DNA from: Squalus acanthias
Taxonomy: Eukaryota
Direction: 5' to 3'
DNA: 64,000 nt
Assembly: GCA_030390025.1 (NCBI GenBank)
Contig: CM059432.1
Location: forward strand, 59,894,001 to 59,958,000
The position numbers and the translations under genes are program-made. Below the pieces are notes generated by a model. That model made no database searches, was not told the DNA's origin, and saw only the letters and a list, made by a program, of their open reading frames with translations. Shown piece after piece: positions 1-64,000 of the stretch (position 1 is the stretch's first letter; every line of letters begins with the position of its first letter).

Positions 1-58
1 TACATCTCAGTTAAATGAGTCATTACTCCTAAACCAAACTTTATTTTTAGTAATTCAT

Positions 59-1008
59 AGCCCTGAATACGCCGTCATACCGCCTTTGAAACTGACCGCA
101 AGTTCGGGATTTCCAGATGCGCTTGCATTAAATGTTGAACTTACGACCTGTCACGTTCTGACTGCGCATCGGCTTCGCGGCACGTTTCACCAACCCATTC
201 AAATCAACGTGGTGGCGAAAAGTTGGGCTAATTGCCCACCTACTGCGCATTAATTACCCTGAAAATGTTTCCATCTGGTGTAAACAGGCGCAGGAGCCTG
301 TTGCACAGTGTAAGGGGAAGGGGAATGAGAAAATTGCATTAGTTTATGCTACAGCCCATAACAATGAGGCACTGGTTCGTGTCTGAGCGGATACAAACTT
401 TGAAAGAAACTTTCATTTGTTCGAGTTTGAAAACTGGGCCTTTTTATGTCACCATCTTAGCTGCGTTAAAGCCTTTTGTAGTTTCAGTTTAATTCCCAAT
501 TTCTATTTAGATCAGAGTTAATTCACTTTTATGATTTCTTCATGTTATCAGACATTTAAACTCTCGATTTTATATTATTAAATTAATCAAAAGTTAGTTA
601 GTCTAATAGAGGAGAAACTAATTCGATAGGACTATAAGACTGTAATTATAGGTTTGTGTATTAGAATATTGGTTTGTGTATTAAATACTATTGTAATGAT
701 CATAATTTATTAAAATAGCATTTCTGGCTGCTAAATTATTTAAAATAAGTTGTGGGCAAATCAGCAATCTCCTCTGTTTCCTGATTGGCTAAGAGTCAGG
801 AAGTGAAAGGAACACCGCCCCATGTGATCCTAGGTTCGCATATGCACAACGGTGCGCCCCTGGGATCTGTGGACCACTACGCTGCGCACAACTCTGCAGC
901 ATTTGAAAGCAACTTTTTGAAGGGGGGTTCGCACGAGGTAAGTGCGGATTTCGTTCGGATGCCGGCGGCGTACAGCTTAGCCACGCCGCCAACCGCGAAT
1001 TCAGGGCC
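59..1008. mobile_element. Harbinger-type non-autonomous element (MITE)
   Basis: Imperfect TIRs AGCCCTGAATACGC / GCGAATTCAGGGCC, GC-rich arms and AT-rich centre. The left arm (cgccgtcataccgcctttgaaactgaccgca) matches the MITE at 24764. Confidence 0.6.
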
Positions 1009-1522
1009 ATTGTGTACATTGTCAGTGTAACCATAGGCATTCTGGTTCTTTCTTACTAATTAGTAAAGAATTCCATCTTGTTACAGGCAAAGTCAAGTTA
1101 GCAAAAAAAGTCAGAAAATTCAGGCCACAGTTGATACTTTCCCTGCCAAAATTGATGAACTTAAAAATTCTTGTTTGCAGAATAGGCTCAGCAAAGGTAT
1201 GCAGCAAACAGTAAACAATGTACGCATTACATCAAAGGCATTACATGGTGAAAATTAAACTTGTATTCTTCAAAGTTTGAATTAAGCTTACCCTTTCTAA
1301 ATGGGGCAATGACACTGATTCATTCACTTTAAAAGACAATGCAGATGACAGATTTTGTGGCATCACTGCTTGCCATTTGTTACGGATGATGAACAAAGGA
1401 ACCTAAAGCTGGCTGCTAAGTAGTACTGCTTGTAGAATGACAAATAGACCAGCAGTGCATAGCTACCAGGCCCAAACTCAGAAAACTCTCCCCTCAGTCA
1501 ACCCTCAAATAATTTAGGTGTT

Positions 1523-1955
1523 AGACTTGGCTCAGTGGTAGCACTCTTGTGACTGAGGCAGAAGGTTGTGAGTTCAAGCCCCACTCCAGAAACTCATAGC
1601 ACATAATCTAGGCTGGCACTTCAGTGTAGTACTGAGGGAGCACTGCATTGTTGGAGGTGCTGTCCTCTGGATGAGATGTTAAACCAAGGCCCTCTCAGGT
1701 GGACATATATTCAAAGAAGCACTATTCAAAGAAGAGCAGTGTCCTAGCAAACATTTATCCCTCAACCAACACCAAAAACAGATGATCTGGTCATTTATTT
1801 AATTGCTGTTTGTGGGAGCTTGCTGTGCACAATTTGGCTGCTGCTTTTACTACATTACAACAGTTACTACATTTCAAAAACACTTCATTGGCTGTAAAGC
1901 GCTTTGGGACATCCTGAGGTTGTGAATGGGCTGTATAAATACAAGTTTTTCTTTC
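1523..1955 (+). mobile_element. tRNA-derived SINE, Deu/SacSINE1-like, with L2-type tail
   Basis: A box TGGCTCAGTGG (~1528), B box GTTCAAGCC (~1572), 3' tail gcgctttgggacatcctgagg...tataaatacaag. The body recurs at 1960-2200 and 3137-3315. Family name is from recall, not a search. Confidence 0.7.
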
Positions 1956-1959
1956 TTCT

Positions 1960-2200
1960 TATTCAAAGAAGAGTTGGGGAGTTCTCCCGAAGTCCTGGCC
2001 AATATTTATCCCTCAACCAACATCACTAAAAAAAACAGATTATCTGGTCACGCATCACATTGCAGTTTGTGGAACCATGCTGTGTGCAAAATGGCTGCCA
2101 TGTTTCGCTACATTACAACATTGACTAAACTTCAAAAGTACTTCTTTGAAAAACTTCTATGAAGTGTTTTAGGACAACCTGAGGTCATGAAAAATAGAAT
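1960..2200 (+). mobile_element. 5'-truncated second copy of the same SINE
   Basis: Diverged repeat of ~1720-1930 (attcaaagaagag...tttatccctcaacc...tacattacaaca...cctgaggtc). Confidence 0.65.
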
Positions 2201-3136
2201 TCTGGCATCAATCCCAACTATACCGAATATCTCACAAATAAAGCTTTTTTTTCTCAGATATCCTCAGATTCTGCCATGTTATTTCCATATCAGGTAACAT
2301 ATTTTCATTTAAAAATCTTAGTGCAATAAAAAATCATGTTCTTCTTCACTTCACTGTCAATATGGTTACGTTGGACTTTACTTTATTTTCCAATTGTATT
2401 GGCACTGAGCAAATGTTCTGTGAAGTGCTGCCATACTGGAAGCAACACGCCAAATGCTTAAGTTACTAAATGCCACTTTGTGCACAGTTGAGGTGACTCA
2501 GTGTTTCAAACACTCGTGAGTCCCAACAAAATTTAATCACATTAAATGGTACATTTAAGTTTGGCACTGAAAAACTTTTCACCAAATTGTTGAAATCCAG
2601 AGTGAATCATTAGTTTAGGTAATGCCATGACCTGAATTCATTCTCATTTTGACAACAAACAGTATATGATTTTAATCCTTATATTTTCTTTTAAATTTAG
2701 CACTTATCTCAAGTTGAAATGCCTTGCTCGGACCATTTTCTTCTTTACTTGCTGGTGGGATCTTAAGTCTGGTCTGTGATTGAGAGTGTTGCAGGCCTTC
2801 TAGTGAAAAGCAGTAATTGTTACACTCATGCACATACAGAGGAAGTGTACTGCTAACTATATCACTTGTGAGGAGATCCTGATATCTTTTTTCCACGTAA
2901 ACAATGGCTCAAGTTCGTTCTGGTCGTTCTTGTCGCTGGCTAGTCACTCATAACTCATAACCTAACTCGTAACTATCCACCATGGGGTGGGGGGGTGGGG
3001 AGGGGGGCCATAGGCGAAGTCCATTTGGAGTCAAGCTGACTTCAAGATAAATCATCTGCTGATGCAAAACTCTGTGGTAAACTCAGTAATCTGATACCTG
3101 AGACAAACAGGTCTGCAGTACTTCAAGGCATATTAG

Positions 3137-3315
3137 AAGAAGACTCGCATTTATATAGCGCCTTTCATGACCTCAGGACATTACAAAGAACTTTACAACC
3201 AATGAAGTACTTTTGAAGTGTAGAAACTGTTGTAATGTAGGAAACACAGCAGGCAATTTGCGCACAGCAAGATCCCACAAACAGCAATGTGATAATGACC
3301 AGATAATCTGTTTTT
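3137..3315 (-). mobile_element. 3' fragment of the same SINE
   Basis: Reverse complement of the SINE tail (gcatttatatagcgcctttcatgacctcagga...ttgtaatgtagg...cagataatctg). Confidence 0.65.
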
Positions 3316-3925
3316 GTACTCCAATCCCCTTACAATAAAGGCCAACATACCATTTACCTTCCTAATTGTTTGCTGTACTTGCGTGTTAACTTTCTATGTT
3401 TCGTGTACAAGGGCATCCAAACCCCTCTGAACACCAACATTTAATAATTTCTCTCCATTTAAAAAATGTTCTGTTTTTCTATTCTTCCTACCAAAGTGAA
3501 TGACCTCACATTTCAACACATTATACTCCATCTGCCACCTTCTTGCCCACTCGCTTAACCCGTCTATATCCCTTTGCAAACTCTTTGGGGGGAATTTTTC
3601 AGGGGTCAGCGGGCGCATTTGGTGGCGGGTTGGATGGAAAAAAAGTTTTTGACAGCAGGTAGTGACTCTTTGGGGGTACTTCGCATCATCAGACCCGCTT
3701 CCTTCAATTGGCTGGCAAACGTGCTGGGCGGGCTTAACAAGCCCAATCAGCATAAGATCACTTTGGACAGTGGACTGGAGCCAGCAGCGGGGTCGCAACC
3801 CGCCACCGACCCCGGCCGCGCCGGACCTGCTGAGGTAGGGGAAATCGCGGCCTCCGTGTCCTCCTCACGGCTTACTTTCCCACCTAGCTTTATACTGTCA
3901 GCAAACTTTGATACATTGCACTCAT
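3316..3925 (-). mobile_element. CR1 LINE ORF2 fragment interrupted by a MITE
   Basis: Translates LQRDIDGLSEWARRWQMEYNVLKCEVIHFGRKN; the sequence is continuous across 3586/3856. Confidence 0.85.
3587..3852. mobile_element. Short Harbinger-type MITE, deletion derivative of the family at 14009-15783
   Basis: Both ends match the ends of 14009-15783 (e.g. ggagccagcagcggggtcgcaacccgcc...gaggtagg). It splits a CR1 and leaves 3 extra bp. Confidence 0.7.
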
Positions 3926-4261
3926 CATATCTCTGGGGCTCAGTATATCTGTAAAGTATGTTTCTAGTTACAATGTGTACAATGTGGCAGTAATGTATTA
4001 AAAGGTATTGGTGCTCCTATAATTTAGCTGGCCAAGATTTATTTTTCGTTACTATTGTCTATGTGTCATGAAAATACCACTGCAGTGCTTGTGAGTGACA
4101 TAAACACACATCATGTTCATTGCAACAATAACTTGGACTTATAAGTCTAGGTTTCATAAGTGCCTCCAGCCCACGATTCTTTGACGTGCACTGGCGCTGG
4201 GTGAGGTTCCAATGCATGTCCTCTCTCACCCTGCCTCGTATCTCACTGTCCTTTTCTAATA

Positions 4262-4530
4262 CAGGAATCCCGCCCCAACTGCGGTTTTGCCATACACGGA
4301 TTTCAAGTATACACGGTTTCCTCTCTGCGACAACTTTTGCCAACTGCGGCAGTGAATTTTGCGTATCCGCGGTTTTTAATTTAGGATTAAGGTAAATAAC
4401 ATGATTTTATTGCTTTTATATTCTTTTTTATTGTGTTATTTGAACATTTATACTGTATTTGCCAACCGCGGTTTTACTAACCACGGGGGTTTTCAGGGAC
4501 ATATCCCCCGCGGTTGGGGAGGGATTACTG
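4262..4530. mobile_element. Tc1/mariner-superfamily (Tigger/pogo-like) MITE
   Basis: TA|CAGGAATCCCGCCCCAACTGCGG ... CCGCGGTTGGGGAGGGATTACTG|TA: ~23-bp TIR and TA TSD. Confidence 0.75.
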
Positions 4531-6706
4531 TACCAGCGATTGAGGTAACACTACAGAAGTGATTTAACTGGTCCATGCTGCCAGCGGGGAGCCTTGCCCA
4601 CCAGCTGCAGATATCGGAATTTCAGACAGCTGTACGCTCTTCTAACATTATCCTATACATACTGCTTTTAGATATTTTAAATAAGTAGTATTGCCCAACG
4701 TCAGATATATTATTGATCAATAATTGTGTCTGCGAAGTACCACTACAACACACAGATTAGTTTAAAATTTCATGGGCCAAGTGGAACAATCCACCTACTG
4801 TTTCTGTGTTCCTGTGACAATCTAGATATGGATCTTGCTGTACAGTTTGTCCCACAGTAAATTGCTCAGATTACTGCACTACAGCCTGGAAATGACTATT
4901 GCCGATATTAGCGGATGAATGCTTAATGTGTTCAAATGAGTGCTTCAGCCACGATTTTAAAGCAGACATTAACCTGTTTATTTTAAATACGTTAAGCGTT
5001 TGTTTGCTAATATTGCTAGCAGGCTAATATTACAAACCTGGGGTGCTGCCGATTATTAGAAAGTATCACTTCATCAACACAAATGTTGAGTGGATAATAT
5101 TGCAGAGACTATTTTTGTTCATGAGCAGACGAATTGGACACTTTTTGGTGATGTTTATCAGCATCAATTCATTTTCACAGGAAACACAGGCTGCTCCACT
5201 CTATTTTTGACCCATTTTTAGTTTATTTTTATCCCTGTGTGAGAGTGCTTCAGGGTGACTTACCTCATGATATTCTCTCTAACCAAGTGAGGAAATAGCC
5301 ATCATTTGCTCAGCCTCTCCCCTTGACAACATGGATGAGATTTGGAATTCAGACTAAGTGCTACCATGCTGGCTATTCACATTATTCCTTTAAGGAAAAA
5401 ATCTGAAGATAAAGAGGCCAAATTTCCGTGGCTTTTTTTTAACATAATGAAGTATTTGGGTGCAGAAATTGGGACAGGAATGACACCCACTGCACTCAGG
5501 TGGGTCCATAAGACACCCGCCTACAAATGGGTGAGTACATAGGCCTTTAGCAATGCAGGGAGCAAGAGGTGAATCTCTGACATGAGAGGGCAGGATCCTG
5601 GCTGGCTCCCGAGCTGAACCAGCCGGCAGCTCGGGTCTCGGGGCGGTGGAATCGATCTGGATGAAAGTGGGGTGTCTCGCACAGGTCAACAGTTGCCAGA
5701 CTTTTTTTGTGGGAGCAGAAGAAGCACTTCTGTTCCTCCTGGCCCCACCACAATAAAATGTAAAAATGTCCAGGGCCGTCTGTGGAGCAGGGCCCACGCT
5801 CTGTTCATTTGTAGCTGAAAGTTGCAATTGGGGTCCTACAACCAGTGTAGGACGCATATTTGCATATTTAAGCAGCCTCCTGCTGAAAACATACAGGCTC
5901 AGCCATTTAGAGATCAGCCTGAAATCTATATCGCCCCCCCTCCCACCCTTGTGTTGCCAAGACGACAAATTTGTAACTGCTGGGGTTTCCCCACTGCAAT
6001 CAATTACAGAGCAATTGATCGTAATACCATGAATCCCATCATTAGATAGTCACATAATTAACCCTGAACCCTTAAAGAGCTCCATGCATTAATTTTGGTC
6101 TAACTAAGGCTTTTTAAAGGTACACTTGGAATACTTAACTGGAGCATTCTGCATCAGTAGTATCCAATTTATGCAGCAACTTTATAAACCATCCATATAA
6201 AAAATAAAAATAAATGTTTTTAGATGCTAGACTAAATAAATGGAAGAACAGCCCAAATCGTCGAAAACAAAACTCCAAAATAGCAATGCTTTTGTCAGAT
6301 TACTTAAAAAGAACAACATAGGTAACATTTTTGAACAGATTCTTTTCATGCAAGATCTAAACCTTAAGGGGGAGAAATTCGGTATCGCCCCGTCTGGGGC
6401 ACTAAATTTTGAAATCGTGAAAAATTAGCACCAGGCGCTAATGAGTCTGAGGTTTCCCTAAATTGGCTTTTAGTGCTCCTGGAACGAGTTGGAGCGCTAA
6501 ATCAAGCGCCAATGACCTAAGCAGGGCGCTATAGGGGTGCTACCAGCAGAGCGATAATGAATTTCAGGTGCTATGCAATCGGGAATGATCCTTCACACTG
6601 GCCCCTTCCTCCTCTTAAAGGGGAAGTTGCATCATTGTGCAGGTCCTCATTATCAGCATTGCTGGCTGTGAAAGTGACCTGCAAGAAACTCAATCCCCTG
6701 ATCGTG

Positions 6707-9700
6707 ATGGCTGATCCCACTCCCAGGGAGAGAGCTTGTCATTTCACGGAGGAGGCATTGAGGCATTGGTCGCGGGAGTGGAGCGAAGGAGGGCAGTGCT
6801 GTTCCCGGACACTGGAAGGAGGCCATTGCCCCAGGTCTTCAGGGCAATGTGGAGGGAAGTGGCCCAGGAGGTCTGGGCCAGTAGCGTGGTCGTACGCAGC
6901 CTGACACAGTGCTGGGAGAAATTCAATGACCTCACTCGGGTGGTCAAGGTGAGTACATGCTTCAATAGATCCTACATACCAGCAGCTGAACCTCAGTCTG
7001 TACACACTGCACAAACCACCACACCCCCACCACTCACCCACCAAGCATCTGCACCTACTCAAACTCACATCCACATCTCATGCCTTGCCTACAATCACAT
7101 TTATTCAACTACGGTAGGCATATCTCCCAAACACATAGCTGGATTCTGACTCAAACACATTCGTTTCTCTTGCAGGCCAAGAAGGCCCACAATGGAGGGA
7201 GCAGCAGAGAATAGGCGGGGGTGATGCGCAGCTCCAGCAGCTTTCAGACCTGGAGGAGCGAGTGCTGCGACTCATTCGACAGTAGATGGCGGGCGCCGTG
7301 ACCGTCAGCAACATCGACCCCCTTGGGGGCAACAACAGTATCTTCAGCTCCTCTTCTTCTCTCATCCCACTTCCCCCTCACACCACAAGCCTTTCCCACT
7401 TTCCAGCTCCTGATACTGTCTGCATTCTTTGCTCCCTTCCTGTCCTACTGCCCTCACCTTAACGCGAGTCTTGTGCCTTTGTGCTTTCAGAGAATCAACA
7501 ACCAGATGACCAGCCTGTCCCTGAGCCTGCCACTGAGAGTGAGGAAGGAGAAGAGGAGGAGGAGCAAAGACCCGCATCACTGCATCTCTCACCTGCAGGC
7601 ACCACCTCAGATACTGGCACTAGATACTGGCGATCTTTAGAGGCAAGTTTAGTAGAGAGGTCTGCACTGGGTGATGCACTGGGGACGAGCAGGCTGCAGC
7701 AAGGCCAAGGGGAAAGAGAGCTTTTATAGATATGTGAAGAGAAAAAGATTAGTGAAATCAAGTGTAGGTCCCTTGCAGTCAGAAGCAGGGGAAGTTATAA
7801 TGGGGAACAAAGAAATGGCAGCCCAATTAAATGCATATTTTGGTTCTGTCTTCACAAAGGAGGACACAAATAACCTCCCAGAGATGTTGGAGAACATACG
7901 GTCTGATGAAAGGGAGGAACTGAAAGAAATCAGTATTTGCAGGGAAATGGTGTTGGGGAAATTGACGGTATTGAAGGCCGATAAATCCCCAGGGCCTGAT
8001 AATCTACATCCTAGGGTACTTAAGGAAGTGGCCCTAGAAATAGTAGATGCATTGCTGATCATCTTCCAACATTCGATGGAATCTGGAACTGTACCCATGG
8101 ATTGGAGGGTAGCTAATGTTACCCCACTATTCAAAAAGGGTGGTAGAGAGAAAGCGGGGAATTACAGACCGGTAAGCCTGACATCGGTAGTGGGGAAAAT
8201 GCTAGCGTCCATTATAAAGGATGTAATAGCTGAGCATTTGAAAAACAGTGACAGGATCGGACAAAGTCAACATGGATTTACAAAAGGTAAATCGTGCTTG
8301 ACTAATCTACTGGAATTTTTTGAGGATGTAACTGGGAAAATAGATAAGGGAGAACCAGTAGATGTGGTGTATTTGGACTTTCAAAAGGCTTTCGATAAGG
8401 TCCCGCATAAGAGATTAGCGGGTAAAGTTAAGGCACATGGGATTGGGGGCAAGGTATTGACTTGGATAGAGAACTGGTTGGCGGACAGAAAGCAGAGAGT
8501 AGGAATTAATGGGTCTTTTTCCGAGTGGCAAGCAGTGACTAGTGGGGTACCGCAGGGATCGGTCCTTGGACCCCAGCTATTCACAATATACATTAATGAT
8601 CTAGATAAGGGAATTAAATGTAATATCTCCAAGTTTGCAGATGACACAAAGCTGGGTGGGAGTGTGTGCAGCGAGGAGGATAGCGAGAAACTCCAGGATG
8701 ATCTGGACAGGTTGGGTGAGTGGGCAGAAGCGTGGCAGATGCAATATAACGTGGATAAGTGCGAGGTTATCCACTTTGGTGTCAAAAACAGAAAGGCAGA
8801 CTATTATCTGAATGGCAATAGATTGGGAGAAGGGGAAGTGCAACGAGACCTGGGTGTCCTTGTGCACCAGTCGCTGAAAGTAAGCATGCAGGTGCAGCAG
8901 GCGGTGAAGAAGGCAAATGGTATGTTGGCCTTCATAGCGAAAGGGTTTGAGTATAGGAACAGGGATGTCCTGCTGCAGTTGTACAGGGCCTTGGTGAGAC
9001 CACACCTTGAGTACTGTGTGCAGTTTTGGTCGCCTTATCTGAGGAAGGATGTTCTTGCCATGGAAGGAGTTCAGCGAAGATTCACAAGGCTGATACCTGG
9101 GATGGCAGGAATGACATATGAGGAGAGATTGGGTCGATTGGGCTTATACTCACTGGAGTATAGAAGATTGAGAGGGGATCTCATCGAAACATATAAAATT
9201 CTGACAGGTCTGGACAAACTAGATGCAGGAAGAATGTTCCCGATGGTCGGAGAGTCCAGAACCAGGGGTCATAATCTACGGATAACGGGTAAACCATTTA
9301 GGACAGAAATGAGGAAGAATTTCTTCACCCAGAGAGTGGTGAACCTGTGGAATTCTCTACCACAGAAGGTAGTTGAGGCGAGGTCATTAAATATATTCAA
9401 GGATGAGTTAGATATATTTCTTAAAGCTAAAGGTATCAAGGGATATGGGGAGAAGGCAGGTACAGGGTACTGAGTTTAGATGATCAGCCATGATCTCATC
9501 GAATGGCGGAGCAGGCTCGAGGGGCCGAATGGCCTACTCCTGCTCCTATCTTCTATGTTTCTATGTTTCTAAAAGGTAGCTCGGGAGCCAGCTCCCCGGA
9601 GGGCGAGTTCACACACGGGTTCTGCTGCATAGGACTCAGATGAGGACCTCGATGGGGTGACGTTCACAAGAAGGGTGATGGCCATGCACTCCGAGATGAT

Positions 9701-10470
9701 AGGTGTAATGGCAAGGGTGCCCGAGAGCCTCTCGGCAATGGTAAGGAGCGTGGAGGAGTCCGCCTCCAACATTGCACAGATCTGCGCACACCATGGAGCC
9801 TATCCTTGGCATTCTGCAAAGGATGGTGGACTCCCTGAGAGACCGTGGAGACCCAGACCTCATGCCGCGTGTCATTGGCGATGTGGCAGCTTCCATTGCA
9901 GCACAGGCGGAAGCGACGCAACATCTTAGTGCTGTAATGCAGTCAATGGTTGCTGCCATCGAGTTTCAGACTGCTCTCATGCAGTCTCAGCTTGATGCCA
10001 CGCAAGCTCTGACTGCTGCCATGATCGCTGGGTCCACCACAGTCCACCGGGGATCTCACGGTGTTGCAGCAGGCCAGCAATCTGTGCTCCAGCAGATTGG
10101 TAGGGATGCTGAAGTGCTGGCCCGGGGGAGTGGCAGTGAGTCAGTGGAGTAGGAATGTGCTGTCCTCTCTCAGGATGCCAGCATTCCTGATCCCACCACT
10201 GCCACTCCACCATTGCACTTGTTGCTGCCTGTCATTCAGCCAGCCCAGACTGCTGCCGCCCAGCCTGAGGTGGTGCAGTCTACAGCCAGGCCTTCCAGGC
10301 CCAGAGCTGGTCGAGGGCATCCTGCAAGACCATCTGTAGTCTCTGGCACTGACACTCAGCAGCCTTCCACCAGCCCTGCTTCAGCCACTGGGGAGACACT
10401 ACGTAGGAGCAATAGATTAGGGAAAGGCACTGTAAAGAGGGGAAGTAAGGGTTTGCACAAGGGCGATTAG
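6707..10470 (+). pseudogene. Harbinger Myb/SANT-like partner gene (3 exons: ~6707-6948, 7176-7337, 7491-10470), disrupted
   Basis: MADPTPRERACHFTEEAL/EALVAGVERRRAVLF...WREVAQEV...RSLTQCWEKFNDL is a Myb/SANT trihelix pattern. GT..AG introns at 6949-7175 and 7338-7490; frameshifts, stops and a CR1 insertion; colinear with 56497-58940. Confidence 0.8.
7716..9570 (+). mobile_element. 5'-truncated young CR1 LINE with open RT reading frame to 9473
   Basis: NYRPVSLTS, QHGF, YLDFQKAFDKVPH, SGVPQGSVLGP, FADD; 3' UTR ending in (TTCTATGT)n. The empty site is visible in Harbinger copy 2 near 57945-57960. Confidence 0.95.
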
Positions 10471-10635
10471 TTAATATTGTTGCTGTATATATGTGGTTGC
10501 TGACTTTGGATAAATTTATTATTGGAATGTTGCAGATTTGGGGCTGTGTCTCATTTCAGCTTTGGGGTGTGGTACGGAATGAGAAATTGATGGAATGATG
10601 GGGATGTGCTGAGCAAGCGGGAAGAGGCCTCCAAT

Positions 10636-11818
10636 TCATTGGAACCGAAGTCTGATGAGGCGGTCACGGACCGCCCTTCCACAAGGCTGATTGAGTGGCA
10701 GCCTCCTCTGTCACTACTGTTCGTGCTCCTGTTCCTCCTCCTCATCCTCATCCTTGTCCTCCTCCTCCTCCTCCTCCTCCTCTTCCTCCTCCTGATGTGG
10801 TGCGGCTATGCCTGGTGGTAATGGCTGGGCCCTCATGATGGCCAAGTTGTGCAGCATGCAGCAGACAATGACGAAAAGGGACACCTGCTCAGCCAAGGAC
10901 TGGAGGGCTCCTCCCGAACAGTCAAGGCAGTGGAACCATTGCTTGAGCATTCCGATGGTCTGCTCAATGATGTTCCTGGTGGCAGCATGTCTCTCATTGT
11001 ATTGGGCACAAGTGCTGGGGTTGCGGAGGGGAGTCATGAGCCAGATGGAGAGCGGATAGCCCTTGTCTCTCAGCAGCCATCTGCTAGCTTGATGTGGTGG
11101 CTGGAAGAGGGCTGGCACACTAATCTGCCACAGGATGAAGGCATCGTAGCTGCTGCCAGGATAGTGGGCATTGACGGTGAGGCTATGCTGTGTGTGGTCG
11201 CGCACCAACTGCACATTAAGTGAGTGGTAACCTTTGCAGTTATGGAATACCTCAAGATTGTTATGAGGTGCCCGCAAAGCGATGTGGGTGCAGTCAATGG
11301 TGCCCTGCACCATGGGGAAGCCCGCTATCTTGGCAAAGCCACATGCACGCTCACACTGCTTCTCTCTGGTCATGGGGAAGGAAATGTAGTCCCTTCTCCT
11401 TCTGTACAGAGCATCTGTGACCTCGTGGATGCAGCAATGGATGGTGAACTGCGATATGTTAGATATGTCTCCTGTTGCACACTGGAATGATCCGCTGGTG
11501 TAGAAATTGAGGGCGACGGTGACCTTGACTGCCACTGAGAGCCGTGGTGCTCCTGATGTGAGGCTCAAGGTCTGGCTGCAGGAGGTGGCAGAGCTCTGTG
11601 ACCACATCCTTGGCGAAGCGGAGCCATCTAAGACACTGTTCCTCAGTGAAATTGATGTAGGAGAAATGCTACCGGAATACCCTGGGAGGGTTAAGCCTCC
11701 TGTTGAGAGCCCTGTTGGCCCTCCTCCCTCTGGCCACATTTTGCAATCTTTCTCTCTGCCTCCGCTGCCTCCGACAGTGACGCTGGAGGGCGAGGTCCAG
11801 TGCCAGTACAGCCCCCAT
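10636..11818 (-). pseudogene. Harbinger DDE transposase (HARBI1-like), frameshifted
   Basis: [50 protein letters not shown] and an acidic tail. ATG at 11818 (MGAVLA...) as in copy 2. Confidence 0.9.
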
Positions 11819-12967
11819 TAAAGTATGGAAATGTTGCACTTTCAAATGTAACCCAAATAAAAGTGATACATTTTTCTCAGCCAGAATACTCCTTCAAGTT
11901 GAGAACACTCAAATCGCTCAAAACGCCTGTTTGCTTTTGTCAAACTTGACAAGGCAGCATTCTTTGCTGACTAAACAAAAACGGAAGTTATATAGCGCTC
12001 CTCCAGCGCTCATCCAACTGCATTCCGCCTCCTCTACCGTCATTGCTAATGGCAGGCGCTCAGGCAGGTAGCGAGAGTGAATTTCAGAGCTGGGGCGCTG
12101 CCGGGGTGCCCCGCACCCGGATGACATCACGCTCTCTGGCCGCAGGAGAGCGTGGCGCTAGCGGTTACCGTCTCCGCAAACCTCCACTTCGATTTCGCGG
12201 GCCTCGGTACTATCGCCGCGCCCGGTCACAAAGCCGGTAGTGCCCCGTTAGCACCCCACAGAGGCGCTAACGGGAGGCGCTAAGGTGCCCAATTTCTCCC
12301 CCCATGTGGCATAACTATGGCATTCAGTTTGTTTAATGAAAAAATACTTTTTCGTTGATAGTGGATGAAATAGACACCAAACTAACCCAAAATCATTTAT
12401 TTGTAAGTCAGCAAAAGTGGGTCAGTCGCAGTCTCAGTCTCAAACTAGAAGAAAGGTGGTCAAATTAGGATGTTTGCTTCGCTGGATATTTCTTCCATTT
12501 CCCCGTAATCTTCTCCTGAAATTTGTTTGTTCTGCAGAGCAACCCCAGAATCTAAAGTGACCTTTAACCCTTCAGTCTTGTTATCAGTGATATAATAATG
12601 CTATCACAGAGAGAAGGCTCTTCAGAAATGGGGAAAATAAGTAACATTTCAGTGGCAGATGTTGCTTAGTTTATATCTACTGAAGTATCCTCACTGTCAG
12701 CCAGCTACTATAATCAACTTTTCTTAATTACATTGAAAAATAAATTGTGTTTTATGGGTTATTCTAAGCCGATGTTTTAATCAATTAGATTTTTCCAGCC
12801 ACCAATTTAGTCCTGCTTCTGCCGAAATTAAGTCATCATCTTGGAAATAAACTATCAAAAGAATATGACATCACCATCTGTATTATTATTTTGCCTTTTT
12901 GGAAAGTTTATGGGCGCTGTAACTATTTAAGTTTACCTACAGCACATCAGTATGGTAAGTAAATATT

Positions 12968-13733
12968 GGCCCGAAAATTAGACCTAATACGGGAGATTAC
13001 GCACTGTGTACTCTCGCGTATTAGGTCCCGAAGTGCCGGTTTCCTGCATGCACTGTGCATGCGCGGGAGACCGGCACTTCGGGTATTGCGAAGGGGGCGG
13101 TTCCTAAGTGAACCGCGTGCGCGCTACAGGTTGTGCGCACGCAGCGCACTTAGTTTTTTTTTCAGGTTTGAACGCGCAGGTAAGTGTTGAAGATTTTACA
13201 CATAAAGAAAGCAGGCGTAAGACCCCCTTTTAACAAGGTAAGTAGTTAATTAAGTATTATTTTAAATTTTTTTCAACAGGTTTATCTTTTTTAGAGACTT
13301 TAAAGAAAGGTAAGTTTATTTTTATAACTTTTAAAAAGAATTTAAATTTTTTCAAAAATTTAAATTTTTGTTTAAAGTGGTTCATTTATTTAACTATAGT
13401 TATTTTATTAATGTGATGGCTTTTTTTTTAAATTTAATTGAGGTTTAGCTGTTCTTTTGGGGGCTTGTTGTATTCATAGTTTTGACAGCTCTTCCTGTCA
13501 AAACTATGAATGAAAGATGGTGTGCTGCCATTGGCTCTAACTGGCCCACGTGATCCCAGAGGTAGCATCGAACTAACTGCGCCTCTGGGACACGCACACA
13601 CTGCGCGCCGGCACCAGGGAGAGGCACAGGAACTGAAGTTCGTGTGGGCCAAAACCATAAAGGTAGGTGCGGAGTGCGATATCGCGGGGGATCCTTACCC
13701 CCGCGGCAACCATCGAAATCCAATTTCAGGGCC
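12968..13733. mobile_element. Harbinger-type MITE (same family as 62390-63104)
   Basis: TIRs GGCCCGAAAATT / AATTTCAGGGCC, AT-rich centre, shared internal motifs (gcaggcgtaag, aaaggtaagtttattttt, ggcccacgtgatcccag). Confidence 0.75.
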
Positions 13734-13929
13734 AATGTATTCAGTGCATGAGGGGTTTATGTTGTTTGGCATTCGATTCGGCCATTTTCAGGTTTCTGAT
13801 TAGACATACGGGGATTCTAACAAACTGTTTATTTAGAATCCAGCTTTTTGAATTGATCCTTATCCACCTCACAGCTTTTTTAAAGAACCCCAAATGTAGT
13901 TGTTAAATACACACTGCAAAGACACAATA

Positions 13930-16434
13930 GGGTAGTTTCCACTTTGGGCACAATCGGTGATTCTGCCGCAAGTTGCGCCCAAAATTGGAACCGTTTTGAA
14001 AAGAGTTTGGCCGGAATTTTCCGGGGTGGTAGCAGGCACAATCGGTGGCGGGTCAGGTGGGAAAGTTGTTATTTTAGATGGCGGGTCAGAACCCTCTGTC
14101 ATCCCGCCCCATGTGCCTTTCCCCCAAGCGTGTCTGTCATCGTGGAGCCGACCCGACCGGCAGTGGCGGGCGACCTAATTGAGATGATTAACAGCTAGTT
14201 GTCAGACCCTTAACAGGCTTTTTTTTTTAATTTAACTGCATGGCCACGGCAACCACGCTGCTCGGGAACCACGTCTGTCAATCCGAGGCAGGAGTTCCAT
14301 GGCAATTGCTCCAGCTGATTACTTGACAGCATCAAATGTACAGTAAACGCTCCCACCTGACAGATGATCACTTTCCTCAGGCAGAAGCTGTTGCTCAGTC
14401 CATTTCCAGCACAGATTCTGCAGGCTGCAAGTCTTTCCACAAAAGTCTCCATCCAGTCTCACCTCATTGGAAGAATGCTCTCACCATTGACAGAATGCTT
14501 CTGTCATCTCTACTTGACCTGCCATCTATTCCATCAGCATGGGTGCCGTTTATACTGTCTCATCTTGGTCCTCAGAATCGGACCACGATCAGCCCCAACA
14601 CCAGCAGCACCAGGCACACCAGCAGCACCAATAACAACACCAACCTTCTCCACAATCACCTGATGCTGCACAGGACACAGGGCATCAGCACCCGAGCACA
14701 TTGCTGCCCGGGAGGCCAGGGATGGCCTCATCATGGCCAGATTTAGTTAACTTTACGCTGTACACCCATATAGCTGACACATGATGCGCCAGGTTGGCAC
14801 CACCCCACACTAACACCATAAAGCATCCCTACAATGACCAAGCCATTCCTTCCACACTCATCACCATTGCGGAGGGTACCGTTATGTCTCACTGCAACTC
14901 ACTAAGCCACTTCCAAAGGCTGTTTTTTTTTCCCAAAGGTGCACGCAAATCTGTCCAAGATTGGAAAGTGTTAAAATAAGGATTTGTATGTTTGACAGCA
15001 CATTAACAGAAACTTTACATAAACATTGGATAAAACACCCAAGTGGCTACCATTGTGTATTGTGTGTTGTGAGTTGGTATGAGTGTGAGGGGTGGCTAGT
15101 GAGATGGGGATGTGATAATGTAGATAGAGAGAGAGGGATGGGTGGATGTGCAAGGTAGCTGGTGTGAGTAAGGATGTGCAGGAGTAGGGTAGGGAAGGCA
15201 GAGTGATGGGGATGTGATGAGAGGCACAGCAGGATGAGGTTGAGTGTGGCTTTGCAGTAACGTTTTGTGATCTACTGAGATCATTGAAACGTTTACGGCA
15301 CTGTACCTAGGTCCTCCTGAACACATCCCTGCTTGTGCCATCCTCTGAAATCTGCAACCAGGCTGTTTTGGTCTCCTGGGGTGGTCTCTTCCACCCATTG
15401 GAAGGGAAGAGGATCTCCCTGCGTGCTCTGATTCCCTTCATAAGCATATGGAGGGAGTCATCGGAGAACCTTTGAGCAGTCCTCTGCCTCTGTGCAGTGA
15501 TTGTCAGTGTTTGCAGCACTCCAATGCTGTAGTGCACTATGTTAGATTCAACTTCACATCTAATGTGGCCAGGGTCCCTTTAAAGATCCCGGCTGAAAAC
15601 GCATCATGAATGACATCACCAGACCCACTCCATTTAATTGGGCCGGGTAACGTGCTGGGTAGGCTTAATAGGCCCTACTAATGTACGTTCGTTTTCAGCA
15701 GCGAGATGGAGCTAGCAGCGGGGTCGCGACCCGCCATGGACACCGCCCGCACCGGACCCGCCGAGGTAGGCAAAGTTCCGGCCTTTGTTTCCCGAGTTGC
15801 CGCTCAAACTCATTTGCATATCACCGAACGCAAAATCTGCCATGAACCAGTACAATCGGGCAGTGCTTTAAAAAATGTTTTTTTAATTTGCTTTAAAAAA
15901 TATTCTTGATATATTTAAGAGTGGTAACTCATTGCAGTTTGATTAATACAGCTGAAAATGAGTTTATCACAAAAATAGGCATTTTAAATCACAGTGTCAA
16001 TCCACCGCGTGTGAGTAACTCGATGTTAAATTACTGAAAATGACATTGAAAAAATATACAAAACTATTTTCTAGTTAGATTGCGGTACAGTAGTGAGTTC
16101 CTTAGTAAAGTTTAAAAAAATAATTCAAAACCTATTAGTGTCCTGGCGCCCAAGAGTTCCAGCTTAATTTTTGGAGCCTCCTCGAAGGCCTGCAAACGAG
16201 CGCAATTAGCGGAAACTCCTAATGATGATTAATTCACCCTGGGGGCGTGGCCAGTTTTGTGGGCGGGGCCGGCTTCCAGCGTGATGTTTTTAAAACTAGT
16301 GCAAAATATCGCAGAAACTCAAGTTGCACCGAACGCAATTTGCGATGAAAATTCCGCTATCTTTTACGCCAGTTATGTGAATATCAGGGGAATTGAGCTG
16401 AAAACCCAGCACAATCGAGTGGAAACTCCTGGCC
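13930..16434. mobile_element. Harbinger-type MITE hosting a nested element
   Basis: Imperfect TIRs GGGTAGTTTCCACT / AGTGGAAACTCCTGGCC with ATA on both sides; interrupted by 14009-15783. Confidence 0.55.
14009..15783. mobile_element. Non-autonomous Harbinger with Myb/SANT remnant
   Basis: TTT|GGCCGGAATTTT ... AAAGTTCCGGCC|TTT (perfect 3-bp TSD). Minus strand ~15265-15500 reads RTAQRFSDDSLHMLMKGIRARREILFP...AWLQI...RT*VQCRKRFNDL. Confidence 0.8.
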
Positions 16435-16915
16435 ATAAAGTATATCTGTAATCAGTAGAAACACAAATTCAATTTTCAAATCAGTCCTCCAATGTCCTAA
16501 TTATTTAACTTGGCTCTCCGTCTCCATTTTGTGAACCTTGTGAAGATCTGAGTACAACTTATTTCAATCACTGGTCATTAAAACCAGTTTAGTTTCAAGA
16601 CAGTTTAACACACCTTCTTCCGAAGTAAAAAGGTTTATTTTGATGTTAAAATGGTGCACTTTGCGTGCGAATGCATTTTAAGCTTTCTTATTGGTTGAAA
16701 TTTCCAAGTCATCCAGCAGACATATTTATTTGGAATGAAGAGCTGTCTTGTTTTCACAAGCTATACCTTTCCAGTATTGTATAAGAAATTGTCACTTTGC
16801 TGTACTTGAGGAGTTTCTAAGGGATAGTAGGAACATGTCTGTTTTTTTAATAGACCTTTATAGCAAAAACTAGAAAGCTGGTTAAAATGGACAAAGCTGT
16901 ATGAAAGCAGGAAGC

Positions 16916-17191
16916 ATAGAAACATAGAAGATAGGAGCAGGAGTAGGCCATTCGGCCCCTCGAGCCTGCTCCGCCATTTAATGAGATCATGGCTGATCAT
17001 CCAAATTCAGTACCCTGTCCCTGCTTTCTCCCCATATCCCTTGATCCCTTTAGCCTTAAGAAATATATCTAACGCCTTCTTGAATATATTTAATGAATTG
17101 GCCTCAACTGCCTTCTGTGGTAGGTTCACCAATCTCTGGGTGAAGAAATTCCTCCTCATCTCAGTCCTAAATGGCTTACCCCTTATCCTTA
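16916..17191 (-). mobile_element. CR1 3' fragment (same subfamily as 7716-9570)
   Basis: RIRGKPFRTEMRRNFFTQR...GYGEKAGTGY* plus matching 3' UTR; GAAGC on both flanks. Confidence 0.9.
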
Positions 17192-18235
17192 GAAGCTTTT
17201 GTATTCCATTAAATGCATCCTTCCAGTCACATCTTAATTTCTCTTCTATAATGGACTGAAACTGGTATTTTACTTGAGGTTTTATATCGTGCCAAATTTT
17301 ACCTACACCCACTAGCATTTAGCAGGAGTTACCTTAGCACATGCAATTTTATTCCAGTGACTTGGAGCAAAAAATGTATTGACTTTATAGTCTTGCGTGC
17401 AATATTTATTCTGTAATTTTTACCATTTTGCTTTTGTTGTTCTATTTTTCTGTTATTGCTGCTGTTTTTTCTTCCTTGATTTATTTATTTTATTTATTTG
17501 TTTTTATTCCTTCAACTCAGTATTTTATTCTTAATGTCCTCTGTCCGGTATGACACTGGTTTTCTAATTTTCCTTTTTGCTCACTGTATATCTAGAGGAC
17601 CAGAATACAAGGGGGTGGAAGAAATTCTGCAGCTATACAAAGCCCTGGTTAGACCACACCTGGAGTACTGTGAGCAGTTCTGGGCACCACACCTTAGGAA
17701 GGATATATTGGCCTTGGAGGGAGTACAGCGTAGATTTACCAGAATGATACCTGGACTTCAAGGGTTCAATTACAAGGAGAGATTACATAAACTAGGGGTG
17801 ATTTGATTGAAGTTTTCAAGATATTAAGGGGAACTGATAGGGTAGAGAGAGAGAAAATATTTCCTCTTAATCAAGGATAGTCAGCACGGATTTGTTAAGG
17901 GAAGGTCGTGTCTGACAAACTTGATTGAATTTTTTGAGGAGATAACAAGGAGGGTAGATGAGGGTAGTGCGTTTGATGTAGTGTATATGGACTTTAACAA
18001 GGCTTTTGATAAGGTTCCACATGGCAGACTGGTCACGAAGTTAAAAGCCCATGGGATCCAGGGCAAAGTGTCAAGTTGGATTCAAAACTGGCTCGGAGAC
18101 AGGAAGCAGAGGGTAATGGTTGATGGGTGTTTTTGTGACTGGAAGGCTGTTTCCAGTGGGGTTCTGCAGGGCTCAGTACTCGGTCCCTTGCTTTTTGTGG
18201 TATATATCAACGATCTTGACTTGAATATAGGGGGT

Positions 18236-18481
18236 TGTGGCGGATCGCCACCTAAAACGGGCATAATCCACTCTTCCGTCTGTGGACAAATTTCCAGCCC
18301 CTTCCCTTTAAGGCAGAAGGGGGAGGGGCCTCAGGTTTTACCCAGAGAATTCTGGGAGTTTACCCAGAGAATTCTGGGAGCAGCTTTCTCAGACATTTTG
18401 TTTTGCCATGCAGTGAATAAAAGCTTCTTGTTTTCCACATATGGATTCAGCCTCCATTCGTGTTTCGCGGCAGCCTCAACA
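18236..18481 (+). repeat. 5' LTR
   Basis: TGTGGCGG...CCTCAACA, contains AATAAA; two mismatches seen against the 3' LTR. Confidence 0.95.
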
Positions 18482-18482
18482 T

Positions 18483-18496
18483 TGGTGACCCCGACG
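18483..18496 (+). promoter_or_regulatory. Primer-binding site complementary to the tRNA-Trp 3' end
   Basis: TGGTGACCCCGACG is the reverse complement of CGUCGGGGUCACCA and sits directly after the 5' LTR. Confidence 0.85.
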
Positions 18497-18521
18497 CTCA
18501 GAACGTATTCCGAGCACTGCA

Positions 18522-21500
18522 ATGGTGGACACGAACGCAGTTTCCGTGAAACTGCCGGAGTTTTGGGAAAACCAGCCCGAAGCCTGGTTTCTCCAAGCTG
18601 AATCTCGCTTCCGGCTGCGAAATATCACCACAGATGGGACGAAGTACGACTATCTCGTCACATCACTCAGTAGCGTCGCAGTTTCCAAGGTTTGGACAAC
18701 GCTGCAGAACCCACCAGAGGAAGGCAAGTACGCACATCTCAGAACAGCGCTCCTTAAAAAATTTACGGCCTCGGCATATCAGCGAAACTGCCACCTCCTC
18801 GACCTTCCAGGCCTCGGTGATGCCTCACCGTCAGACCTCCTCTCCCACATGCTCTCCCTCACCGACGAGAGCCCACCCGGATCCCTCTTTCACACGCTGT
18901 TCATCCGCCAGCTCCCTCTCAGCATCCGCCCAGCGATCGTGGCGTCCGGCCTCACGAACCTGGAAGCCCTGGCCGATGAGGCCGACAAGCTGCTGTCCGC
19001 TCACTCCAGCCGCGACGTCACTCCGGACCTGGCAGCCAATACCTGGGCGCGCCCCTCACCATCCAGCCCGCGGCCACAAGGGCCTGTCACCAGGCCCACG
19101 GGGCCTTCACGCCCCACTAACCCGGGCCACTGTTACTACCACGCACGGTTCGGCGCCAGGGCACAACGGTGCACACCTCCTTGCTCTTTCAAGTCCGCCC
19201 CCGTTCCAGCCCCCGCGATGGCCGTGGGCCACGCGGGCTCCCTGCTGTTCGTCACGGATGACAAAACCGGCCGCCGGTTCCTGTGCGACACTGGGGCTCA
19301 GCACAGCATCATCCCGGCCTCCTCCCTCGACATCCAAAAGGGCGAACGAGGACCGGCGCTGGCTGCTGCTAACGGCTCGGAAATCCGGACGTATGGCACC
19401 CGGACAGTCACCCTCGACCTCGCTGGTCACCGCTACCGATGGGAGTTCATCACTGCCAAAGTGCTTTCCCCCCTCATCGGCGCAGATTTCCTGTGTGCCC
19501 ACGGCTTACTGGTAGACATCCCTCGTCACCGCCTCGTGGACATGAACACCATGTCCCCCATCCTGGGCGCCATGGCCCCCCGTCAACCTGCCGACATGGC
19601 GTCACAGTGCCACGCCCGGGCCACGGATGACTACTCGGCACTCCTGGCCGAATTCACGGCCCTCACCAATCCGACCTTCTCCGCGGAGGCCGCCAAACAC
19701 GGGGTGGAACACTTCATCCCCACCACAGGCCCCCCCAGTGTACGCCACGCCCGCAGGCTGGACCCGGCCAAACTGGAGATCGCGCGGACCGAGTTTGCCA
19801 CCATGGAACAGCTCGGCATCATCCGCCGCTCCAACAGTCCCTGGGCCTCCCCACTCCACATCGCCCCCAAACCAGGTGGGGGTTGGCGCCCCTGCGGGGA
19901 TTACCGCCGCCTCAATGACGCCACCACCCCTGATCGGTACCCCGTGCCGCACATTCAGGACTTCTCGGCTAGACTGGCCGGCCGCTCAGTCTTTTCCAAG
20001 GTCGACCTGGTGCACGGCTACCACCAAGTCCCCGTCCACCCCGCGGACATCCCCAAGACGGCCGTAATCACCCCCTTCGGCCTGTTCGAGTTCCTGCGGA
20101 TGCCCTTCGGCCTCAAAAACGCGGCCCAGGCATTCCAACGGCTCATGGACTCGGTCCTTCGGGACCTGAAGTTCCTGTTCGTCTACCTGGACGACATCCT
20201 GGTAGCCAGTTCCTCCAAGCAGGAACACCTCGAACACCTTCGCATCCTGTTCGGGCGCCTCAGCGACCACGGGCTCATCCTCAGCCCAGCCAAATGCCAG
20301 TTCGGCCTGGACAAGATCGACTTCCTCGGCCACCACATCACCCATGCTGGGGCCATTCCCCTGCCCACCAAGGTGCAGGCCGTCCAACAATTTCCCCGCC
20401 CCACCACCATCAAAGGCCTCCAGGAGTTCCTCGGGATGGTGAATTTCTATAACCGCTTCATCCCCAAAGCGGCGTCCCTCATGAGGCCCCTGTATGTAGC
20501 CCTCCGGGGCAGGAGTGGCAAGATGGCGGTCGAATGGACGGCAGATGCGTCCGCCGCCTTCGATTCCACCAAGACCGCGCTCGCCAACGCCACCCTGCTC
20601 GCGCACCCACGGCCCAATGCCAGGGTAGCGCTCACCACGGACGCCTCCGACCACGCGGTCGGCGCCGTGTATTAGCAGTGGGTCGACGGCGCCTGGCAAC
20701 CACTTGCCTTCTTCAGCCGCCAACTACGCCCCCCGGAGGTCAAGTACAGCACCTTCGACCGCGAGCTCCTCGCGCTGTTCCTGGCGGTCCGCCATTTCCG
20801 GTTTTTGCTTGAGGGCCACCCCTTCACTGCGTTTGTCGACCACAAGCCCCGACATTCGCAATGGCAAAGACAACCGACCCCTGGTCCGCCAGGCAGCAGC
20901 GCCAGCTCGCGGCAGTGTCCGAGTTCACCACGGACATCCAACACGTCTCCGGCCGAGACAATGTGGTAGCTGACTGCCTCTCCCGCCCCGCCATCCACAC
21001 CGCACACCTAGCAGTCGACTACGCTCAACTTGCAGCAGACCAGATCACCGACCCGGATCTGCTCTCCGCACCCACCAACCTACCAGGGCTACGCCTGGCC
21101 GACGTCGCCTGTGGCCCGACCGCAGTCACGGTCAAGTGCGACATATCCCTATGTCAACCTCGGCCCGTCGTCCCAGCGTCCTGGCGCCGCCGGATATTCG
21201 ACATTCTCCACAACCTCTCCCACCCCGGCGCCCGCGCATCCATCAAATTGGTAGCCAACCGCTTTGTCTGGCGCGGCCTTCGCAAGGATGCGTGTACTTG
21301 GGCCAACTCCTGCCTATCCTGCCAACGTGCCAAGGTACAGCAACACACGAAAGCACCCCTCGAGGAGTTTACCGTCCCCTCGCGGAGATTCGACCACATC
21401 CACGTGGACATCGTCGGGCCCCTGCCTCCGTCGCAAGGCCACACGCACTTGCTGACCATCGTTGACCGCACCACACGCTGGCCTGAGGCAATTCCACTGA

Positions 21501-22333
21501 CCTCTACCACCACCGCCGACATCGCCAGAGCCTTCGTCAGCACCTGGGTCGCACGGTTCGGCGTCCCCTCCGACATGACGTCGGACAGAGGTCCGCAATT
21601 TACCTCTGAACTCTGGACCGCCGTCGCACGCAATCTCGGGGTGACCATCCACCGCACCACAGCGTACCACCCCCAAGCCAACGGGCTGTGTGAGCGGTTC
21701 CACAGATCCTTGAAGGCATCTCTTCGAGCCAGCCTCCAAGATGGCGCCTGGACTGACCGACTTCCGTGGGTCCTCCTTGGCCTGCGCACCGCGGTTAAAG
21801 AAGACCTCCACGCATCGGCAGCAGAGCTCGTGTACGGTCAGCCGCTGCGCGTACCCGCCGAGTTCCTGCCCACCGCCACGACACCCTGGTCAGCCGACCA
21901 GCAACGCCACAACTTCGCCTCACCGGCGCTGCAGTTCGCCCCGGTGCCCATTGCCCGACACAGCGAATCCACCTCACACGTCCCACTAAGCCTGCACCAG
22001 GCACGGTTTGTTTTCGTCCGGCACGACGCCCACCGCGGACCCCTTCAACCCCCGTACGACGGGCCCTACAAGGTGCTACAGGCTGGGGACAAATTTTTCA
22101 CCCTGCAAGTGGGCGACAGGACCGAAAAAGTGTCGGTGGACCGACTCAAGCCAGCACACTCGGAGCCTGGGGAGCAGGTCCCTGTAGCTCGTCCACCTCC
22201 ACGCGGCCGACCTGCCCTCAAGCCGGTTCACCCGGCTGCTCCACGCCCGGCCGTCCCACGTCCACCGGCATCCTACAAGAGCCGCTCCGGCCGGCCCATC
22301 AGACCGCCGCACCGTCTCGTCCACACCTCCTAA
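18522..22333 (+). pseudogene. Gypsy gag-pol polyprotein with one stop (20673-20675) and a 1-bp deletion (~20850)
   Basis: Gag CYYHARFGARAQRCTPPC, protease FLCDTGA, RT YLDD, RNase H TDASD...DRELLA...DHKP, integrase HNLSH..CLSC, DDE core and GPY motif. Confidence 0.92.
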
Positions 22334-22353
22334 GCGGATTCTGGGGGGAGCTG

Positions 22354-22599
22354 TGTGGCGGATCGCCACCTAAAACGGGCATAATCCACTCTTCCGTCTG
22401 TGGACAAATTTCCAGCCCCTTCCCTTTAAGGCAGAAGGGGGTGGGGCCGCAGGTTTTACCCAGAGAATTCTGGGAGTTTACCCAGAGAATTCTGGGAGCA
22501 GCTTTCTCAGACATTTTGTTTTGCCATGCAGTGAATAAAAGCTTCTTGTTTTCCACATATGGATTCAGCCTCCATTCGTGTTTCGCGGCAGCCTCAACA
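22354..22599 (+). repeat. 3' LTR
   Basis: Direct repeat of 18236-18481. Confidence 0.95.
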
Positions 22600-23942
22600 G
22601 GGTGTGATTAAGAAGCTTGCAGATGATACTAAAATCGGCTGTGTGGTTGATACTGAAGAAGGAAGCTGTAGACTGCGGAAGATATCAATAAATTGGTCAG
22701 GTGGGCAGAACAGTGGCAAATGGAATTCAATCCGGAGAAGTGTGAGGTAATGCATTTGGGGAGGGCTAACAAGGAAAGGGAATACACATTAAATGGTAGG
22801 ACACTGAGTCGTGTAGAGGAACAAAGAGACCTTGGAGTGCATGTCCACAGATCCCTGAAGGTAGCAGGCCAAGTAGATAAGGTGGTTAAGAAGGCATACG
22901 GAATGCTTGCCTTTATTAGCCGTGGCATAGAATACAAGAGCAGGGGGGTTATGCTTCAACTGTATAAAACACTAGTTAGGCCTCAGCTAGAGTACTGCGT
23001 GCAGTTCTGGTCACCACATTACAGGAAAGATGTGATTGCACTAGAGAGGGTACAGAGGAGATTTACAAGGATGTTGCCGGGAGTAGAGAATCTTAGCTAT
23101 GAGGAAAGACTGGATAGGCTGGGTCTGTTTTCCTTGGAACAGAGGAGGCTGAGGGGAGACCTTATTGAGGTGTATAAAATTATGAGGGGCATAGATAAAG
23201 TGGATAGAAAGGACCTATTTCCCTTAGCAGAGGGGTCAAAAACCAGGGGGCACAGATTTAAAGTAATTGGGGGAAGGTTTAGAGGGAATTTGAGGGGAAA
23301 TTTCTTCACCCAGAGGGTTGTGGGGGTCTGGAACTCACTGCCTGACAGGGTGGTAGAGGCAGGAAACCTAACCACATTTAAAAAAACTTGGATGTGCACT
23401 TGGGATGCTGTAACCTGCAGGACTACGGACCAAGAGCTGGGAAGTGGGATTAGGCTGGATAGCTCTTTGTTGGCCGGCGCGGACACGATGGGCCGAAATG
23501 GCCTCCTTCTGTGCTGTAACTTTCTATGATTCTATGATTCTCTGGTTGGAGAGTCTCGGACTTGGGGACATCGTCTAAAAATTAGAACCAGGCCTTTGAG
23601 GAGCGAAGTTAGGATACACTTCTACATGAAAAGGGTGGTAGAAGTTTGGAACCGTCTTCTGCAAACGGCAATTGATGCCAGATCAATTGTTAATTTTAAA
23701 TCTGGGATTGATAGATTTTTGTTAACCAAAGGTATCAAGGCATATGGGCCAACGGCAGGTATATGGAGTTAAGTTGCAGATCAGCCGTGATCTCATTGAA
23801 TGGTGGAACAGGCTCAAGGGGCTAAATGTCCTACTCCTGTTCCTATGTTCTGTTGTTTCTCTATTGAACTGCCCTTTTCACCCCATTCCCTCTGTACCTC
23901 CGCTGAATTGCTCCCCTCATGCAGCTACTGGAATCCCCCACT

Positions 23943-24382
23943 CCCCAGTGCCTCTGCTGGATCACCCTAACCCCAGTGCCTCTGCTGGATCACCCTAACC
24001 CCAGTGCCTCTGCTGGATCGCCCTAACCCCAGTGTCTCTGCTGGATCACCCTAACCCCAGTGTCTCTGCTGGATCACCCTAACCCCAGTGCCTCTGCTGG
24101 ATCGCCCTAACCCCAGTGTCTCTGCTGGATCACCCTAACCCCAGTGCCTCTGCTGGATCACCCTAACCCCAGTGCCTCTGCTGGATCGCCCTAACCCCAG
24201 TGTCTCTGCTGGATCACCCTAACCCCAGTGTCTCTGCTGGATCACCCTAACCCCAGTGCCTCTGCTGGATCACCCTAACCCCAGTGTCTCTGCTGGATCA
24301 CCCTAACCCCAGTGTCTCTGCTGGATCACCCTAACCCCAGTGTCTCTGCTGGATCACCCTAACCCCAGTGCCTCTGCTGGAT
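23943..24382. repeat. 28-bp minisatellite, 15 full units plus a partial unit
   Basis: Unit CCCCAGTG(C/T)CTCTGCTGGATC(A/G)CCCTAA in head-to-tail tandem. Confidence 0.95.
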
Positions 24383-24763
24383 TTGCCCCAGGATTTCTGC
24401 TGGATCTCAACATCTCGTTTCCATTTTTATCTCACCACCATCTCTCTACTTTATTCTCTCAGCTAGAAATGAATTTAAGAAAAACACAAGGAAAAATATA
24501 CTTAGTAAATTAGGGAGACAAGTCGAAACAAAATCAAAATGTTAAAAAACAAGAAAATTAAACAAAATTGCACATTTATCAAACAAAATGAGGAAATACA
24601 GGAACTAAATAATGAAGGAATAAACAGAGAGTTTACACAAGAAGGAATTCTTATCCGGCTGTTAAAGGAGAACTCTATCCTTTCTAAAATATGGTGATCC
24701 TATGTTTTTTACTCTCAGACACTGTACTCTGCATTGTTTCATTGACCATGTGCCGAAAATATT

Positions 24764-25503
24764 GGCCCGGAATTTGCGGTCGGGATGATGGCAAACTGGC
24801 AGCGTTCGCCGTCATTCCGCCTTTGAAACTGACCACAACTTTGGGATTTGGCGCATGCAAAATCCTGAAGTTGAGCTCTGTCATTGACAGCTCCGACACA
24901 GGCTGCACTGTGCGCTCCCCCCACAGAGCCGGCAATCTGTGTAATCATCCAAATCAGGAAAAGTGAGGAAAACTTTGGCTCTTCCGCAGTAAGTACGCTG
25001 TTAAATTCCCCACTAAAAGATAGACCCAAAGGGATCAGGTGTAACTGGGGATTTAATAGTGTATTGACTGCTAAACAAAGGTTAAGGGCCCGAAAAACTA
25101 ATTTTAATTTTGTACAGTGTGATATCTGTCCATTTTAATAAAAATTACAGTTTTTAAGAAACTTTTAGTTTGTCCATCTTTATTTCAGGTTTGCCTTTAC
25201 CCTAAGTGAGATCCCCAATCTTTGTCTTGCTCTCTCTAACATTTTTAAAAAGTTAGAATTTTAAGAGCTTACTCACTTCCTTGTTCGCTGTTTGTGAGAA
25301 TTCTGTGTTTTGATTGGCTGGTTAGACAGCTTGCTGACATCACAGCAGTTCACACAAGGGGATCCCCACTATACTCCATTGATTTGAATTGAGTGTCGGA
25401 AAACCCAAAGTTCTTGACACAATTTGCGAGATCTTTGTGCAAAGCATACTTTGGGGCCAGCAGCAAACACCTTCGCTTCGCTGCTGACCGCAAATTCCGG
25501 GCC
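24764..25503. mobile_element. Harbinger-type MITE
   Basis: Perfect 18-bp TIR GGCCCGGAATTTGCGGTC / GACCGCAAATTCCGGGCC; related to 59-1008. Confidence 0.8.
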
Positions 25504-27329
25504 AATCAACCTATGGGGTGTACCTGGGACACGTTACCCAGGTTCAATTTTACCCAGTGCAACAGGGACCATAGTCCAAAGTAATCACAAAAAGGCTGTA
25601 ATTTTACTGCACAATTATTCATTTTTTTTTTTTAGAAATAAATAAAAAATATAACTAACATAAATGAATGCAATGCTAATTAAAATTTCAATTCCAATTT
25701 ACTTTTTACATGCACTAGAAAGTTTATGTGTATGGATATTGGTTGAGCACAGGTTGAGCTTAGCTCTAAAGCACCCTACAGTATGATCTGCTGACAATCA
25801 CTATCTAGGCAGGCACAGGAATAATCGTCGGTTAGGTGAGATGCTGGAGTACTTCTGGCACCTGTGGTACCTTAAAGAGTCAGCACCTTCGAGAAAAATG
25901 GGGAGAAAATTGGAAGAAAAATTATTTTTCCCCTCCTTTTCAGGTATTGTAAATGCTTTGGTCATTTTTGGCTTCACTGTAATTCCAGATCATTTGGCTC
26001 TTCTCTCCAGTTCACTTGCTTTTTACTCTAACAGATTCACTGATATTACAGGAAAGCATTTCTCCTAGATTGCGTGTGTACCACTGAATGGTCCTGATGA
26101 GATATAACAGCCAACGTACTCTCTAGCCAAATATTTCCTTTATAAGATAACAGTAAAAGAATAAGTTCTCAAAATGGCTGTTTGACAAAAAAATCCAGAG
26201 AAAATGAAAGGGCAGAGCCAAATCTCCAGGGAGAAGTGACTGAAGCATTTAAAGAACCTGAAAAAGAGTAAGAAATTTTGTTTCTGACAAGTAAACGTTT
26301 AGCATGCATTTTCAGTTTTGATGAATATTATGCCTTCATCTTTATTCTGCATTTTGTTTCTTTTTAATGAATATGTTAATACTCTTTTCTTTACAAGTCA
26401 AGAAGTAAAATCAGAAAATCACGAGTGCTATTGTGGAATTTTACTAGGAATACAGAGAATGGAGAAGGTATGCCCCTCCCCCCCTCTGCCAGGTGCACTG
26501 TTATTTGCTGCTTTTCTCTAGCACAGCAGCACATTGTTTAGAACACTTGGCAGCGGACTGTGTTTCAGAATAAATGATTGAAGTTTACCATCATTTAAGC
26601 AGGGCTGACTTCTCCTTTAAGGAGTCCTGCTGTGTTATATTTCAGACAAGATCAATCAGTCATGAGCAACAATTGTTTAAAAAAAACACATCTGAATCCA
26701 TGAAAAGAGCAAATGGTTCACAGCAATGTGTTCGAAAAAAAATCAACTCGCTGTAAAAAGGGGATTGATTGTATATTGTTACTCAGCACAACAAACACAA
26801 TGGTATTATAAGTCACTTAATGAAAGGATGAGTGAAAAAGACAGAGAGACAATTCCTTTAACAGCACAATCATCCCTTACTTCAACATTAGAGCCTCGAC
26901 TCGACAATGATGTACCATTCCTATCAGCCACACTCAGAAATTAATGGAGATGCTTTCTGGACCACACCTACTTGTAAGGATTTTCCATGTCTTCTTTTCT
27001 TCATCATAATACTGAACTAAGTTGCTTGGAAGTCGATCCGGACCTGGAGGCAATCCACCAACCAGTAACAAGAGTTTCTTACTGGAGCGAATCCTGGAAA
27101 GAGGATTCAAAGAAAATTGAAAATGTTTTATTGTGCAAAATGAGCATGTCTCATGTAAAGCATGTCAGAGTGCATTTTGTCGAATAATTACTCCCTTACT
27201 AAGGTCTCAGTCTGGTCTAGGATTGCCATCCTTCTAGTTTTGAACCAGACAACCTGGTTTTTGAGTGGTCTGCCTGTTCAGAAATGTTAAAACTATAAAC
27301 AAGACACGAAAATCTTTTTTCTCTGCCAA

Positions 27330-27697
27330 TTTTCTTCCTTCCCATCTTCTCAGCCAGCGTATAGCTCCACAGCCACCCTCAAGCACCCCAAGCAGTCATT
27401 ATTCATGTGAACCGCGACAATGAGTATCGCAGCCTAGTCAATTGTGTGGTATCATAGCTGAATGCAATCCTGTTCTCAACCAATGCCTTTACATGTATAC
27501 TTCTAGTAGAGGTGATTGAAGAGATCAGAAGCAGGAATCCTAGGCTGATTTTTTTCCCCACATGCCCAATGATATTGGTGCTAATTGTACCACTGCCCTA
27601 AGATACGTTAACTCAGCACGGACCAGCAACTGACCTGCAGCCATCTGCTCTGTTTGGCTCAACAACCCCATGCCTTTACCAGTTGAGCCATCAGGGA
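27330..27697 (-). mobile_element. Old tRNA-derived SINE, LF-SINE-like
   Basis: Minus strand begins tccctgatggctcaactggtaaaggca...ggtccgtgctgagttaac (A-box-like head). Family recalled, left end uncertain. Confidence 0.4.
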
Positions 27698-28265
27698 TTG
27701 CCAAAATCTAATTCTTAAAATAAATCCTGTTTTCAACTACTTTTAGTATGGAAGCATTTATTCTTAAGGTTTTGAATCAATTTTCATAAACAGCAAAGCA
27801 ATATCAGAACTCAAGCCACAATTCCACCATCTTCCTTGGCCTTGGCTTTGGCAAATGCTGCCAACTTTGTTTGGTGTCCAAAAGATGCAAGTGTAGTGAA
27901 AGCTGTATCATAAGTCTCAGACTCTGGAGCCATGTGCACACCTTCAGCTCCCTTCCCTTAGACTTACCGGCAGTGTGACTGAGAGATATTCATACCCTTG
28001 GATCATACTGAGTCTGGCTTTAATCATGTATCTCAAGGCCGCAAGGGAATACCAGCAGGGTGACATATCACCGGACTGCTACCTGCCTGTGTGCTTGGAT
28101 GTGTTTGGTGTATAGTCTGCTGTAGTGTGAAGGTTACAAACCTAGGTCTCTTATCTCAGTTGCAATTGTATTGAATTGTATCCACAGCATCACTCCAATT
28201 ACTAACATAAATGCTCATTTTTTTTTAATTCCATGAACTCCATTGCCTTTCAATGACCACACTAT

Positions 28266-28436
28266 GGGGTAGATTTTGACTTTGTGTGATAGTGTAAAAT
28301 GAGTGATGGTGAGTCGGCAGCCCATTTTACATATCTCCCGATTTTTATTTCCATTGAAGTCAATAAATTGGGAGAGATGTAAAATGGGCTTGCTATCACC
28401 CATTTAACACTATTGCACAATGTCAAGATCTACCTC
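28266..28436. mobile_element. Fold-back MITE, palindromic along its length
   Basis: GGGGTAGATTTTGAC...GTCAAGATCTACCTC with inner arms also complementary (gcccattttaca / tgtaaaatgggc). Confidence 0.7.
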
Positions 28437-31400
28437 GCATGATTTATTTCTCTATAAGTTGTTTCCAGTGTTCTGAGTCTTTTCACATCATGCATCATAT
28501 CATACCTCAGAGGGCGCCAGGAGACATGTCTCCCAGGCCTGTTCCATTGCCACTCTTGATCCAAGCATTAGGAAATACACGACAGTCACCCTGAGAGACT
28601 CCTCCGATCTTCCCTTCCTTCTTCTAGCAGGAAGAACAGGGAACTGTGGCTGCACATCTAAATCCTCCAATTCAGTACTTCAGAACACCAGTGTGCTGCT
28701 TCACTACACTGTATCAGCACTATATTCTTTAAACAAATATTTGGACCAATATTTGTGTTTAGTTACATGAAGATGAACTCCCTGCAGACATTTGCCAGTT
28801 CACTTTTTAAGGAATTATGCTTGACATCAGATGAGATGAAGTGACATCTTGCCTGTTTTGGCATTTGGTGGCAGGTTTATCAGTAGCTTTGCCAATGGTA
28901 CAAATCTGGGCAACATTGCAATTGATTTTCTTATCAGAACAAGCTTAGTTCAACAAATAATATGCAAGCCAGCACAGAGCACTCTGCCTCTGCCACACTT
29001 GTCATCAATAGTTTTGCTAAACTTCAAAGCAGGTTTCTGTCAAGTTCGGTTTCAATTATTTTAAGAACAATCCACAGTCAGGCTGCTGTTACTACTCTCC
29101 TCATTTTAAACTTTTTGTGCTGCAAATATGATTATACTGCTCTGTGCCACAGTACCACCCTGAAAGTAGCAGTTCATTAAAGCATTCCTTTATCCTTTTA
29201 ACAGTAGGTCAGTAATTGGGCTTAGGACAAACATTGATTCTGATTCGCCCTCTCTCCCTGTGGGGAAGCATCTGGACACCTCTCGAAGGCATACAACATG
29301 TGGCAGTTGATATTCTACAACACATTAGATCTCAAAACTCTGCAGTGGCTGATTTAGGAGGGATGTGAGGAATGTGTCTACATGTGTCTTACTCATTTTT
29401 GACTCAACTAACAATTTGATTTTGATTTTGATTTATTAATATTCAGGCCACAATGATGCTGTATGGTGTAGTATTTACTAATAGAAACAAAACATTCCTC
29501 AACTTTAAAAATGAATGTTATCAAAACAAGATTATTAGTGTTAGATTAAAGTATTTGGTCCTTTTTTTGGAAACAAACTATGAAGAGTAGAATTGAGGCA
29601 GGTGTCTTTAGCTACATAGTCTGACTCATAATCATCCACTCTGATCCATGCATTAATTTTTTCTCCCTGCTGTTGCAATGTTTGATAAGTTACAGTAAAG
29701 TTGATCAGACAAGTCAGATCCTTACTTTCTTTGGAACTTAATGTCTCTAATGAGCAATTTGTTAAAGTTTCATACCATGGGATGATCTAGGCATGAGCAA
29801 CCCTGTACTTGAAGAAAAGAATTGTCTTTATTGCCAACTGCAGCTTCTCATACGTATTTTTCACTTCTTTGTCTGAATTTTGCTATCAGATTCAGCCACC
29901 CCACCCAGAAAATTGAATTTGAATCTGTTGGTAAGCAGGTGTATTTCAGTGCCTGTAGTGTTTACCAATTGTATACGTCATCATGTATCATATATTTACA
30001 GCCTGAGCCATATACTCCTGCCCAGCTCTCTTATATTAATGCCGATTTGAGTCATATGAAGTGGTATACAGATCACGATATATTTATGTATATATAAATA
30101 AGTCTACTCAAAATTACTGCAAAGTGCACCAGAAAAAGTGTCAAAAATGACAGTTTTCAGGGGGATGTGCATCTTAAGTGCTCAGAAATTTCTAAATCTA
30201 CCACCAACACTCTGCTCCGCTGCATCAGGAGAACTTTCTGCTCTGTAGTACATTTATACCTTTATGCTATTACGCTTTTGTAAAGTAAAATGTGGGAGAG
30301 AATTGCCTTGTCCTCCTAAGTACTCTTCATATTGTAATTGATCTTGTTTCATTAAGACAAAAGTCAACTGCAGTGCAGTAATGCAGTGAAGCTCCAACAT
30401 GCTGTAGCACATTTCCATGTGGGTTTACACCTCTGCCATTCTCCACGTGGAATGTTTCCACTTTTTAGCCACGTTGTCAAGAGGAGACACTGAGCAGAGA
30501 TCAAATATTTCTCCGCACAGAGGGAAGAAATCAGAGGAATGGATCATTCATGTGCACCTCTTCAAAGACTTGAATTTGCTGTGGAATGGTGATAGGTGTG
30601 AAGAGACCAAGAGAAGGAAAGTGGTGCAAAATGATTTGAAAAATGTAAAAATAATGAGTGGAATCAATTATATGCTCATGGAGCAACAGTTAAACAGCTA
30701 TTCTGTATTAAACTAAAAGGTTAAGAATTTCAAATCAATTTGGAATGGAGATTGAGGATATGAAAAACAAATTAATTACTCAAAGGTATGAATTCAGAAA
30801 CAAGAGGCCAATCAGCTCATCAAACATTGTATTTTTAGGTTCTGTTTCAGGCCTCAATCCAGCCCACGCCCATTCCCTCTGCTACCTACTGAATCAGAAA
30901 TCAATCCGGTTCCCTTTTGAATATATCTGCGGCAGTCTATTCCAAAAGTCAACTACTCTGAGCATGATTAATGTTCCTTAGCATAAATATGTTTAAGGGT
31001 GATTTTGCAATCCAGCACTCCCCGCAGGTGGTAGCTTTGCAGGGAGCGCATCCTAGGAAATCGTGGGCACTCAGCCTGTGGCCTTCCTCACAGACTACGG
31101 CTTTCCTGAGATTCAATCATTGTAAGCACTGCTTGCCACTGGGAGCACCAAAGGACAAAATCATTCCTATATGAGTTTAAAATCACAGCCTCTTGTTCTT
31201 CTATCCTGGTTTTGTGCAAAATACCTCTTTATACCCACCTTACTGATACTCCTTATCTTAAAAACTTGGTAATAGCCTCTTCTTAATCTTCCTTTTTCTA
31301 ATGAGAATTGATTGATCTTCCTCAGCCTTTTAAAGGACCTTGTGACCTTGTGTACTTTAAAGCATCAGTATTGTTACTACGTCTTGTGGATCTCTTGTAA

Positions 31401-32802
31401 TCCACCTCTTCCTCATTTACTACCCTCAGCAGATCTGCCGCTCCGTGTGTCTCTCTGCCTCTGTTCTCAGCACACCCAGTTCTTTAGGATTTCTGATATT
31501 AGGATTCAACCCTATTCCTTTTCCTCTCTCACGCTCCAGTGAGAGAAAGCAAGAGAATTATATTAGGAGTGAGGGTTACCTCCAGCATCCAAGGTGTAAT
31601 GCTGTGTTAGAGCAATAGGACCTTTAGTTTTGATAGAGCCATTTCATTTATGCAATGATGATGAGGTAGCAGTGCCTCCTAATAGCATTCTCGTGCTTTC
31701 TTTCACTGGAGAATAAGGAAGGAAAGGAAGTAGAGCTGAATTCTGGCATCAGCAACGCCCACAGCTGGGCAAGTCATGATCAGGCAGAAAGAGAAAAATA
31801 AAATAGAAATAAAGAGAGAAATAAAGAAGGAAAGAGAACAGCAAGAGAGAAAGTGGATATAGGCAAAGAAGGAGAAGAAACACAGACAGCACTGAGGCAG
31901 GGATGCAGAGATATGTTCTTCCCTCCCTCCACCAATAATTTGTTTTCCTTCTCAAAATCGTTTCCCTGCCTTGCACATCTGAAAGAATATGCCCAGGCTT
32001 TTGCCACTTCCTCTCTGTAGCTAGTACAAGGAGGCTACCCTCATTCTTTTTTCTCCACCCTGTTGAGAAATGCTTCACCTTCACTCAACAAATTCCATAT
32101 GGTTAGACTCAGGGCCTGACTGAAAGGGGTTTGCAGGCATAAACTCATGTCCCATCACTCTGTGATGCAATGTGTTGACTATTTGTGAGAGTACCACTCA
32201 AGCAAGACACTGCTTGCAACTGTGGCCTTTGACACAAAGTTATTGAGTAACACTGCCTTAGAATTACACAAAATATTTATTAGACTCCAGCCTGGTACTA
32301 ATTAATGTACTGACTTATTTAAAACCATCCTTTAAATAGAGTGCAACGTAATTGTCATTTAAAATTGAAATGTTGCTATATTACAAGTATAAACTGGTTA
32401 TAGAACAGAAGGATACAATCACTTTTATTTCTTACCTGTATCCTCAATTCTCAAAGTGCTTCTCTTTACAGCTGCATATGTGACAAAGTGGTTAACAGAG
32501 ACTTTACCATTCACAATCAGCAGTGACAGCTAATTGTCATGGTTAGAGTTAATAGTGCTTTGCATTATAGTCTGACAGAGCTTTAGAAATGATCTGGTTG
32601 GCTGTTGAAACCACTGTTTGACAAGGCTAGAGGTGTTCCCTGCCTAAATCAGCAAAGGTAGGTCAGGCTTACCGCTTCTGGGAGAAATGTAAAGGTTGAA
32701 GATTACACGGCAAAACCATTGTTTCCACCCCCACTATTTTAAGGAGATCTTAGGGAATATTGAAGTGTAAATTTTCTTGATAATCTGAGCTGAAAGAGCT
32801 TA

Positions 32803-33275
32803 ACATAGGATTACATAGGATTACATAGGATATGTGGCACAGAAACAGGCCATTCGGCCCAACCAGTCCATGCTGGCGTTTATGCTCCACTCCAGTCTCC
32901 TCCCATCTTTCCTCATCTAAATCTATCACCATAACCCTCTATTCCCTTCTCCCTCATATGTTTGTCTAGCCTCCCCTTAAATGCATCTATACTTTTCGCT
33001 TCAACCACTCCCTGTAGTAGCGAGTTCCACATTCTCACCACTCTTTGGGTAAAGAAGTTTCTTCTGAATTCCCTATTGGATTTCTTGGTGACTACCTTAT
33101 ATTGATGGCCTCTGGTTATGCTCTTCCCCACAAGTGGAAACATTCTCTCTGTATCCACTCTATCAAAACTTTTCATAATTTTAAAGGCCTCTATTAGGTC
33201 ACCCCTCAGCCTTCTTTTTTCAAGAGAAAAGAGACCCAGCCTGCTTATCCTTTCCTGATATGTATACCCTCGCAT
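32803..33275 (-). mobile_element. CR1 3' fragment
   Basis: LGLFSLEKRRLRGDLIEAFKIM...NFFTQRVVRMWNSL; tail (AATCCTATGT)n on the minus strand. Confidence 0.9.
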
Positions 33276-36200
33276 TAACTGTATTACAAAACAAATTCCA
33301 GCTCAGTAAAAGGTCCTTAAGGCCACATGAACAAGGCATCAATGTTTATGTTAAAAAAAGGCTGGTTAAATCTCAAAAGTCACAGTCTGTGAGCTTTGTG
33401 CTGTGTTTCCAAAAGTACTGCAGCAAGTACTGTATTCAGAACATTCCTAGATCAGATGTGTATCCATTCTATTCAAACACTTTTGGATCTTCCTCTGGTC
33501 TTAGCACTTGAGAAGGAAATAACTTGGAACAAGGAAGCAAATATAGTGCAAACTACAAATGGCATAACATGTCTGTGTTCAGTCTGCAGGCAGCAGGAAC
33601 TAGTTCTCCATTCACTGCCACAACTATGCATTTTCATATTTGACCAACATCACACAACTGCACAGCCTGAAGGTAAGGAATGCTACTGGAAGTTTAGTGT
33701 TGTCGTCACAACCAACTGGGAGAACATCCAGCTTTCTGAAGACTTGGCCATTGAATGACTGAGAACACACTCGTTCTCTTGGGCACATCAAAAATTAAGT
33801 AACTTTTCTAAGCTTTTATTACTAAAGATTAAAGTTATTTTGTCTCGACTTAAACATGTTACCCAAACTGTGCCCACTTAAACAGCATATAATGTCTTAA
33901 AATTCAATGCAACATACCATACATGGTTTTAGGTATTTATTCATTGTTAATCTTACAATTAAACCCTGATAAAATCAGCTCAATTTTGCATGAGAAAAAG
34001 TTAATTCCAATGAAAAATGTGATCTCACCAGAGATATGTTCAAAATGCTCCATTATATACTGCCTCAAATAATAAAATCTCACAACCCTGACAATGCATT
34101 ACTGGTATTAATCTATGAGTATGAAAGGGAAATGCCTCACTAATGATGCAAGGATAAGTGAGTTATGTTTTTGTGGCACAAAAGTGAATTAAACCAAGGA
34201 ATGTGCCTTCCAGAAGGTGATATTCTTTCTAATACATAGATCTTGTTTGTGCTGTCCTTTCTTTATTTCCATAGGTGGATTGACATATCACACTGTTTTC
34301 AGTGTTTAGAAAAAAAGAATACATTATGTTGGTTCTGTAAAACTGCTAAAAATACAGAAAGACTGTTAGAATCTGTTCTACAATGTGCCACACAATGCTA
34401 CCAGTTATGGGATAACTACCTGTGGGAAAATCATGTTTTAGCATCACTGCAGGTAGTTATCACAGTATTGAGAATACTGAAAATAACACTATCACCCATG
34501 CAATTAGATAATAATGAACTAGCAGGCATGTGTACACTTGGGAGACAAGAGGGGTTACCATAGTGATTATTGTTATTAGATCGCTTTTATTTTAAGGATG
34601 AAGCTTTTGTAAGGTATTTTCCTCCTTGCCCTTTCTCCTGACCTCTCTGTGACATGCAACGTCTGTGGTTGAGAGCACAGCTGCTGACCTGCTCCCAGGT
34701 CTGTATGAATGGAAAACAGGCCATTGGGAACTGCAGGGCAATGGTCTGGAGATGACTCTCTCTCTCTGATTTCCCCTTCTTCCCTTTGGTAGCTACCCTC
34801 CATTCAGTGCCTCTCACAGCAGCATAGCTCAGAATGGGGACTCAGCATGTGGAAGATCGCAGGTGCAAACCCACATACCACAGCATTTTTGTGCTCCAAC
34901 ATGCTGCTCATACGAACTGCACTTCTGTGCTGCTATTTCTTCAATTTTACCTTTGAAAGAAAGTATTAACATGGTAATACCCAATGTATGTCTTTGTTTC
35001 ATTGCCATTTAAAGTTCTTTTCAAAATATTTAAAAATTAAAACCGATTCTATGATACTTAGTGAGCTGAATGCCAATTACTGTAGAACCAGGTGCAACAG
35101 TTAAATAGAGGTGAGGATGAAAGATTCTACACTATTACAGCAATCTGTTAGTCAATCACACCACTGACTTTGATTTTACCGTGATCTAATAATTCATATC
35201 ACACATTGGTGTCAAAACGGTGAAAATGATTTCTTATTTTCAGAGTCATGGTGCAAGACAAAATAATTTTGAAAATGAGTTGTTAATTAATAGGCTACTG
35301 CATGTGTGAAGTCTGAAGGTTATATTCAAGACTGGATTATGTCAGGTAAATGCTATGAGCATACTCTGCCATCACCTCCCCTCATAGAATCCTCTAACTA
35401 ATAATATGGTGAATCTTGTCGTAACTGTTGTTGTCCGATTGCAATTATATAGTGAGGATAAATAAAGGATATTAGATTTCTGCAATAAGTCACAATCGTG
35501 AAGTCACAAACTACTATAAAGCTCAAGCAATTGATGAATATCAGAAAAAAAGAGTTTTCTGTCAGACATTTGTTATTCTTTTTGGATATAGTTTATCTTA
35601 TTTTTAGTGTTTTAAATTATTTTATACTATGTATGTTGTCAGCGCAGTAGCAGCATAATGCTGTGTGGTGAAAGACTAATAATGATAATGATTTGGGACT
35701 TGAAGATTGGTAGTGTCACATGATACTGTGTGCCTTCCCCTCATGTCAGATTATACTATTATCAGGTTTCTTTCAGCAATGCATTACTAGGAAATAAATC
35801 ACACACTGTATATAATACAGGAGGATTATGATTGAACCTCAGAAGCTTTCATTGTTCTGCCTCAGACCTGATGCTGTGATGCTGAGTCACAGAAAACAAC
35901 TGAACATAGGAAAGAAGATCCAAACCCAACCACTACCCCAGATCTAACATTAACAATCCATATGTGTCTATCCATATTTTAGTACAGTAGGGTGTATATT
36001 AGCACTTGATTTGTCTTTTGCTAAAAGCTATAGCACAAATTGCCTTTCATTACTGCCTAAACTATTTCAAATCATTTACACCATGATTAAAGCTCCAATA
36101 TCCATTGAATGTATGGATCTCGAAAGCTACTTGGAGCAGGGTGGAGTTCCTTCAACACAGCCAGACTCTAAACACATCTTGAAAATTCAATATATACACA

Positions 36201-36918
36201 TACGTATAAATAGTTGATTATTGAAAATACACAAATGTTACTTATTCATGGGCCCAATCACAGGCCTGTGTAAAAAAGAAATATGGACATAGGACCATGG
36301 AATTGAACCACTTTGAGAAAGAATAAACAAAGTAAATGCCTCCAGGATTGGGAATGTATAGCAAGGGGCTTAAACATTTCCCCAGATATATTTTTTGATG
36401 GGGGAGAGGGGTTGAATCCTTCATGCTGGGCCCCAGTCCACCTCAATCAAAAATATTAAACTTATGCCACAGCCACCATAACTCAGCAAACTCACTGGAG
36501 AATGTGTGTTGGGGAGGTGTGTGTGGGGAGGGGGTGTTACAGGAATGGATTATTGTTGAATATATTTAACATATTCTCTGTCTCTTCTATTTCCCGCTGA
36601 AGATTCGATTGCCCTGTTATAAGAAGAAAGTTGCTTTGTGAGTTGATCTTTCCCTTGAAGTCAACTTATGGGCATGATTAGTGACGTTATCCGAGTCTAA
36701 CTGCATCGTTATTAAACTGTACCATTTTTTTGTTTTACAAATATTAACATTAAAACATTAGCTTGCTTTTATTCTAACGATTTCCTTTCCAGATAACCTG
36801 AGATAAAGTCAACAAAAATCCATCAGACACCCAAACAAATGCCCCCCCCCCCCCCCTTTTGGGTTTGATGTGCAGGCTCTTCGCCCCACATTGAGTAATA
36901 AAAGCATGCTGCTCTCAC

Positions 36919-37769
36919 CTGCTGGCCATGCTCTGCCGGCAGTGCTGCCTGAAGGGCATGAGGTGGTAGTTCATGGCATCCAGCAGGAGCTTCTGACAGG
37001 CGGGGTCGGTTCGCATGAAATCAACCGACTGCACCCTCTCCACCAGCTCGGTGGCGGGGATGAGGGCGAAGCGGAGCCGCTTCATCAGGTCCGGGGCGTA
37101 TTGCATGCGAGTCTCCCGATCGTGTTCGAGCCAGAGCACGGACATCTGAAAGAGAGCCAGCTCCGACTCCACAGGTGGCGGCATCGAGTCCATCATGGCG
37201 CACACCTCTTCGAAATTGAGTAGTAGGATGTCCTCCACGAAGTACTTGTTGGCCAGCTTCTTGGTCTCGTCCAGCCCGTGGATGGCGGCGATCTGGCAGA
37301 TCTGCTTGTAGTTCTGCATAGATATCTGGTCGTTGAGGAACTGGACGCAGAGTTTAGTGACGGGAGGGATGTGGAGGATCTTGCTGACCGAGAGCACGTC
37401 CTCCACCGTATCCAGAGACAGTGTCATGTTGGCCGTGTAGATGTACTCCAAGACCAGGCATACCCCGGTGGCCGAGCAGCCCTGCAGCACGATATTGTTG
37501 ATGGACCGGGAGATGTCCTCGGCCGGGGAAGAAGGGGTCCGGCTCCCCGGGTCGTCAGTGCTCTCTTTGCACTGGTTGTTGGAGAAAAGCGATCGGAAAT
37601 ACTGGGAGCAGGAAGCCAGCACTGCTTTGTGGCAATGGAACTGCTGGCTTTGGGCTGTCAGAGTCACATCACAGAAAAGCTGTTTCCTCCACAGCAGGTT
37701 GAGGCCATGGAGAAGGTTATCACTGTGTGTAGGGTCGAAGGTGGACGTCCTGTCACCAGATCTTGACAT
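36919..37769 (-). CDS. KLHL14: Kelch-like protein 14, first coding exon (BTB and BACK domains); partial gene
   Basis: MSRSGDRTSTFDPTHSDNLLHGLNLLWRKQLFCDV...LLDAMNYHLMPFRQHCRQSMASR matches the vertebrate KLHL14 N-terminus as recalled. Acceptor ccttttag at 37792, donor AG|GTGAG at 36918 (phase 2). Confidence 0.93.
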
Positions 37770-38503
37770 GGTATCTAACTTTGGACACCTCCTAAAAGGG
37801 CACACATTTCACACAGTCAGATTTTAGGCATTATTTCCCCGTGACAAACATTTCCATGTAAGTAAAGCAAGATTTCTCAGACCAACGCTCCATTAAAGAG
37901 AACAACATGTTTTATTATTGTTACAAAAGACGTCTGTTGTATGCGAAATCTCTCTATGGGTTAAATCCTTACGCTAATGTTACCTTTTATTTGCTCAGTC
38001 TACACATTTTAAGCAGCACACTGTTACTGCGAATGTAAGTCACCCCTGCATGTTTGTCCTAATAAACATTACAGAAAGATAGCAGGTATAAATATCAGTG
38101 CCGTTTGCATTCAAGGTTTATTTTTCTGTTCGAAGAGACCACAAATGAAATAGTTAAAGTTTCATGTTACCTAATGGTGTTTAAAAAAACGACCAGTTAA
38201 TACATAAAGACCGGTACAGTTGTTTGGTATAAGTGGGTGCAATAACAGACGTCAGGGGTCAGATTCTTAACAGAAATAAACTTCAAAAATCGGAAGCAGC
38301 GCCTTACTAAGTAAAGCTGCCGAGCTTCCATGGTGTTTGCTACATGCACGGATCTCCTTTTCAAATTTAGCAGTAGCCCCTTGTCTGATCCAGCTCCTGC
38401 CCATGGATTTTCACATTGCTGTTTATTCACCAAGGCACCTGTCACAGCCTCATCTCCCCAGTGTTTCCCACTCGTCACCAACGCAGACAGGCCACAAACT
38501 TAC

Positions 38504-38995
38504 CTGTATACACTGGGCTGCAAACTGGCGTCCACTTCGATCAGATCCCCACTTTTATATTATTTTTTCTCCTTTTTTTTCTTTGCTTCGATCCCTCAGT
38601 AAAATCCGTATCCGATCAAGCTCCACGCGTTGCAACTTCAGCAGTTACGCTTGCGAGGTTTTTTTGTCGTTCATCATTTGATATACTGTCTCCAGAATTA
38701 GCAACAGCAAGAAGTCTGAGAGCAGCTTTCGCAAAAAAATGTACGTGTGACAAATTATGCTACCAAGAAACAACACATCATTATCCTTGGGCCTGGGATT
38801 CAGTGAGTCGTAACAAGAGTAATAGGAAATCCACGGTTGGGGAGAGAAACGGTCGTGCATCGCCAGTGAAGAGTGACCATGGAGGGGCTGGATGCTGGAG
38901 AGAGTTTTAAAATTATGGCTCAAGGCTATTGTAAAATTGTCGTGCGTAAATGACTGCGCAGTCAAACATCTTAGAAAAGCAGTCCCCTTTATAAA
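38504..38995 (-). promoter_or_regulatory. Candidate KLHL14 non-coding first exon and core promoter
   Basis: Consensus donor CAG|GTAAGT at 38503, TATAAA on minus at 38988-38993, locally more CpG. No transcript evidence. Confidence 0.4.
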
Positions 38996-41900
38996 GAACC
39001 GTCAAGTTTTAGTGCGCATTGCTAATTAGTCAATTTCTCTTTCCTTCACAGCCTAGCGACTTCTGCTGAGCTGAAACTGCTAATTCTGTGACCACGCTTC
39101 TCTCTCTGGGTGAATGAATATCTCACAGAAAAAAAGACTCTGTCCCACAAAATATTTTTCTCCTCATCTTTCACATGCATGGATTTATGAAGGTGGATGA
39201 ACAATGCAATCTTCAGATGATGGCACAAACTTTTTTACCATTTTATTGCCTGTGCAGTTACATAAGATGACACACAGACTAACCAGTACTGTACTGTCTG
39301 CTGTAATGAATTACATGGGATTCTATCCCATTAATACTGTTGATGCATTGAAACAAAGAAATGATTATCCACTTGATATTACGATCGTTGGAAATTATCA
39401 GATTGTCTTGTTAATGTCTTGGTAACAATGACATTTTGTTATTAAGACTTTTTCTTCTTTCAATTGCATCAGATGACATACATTGTCTAACCAACGCTGC
39501 TATAATGAATTAGCCTAGCTTATATTTCACGAACACCATTGCGGCATTAAAACATAGAAGTTATTATCCCACTCATATCATGCTCATTTAAATATATACC
39601 GGATTGCCTTTTTAATGTATCCAAGTAAAGACAAAAAACACCACGAGTGTGTCTCCCCGCTATTGGATTGAATACAATAATATTCTTGGGACATTAAAAC
39701 AGAACCTGTGTGTTACATTGATAGTCCACTGCTTTAAAGGCACCAGCTGTAATGTTAACATCCTCAGAATAAAGAAATCAGTTTTCGGGTCTGCTGTTAC
39801 ATTCCTTTTGGTGCCTGCACTGTATTAAACCAAAATCGTTAAGTTTTGGCGTACCAGCATTGATGAAGAATCTAAAATATGCCTGATGCTGATCACTTAA
39901 GAATATAAAAGAGAAACTTTTTTTTTAAGGCAGCCGTTTAAAAATCCATAACAGCAGTTCCAATATGAATCCGGCTACAGTTTTACAACCTAGAGTTCCA
40001 ATAAGATGTGATCTATCTGCATAGATCAACTTTATTCATTTATGTTGTTGATAGACCCCAGCCGCATTATCTTGCACCAAAATACGTTTACATTCAATTC
40101 CTCATTCCACACAGATAAACATCACGATGCTTTGCATAAAATCCAGGATAAATTGTGAATGCAGTAGATCCTTATTGATCTGGGATGTTCCTAACTAAAA
40201 GCGGTCCCTACTCTGCCCTATAAATGTCTAAAGACATAAAATATGTTCTTTTCTGGTTTATTGGATTCATGGCTTCCTGAGGTTGTGAGTCCTGCAGGAG
40301 GTCCATAGGCGTGTTAAACCCTACAAAAGATGTCTGCTAACACCACTTCAAGCCGATTTAAATTTAATAAATGATCTGGGGTACCGTGTCAACACTAAAT
40401 AGACACGAGAGCTTGACCGAATTAGTAATTCAGCAACATTATTTTACCTAGAGATGATTATATGTCGATATGTGTGAGAAGTGTTGTTACATCTCGATTT
40501 TTCTAAACAAGCATCAGAAATATTTAATGACACAGTTACATGGGGGGTCAATGGCTGTAGCCAAGAAATCTCCCAGGCATAATTTTACCTACTGGGTTCA
40601 GCACGAAACGTATGCTGTAGGCAAAGTATTATTTTTCTAAATCTAAGGTGTCAGATCGTCACGGAAATGTGATTGCCTGTTCTAGGCCAGTGCCTAGAAT
40701 CTTCAATTTGCGGCTTGTGAAGAATCGTTCTAAATGTTCTAACTGTAAATCCCCGGGTCTTGTGCCTGCAAAAGAATTTTGCCAGTGGTTTAAACACAGA
40801 TCTTCTCAGTTTAATAGTTTTGGCAATTTTAAAGTCTTTATAATCGAAAGGTTTTGTTGGAAGTTACTGGTAAAATGTTTCCTCTTTGATTTGAATCGTT
40901 CCAGTTAATAATTTTGTTTTTCTCAACCCATTATGGCATATACATATCTATATTTCTTGCATGCTAACAGCAAGTGACTGAAGAGCCCTCAACTGTGAGA
41001 AAGTTCTGCCCCTACTAATTGGATTCGGGGTCTTGTTGTTCTCTGAGTGACATCAGAGTCACGGAGATTATTGCCCAATGACGCCCCGAAGCCCAGGCGA
41101 CACCTAGACTTAATGGGTGAGAGTGCTACCATTAATAATCTTACTTTTCCTAAAACACGTGTAGTTGTCTTTCCCAGGAACTCTGTGGTTGCTTCCCAAC
41201 AGTGGAAATCTGATTGGATTTCACGTGAATGTTCAGTCTACTCTAGTCATTTCTCACTTGGTGAATTGTGTAAAACCAGAAGCTCTTTGCTAGGCCAGAC
41301 AATTCTCCCAGGAGCTGACTGCTGTAACTTGCTTTTTTTTGTGCCTGGCTCTGATTCCCTCGTCATTCACCCCTCCCCCCCCCACTCCCCAACCCCAGTT
41401 TCTGCAGGCAACCAGCCCATTGCAACAGAAGAACCATCCAATACTTCCCATTGTTTAAAGGTGGCAGTCCAATGCAGCCTACAAAAGTTAAACTGGGTGA
41501 TCTCAATACAACCAAATACGATTATTTCAACAAACATTAAAATTAAATATTGGTTCTGTTTCATGTCGAGTACGTAAAGTCTATGTGCTGTATATAGAAC
41601 GTATGTACTCATTATTTTGAGCTTAAGTGCTGTAGGCCTCTTGTTTTTGATAAAATTCCACAAATGCAATTTTCTGAAGTCAGTTTATGTTGAAAACAGT
41701 GAAAAAACACCACAATTTAAAGAAAACAATGAATTAAGGAAACTAGCAGAGCACTCTCACCAGAAGATCTTCATAGGTGCATCAGTCTGATTTTAAAAAA
41801 TCCTACCCACACAATCACACCCGCAAACTTGTGACCAAGAGGTTCATCAAGCTCATATTTCCTTTGAATGAATTGCATGTTCATTGCTTCCAGTCACTGA

Positions 41901-42100
41901 ATACCACAATACCAGACTTGTTTCAGGGCTGTGAAGTCCTAAATCCCTCTACAGATATGCTACTAAGATTATGATAGAGAGAATCGTGATTTTGTTGTTA
42001 AGGATATGAGAGGTAACAGAGTTTTAGATATACAAGTATTACTATATAGCAATACCACTTCTTACTGCAAAGACTACAACACATATAATTGAACAGTTGC

Positions 42101-43092
42101 AACAACAACAACAACTTGTATTTATATAGCACCTTAAACGTAGTAAAACGCCCCAAGGCGCTTCACAGGAACATTATCAAATAAAATTTGACACCAAGCC
42201 ACATAAGGAGATATTAGGGTAGATAACTGAAAGCTTGGTTAAAGAGGTAGGTTTTAAGTAGCGTCTTAAAGGAGGAAAGAGAGGTAGAGAGGCGGAGAGG
42301 TTTAGGGAGGGAATTCCAGAGTTCAGGGCCTTGGCACCTGAAGGCACGGCCACCAGTGGTGGAGCGATTAAAATCAGGGATGCTCAACAGGCCAGAATTA
42401 GAGGAGTGCAGAGATATTGGAGGGTTGTGGGCCATATTCCCCCTAATTTCTTTTTTTGGATGTGTGGCTCCTTTAAGGGGCTGCGCAGCCTATTCACAAA
42501 CATGGGAAAAGCTGGTCACGGGCTGCGCGGAATTGGCAGAGAGCTATGCGGTTGCGCAGCTTAGTTGGAAAGTTGGTTGTGGGGCTGAAGAAGATTACAG
42601 AGATAGGGAGAGGCGAGGCCATGGAGGGATTTGAAAACAAGGATGAGAATTTTAAAATTGAGGCATTGCTTAACCGGGAGTCAATGTAGGTCAGTGAGCA
42701 CAGGGGTGATGGGTGAATGGAACTTAGTGCGAGTTAGGACACGGGCAGCCGAGTTTTGGATGACTTCAAGTTTACGGAGGGTAGAATGTGGGAGGAGTGC
42801 TTTGGAATAATCAAGTCTAGAGGTAACAAAGGCATGGATGAGGGTTTCAGCAACAGATGAGCTGAGGCAGGGGCAGAGTCTGGTGATGTTCTGGTGGTGG
42901 AAATAGGCGGTTTTAGTTATGCCATGGATATGTGGTCGGAAGCTCATCTCGGGGTCAAATATGACACTAAGGTTGCGAACAGTCTGGTTCGGCCTCAGAC
43001 AGACGCTGGGGAGAGGGATGGAGTTGGTGGCTAGGGAACAGAGTTTGTGGCAGGAACCGAAGACAATGGCTTCGGTCTTCCCAATATTTAGT
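42101..43092 (-). mobile_element. L2 LINE 3' fragment
   Basis: AETLIHAFVTSRLDYS...IQNSAARVLTRT...ITPVLTDLH, GGRAF...GPELWNSLP...FKTLLKTYLF; (TTG)n tail. Confidence 0.88.
42432..42575. mobile_element. Small hAT-type MITE inside the L2
   Basis: 8-bp TSD GTTGTGGG (42424-42431 / 42576-42583); degenerate TIRs ccatattccccctaa / ttagttggaaagttg. Confidence 0.7.
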
Positions 43093-43486
43093 CACAAATG
43101 CATACCAGATTTAAGAACCCACTATTTTATGGCTGTGGCTCTTTTTTTTCACTTTGTCTTGGGCTCATGCAAAAAAGCACTCTTCATAAACAAAACAAAT
43201 CTCCCCATAAACTGATATCTCTACCCTTATATAGAATTAAAAATTATCCCCTAATTGTAGAATTGACCAATGGAAATCACAGGGGATGCCCACATTTGCA
43301 TGACTCTTTCAAAAGGCAGAGTAGACGACATTGTCAGACCAATGCATACAAGCTAAAACCAACAGTCAGATTTGCTTCTAATACAAAAGCAAAATACTGC
43401 GGATGCTGGAAATCTGGAATAAAAACAGAAAATGCTGGAAATACTCAGCAGGTCAGGCAGCATCTGTGGAGAGAGAAACAGAGTTA

Positions 43487-44358
43487 ATGGCCGCGATTTT
43501 GCGGCTTGGGAGCGGGTCAGCTGGTTTTCGGGTTCCAGTCCCGCCCCCAACTGCATCCGGCCAACGGATGTGATTTTACATCGATTGGCCTTGTTAAGCC
43601 CTCCCTGTGGGCTTGCTGGACAATTTAGAAGAAGCTGGTCAGATGACGTCATTTGATGACGCATCATCTGCCGGTTTTCTTAAAGGGACCACGCACAATT
43701 TTTCTTTGACAGCTCATTTCTCAGTGTTTGACAGCATTGAGGTGCTGCAAACACTGACAATGACTGTTCACAGGTGAGTTGTTGCACCCAGGCTCTCCAG
43801 TGACTCCCTCCTTAGGCTAGAACAGATGGCAGCTGCAGGTGAGGTTACAGAAGCGATCTGTCACTGGTGAGAGAGGTTCTCCCAATGAGGTGGGACTAGA
43901 CAGCCAATTCAAAACCTGTTACCTACAGAAAAGAGTAAATACATTAAAAATGATTTTCCCAACATTTTCTTATCTCTGAAACTCATCAGTGCACCATTGG
44001 ATCCTTCACACCACTTCTGCAGCTGTCATCAATGCAGAAACATTACAGCAGACTCACAGCACGCCACACTTACCTTCCGTGGTGTCCGGACGTCGGGGAA
44101 CCTGAGGCAGAAGCGGCAAAATTGAAAAAGAGCCTGTTAACAAGTATCAAGTACCTGTTAACAGGCAGGTAAGTGGCTGTAATCCTCTTCTCGCCGCTAG
44201 GTGTCGGGTCCATGCGCAAATCGGGGACCTGACACTTGGGAAGATTGATTGGAGGCGGGTTGACAGCGGGTTTCCTGCCCACTGTCAATCTTTGTGATTT
44301 TGACAGCGGGTTCCTGCCTCCAATCCCACACTCTGAGGACTGGCAAAATTCCGGCCCT
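43487..44358. mobile_element. Harbinger-type MITE in the left Penelope arm
   Basis: TIR core GGCCGCGATTTTGC / GCAAAATTCCGGCC; TTA duplicated (43484-43486 / 44359-44361). Confidence 0.75.
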
Positions 44359-44393
44359 TTAAGGTTTCAGGTCAATGACCTTTCATCAGAATT
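44359..44393 (-). ncRNA. Minimal hammerhead ribozyme motif in the pLTR (disrupted)
   Basis: Minus strand CTGATGA-A-AGGTC-att-GACCT-GAAAC; the downstream strand is separated by the MITE. Confidence 0.65.
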
Positions 44394-44983
44394 GGAAAAA
44401 GTTAGAGATGTAACAGATTTTACGCAAGTGCAGAGTCAGGGAAAAGGGGGTGGGGAGAAAAGAACAATAGGGAAGGTCTGTGATAGGGTGGAAGGCAGGA
44501 GTGATTAAATGACAAAAGCTATGATTGTACAAAGCAAAAGGAGATGGTAATGGGACAAGTAAAGAAACAAAAGATGGGTCTAAAAGAGGTGTAAATGGAT
44601 ACAGCAGAATCATCAACAACTGCCATCTGAAAAAATTGGAGCAGAGGTTATGGCTTTAAATTGTTGAACTTGATGTTGAGTCTAGAAGGTTGTAAAGTGC
44701 CTAATAGAAAGATGAGGTGCTGTTCCTCGAGCTTACATTGAGCTTTGTTGGAATCGTGTAAGAGGTCCAAGACAGAGAGGTCAGAGTGGGAGTGGAGAGG
44801 AGAATTAAAGTAACAGGCGACTGGATGCTCGGGGTCACGCTTGCGGACTGAAATGGAAGTGTTCCGCAAAGCGGTCACCCAATCTGCATTTGGTCTCCCC
44901 AATGTAGAGGGGACCGCATTGTGAGCAGCGCATACAGTATACTAAATTGCAAAAAGTACAAGTAAATCGCTGTTTCACCTGGA

Positions 44984-47681
44984 AGGTGTTTGATAAAGTG
45001 CCACATAATAGGCTTGCCAGCAAAGTTAAAACCCATGGAATAAAAGGGACAGTAGTAGCATGGATATGAAATTGGCTAAGCGACAGGAAACAGAGAGTAG
45101 TGGTTGTTTATCGGACTGGAGGAAGGTATACAGTGGTGTTCCCCAGGAGTTGGTACTAGGACCACTGCTTTTCTTGATATATATTAATGACTTGGACTTG
45201 GGTGTACTGGGCACAATTTCAAAATTTGCAGATGACACAAAACTTGGAAGTATAGTGAACAGTGAGGGAGATAGTGATAGATTTCAGAAGGACATAGACA
45301 GGCTGGTGGAATGGGCGGATATGTGGCAGATGGAATTTAATACACAAAAGTGCGAAGTGATACAATTTGGTAGGAAGAATGAGGAGAGACAATATAAACT
45401 AAAGGGTATAATCCTAAAGGGGGTGCATGAACAGAGAGACTGGGGGGGCGGGGGTATATGTGCACACATTGTTGAAGGTAGCAGGGCAGGTTGAAAAAGG
45501 GGTTAAAAAAGCATATGGGTTCCTGGGCTTCATAAATAGAGGTATAGAGTACAAAAGCAAGGAATATATGATGAACCTTTATAAAACACTGGTTCGGCTG
45601 CAACTGGAGTATTGTGTCCAATTCTGGGCACCACACTTTAAGAAGGATATGAAGGCCTTAGAGAGGGTGCAGAAAAGATTTACAAGAATGGTTCCAGGGA
45701 TGAGGGACTTCAGTTATGTGGATAGACTAGAGAAGTTCTCCTTAGAGCAGAGAAGGTTGAGAGGAGATTTGATAGAGGTGTTCAAAATCATGATGGGTCT
45801 AGACAGAGTAGATAGAGAGAAACTGTTCCCATTGGTGGAAGGGTCCAGAACCAGAGGACAGAGATTTAAGGTGATTGTCAGAAGAAGGTTGAGAGGAGAT
45901 GCATTGCTGATCATCTTCCAACATTCAATGGAATCTGGAACTGTACCCATGGATTGGAGGGTAGCTAATGTTACCCCACTATTCAAAAAGGGTGGTAGAG
46001 AGAAAGCGGGGAAGCCTGACATCGGTAGTGGGGAAAATGTTGGAGTCCATTATAAAGGATGTAATAGCTGAGCACTTGAAAAACAGTGACAGGATCGGAC
46101 AAAGTCAACATGGATTTACAAAAGGTAAATCATGCTTGACTAATCGATTGGAATTTTTTGAGGACGTAACTGGGAAAATAGATAAGGGCGAACCAGTAGA
46201 TGTGGTGTATTTGGACTTTCAAAAGGCTTTCGATAAGGTCCCGCATAAGAAATTAGCGTGTAAAGTTAAGGCACATGGGATTGGGGGCAAGGTATTGACT
46301 TGGATAGAGAACTGGTTGGCGGACAGAAAGCAGAGAGTAGGAATTAATGGGTCTTTTTCCGAGTGGCAAGCAGTGACTAGTGGGGTACCGCAGGGATCGG
46401 TCCTTGGACCCCAGCTATTCACAATATACATTAATGATCTAGATAAGGGAACTAAATGTAATATCTCCAAGTTTGCAGATGACACAAAGCTGGGTGGGAG
46501 TGTGTGCTGCGAGGAGGATACCGAGAAACTCCAGGATGATTTGGACAGGTTGGGTAAGTGGGCAGAAGCATGGCAGATGCAATATAACGTGGATAAATGC
46601 GAGGTTATCCACTTTGGTGTCAAAAACAGAAAGGCAGACTATTATCTGAATGGCAATAGATTGGGAGAAGGGGAAGTGCAACGAGACCTGGGTGTCCTTG
46701 TGCACCAGTCGCTGAAGGTAAGCATGCAGGTGCAGCAGGCGGTGAAGAAGGCAAATGGTATGTTGGCCTTCATAGCGAAAGGGTTTGAATATAGGAACAG
46801 GGATGTCCTGCTGCAGTTGTACAGGGCCTTGGTGAGACCACACCTTGAGTACTGTGTGCAGTTTTGGTCGCCTTATCTGAGGAAGGATGTTCTTGCCATG
46901 GAAGGAGTTCAGCGAAGATTCACAAGGCTGAAACCTGGGATGGCAGGAATGACATATGAGGAGAGATTGGGTCGATTGGGCTTATACTCACTGGAGTATA
47001 GAAGAATGAGAGGGGATCTCATCGAAACAGATAAAATTCTGACAGGTCTGGACAAACTAGATGCAGGAAGAATGTTCCCGATGGTCGGAGAGTCCAGAAC
47101 CAGGGGTCATAATCTAAGGATAAGGGGTAAGCCATTTAGGACAGAAATGAGGAAGAATTTCTTCACCCAGAGAGTGGTGAACCTGTGGAATTCTCTACCA
47201 CAGAAGGTAGTTGAGGCCAAGTCATTAAATATATTCAAGAATGAGTTAGATATATTTCTTAAAGCTAAAGGTATCAAGGGATATGGGGAGAAGGCAGGGA
47301 CAGGGTACTGAGTTTGGATGATCAGCCATGATCTCATCGAATGGCGGAGCAGGCTCAAGGGCCCGAATGGCCTACTCCTGCTCCTATCTTCTATGTTTCT
47401 ATGTTTCTATGTAACCAAAGGCGAGATGAGGAAAAACTTTTTTACGCAGCGAGTGGTTATGATCTGGAATTCACTGCCTGAAAGGGTGGTGGAGGTAGAC
47501 TCATTCGTGGCTTTCAAAAGGGAATTGGATAACTACCTGAAGGAAAAACATTTGCACGGCTACAGGGAAAGGGCGGGGGGAGTGGGACTAGCTGAAGTGC
47601 TCTTGCAGAGAGCCGGCACGGGTTCGACAGGCCGAATGGCCTCCTTCTGTGCTGTAACCATTCTATGATTCTATGATTCTA
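44984..47681 (+). mobile_element. CR1 fragment inserted in the Penelope arm, itself hosting a younger CR1
   Basis: FDKVPH...SGVPQELVLGP...FADD; resumes accaaaggcgagatgagg at ~47414; (TTCTATGA)n tail. Penelope sequence resumes at ~47681. Confidence 0.88.
45897..47412 (+). mobile_element. Young CR1, near-identical to 8045-9570
   Basis: Colinear with copy 1 apart from scattered substitutions and a 14-bp deletion at ~46013; (TTCTATGT)n tail. Confidence 0.95.
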
Positions 47682-47879
47682 GGAGTGTTTGGAACCCTGG
47701 ACAGTGGGAAGGGAGGAGGTAAAAGGGCAGGTGTTGCATCTCCTGCGCTTGCAGGGGAAGGTGCCGTGGGAAGGGGAGTGGGTGTTGGGGCATTTTCTGT
47801 TTTTATTTCAGATTTCCAGCATTCGCAGTATTTTGCTTTTGTATTAGTGTTTAATTCACTGCCACTTTTCTTCTAGGAA

Positions 47880-50558
47880 TGCCCACCTTGAAGAAGTTTT
47901 GCTCTTCTCTCCAACGGGATTTCCGTTTGTCTCTTTTACCTTGTTCATCTTCATTGCTTTCTGTTTCCATTCTAGTGTTTGATCAGGTATCTACCAAACC
48001 TCACTTTCACAGCCACATCTCTTTCCTCAGCAACTGTCTCTGGCTCTAACTTATTCCACATGGATTCCAACAGAAATTCCACCCTTCATGTTTCGGATCC
48101 ACCCAGGATTACAGATATCTCCAAGATATTCAGCGTTCCTCGAACCACTGCTCTCGCCACATCCTGACATCCACCCTCAATGTCATGCATCGCCACATGG
48201 ACTCTCTCGACCTCTCTCTTCAGCAGCACTGACTTACTCTATCTCAAAGCTGTCCTGGTCCACTGTTCCATTTCATCCTTCGCCACATCCGACACTTTAA
48301 CAAAAGACTTCTTTTCTTCCTTTCAGGTGTCAAGGAGCACAAGCTTCAACAACTCTTGGACACCAACGCCCCTCCGGAACCTGCTTCCCCTTTACTTTCC
48401 TCTGACCCCATCCCTTCTTCCAATCTCACCCCCTGCCGTGTTTTCACTATCCCCTCTGACATTCCCCTCTCTGACCCCGAATGATCAGTCCTCAGCAAAG
48501 GCCTGAGCTTCATCCCCAAACTCCACCTCCTCAATGAATTTCGAGCTCGGCATGACGCTGAGCTCTTTTTCTGTCGCCTTCGTCTCTGTGTCCAATTCTT
48601 TGGTCAGGTGTCTTCCCCCCGGCAAAGCAGACCCTTTCTCCCATTTTCAGAATTCTCGTTCTACCTGGACCCTTCGTCTGGCCTCTTACCTTCTCTAGAT
48701 CTTTTAATTGCGAACTTCCGGCGTGACGTCGATCATCTCAATTTCTCTGCTCCCCTCACTCACTCCAACCTAGCTCCCTCTGACCTTGCAGCACTCCGTT
48801 CTCTCAGATCCAACCCTAACATTGTCATTAAACCTGCTGACAAGGGTGGCGCTGTTGTTTGGTGAACCAACCTCTACCTTGTGGAGTCTGAACGCCAACT
48901 CTCTGACACCTCCTCCTACCTCCCTCTGGACCATGACCCCACTACCGAGCATCAAGCCATAGTTTCCAGGACTGCTACTGACCTCATCTCCTCTGGAAAT
49001 CTTCCCTCTACACCGCCAACCTCATAGTCCCCAACCCCGCACAACCCGCTTCTACCTCCTTCCCAAGATACACAAACAGGACTGCCCTGGTAGACCCATC
49101 ATTTCAGCCTCTTCCCACATACATCCGCGACTGTTCCGACACCTCCGCCACTTTAACAGTTTCCAGTTTCCTGATCCCAATTGTCTGCTTTTCACTATGG
49201 ACGTCCAATCCCTCTACACCTCCATTCCCCACCAGGACGGTCTGAGGGCGCTCCGCATCTTCCTTGAACAGAGGCCCAACCAGTCCCCATCCACCACCAC
49301 CCTCCTCTGCCTGCTGAACTTGTTCTCACATTGAACAACTTCTCCTTTGACTCCACTCACTTCCTCCAAATAAAAGATGTTGCTATGGGAACCCGCATGG
49401 GTCCTAGCTATGCCTGCCTTTTCGTGGGATATGTGCAACATTCTTTGTTCCAGTCCTATCAGATTCCCTCCCTCACTTCTTTTTCTGGTACATTGATGAC
49501 TGTATCAGTGCCGTTCCCTGCTCTCATCCTGAACTAGAAAATTTCATTCACTTTGCTCCCAATTTCTACCCTTTCCTCGCCTTCACATGGTCCATCTCTG
49601 ACTCGTCCCTTCCATTCCCTTCCTCAACTTCTCTGTCTCCATTTCTGGGGATAGGCTATCAACAAACATCCACTATAAGCCCACTGACTCCCACAGCTAC
49701 CTTGACTACACTTTCTCCCACCCCGCTTTCTGTAAGGACTCTATTCCATTCTCCCAGTTTCTCCATCACCTTCTCATCTGTTCTGACGATGCCACCTTCC
49801 ATATTAGTGCTTCTGATATGTCTTCCTTTTTCCTCAGCCGAGGATTCCCCTCTACCGGGGTCGACATGGCCCTCGACTGTGTCCATTTCAGACCCGCACT
49901 TCTGCTCTCATCCCTTCCCCTCCCTCCCAGAACCACGATAGGGTTCCCCTTGACCTCATCTTTCACTCTACCAGCCTCCACATTCAACAAATCATCCTCA
50001 GCCATTTCCGCCACCTCCAGCGTGATTCCACCAGCAAACACATCTTCCCCTCCCCTTTCAGCATTCCGAACGGACCGCTCCCTCCGCGACACCCTGATCC
50101 ACTCCTCAATCACCCCCAACATCCCCTCCCCTTCCCACGGCACATTCCCCTGCAAGTGCAGGAGATGCAACACCTTCCCTTTTACTTTCTCCCTTCCCAC
50201 CGTCCAGGGCCCCAAACACTCCTTCCAGTTGAAACAGCGATTTACTTGTACTTCTTGCAATTTAGTATATTGTATTCACTGCTCACGATGCAGTCTCCTC
50301 TACATTGGGGAGAACAAATGCAGTTTGGGTGACTGCTTTGCGGAACACCTCCGTTCAGTCCGTAAGGGTGACTCCGAACTTCCGGTTGCCTGTCATTTTA
50401 ATTCTCCGCTCCACTCCCACTCTGACCTCTCTGTTCTCGGCCTCTTACACTGTTCCAACGAAGCTCAATGTAAGCTTGAGGAACAGAACCACATCTTTCT
50501 ATAAGGTGCTTTACAGCCTTCTGGACTCAACATCAAGTTCAACAATTTCAGACCATAA
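47880..50558 (+). pseudogene. Penelope RT plus GIY-YIG endonuclease ORF, many frameshifts
   Basis: IVIKPADKGGAVV, FYLLPKIHK..PGRPIIS, MDVQSLYTSIP, VAMGTRMGPSYA, YIDD, Cys linker PCKCRRCNT, NLVYCIHC..C.LLYIGE. Start approximate. Confidence 0.85.
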
Positions 50559-50798
50559 CCTCTGTCCTTATTTTTTCAGATGATTCTGCTGTATCCATTT
50601 ACACCTCTTCTAGACCCATCTTTTGTTTCTTTACTTGTCCCATTACCATCTCCTTTTGCTTTGTACAATCATAGCTTTTGTCATTTAATCACTCCTGCCT
50701 TCCACCCTATCACAGACCTTCCCTTTTGTTCTTTCCTCCCTTCCCCTTTTCCCTGCCCCTGCACTTGCTTAAAATCTGTTACATCTCTAACTTTTTCC

Positions 50799-50831
50799 AA
50801 TTCTGAAGTAAGGTCATCGACCTGAAACGTT
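50799..50831 (+). ncRNA. Minimal hammerhead ribozyme motif in the 3' pLTR (mutated, disrupted)
   Basis: CTGAAGT-A-AGGTC-atc-GACCT-GAAACGTT, with AACT following only after the MITE. Confidence 0.55.
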
Positions 50832-51247
50832 GGGCTGTATTTTCATTGACCCATGGAGGCGGGTTTGGAGGCGTGTGGGGGGTTAAAATTGCAAAAAGTG
50901 GCGGGCGGGCACAAGTCCGCCTCCATCCCGCCTCCACGCGATTTTCATGAAATCATGTCTGCTGGTCCCGACTGCGTCCCGCCTTTAAGAGACGGGATAG
51001 GTTGTTAAGGCCCTTAACAAGCACTAAATTGGCTCTATAATGCCATTTTGAAAGGCCTTTGTGATTCTAACCCTTGTTCTATGTGAAGCACGCCTGTTCT
51101 GAACCACGATTGTGAAACCTGGCGGGAGCACATTTGGATAGGTGACTATCAGTGGCTGGGCTGACTATCAGTGAGTGAGTGGCTGGCAGGCATCTGGGAG
51201 TGGTGGAGGAGACATATCTGGGAATGCTGGTTCTGGTTCTGGTTCTG

Positions 51248-51286
<39 letters not shown>

Positions 51287-51544
51287 TATATTTTGCATCC
51301 AGGTCCTCTCACAGCAAAGGCCAGACAGTCTCTGAAAACCTTCAATGCAGCAGCAATGATGACATCATCAGAGGCAACTTTCAGACTGAAAACACTAATT
51401 GGTTCATGGGTTCCCACATGCTGGAACTCAATTGCCCAATTAGGTGAAAATCGCATCAATCTCCCACATCCAATTGCAGTCGGGTGGATAACACGAAAAG
51501 TGGATAACACGACCCCAACCCGCCCCAGTATCAAAATCCAGCCC
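50832..51544. mobile_element. Harbinger-type MITE in the right Penelope arm, with (CTGGTT)n(CT)n microsatellite
   Basis: TIRs GGGCTGTATTTT / AAAATCCAGCCC; flanks GTT / GCT restore gaaacgttaactctg. Confidence 0.78.
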
Positions 51545-52322
51545 GCTAACTCTGTTTCTCTCTCCACAGATGCTGCCTGACCTGCTGAGTATTTCAAGAA
51601 TTTTCTGTTTTTAAGTCAGATTTGCTTCCAAGTCGAATAATACATAGAAGTAGTAAACCACAGCAAGGTGATTGAGAGGACAATACTTAAAAATAATAAT
51701 AATAGAATCAGTCACAAGGGGTTAAAAATTCCCTTTTTAGAATTTATTTCTTACCAGTGTGATAAGTGGCGGGTCTTTTGGATTATATAGCGTTTCATAA
51801 ACCTTCATGATGTGAAGTTGTACATGGATGACTTAAATTTACAGTTCATTCACAGAGTTTGGAACGCTCGCCAGAACTAAAGAGTCTGAAGTTTATGTTG
51901 TTTGACTAGCCATGATTAAAGACGGATTGGTAGGGGAAACTGCATATCATGCAAATGACCAGTTCTCATATTATCCAGGTCTACCAAATGCCCTGTTCAT
52001 ATATAATTCAATTCATACCTAAAAGAAAGTCTCTGTATCCCGGTTTATTTTCAGAACCACCAACTGGTCAATTTGAAATTGAGTAAGGAAAGATGTCTGC
52101 CATTTTAATTCTAGCTGTTTTAAACTGCATGAAATAAAATACAGAAATCTTTTGATTTTGTCACAGCCACTGCCAAGCAAAATGAGACTGGCCCCACCTA
52201 CACCAACTTCATTCAAAGACAAATGTGAGAATGAAAAAGATTTTTTTTGTAAATTTTTACATACCATGATGCAGTCTCTTTTACAGAAAAGTATCTCTAC
52301 TGTCAGTACATCACCAAAAAAA

Positions 52323-53435
52323 ATCATAGAATCATAGAATAATACAGCACAGAAGGAAACCATTCAGCCCAACTTGCTTATGCCGGCTCTTTAAAAGAGT
52401 TATCCAATTTATTTTTTTAATTCATTTTTTATGGGATATGGGCATCGCTGGCAAGGCCAGCATTTATTGCCCATCCCTAATTGCCCTCGAGAAGGTGGTG
52501 GTGAGCCGCCTTCCTGAACCGCAGTCCGTGTGGTGAAAGTACTCCCACAGTGCTGCTAGATAGGGAGTTCCAGGATTTTGTCCCAGCGACGATGAAGGAT
52601 CGGCGATATACTTTTAAGTCAGGATGGTGTGTGACTTGGAGGGGAACTTAGAGGTGGTGGTGTTTCCATGCGCCTGCTGCCCTTGTCCTTCTAGGTGGAA
52701 GAGGTCTTGGGTTTGGGAGGTGCTGCCGAAGAAGCCTTGGTGAGTTGCTGCAGTGCATCTTGTAGATGGTACACACTGCAGCCACGGTACGCCGGTGGTG
52801 GAGGGAGTGAATGTTTAAGGTGGTGGATCGGGTGCCAATCAAGAGGGCTGCTTTGTCCTGGATGGTGTCGAGCTTCTTGAGTGTTGTTGGAGCTGCACTC
52901 ATCCAGGCAAGTGGAGAGTATTCCATCACACTCCTGACTTGTGCCTTGTAGATGGTGGAAAGGCTTTGGGGAGTCAGGAGGTGAGACAGTCGCCGCAGAA
53001 TACTCAGCCTCTGACCTGCTCTTGTTGCCACAGTATTTATGTGGCTGGTCCAGTTAAGTTTCTGGTCAATGGTAACCCCCAGGATGTTGATGGTGGGGGA
53101 TTCAGCAATGGTAATTAATCCCACTCCCCTGCTCTTTCCCCATCGCCCTGCAGATTTTTCCCCTTCAAGTATTTATCCAATTCCCTTTTGAATGTTACTA
53201 TTGAATCTGCTTCCACCACCCTTTCAAGCAGTGAATTCCAGATGATAACAACTTGCTGGGCAAACAAAAATTCTCCTCGTCTCACTTCTTTTGGCAATTA
53301 CCTTAAATCTGTGTCCTTTGGTTACCGACCCTTCTGCCACTGGAAACATTTCTCCCTATTTACTCTATCAAATCCCTTCATGGTTTTGAACGCCTCTATT
53401 AAATCTCCCCTTGACCTTCCCTGCTCTAAGGAGCT
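52323..53435 (-). mobile_element. CR1 3' fragment split by another LINE
   Basis: (TTCTATGA)n tail at 52323; WNSLLERVVEADSIVTFKRELDKYL at 53115-53297. Confidence 0.82.
52411..53115 (-). mobile_element. Jockey-group (CR1/L2/Crack-like) LINE 3' fragment
   Basis: ILGVTIDQKLNWTSHI...YKAQVRSVMEYSPLAW...HRRTVAA; same family as 56796-57347. Confidence 0.85.
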
Positions 53436-55154
53436 CTAAATGTATAAAAAATATCTGCCTGAAATATTTTAGGCTGATGTCCAATATCATAAATGTAATT
53501 AGAGATGACCTTCTTTCCATGACAATTGATGAAACCCCTGAGATGCAGCCCTTCATATTCAGAGCCAAAAGTAACGGAGGGCCCATTATATCCAAAACTC
53601 ATCCCAGCTGTGCTACATGGCTGTTAGAATTCAATATTGAAACAGTAGACATGTTGCTTACAGTGTTGTTTCACTTTATAGTATTTTTGCTTAGTAAAGA
53701 AGAAAGAAACATAAAGCTCTATGTGGCCATATTGACAGTAAAAGGAAGAGAAAAATAGTTAATGGGCACCATGATTTCTAAGTGAGAATATAAATCATGT
53801 TGTGGAAATAATGAGAAGACTGGAATCTGAGTGTACCTGATTAAGCATCCATGAGCTATTTAATATAGTTGGGGTAGATGCCAGAATTGCATTTCAGAAT
53901 AAACTGAAGGGAGAGTTTTCTCAGTTTGTGTCTGGTACCTGTGCACTGTTGGTCTGCTTGTCATTCTATAAGCAGTACTACTATTAGCAGCTTTAGGTTC
54001 CTTTGCCCATCATGCATAACAAATTGCAAGCGGTGATGTTACAAATTCTGCCATCTGCATTGTCTTTTGAAGTGGATGAAGCGTCACTCTGGTTTTCAGC
54101 ACAAGTCACTGACCCATTTACAAAGGGTGAGATCTCTTCAGACTTTGAAGTCTATGGCTTAGAAATTATTGTTGGTAGCATTAGTGGGCGAATGCTTAAC
54201 ATAGTCATATGACATTCATTTTGTGTGCTATTTTAGCAACAATGTTATACCATATAAAATAAAATGAATGGAGTTCATGCCTGCATTAAAATAGCAGAGG
54301 GTGGAATGTCATATAAGCACATTAAATGTTTATCAGCTAATATCACGAACAGTAATTTCTTTATTTTTCATCCTGTTAATATCTTTGATGTGGTGTGTAC
54401 ATAGTTTGCTGTGTATCTTGATGAACCCATCCCAACAAACAAGGATCTTTAATGTTCATTAGTTCTGGCAGGGAAAGTATCCACAGTGGCCTGTTTTTGT
54501 CATCTTGGCCATGCATGGATTAAGTTCTGATTTGAATGGTCAGTCTCTGAGATGAAATTCTTTACCAGTCACAGAGACAGCAAGAAAGTCAAAGGAAGCT
54601 CAAACTTTGCACTGTATTTTGTTACAAGAAGCTCACGTTATGAACTATTAGATGTAAATAGTTCAAGGGGGAGAAATTCGGTTGGTTAGCACCTCCCATT
54701 AGCGCCTGGCGGGCGTGCTAACGGAGCGCTAATGAAGTAGCACCGGGGTGAGAAGAATCTAGCGCTGTACACCAAATCCAGTCGCCCCTTAGCGCCGCCG
54801 TTAACAGTTAGCGCCTGGGGCTTTAGCGCCAGGCAGATCATAATGTCAGTGAGCGTGCAACACTTGCTAAGCGCCCGATCTGCCAAATTGATTATCGACC
54901 CCTGCCTTAGCGCCTCGCCCTGACAACGACAGGAAGAAGAGGCGTGAAGCAGGCGGATGGCGGCTCCAGGAGCAATATTTAAAGGGATCAGTCGCAGCTG
55001 TCAGGTGAGTGTTATTTCATTGCTTCCTTGTCAGTTTGCGATTGTGCAAGAGTTTAATTCAGTCATTGAAAGGTTCTTTAAGTATCAGGAGTGTTGTGGC
55101 TACTAAAAATTTGTTACATTTATTCTGACAGAATTTCTACACTTGGTTACATTA

Positions 55155-56331
55155 ATGGGGGCTGTACTGGCAGTCGACCTCGCCCTCCAGGATCTACTGC
55201 GGAGGGAGCGGAGGCAGCGAGAAAGATTACAAGATGTGGCCAGAGGAAGGAGGAGGGCCATCAGGGCTCTCAACAGGAGGCCTTACCCTCCGAGGGTATC
55301 CGAGAGCACTTCTCCTACCTCCAAATAAGCGAGGAGCAGTGCATTAGAAGGCTCTGCTTCACCAAGGATGTGGTCACCGAACTCTGCCACCTCCTGCAAC
55401 CAGACCTTAAGCCTCAGATAAGGACAACCACAGCTCTCTCAGTGGCAGTCAAGATCAGCGTCGCCCTCAGTTTCTTCGCCAGTAGTTCCTTCCAGTCTGC
55501 AACAGGAGATATAGTGAATATCTCGCAGTTCGCCGTCCATCGTTGCATCCGGGAGAACACAGAGGCTCTCTACAGTAGGAGAAGGGACTACATTTCCTTC
55601 CCCATCACCAGAGAGAAGCAGGATGAATGTGCATGTGGCTATGCCAGGATAGCGGAATTCCCCATGGTGCAGGGTGCCATTGACTGCACCCACGTGGCTT
55701 TGCGGGCACCGCATATCAATCCTGAGATCTTCTGTAACCGCAAAGGCTACCATTCACTTAATGTGCAGGTGGTGTGCGACCACACACAGTGAATCCTCAA
55801 TGTGAATGCCCACTATCCTGGCAGCAGCCACGATGCCTTCATCCTGCGCCAGACGTCTTCCAGCCACAATGTCAAGCTCGCGGCTGGCTGGGCGGAGACA
55901 AGGGCTATCCGCTCTCCACCTGGCTCATGACTCCCCTCCGCAAACCCAACACTCCTGCCCAGCACTCATATAATGAGAGCCATGCTGCCACCAGGGACAT
56001 CATCGAGCAGATCATCGGGGTGCTCAAGCAACGGTTCCGCTGCCTTGACCGCTCGGGAGGAGCCCACCAGTACTCGCCGGAGCAGGTGTCCCATCTCGTG
56101 GTGGTCTGCTGCATGCTTCACAACTTGGCCATCATGAGGGCACAGCCCTTGCCACCAGGAATTGTGGGACCACCTCAGGAGGAGGAAGAGGGAGAGGAGG
56201 AGGAGGACGAGGACGAGGAGGAAGATGAGGAGGAGGAGGAGGAGGAACCGAACCGAGGGAGGAGGCAGCCACTCAATCAGCCTTCCGGAAGAGCTGCCCG
56301 TGACCGCCTCACCAGACTGCGGTTCCAATAA
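55155..56331 (+). pseudogene. Harbinger DDE transposase (HARBI1-like), disrupted
   Basis: MGAVLA..., [59 protein letters not shown]; frameshifts at ~55300 and ~55855, stop at 55790. Confidence 0.9.
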
Positions 56332-56496
56332 ATTAAACCCCAGATTGCCGTTGCTCACCACATCCCCAACATTCCATCCCTGTTGCAGGCCATATCACAG
56401 CGCAAAGCTGAAATGAGACACACCACAAAATCATCCAAAGCCAATTAATAAATTAATCACTAATCAGTGAACACATATTTACAACAACAATATTAG

Positions 56497-58940
56497 CTAT
56501 TCACCCTTGTGCAATCCCTTAGTGCCCCTCGTTACTGTGCCTTTGCCTACTCTAGTGCTCCTACGAAGTGTTGGCCCAGTGGCTGCAGCACGGCTGGTGG
56601 AAGGCTGCTGAGTGTCCGTGTGGGAGACTTCAGATGGCCTTGCAGGACGCCCTCGACCAGCTCTGGGCCTGGAAGGCCCGGCTGTAGACTGTACCACCTC
56701 AGCATGGGCAGCAGCAGTCTGGGCTGGCTGGATGACAGGCAGCGACAAGGGCAATGGCAGAGTGCCAGTGGTGGGAGCAGGAATGCTGTCATCCTTTTTA
56801 AAATTTGTTTATGGGATGTGGGCATCGCTGGCAAGGCCAGCATTTATTGCCCATCCCTAATTGCCCTTGAGAAGGTGGTGGTGAGCCACTTTCTTGAACC
56901 GCTGCTGTCCGTGTGGAGAAGGTACTCCCACAATGCTGTTAGGGATGGAGTTCCAGGATTTTGACCCAGCGACGATGAAGGATCGGCGATATACTTCTAA
57001 GTCAGGATGATGTGTGACTTGGAGGGGAACTTGGAGCTGGTGGTGTTCCCATGCGCCTGCTGCCCTTGTCCTTCTAGTTGGAAGAGGTCGCGGGTTTGGG
57101 AGGTGCTGCCGAAGAAGCCTTGGCGAGTTGCAGCAGTGCATCTTGTAGATGGTACACAGTGCAGCCACAGTACGCCGGTGGTGGAGGGAGTGAATGTTTA
57201 AGGTGGTGGATGGGGTGCCAATCAAACGGGCTGCTTTGTCCTGGATGATGTCGAGCTTCTTGAGTGTTGTTGGAGCTGCACTCATCCAGGCAAGTGGAGA
57301 GTATTCCATCACACTCCTTACTTGTGCCTTGTAGATGGTAGAAAGGCTCCTGAGAGAGGACAGCAGCTTCCTGCTCCACTGACCCACTGCCACTCCCCCG
57401 GTGCAGCACCTCAGCATCACTACCAATTTGCTGGAGCACAGATTGCTGACCTGCAGCGACACTGTGAAAGCCCCGGTGGACAGTGGTCGACTCAGCCACG
57501 ATGGCAGCAGTTAGAGCTTGTGTGGCATCAAGCTGAGACTGCATGAGTGCAGTCTGAGAATCGATGACTCCAAGCATAGACTGCATTCCAACCCTAAGAC
57601 GTTGCGTGGCTTCCGCCTGTGCTGCAATGGAAGATGCGACATCACCCATCACACACGGCATCAGGTCTGGGTCGCCACGGTCTATCTGGGAGTCCACCAT
57701 CCTTTGCAGACTGGAAATGATGGGCTCCATAGTGTGTGCAGAGCTCAGTGCAATGTTGGCGGTGGACTCCTCCACACTCCCTACCATTGCCGAGAGGCTC
57801 TCGGGCACCCTCGTCATTACACCTATCATCTCCATGTGCATGCCCATCACCCGTCTTCTAAACGCCTCTCCATCGAGGTCCTCATCTGAGTCCTGTGCAG
57901 CAGAACTCGCGTGTGAACTCGCCCTCTGGGAAGCTGGCTCCCGAGCTACCCTTTCCCCCTGGCCTTACTGCAGCCCACTCATCCCCGGTGCCTCATCCTG
58001 TGCAGATCCCACTACTATATTAGCCTCTAAAAAACGTGTATTGCCAGTATCTGAGCTGGTGCCTGCGGGTGAGACACGCAGTGACGCGGTGTCTTCTTCG
58101 TCCTCCTTTTCTCCCACCTCGCTCTCAACGGTGCCCTCAGGGACAGGCTGCTCAGCTGCTTGCTCATTATCTGAAAGAGTCGGGTTAAGGGGAGGGGAGG
58201 GGGGCAGGAAGGGAGAAATGCATGCATACAGCATGATTAGCTGGAAAGTGGGAAAGGCTTGTGGGGTGAGGGGGAAGTGGGATGTGAGAAGAAGGAGTAG
58301 GGATGAACAAACCTTATCCCCAAGGGTGTCAACATTGCCGGTGGCCACGACGCCCACCACCTGGCGCCCAATGATTTGCAGCACTCTTTCCTCCAGCTCA
58401 GAAAGTGGTTGAGTGTCGGTTTGTCCTCCGCCTGTGCGCTCCTGCTCCCTCCTGTTGTGAGCCACCTTGGCCTGCAAGAGACAGGAAAGTGTGTGAGTGA
58501 GTGTGGAGCAATGTGTTTGGGAGATGTACCTGCCATAGTTGAATAGCTGTCATTGTGTGCAAGGTGTGAGATGTGGGTGTGAGTGTTGGTTGGTAGAGAT
58601 TGTTGGTGGGTGAGTGCTGGGGGTGTGGTGCTTTGGGCAGTGTGTGCAGACTGTGGTTCAGATGGTGGTATGTAGCATTTGTTGAAGCATTGACTCACCC
58701 TGACCACCTGAGTGAGGTTGTTAAATTTCTTCCTGCACTGTGTGTGGGTCCTGGGGACCACAGTGCTGCCCCAGATGTGCTGCGCTACCTCCCTCCACAT
58801 GGTGCGGAAGACTTGCGGCGAGGGCCTCCTGCCACTTGCCAGGTAGAACACCGCCTCCGTCTCTCCACAGCGAACACCAACACCGCAAATGCTTGGTCGC
58901 AGAATCTGCGGGCTCTCTGCCATGGACGTTGATCTGCCAT
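56497..58940 (-). pseudogene. Harbinger Myb/SANT-like partner gene (3 exons), disrupted
   Basis: MADQRPWQRARRF...WREVAQ...RTHTQCRKKFNNL | AKVAHNRREQERTGGG...| acidic, helical and P/S/T-rich parts ending GLHKGE*. Introns ~58698-58472 and ~58312-58171. Confidence 0.8.
56796..57347 (-). mobile_element. Jockey-group LINE 3' fragment inserted in the Myb gene
   Basis: Matches 52430-52965; TCCT on both flanks; the empty site is seen in Harbinger copy 1 near 10170. Confidence 0.88.
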
Positions 58941-59733
58941 AATGACACCTTCTTCAGTGGTCTGGTTTTTTCTCCTTGGCCTACTGCTGCTTGCTGAGAC
59001 AGTTGCAGAACCAGCAATGCTGAGAATGAGGTTCTGCAGCATGATTGAACCTCCCCTTTAAGAACTGGAAAGAGGCTGTGGCAATGATGACTAGTGATTA
59101 GACTGCACCTGAAATTACTTAGCGCTTTGAGTCTAACGCCACTGAGCCAGGTCACTAGCGCTTGATTTAGTGCTCCAATCCATTCTTTGAGCGATGAATT
59201 TTGCATGCAGCGAGATTCATTAGCACCTGGCGCTAAATCTCAAACTTTTCCCGAAGTTAGCGCCCATTCCTGGACGATAATGAATTTTGTCCCCCTACAG
59301 TTTTATTATCTTACACTTATAAAGCAAGTTTGTTAATAGTATGTTTAAAATTGAAATGTTTTAAAATCCAATTTTACACTGATTTTGTCTTTTTTAATGA
59401 AAAAATGAAAATGCAGAATTTGGTGAAATCATCAAATTTGTAAAAATAAACACCAAAACAAAAAAAGTGCACTGAAAAAACAAATTATAATGTGCATAGA
59501 CCTGATTGATGTGAACCACTTTCATTTTAATTCTTTATATTGTGAGCACTGGAAGAAAACACTCCTGACTCAGTAAAAATAATCATGTCCCTTAATCTTG
59601 ATAACCTTCACAAGCTGTATCAGATTCTTAAATATATGTACAATACAGTATGTAGTAAATTTATACATGTAATTGACAGCATAAAAATACAGTAATAATA
59701 AGCATGTCAAGATCCCTCATATCGAGAATCTCT

Positions 59734-60472
59734 GGGGGAGAAATTGGGGCGCTAACTTCGCCGGGGCGTTACTTTCAGCGCCATGAAAAAGTTAGCACCC
59801 CTGCGCCGTAAATTCAGTGGTAGTGCCCCAAGCAGGAGGTGAGGCGCTACTGGAAGCGCTTCCCCTCCTTCCTGGGGCGCTTCCAGTGAATATCGCAGTG
59901 CTACGTGCAACAGTACCATGCGCGTCGGCACATAGCACCGCGATATTGCAGGACTCCCTCCCCTGATTAAAGGGGAGGGGCCTAGCGCTGTGCGCACCGG
60001 GGCCCTGCTGGACCACCGGGGTGCTGGGTGCCAGGAAAGCAGCCCGGCACTCAAGAGGAGTGCCGGGCAGACCGATCGCGGCCAGCACCCTGAATAAAAG
60101 AGGGGGAAGGGGGCAGGTGCTGGCAGTCGGCCTTAAAAAAAACAGCCGCCCGACACCTGCACTTTAACTTGTGCCGCCGCGGCTGCAAAAGCGCCACCCT
60201 GACCCTGTCGGACATATCATCCGGCGATAGGTCAGGGGGCCCTACCGAAGTTTGCGGCCGGGGCACAAGCAGGGCTCTGCGCACAGTGATGACGTCATCG
60301 CCGGCAGCGCAGCGCCGTGGGGCGCTACCGACTACTGCTGACCTGCTAACCTCCCGCTGAATTTCGCGGGCGGCGTTAGCGGCGCCACGCCTGGGCGCTA
60401 GGGGCTTTGCGCCCCGTTAGCGGCCACTGGGGGGCGCTAATGGGAGGCGCAAAGCAACCCAATTTTTCCCCC
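59734..60472. mobile_element. Non-autonomous MITE related to the two autonomous Harbingers
   Basis: TCT|GGGGGAGAAATTGGG ... CCCAATTTTTCCCCC|TCT (perfect 3-bp TSD); the right end aligns with 12180-12302. Confidence 0.88.
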
Positions 60473-62389
60473 TCTGACTTTTGGTCTGAGATTGTGCAGC
60501 CTCCAGTCAGCATTTCCCCTCTCAATATAACTTACAATGGGAAGTCAGCAGAATGGGACTCAAGGATACCACAAGGATTTTCTTTTAGTGCAATTTTCCC
60601 AAATTGTGGCCAGTTTTGTGCTGTGGACCTGTGGTCAGTAGGAAATGGGTTAGACCTGCCCAAACTTATTTCAGGCAGGAACCTGAAAGCCTTTAGACGG
60701 AGTCTTTCACCCCACCAGTCTGGAGTCAAACCCAAGTCCCAGTGATGAAAGGAGAGTGTAGTAACCCAATGCATCATCTATTCCATCCATATTTCACTGT
60801 TATCATGAAGTAGAATATTGCCATTATAGAGCAACTACATTTTGTACCACAAATTCTATTTTGTTTTTTTAGCTTGACGATAGAAAGAAGCACAATCACA
60901 TATAAAATGTTCAGAGTTTAACCATGTCTCTAATTCTCACTCTGCAGTAATTAGACAAAGTAATGTTTTGGAAAACAAATCAATTAATGATGACTTTAAA
61001 GAAACCATTGACTATTCTCTTCTATTGATTTCATACATAATGTTCATTTTCATACTGCAACATCCCACCTGTTATTCTTATTAATCTTAGTAAACAACAT
61101 GAACAGACCTATGTTGAAAACTTACAGCTACTGCTCACTTCGTGAATAAAAAAATTAGCAGTGCAAGTTGAAATTTTTAAGGAAAGTTATGTTTTTGATA
61201 ACCATCAGGACCCTTGATAGGAATGTTATGCAGACTTTGTGCTTAATAATTTATAACTATATTGCCTATGCAGCTGTATGCTGTCTCTTTTGTTGTAAAG
61301 GGATGATTTTTGCAATTTACTCCAGAGTTAGTGTTGTGTCAGAACTATGCAACTGCAAGTTTTTGAAGTGGAGTCACTGGAAAACACACACTGTGACAGA
61401 CACTGATATTGAGATTCCAAACCTCTCAAATAGACTTTTACTTGCAACCTTGTGACGTGGGGTGGATTTTTAGATTTCAATGTTTTATTCATATCATGTC
61501 ATATAAATATTTCAGAGTTTATGTCCATGAATAAGTTTGTCTTAACAACCTGGTCTAATAAGACTTTAACCTGGACAATTCAGAAGCACAGACCTTGTTT
61601 GTCAACCGTGAGTGTCAATTACACGAGGCCACCAACGGCTTGTACTTCAAATTCCTGCTGGGTCAATAAGGTTCATCGCTGTACCACCTCGAATTTGTGT
61701 AACACATGCCCGCACTACGTCATTTCCATTTTGGGTTTTTTCATTAAAATAATGAACATTTTAGCATAAATCTGGCCAACAAAAGCCTCAGAAGAGCAAA
61801 ACTTTCTGCTCAGTCTCCATTATTAACAGGTTCTGTGTGCAATGACAATTGAGTAAATTATATACAGTGTACACATATTGAATGGTGCAGTTGAATTTAA
61901 AACATTGCTAATTGTTACTGAGGTGGAAACACCAGCCGTTTGAGTCACTCGCAGCACACTCCTAATGACAAGCTTTGTACTTCAGTTGCAGTCATGTCTA
62001 CCCTAAAATACATTTGCTAGATACATTAGCTGAATGGTGAGCCCTTCCTTCTGGAAAGATGACCCAAGGTAATTTCACATTCTTCCCCATTGTTTCTCTC
62101 AGCACAGCTTTAAGTGGCACTACTCCCTTTAATCCACTTTGCGTTTTTTCTGCAACATCTGAGCCCTGCCATTTAATTAATGCTCTTGATTTGTTTTAAA
62201 CAGGATCCTCACCCTCCTGTTTTTCGTGTCTGTTTTCTCAGCTATTTTTAAATCTACTGTTTGTGGTTCAGAAGATTTTTATGTGGTGGTGGGGTGGTAA
62301 ACAAAACAGGAAGAGGTATGACCTTTGTTAGTTGCCTGTTTTAAATGACTGTTTCAGGTATTGATGGGAGGTAGGCAGCTACCAATGTT

Positions 62390-63104
62390 GGCCTGTATTT
62401 TCCAATGCCTATGGGTGTGTACGAGCTGTGTACACACCTGTAGGGACCTCGCAAGTGCCGGTTTCAGGCATGCGAAGCGCATGCGCTGAAAACCGCCATT
62501 TCCAATCTGTCAAGAATTCTCTTGACAGATCGCACGCCTGCCCTGGAGAAGGGCCTCTGCGGGGGGAGAGTTCGCTTTCTGCAGAACCTCCGCCTGCTGA
62601 AATCCCTTAAAAATCTTACGCCTGGTAAAAGCAGGCGTAAGGCCTGCTTTTACCAGCATAAGAGTTTAAAAAAGTTTTTAAAAATGTTTTCACTCGTTTA
62701 TAATTTAAAAATACTTTTAAAAAAGGTAAGTTTATTTTTAGCCCCGTAAAATACTATTTTGTTTAAAATATTTATTTTAATGTAATTTTAACTAATTTTA
62801 AAAAAGTGATTTAAAAAAAAAAAATTTATTTAATGTTTTGATGTCTTTTTGGAATGATCTCCATTCATACTTTTGACGGGTCTAAGCTGAGAGACCTGTC
62901 AAAAGTATGAAGGGAGATTCCCTTCTCCCATTGGTTCCCCATGGCCCACGTGATCCCAGGGATACCTGGGCCCTGCGCATTTCGTCGTGGAGAGGTCCAG
63001 GATCAGAAATGGCTGGACCTCTGGAGCCCTCAGGTAAGGGCGTAGGTTTTTTCCAGATCGGAGGCCTCCGCACGCAGGAAGCCTCCGATCGGAAAATATG
63101 GGCC
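62390..63104. mobile_element. Harbinger-type MITE (family of 12968-13733)
   Basis: TIRs GGCCTGTATTTTCC / GGAAAATATGGGCC; AT-rich centre; shared internal motifs. Confidence 0.75.
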
Positions 63105-64000
63105 AATATGCACGTTCACCGGACAATGTTAATGTGACACAGTTTTACTTACTTGCATCAATTGCAGGGAAACATCAAAAAAAAGTATACAGTACATTTC
63201 CTTAAATAATCACTTTTAAGAAATTTTATTGACAGTTTTGTTAAAAAAAATCACCAAGTCATACAGTATTGCTCTTTCTCCATTCCCTCATCATTGTTAA
63301 AATATAGTTGCACTGTTTTAGCTTTTAGAATGTGTCTACTACATATGGAGGCGATTTCCTTCGTGTGTCATGGAAGTAAGGATTTATAGACAAGAAGTGT
63401 CTGTTGATGCAAGATTTTTAATTTATCAAAGATATAATATATATTTAGTGGTATAATAACAGGAAACAACAGCAGGCAATGGTAACAAGGACAGATCATA
63501 AACTTGACCCTAGTCATTTGTGGGAGTACTTGGGCCCCATAGGTAACTGATAGAGTTCCCATAACTCTTATTTTTCTCAGAATTATTTAGATGATTGACA
63601 GCTCATCTGCATCTTTTCAATATTGTAAATGGTAGGTTCTGGTATGGAGCAGCTGTCCTCATTAAGTTCATCATTGTGGCTGGCTTTGGGTAGTATTGAG
63701 TCCAAGTATTGAGTCTTCTCTGAGTCTGCAAAGCAAGGTTACAGTATTCCGTCACTTGTCGGATACAGGCTTCCTACAACACTGCTATTGTTATTGGTGA
63801 CCAGCATAACGTCAAACTACTGAAAGACCACCAATGAGAGGTGGTCTCATTGATTAACATTAAAGTGAGTTTGGGATGGTACCAAGAACTCTAAGCTACA
63901 CTTTTGTGACCAGCTTTATAAACGTGAGAGATATTATGCATGTAATATGAACTTACGACAAGGAAAGTGCGAAAAGCCCATCAGGCCTATCAATATATTG

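Follow-up and report, generated by a model that had tools for sequence, protein, structure and literature searches.

Why should both arms of a single retrotransposon be interrupted at the place where each is predicted to encode a ribozyme cleavage site, and by two different MITEs? The question is raised by a Penelope-like element in a 64,000-nucleotide stretch of the Squalus acanthias genome (positions 59,894,001 to 59,958,000 of contig CM059432.1, assembly GCA_030390025.1; hereafter the window). The probable explanation, in our view, is that a MITE lies at the predicted cleavage site of each arm through a Harbinger-type preference for the palindromic DNA target A-N-N-Y[3 nt]R-N-N-T, and not through any aiming at the ribozyme. 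In the accessible parts of the papers cited here, all of the components are of known kind, namely inverted-arm Penelope elements, minimal hammerheads and Harbingers with extended palindromic targets (PMC2836001, PMC4482050). A literature search that was thin on subscription journals, and that reached papers partly in excerpt, turned up no paper that describes Harbinger insertions in the hammerhead of a Penelope element.

One decayed Penelope-like element with inverted arms

We found that positions 43379-51613 hold one decayed Penelope-like retrotransposon whose inverted arms are 92% identical (719 of 782 ungapped columns in an alignment with the inserts left out; K2P 0.086). Both arms belong to one insertion, because a 15-bp direct repeat, the target-site duplication, bounds the whole element (left copy at 43364-43378 and right copy at 51614-51628, both plus strand). 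Two separate Penelope insertions were ruled out by the same observation, as a single 15-bp duplication encloses both arms. The inverted left arm (43379-47790, minus strand) is split by inserts into three parts, all on the minus strand: an outer part (43379-43486), which comprises the sequence 3′ of the hammerhead triplet and a 31-bp extension that is absent from the right arm; an inner part with the 5′ half of the hammerhead (44359-44989); and an innermost part (47681-47790) that is an inverted copy of 50114-50223. A 58-bp remnant of the 5′ direct repeat lies at the inversion point (47790-47847, plus strand). The right arm (50114-51613, plus strand) runs up to the insertion of the second MITE at 50114-50831, and its remainder (51545-51613, plus strand) holds the second copy of a 3-bp duplication (GCT) and the 3′ strand of helix I.

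The coding sequence, the inverted arms and the single duplication bear out the name Penelope, which a preliminary description of this DNA had given to the element. A frameshifted Penelope-like ORF for reverse transcriptase and GIY-YIG endonuclease was located by tblastn at 48362-50540 (plus strand); the database protein P0002, which has the Pfam domains RVT_1 and GIY-YIG, aligns to 48440-50537 in five segments spread over three frames (36-63% identity, E 5e-113). The five Penelope ORF fragments of the window, when scanned directly, gave no Pfam match. Two further database hits bear names from a bamboo shark, which points to a cartilaginous fish as the likely host. With an ORF that, as read through P0002, combines reverse transcriptase with a C-terminal GIY-YIG domain, and with pseudo-LTRs within one target duplication, the element has the make-up of an endonuclease-positive Penelope-like element. 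Similar to the Penelope insertions of Arkhipova et al. 2013 (PMC3846280), it consists of an ORF and an adjoining inverted arm with a 31-bp extension of one arm inside a single duplication; an inverted arm plus a short tail within one target duplication is a known form of Penelope in the accessible part of that paper. By contrast with the insertions described there, the target duplication is 15 bp rather than 8-10 bp, the inverted arm is about 800 bp long and extends into the endonuclease domain, and the 5′ direct repeat is down to 58 bp.

The left arm is further split by nested LINE fragments (44990-47680, plus strand; RVT_1 E 1.9e-29), in which self-BLAST revealed a younger copy at about 45894-47409 nested inside an older one. 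From the type of sequence, we take these fragments to be of the CR1 type. A copy at 8042-9571, itself nested in a transposase-bearing element at 6368-12302, matches the younger LINE with 96.8% identity over 1530 bp.

Hammerhead motifs in both arms

In both arms, a 5-bp stem II lies between CTGA-N-G and GAAAC, and the AACGTTAAC palindrome is interrupted; the preliminary description was right in placing a minimal hammerhead motif there in each arm. The core and stem II of the left arm lie at 44364-44389 (minus strand), and the 5′ half of the right-arm hammerhead lies at 50799-50831 (plus strand), with the triplet GTT at 50829-50831. In the standard numbering after PMC4209133, we read the motif as a putative minimal type I hammerhead with the triplet GUU and a 4-bp helix I. 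As positions 15.2-16.2 of this predicted hammerhead are palindromic, a dimer would be needed.

Similar to the minimal hammerheads of Penelope pLTRs, as they appear in the accessible text of Cervera and De la Pena 2014 (PMC4209133), the motif as predicted would have a type I core, an extra base after position 9, a short helix I, no helix III loop and a palindromic 15.2-16.2, and it is sited in terminal repeats. Unlike those hammerheads, it has A-U at pair 10.1-11.1 in both arms, where G-C is highly conserved, though not invariant, in minimal hammerheads, and both copies are interrupted by MITEs and show defects in the core or the helices. The left arm retains a full core and has C rather than G at position 16.2, with the palindrome lost; the right arm has T rather than A at core position 9. 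Energy folding formed stem II in both arms and, in the right-arm dimer, pairing through the palindrome, whereas helix I formed in neither the monomer nor the dimer folds of either arm. A search of the window with Rfam gave no matches at gathering scores, and one of 50700-50900 gave a single chance match (E 8.2). Hammerhead pattern scans returned two loci in viral contigs and, in metagenome contigs, none and then two; all four were unrelated sequence around a chance match.

The helix I mismatch is common to both arms, whereas about 97% of the family depth has the pairing base at position 44392 (in the contigs of two runs, C accounts for 890196 of 913519 depth units and for 601114 of 617566). 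The family majority fits a helix I of 4-5 bp and a palindromic 15.2-16.2; in the copy in the window, helix I is mismatched in both arms and the palindrome is lost in the left. As both arms carry a change that sets them apart from about 97% of the family, the motif had likely been weakened already when the element integrated, which suggests that the change came with the template of both arms.

These observations bear on the proposal, made in the preliminary description, that insertions were favoured for disabling the ribozyme or for breaking a long inverted repeat. Under such selection, the inserts that were kept would be those that destroy ribozymes or break the inverted repeat near a BTB-BACK gene; both hammerhead motifs are indeed interrupted, and a BTB-BACK coding frame lies downstream of the element, at a distance of about 5.6-13.8 kb. 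Three features weaken this reading, however: the MITEs are close to the outer ends of the arms (69 and about 108 bp away) and leave about 630 bp of inverted repeat unbroken, the two motifs lie on different strands, and both arms have the helix I defect. The ORF is also frameshifted, the exact base of insertion is irrelevant to breaking a repeat, and metazoan minimal hammerheads show little cleavage in vitro and do not cleave as monomers, according to the accessible part of PMC4209133. The claim finds no support here, and we regard selection after insertion as very unlikely.

Two independent MITEs at the predicted cleavage site

MITE 1, which is Harbinger-type by its TIR pattern, can be read as 872 bp with TTA/TTA flanks (43487-44358) or as 868 bp (43489-44356). 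The 872-bp reading needs a TIR two bases longer than in the relatives of MITE 1 in the window, whereas the 868-bp reading puts the start of the TIR at GGCC, which is where it lies in two partial relatives (3587-3852 and 14009-15783). With the GGCC start, the outer junction falls exactly on the GTT site of MITE 2, in the same register as in the two relatives, and the inner junction has four additional bases. MITE 2 (50832-51544, 713 bp, GGGCTG-type TIRs) lies directly 3′ of the predicted cleavage triplet; its TIRs match at 13 of 16 positions, its flanks are GTT and GCT, and the triplet GTT is apparently duplicated. Both MITEs have short TIRs (12-13 of 16 positions matching), and all three of their overlapping frames of at least 100 amino acids were without a Pfam match. 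The putative 3-bp duplication is GTT/GCT at MITE 2 and either TTA/TTA or an imperfect junction at MITE 1, and the two insertion sites are offset by 0, 1 or 2 nt depending on the reading. The distance of 2 nt given previously applies under the 872-bp TTA/TTA reading, and the other readings give 0 or 1 nt.

MITE 1 and MITE 2 are independent. Their best local alignment scored 24, which was no better than shuffled sequences (22.8 ± 2.5; 61 of 200 as high), confirming the earlier view that two different MITEs are present. One ancestral MITE copied into both arms, with one of the copies later replaced or rewritten, could account for sites that may be the same three bases, but this alignment largely refutes it: the similarity is no better than chance, and TIRs and lengths differ in spite of the 92% identity of the surrounding arms. 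We give this explanation next to no credence.

BLAST of either MITE against the two transposase-bearing elements of the window detected no similarity, and the TIRs differ as well, so the link to Harbinger rests on the TIRs, the 3-nt flanks and the target motif. Similar to the PHIS groups PIF/Harbinger, ISL2EU, Pangu, NuwaI and NuwaII, the MITEs have short TIRs that begin with G or A, putative 3-nt duplications and A/T-rich targets (Han et al. 2015, PMC4482050). The duplications listed for PHIS groups in the accessible part of that paper are TWA, AT, ANT, CWG and TNA. GTT/GCT of MITE 2 differs from all of these, and we therefore call the MITEs Harbinger-type without naming a group; TTA of MITE 1, in the 872-bp reading only, would fit the TWA of PIF/Harbinger sensu stricto.

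Eight other two-ended Harbinger-type inserts lie in the window, some of which may be wrongly paired (3587-3852, 6368-12302, 12968-13733, 14009-15783, 24764-25503, 54667-59295, 59734-60472 and 62390-63104). Two of them contain DDE_Tnp_4 frames (E 5e-27 and 2e-18), which indicates that Harbinger machinery existed in this genome; their transposase-related frames are at 10714-11817 (minus strand), 55082-56331 (plus strand) and 58237-58953 (minus strand), and the two elements have related TIRs and a nested LINE fragment each. One insert gave a weak Myb/SANT match below the Pfam cut-off. A generic scan of the window for TIR pairs returned at least 942 pairs, mostly chance. Only two of the eight inserts have the same 3-nt flank on both sides. 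In two inserts a left-hand ATT is paired with a right-hand AAT, and one of these two has perfect 14-nt TIRs; we can only speculate that the TIR is one base longer and the duplication is AT, or that donor overhangs are sometimes kept at insertion. The accessible part of PMC4561436 shows overhangs at excision only. The window holds many Harbinger-type inserts, whereas the accessible text of PMC9179366 reports that none was found in the elephant shark and suggests that other cartilaginous fish be checked.

An abundant repeat family with mostly empty sites

Reads and contigs were examined for the left arm only (43250-45000) in four of 24 sequencing runs. Two raw-read runs yielded 34 and 0 reads and were uninformative. 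In the contigs of two runs, 635 and 912 had loose ends at 43487, among the loose ends listed, and the majority there reads into an intact motif (agreement 0.60 and 0.63); many contig joints in two runs skip 875-886 bases at MITE 1. Most family contigs are empty at this site, and the empty form of the family retains the downstream half of the core and the triplet. MITE 1 itself is deeply covered by contigs of two runs. Summed depth over the repeat exceeds that of the unique flank by orders of magnitude, although a depth sum is not a copy number. In both runs, summed contig depth is 3-9 million over 43368-43485, 3′ of the triplet, and mostly 0.4-1.7 million 5′ of the triplet, as if many copies were short stumps of that end, again with the proviso that depth gives no copy number.

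A palindromic target that coincides with the hammerhead

We derived a target motif from the eight other two-ended inserts in the window (16 half-sites), with one-ended candidates left out. The inserts were paired by hand with the motif already known, and two pairs were fixed only afterwards. Counting the two half-sites of one insert as independent, A occurred at position −4 in 12 of 16 half-sites (p 1e-4) and a pyrimidine at −1 in 14 of 16 (p 0.002), and 11 of 16 had both. The flank common to these eight inserts is A-N-N-Y[3 nt]R-N-N-T, an extended palindromic preference, and the hammerhead, which reads GAAAC[GTT]AACTC, agrees with it at every position. The same pattern is found in the 15-bp palindrome AAACACCWGGTCTTT, the target of zebrafish Harbinger3_DR (Sinzelle et al. 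2008, as cited in PMC3016246), and extended targets are general in the Harbinger superfamily (PMC2836001), as far as the accessible parts of both papers go. Similar to Harbinger3_DR, the inserts studied here have a putative 3-nt duplication within an extended palindrome with A at −4, a pyrimidine at −1, a purine at +1 and T at +4. Unlike Harbinger3_DR, the central triplet is GTT (or TAA) rather than CWG, the target coincides with the predicted ribozyme site of another element, and the MITEs are without a transposase, with none linked to them.

A matrix built from the 16 half-sites ranked the GTT site second of 767 sites in the right arm and second of 829 in the left. Leaving out one insert at a time kept it at rank 2 in seven of eight cases and moved it to rank 7 once, and frames shifted by 1-3 nt gave ranks of 36-749. 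With a matrix from only the four or six pairs fixed earlier, the site ranked 12 or 11 of 767, respectively. The motif alone does not single out the GTT site, because the loose motif occurs 18 times and the six-position motif eight times in the 784-nt right arm, and because the top-ranked site of the matrix is empty in both arms. If MITE 1 is read as a TAA duplication, its site comes only 119th of 767 and 43rd of 829, and the argument from a shared target would then cover MITE 2 alone. We rejected GTTAAC or TAA as the recognized motif, as TTA and TAA positions rank only 43-173. The suggestion that the predicted cleavage triplet is a recurrent target of DNA transposons is thus upheld in that the site is a preferred one (rank 2 of 767), with the correction that the relevant motif is the A-N-N-Y[3 nt]R-N-N-T flank and not GTTAAC or TAA. 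We set aside a matrix-based estimate (about 5%) of the chance that two inserts share a site, since matrices in shifted frames yielded much the same figure (2-8%).

One alternative is chance combined with search bias: as MITEs are many and Penelope arms very numerous, a scan would occasionally come upon two hits only a few bases from each other, and a weak preference for A/T-rich palindromes would suffice. With eight others in 46.9 kb, inserts are dense in the host DNA, and the repeat itself is very abundant; the TTA reading, moreover, puts the two MITEs at different sites, of which that of MITE 1 scores poorly. However, simple arithmetic from eight inserts in 46.9 kb indicates that, if insertion were uniform, hits in both arms less than or equal to 2 nt apart would be expected in about 1 in 10,000 two-armed elements, and only four of 1000 matrices from random sites ranked the GTT site second or better. 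On balance, we consider chance an unlikely explanation.

A second alternative is that Harbinger families evolved to target the Penelope hammerhead as an abundant and harmless landing site, with loss of the ribozyme amounting to antagonism between elements. As part of this proposal, the left half-site could not drift, being the catalytic GAAA box. The 713-bp MITE 2 apparently duplicates exactly the predicted cleavage triplet, key positions of the flank map onto conserved ribozyme bases, and the GTT site was struck twice while the top-ranked site of the arm stayed empty. Against this, the same motif has been published for zebrafish Harbinger3 (PMC3016246, in its accessible part) and need not, therefore, have evolved for the Penelope repeat. 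Both in-window relatives of MITE 1 also lie outside Penelope DNA, one of them inside a CR1-type copy, and the family contigs are mostly empty at the site. Evolved targeting is, in our estimation, distinctly improbable.

A model of ordinary target choice

On the basis of these results, we favour a model in which the palindromic preference of Harbinger-type transposases accounts for both inserts. On integration, the element would have contained two motif copies derived from a single template, in which the helix I mismatch was already present, and it would then have decayed; the two MITEs would have landed afterwards, independently, one in each arm. The transposases may read a palindromic DNA target of which the left half-site is the GAAAC box of the ribozyme and the right half-site is the helix I strand, so that every copy of this very abundant repeat would offer the same target. 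An insert would place 700-870 nt between the helix I strand and the core. The MITE insertions would thereby probably abolish cleavage of the predicted ribozyme, likely as a side effect in an already dead copy.

According to this model, a target preference already known for transposases can turn a functional RNA motif in another mobile element into an insertion hot spot. With near-identical targets in their thousands, a single genome offers a natural test, in which the Harbinger target could be measured base by base and which would also show whether bases bound by ribozyme function hold the target in place. If evolved targeting were true instead, the catalytic GAAA box, being fixed in active Penelope copies, would be an inescapable target, and inserts at the ribozyme cleavage bond would remove copies from the active pool, an antagonism between transposon classes at the level of DNA. 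The relevance to the host, as far as shown, is small: this is a dead copy, and no effect on the host was found.

Neighbouring features of the window

The BTB-BACK coding frame of a kelch-like gene lies at 36915-37808 (minus strand), with the Penelope element upstream of it; this frame presumably resembles KLHL14. An LTR retrotransposon at about 18250-22600, with long open frames for reverse transcriptase, an RNase H-like domain and integrase, is inserted in a LINE. Its end repeats are near-identical, so it looks young, and we take it to be of the Ty3/gypsy type. A head-to-tail array of a 28-bp unit occupies about 23950-24380.
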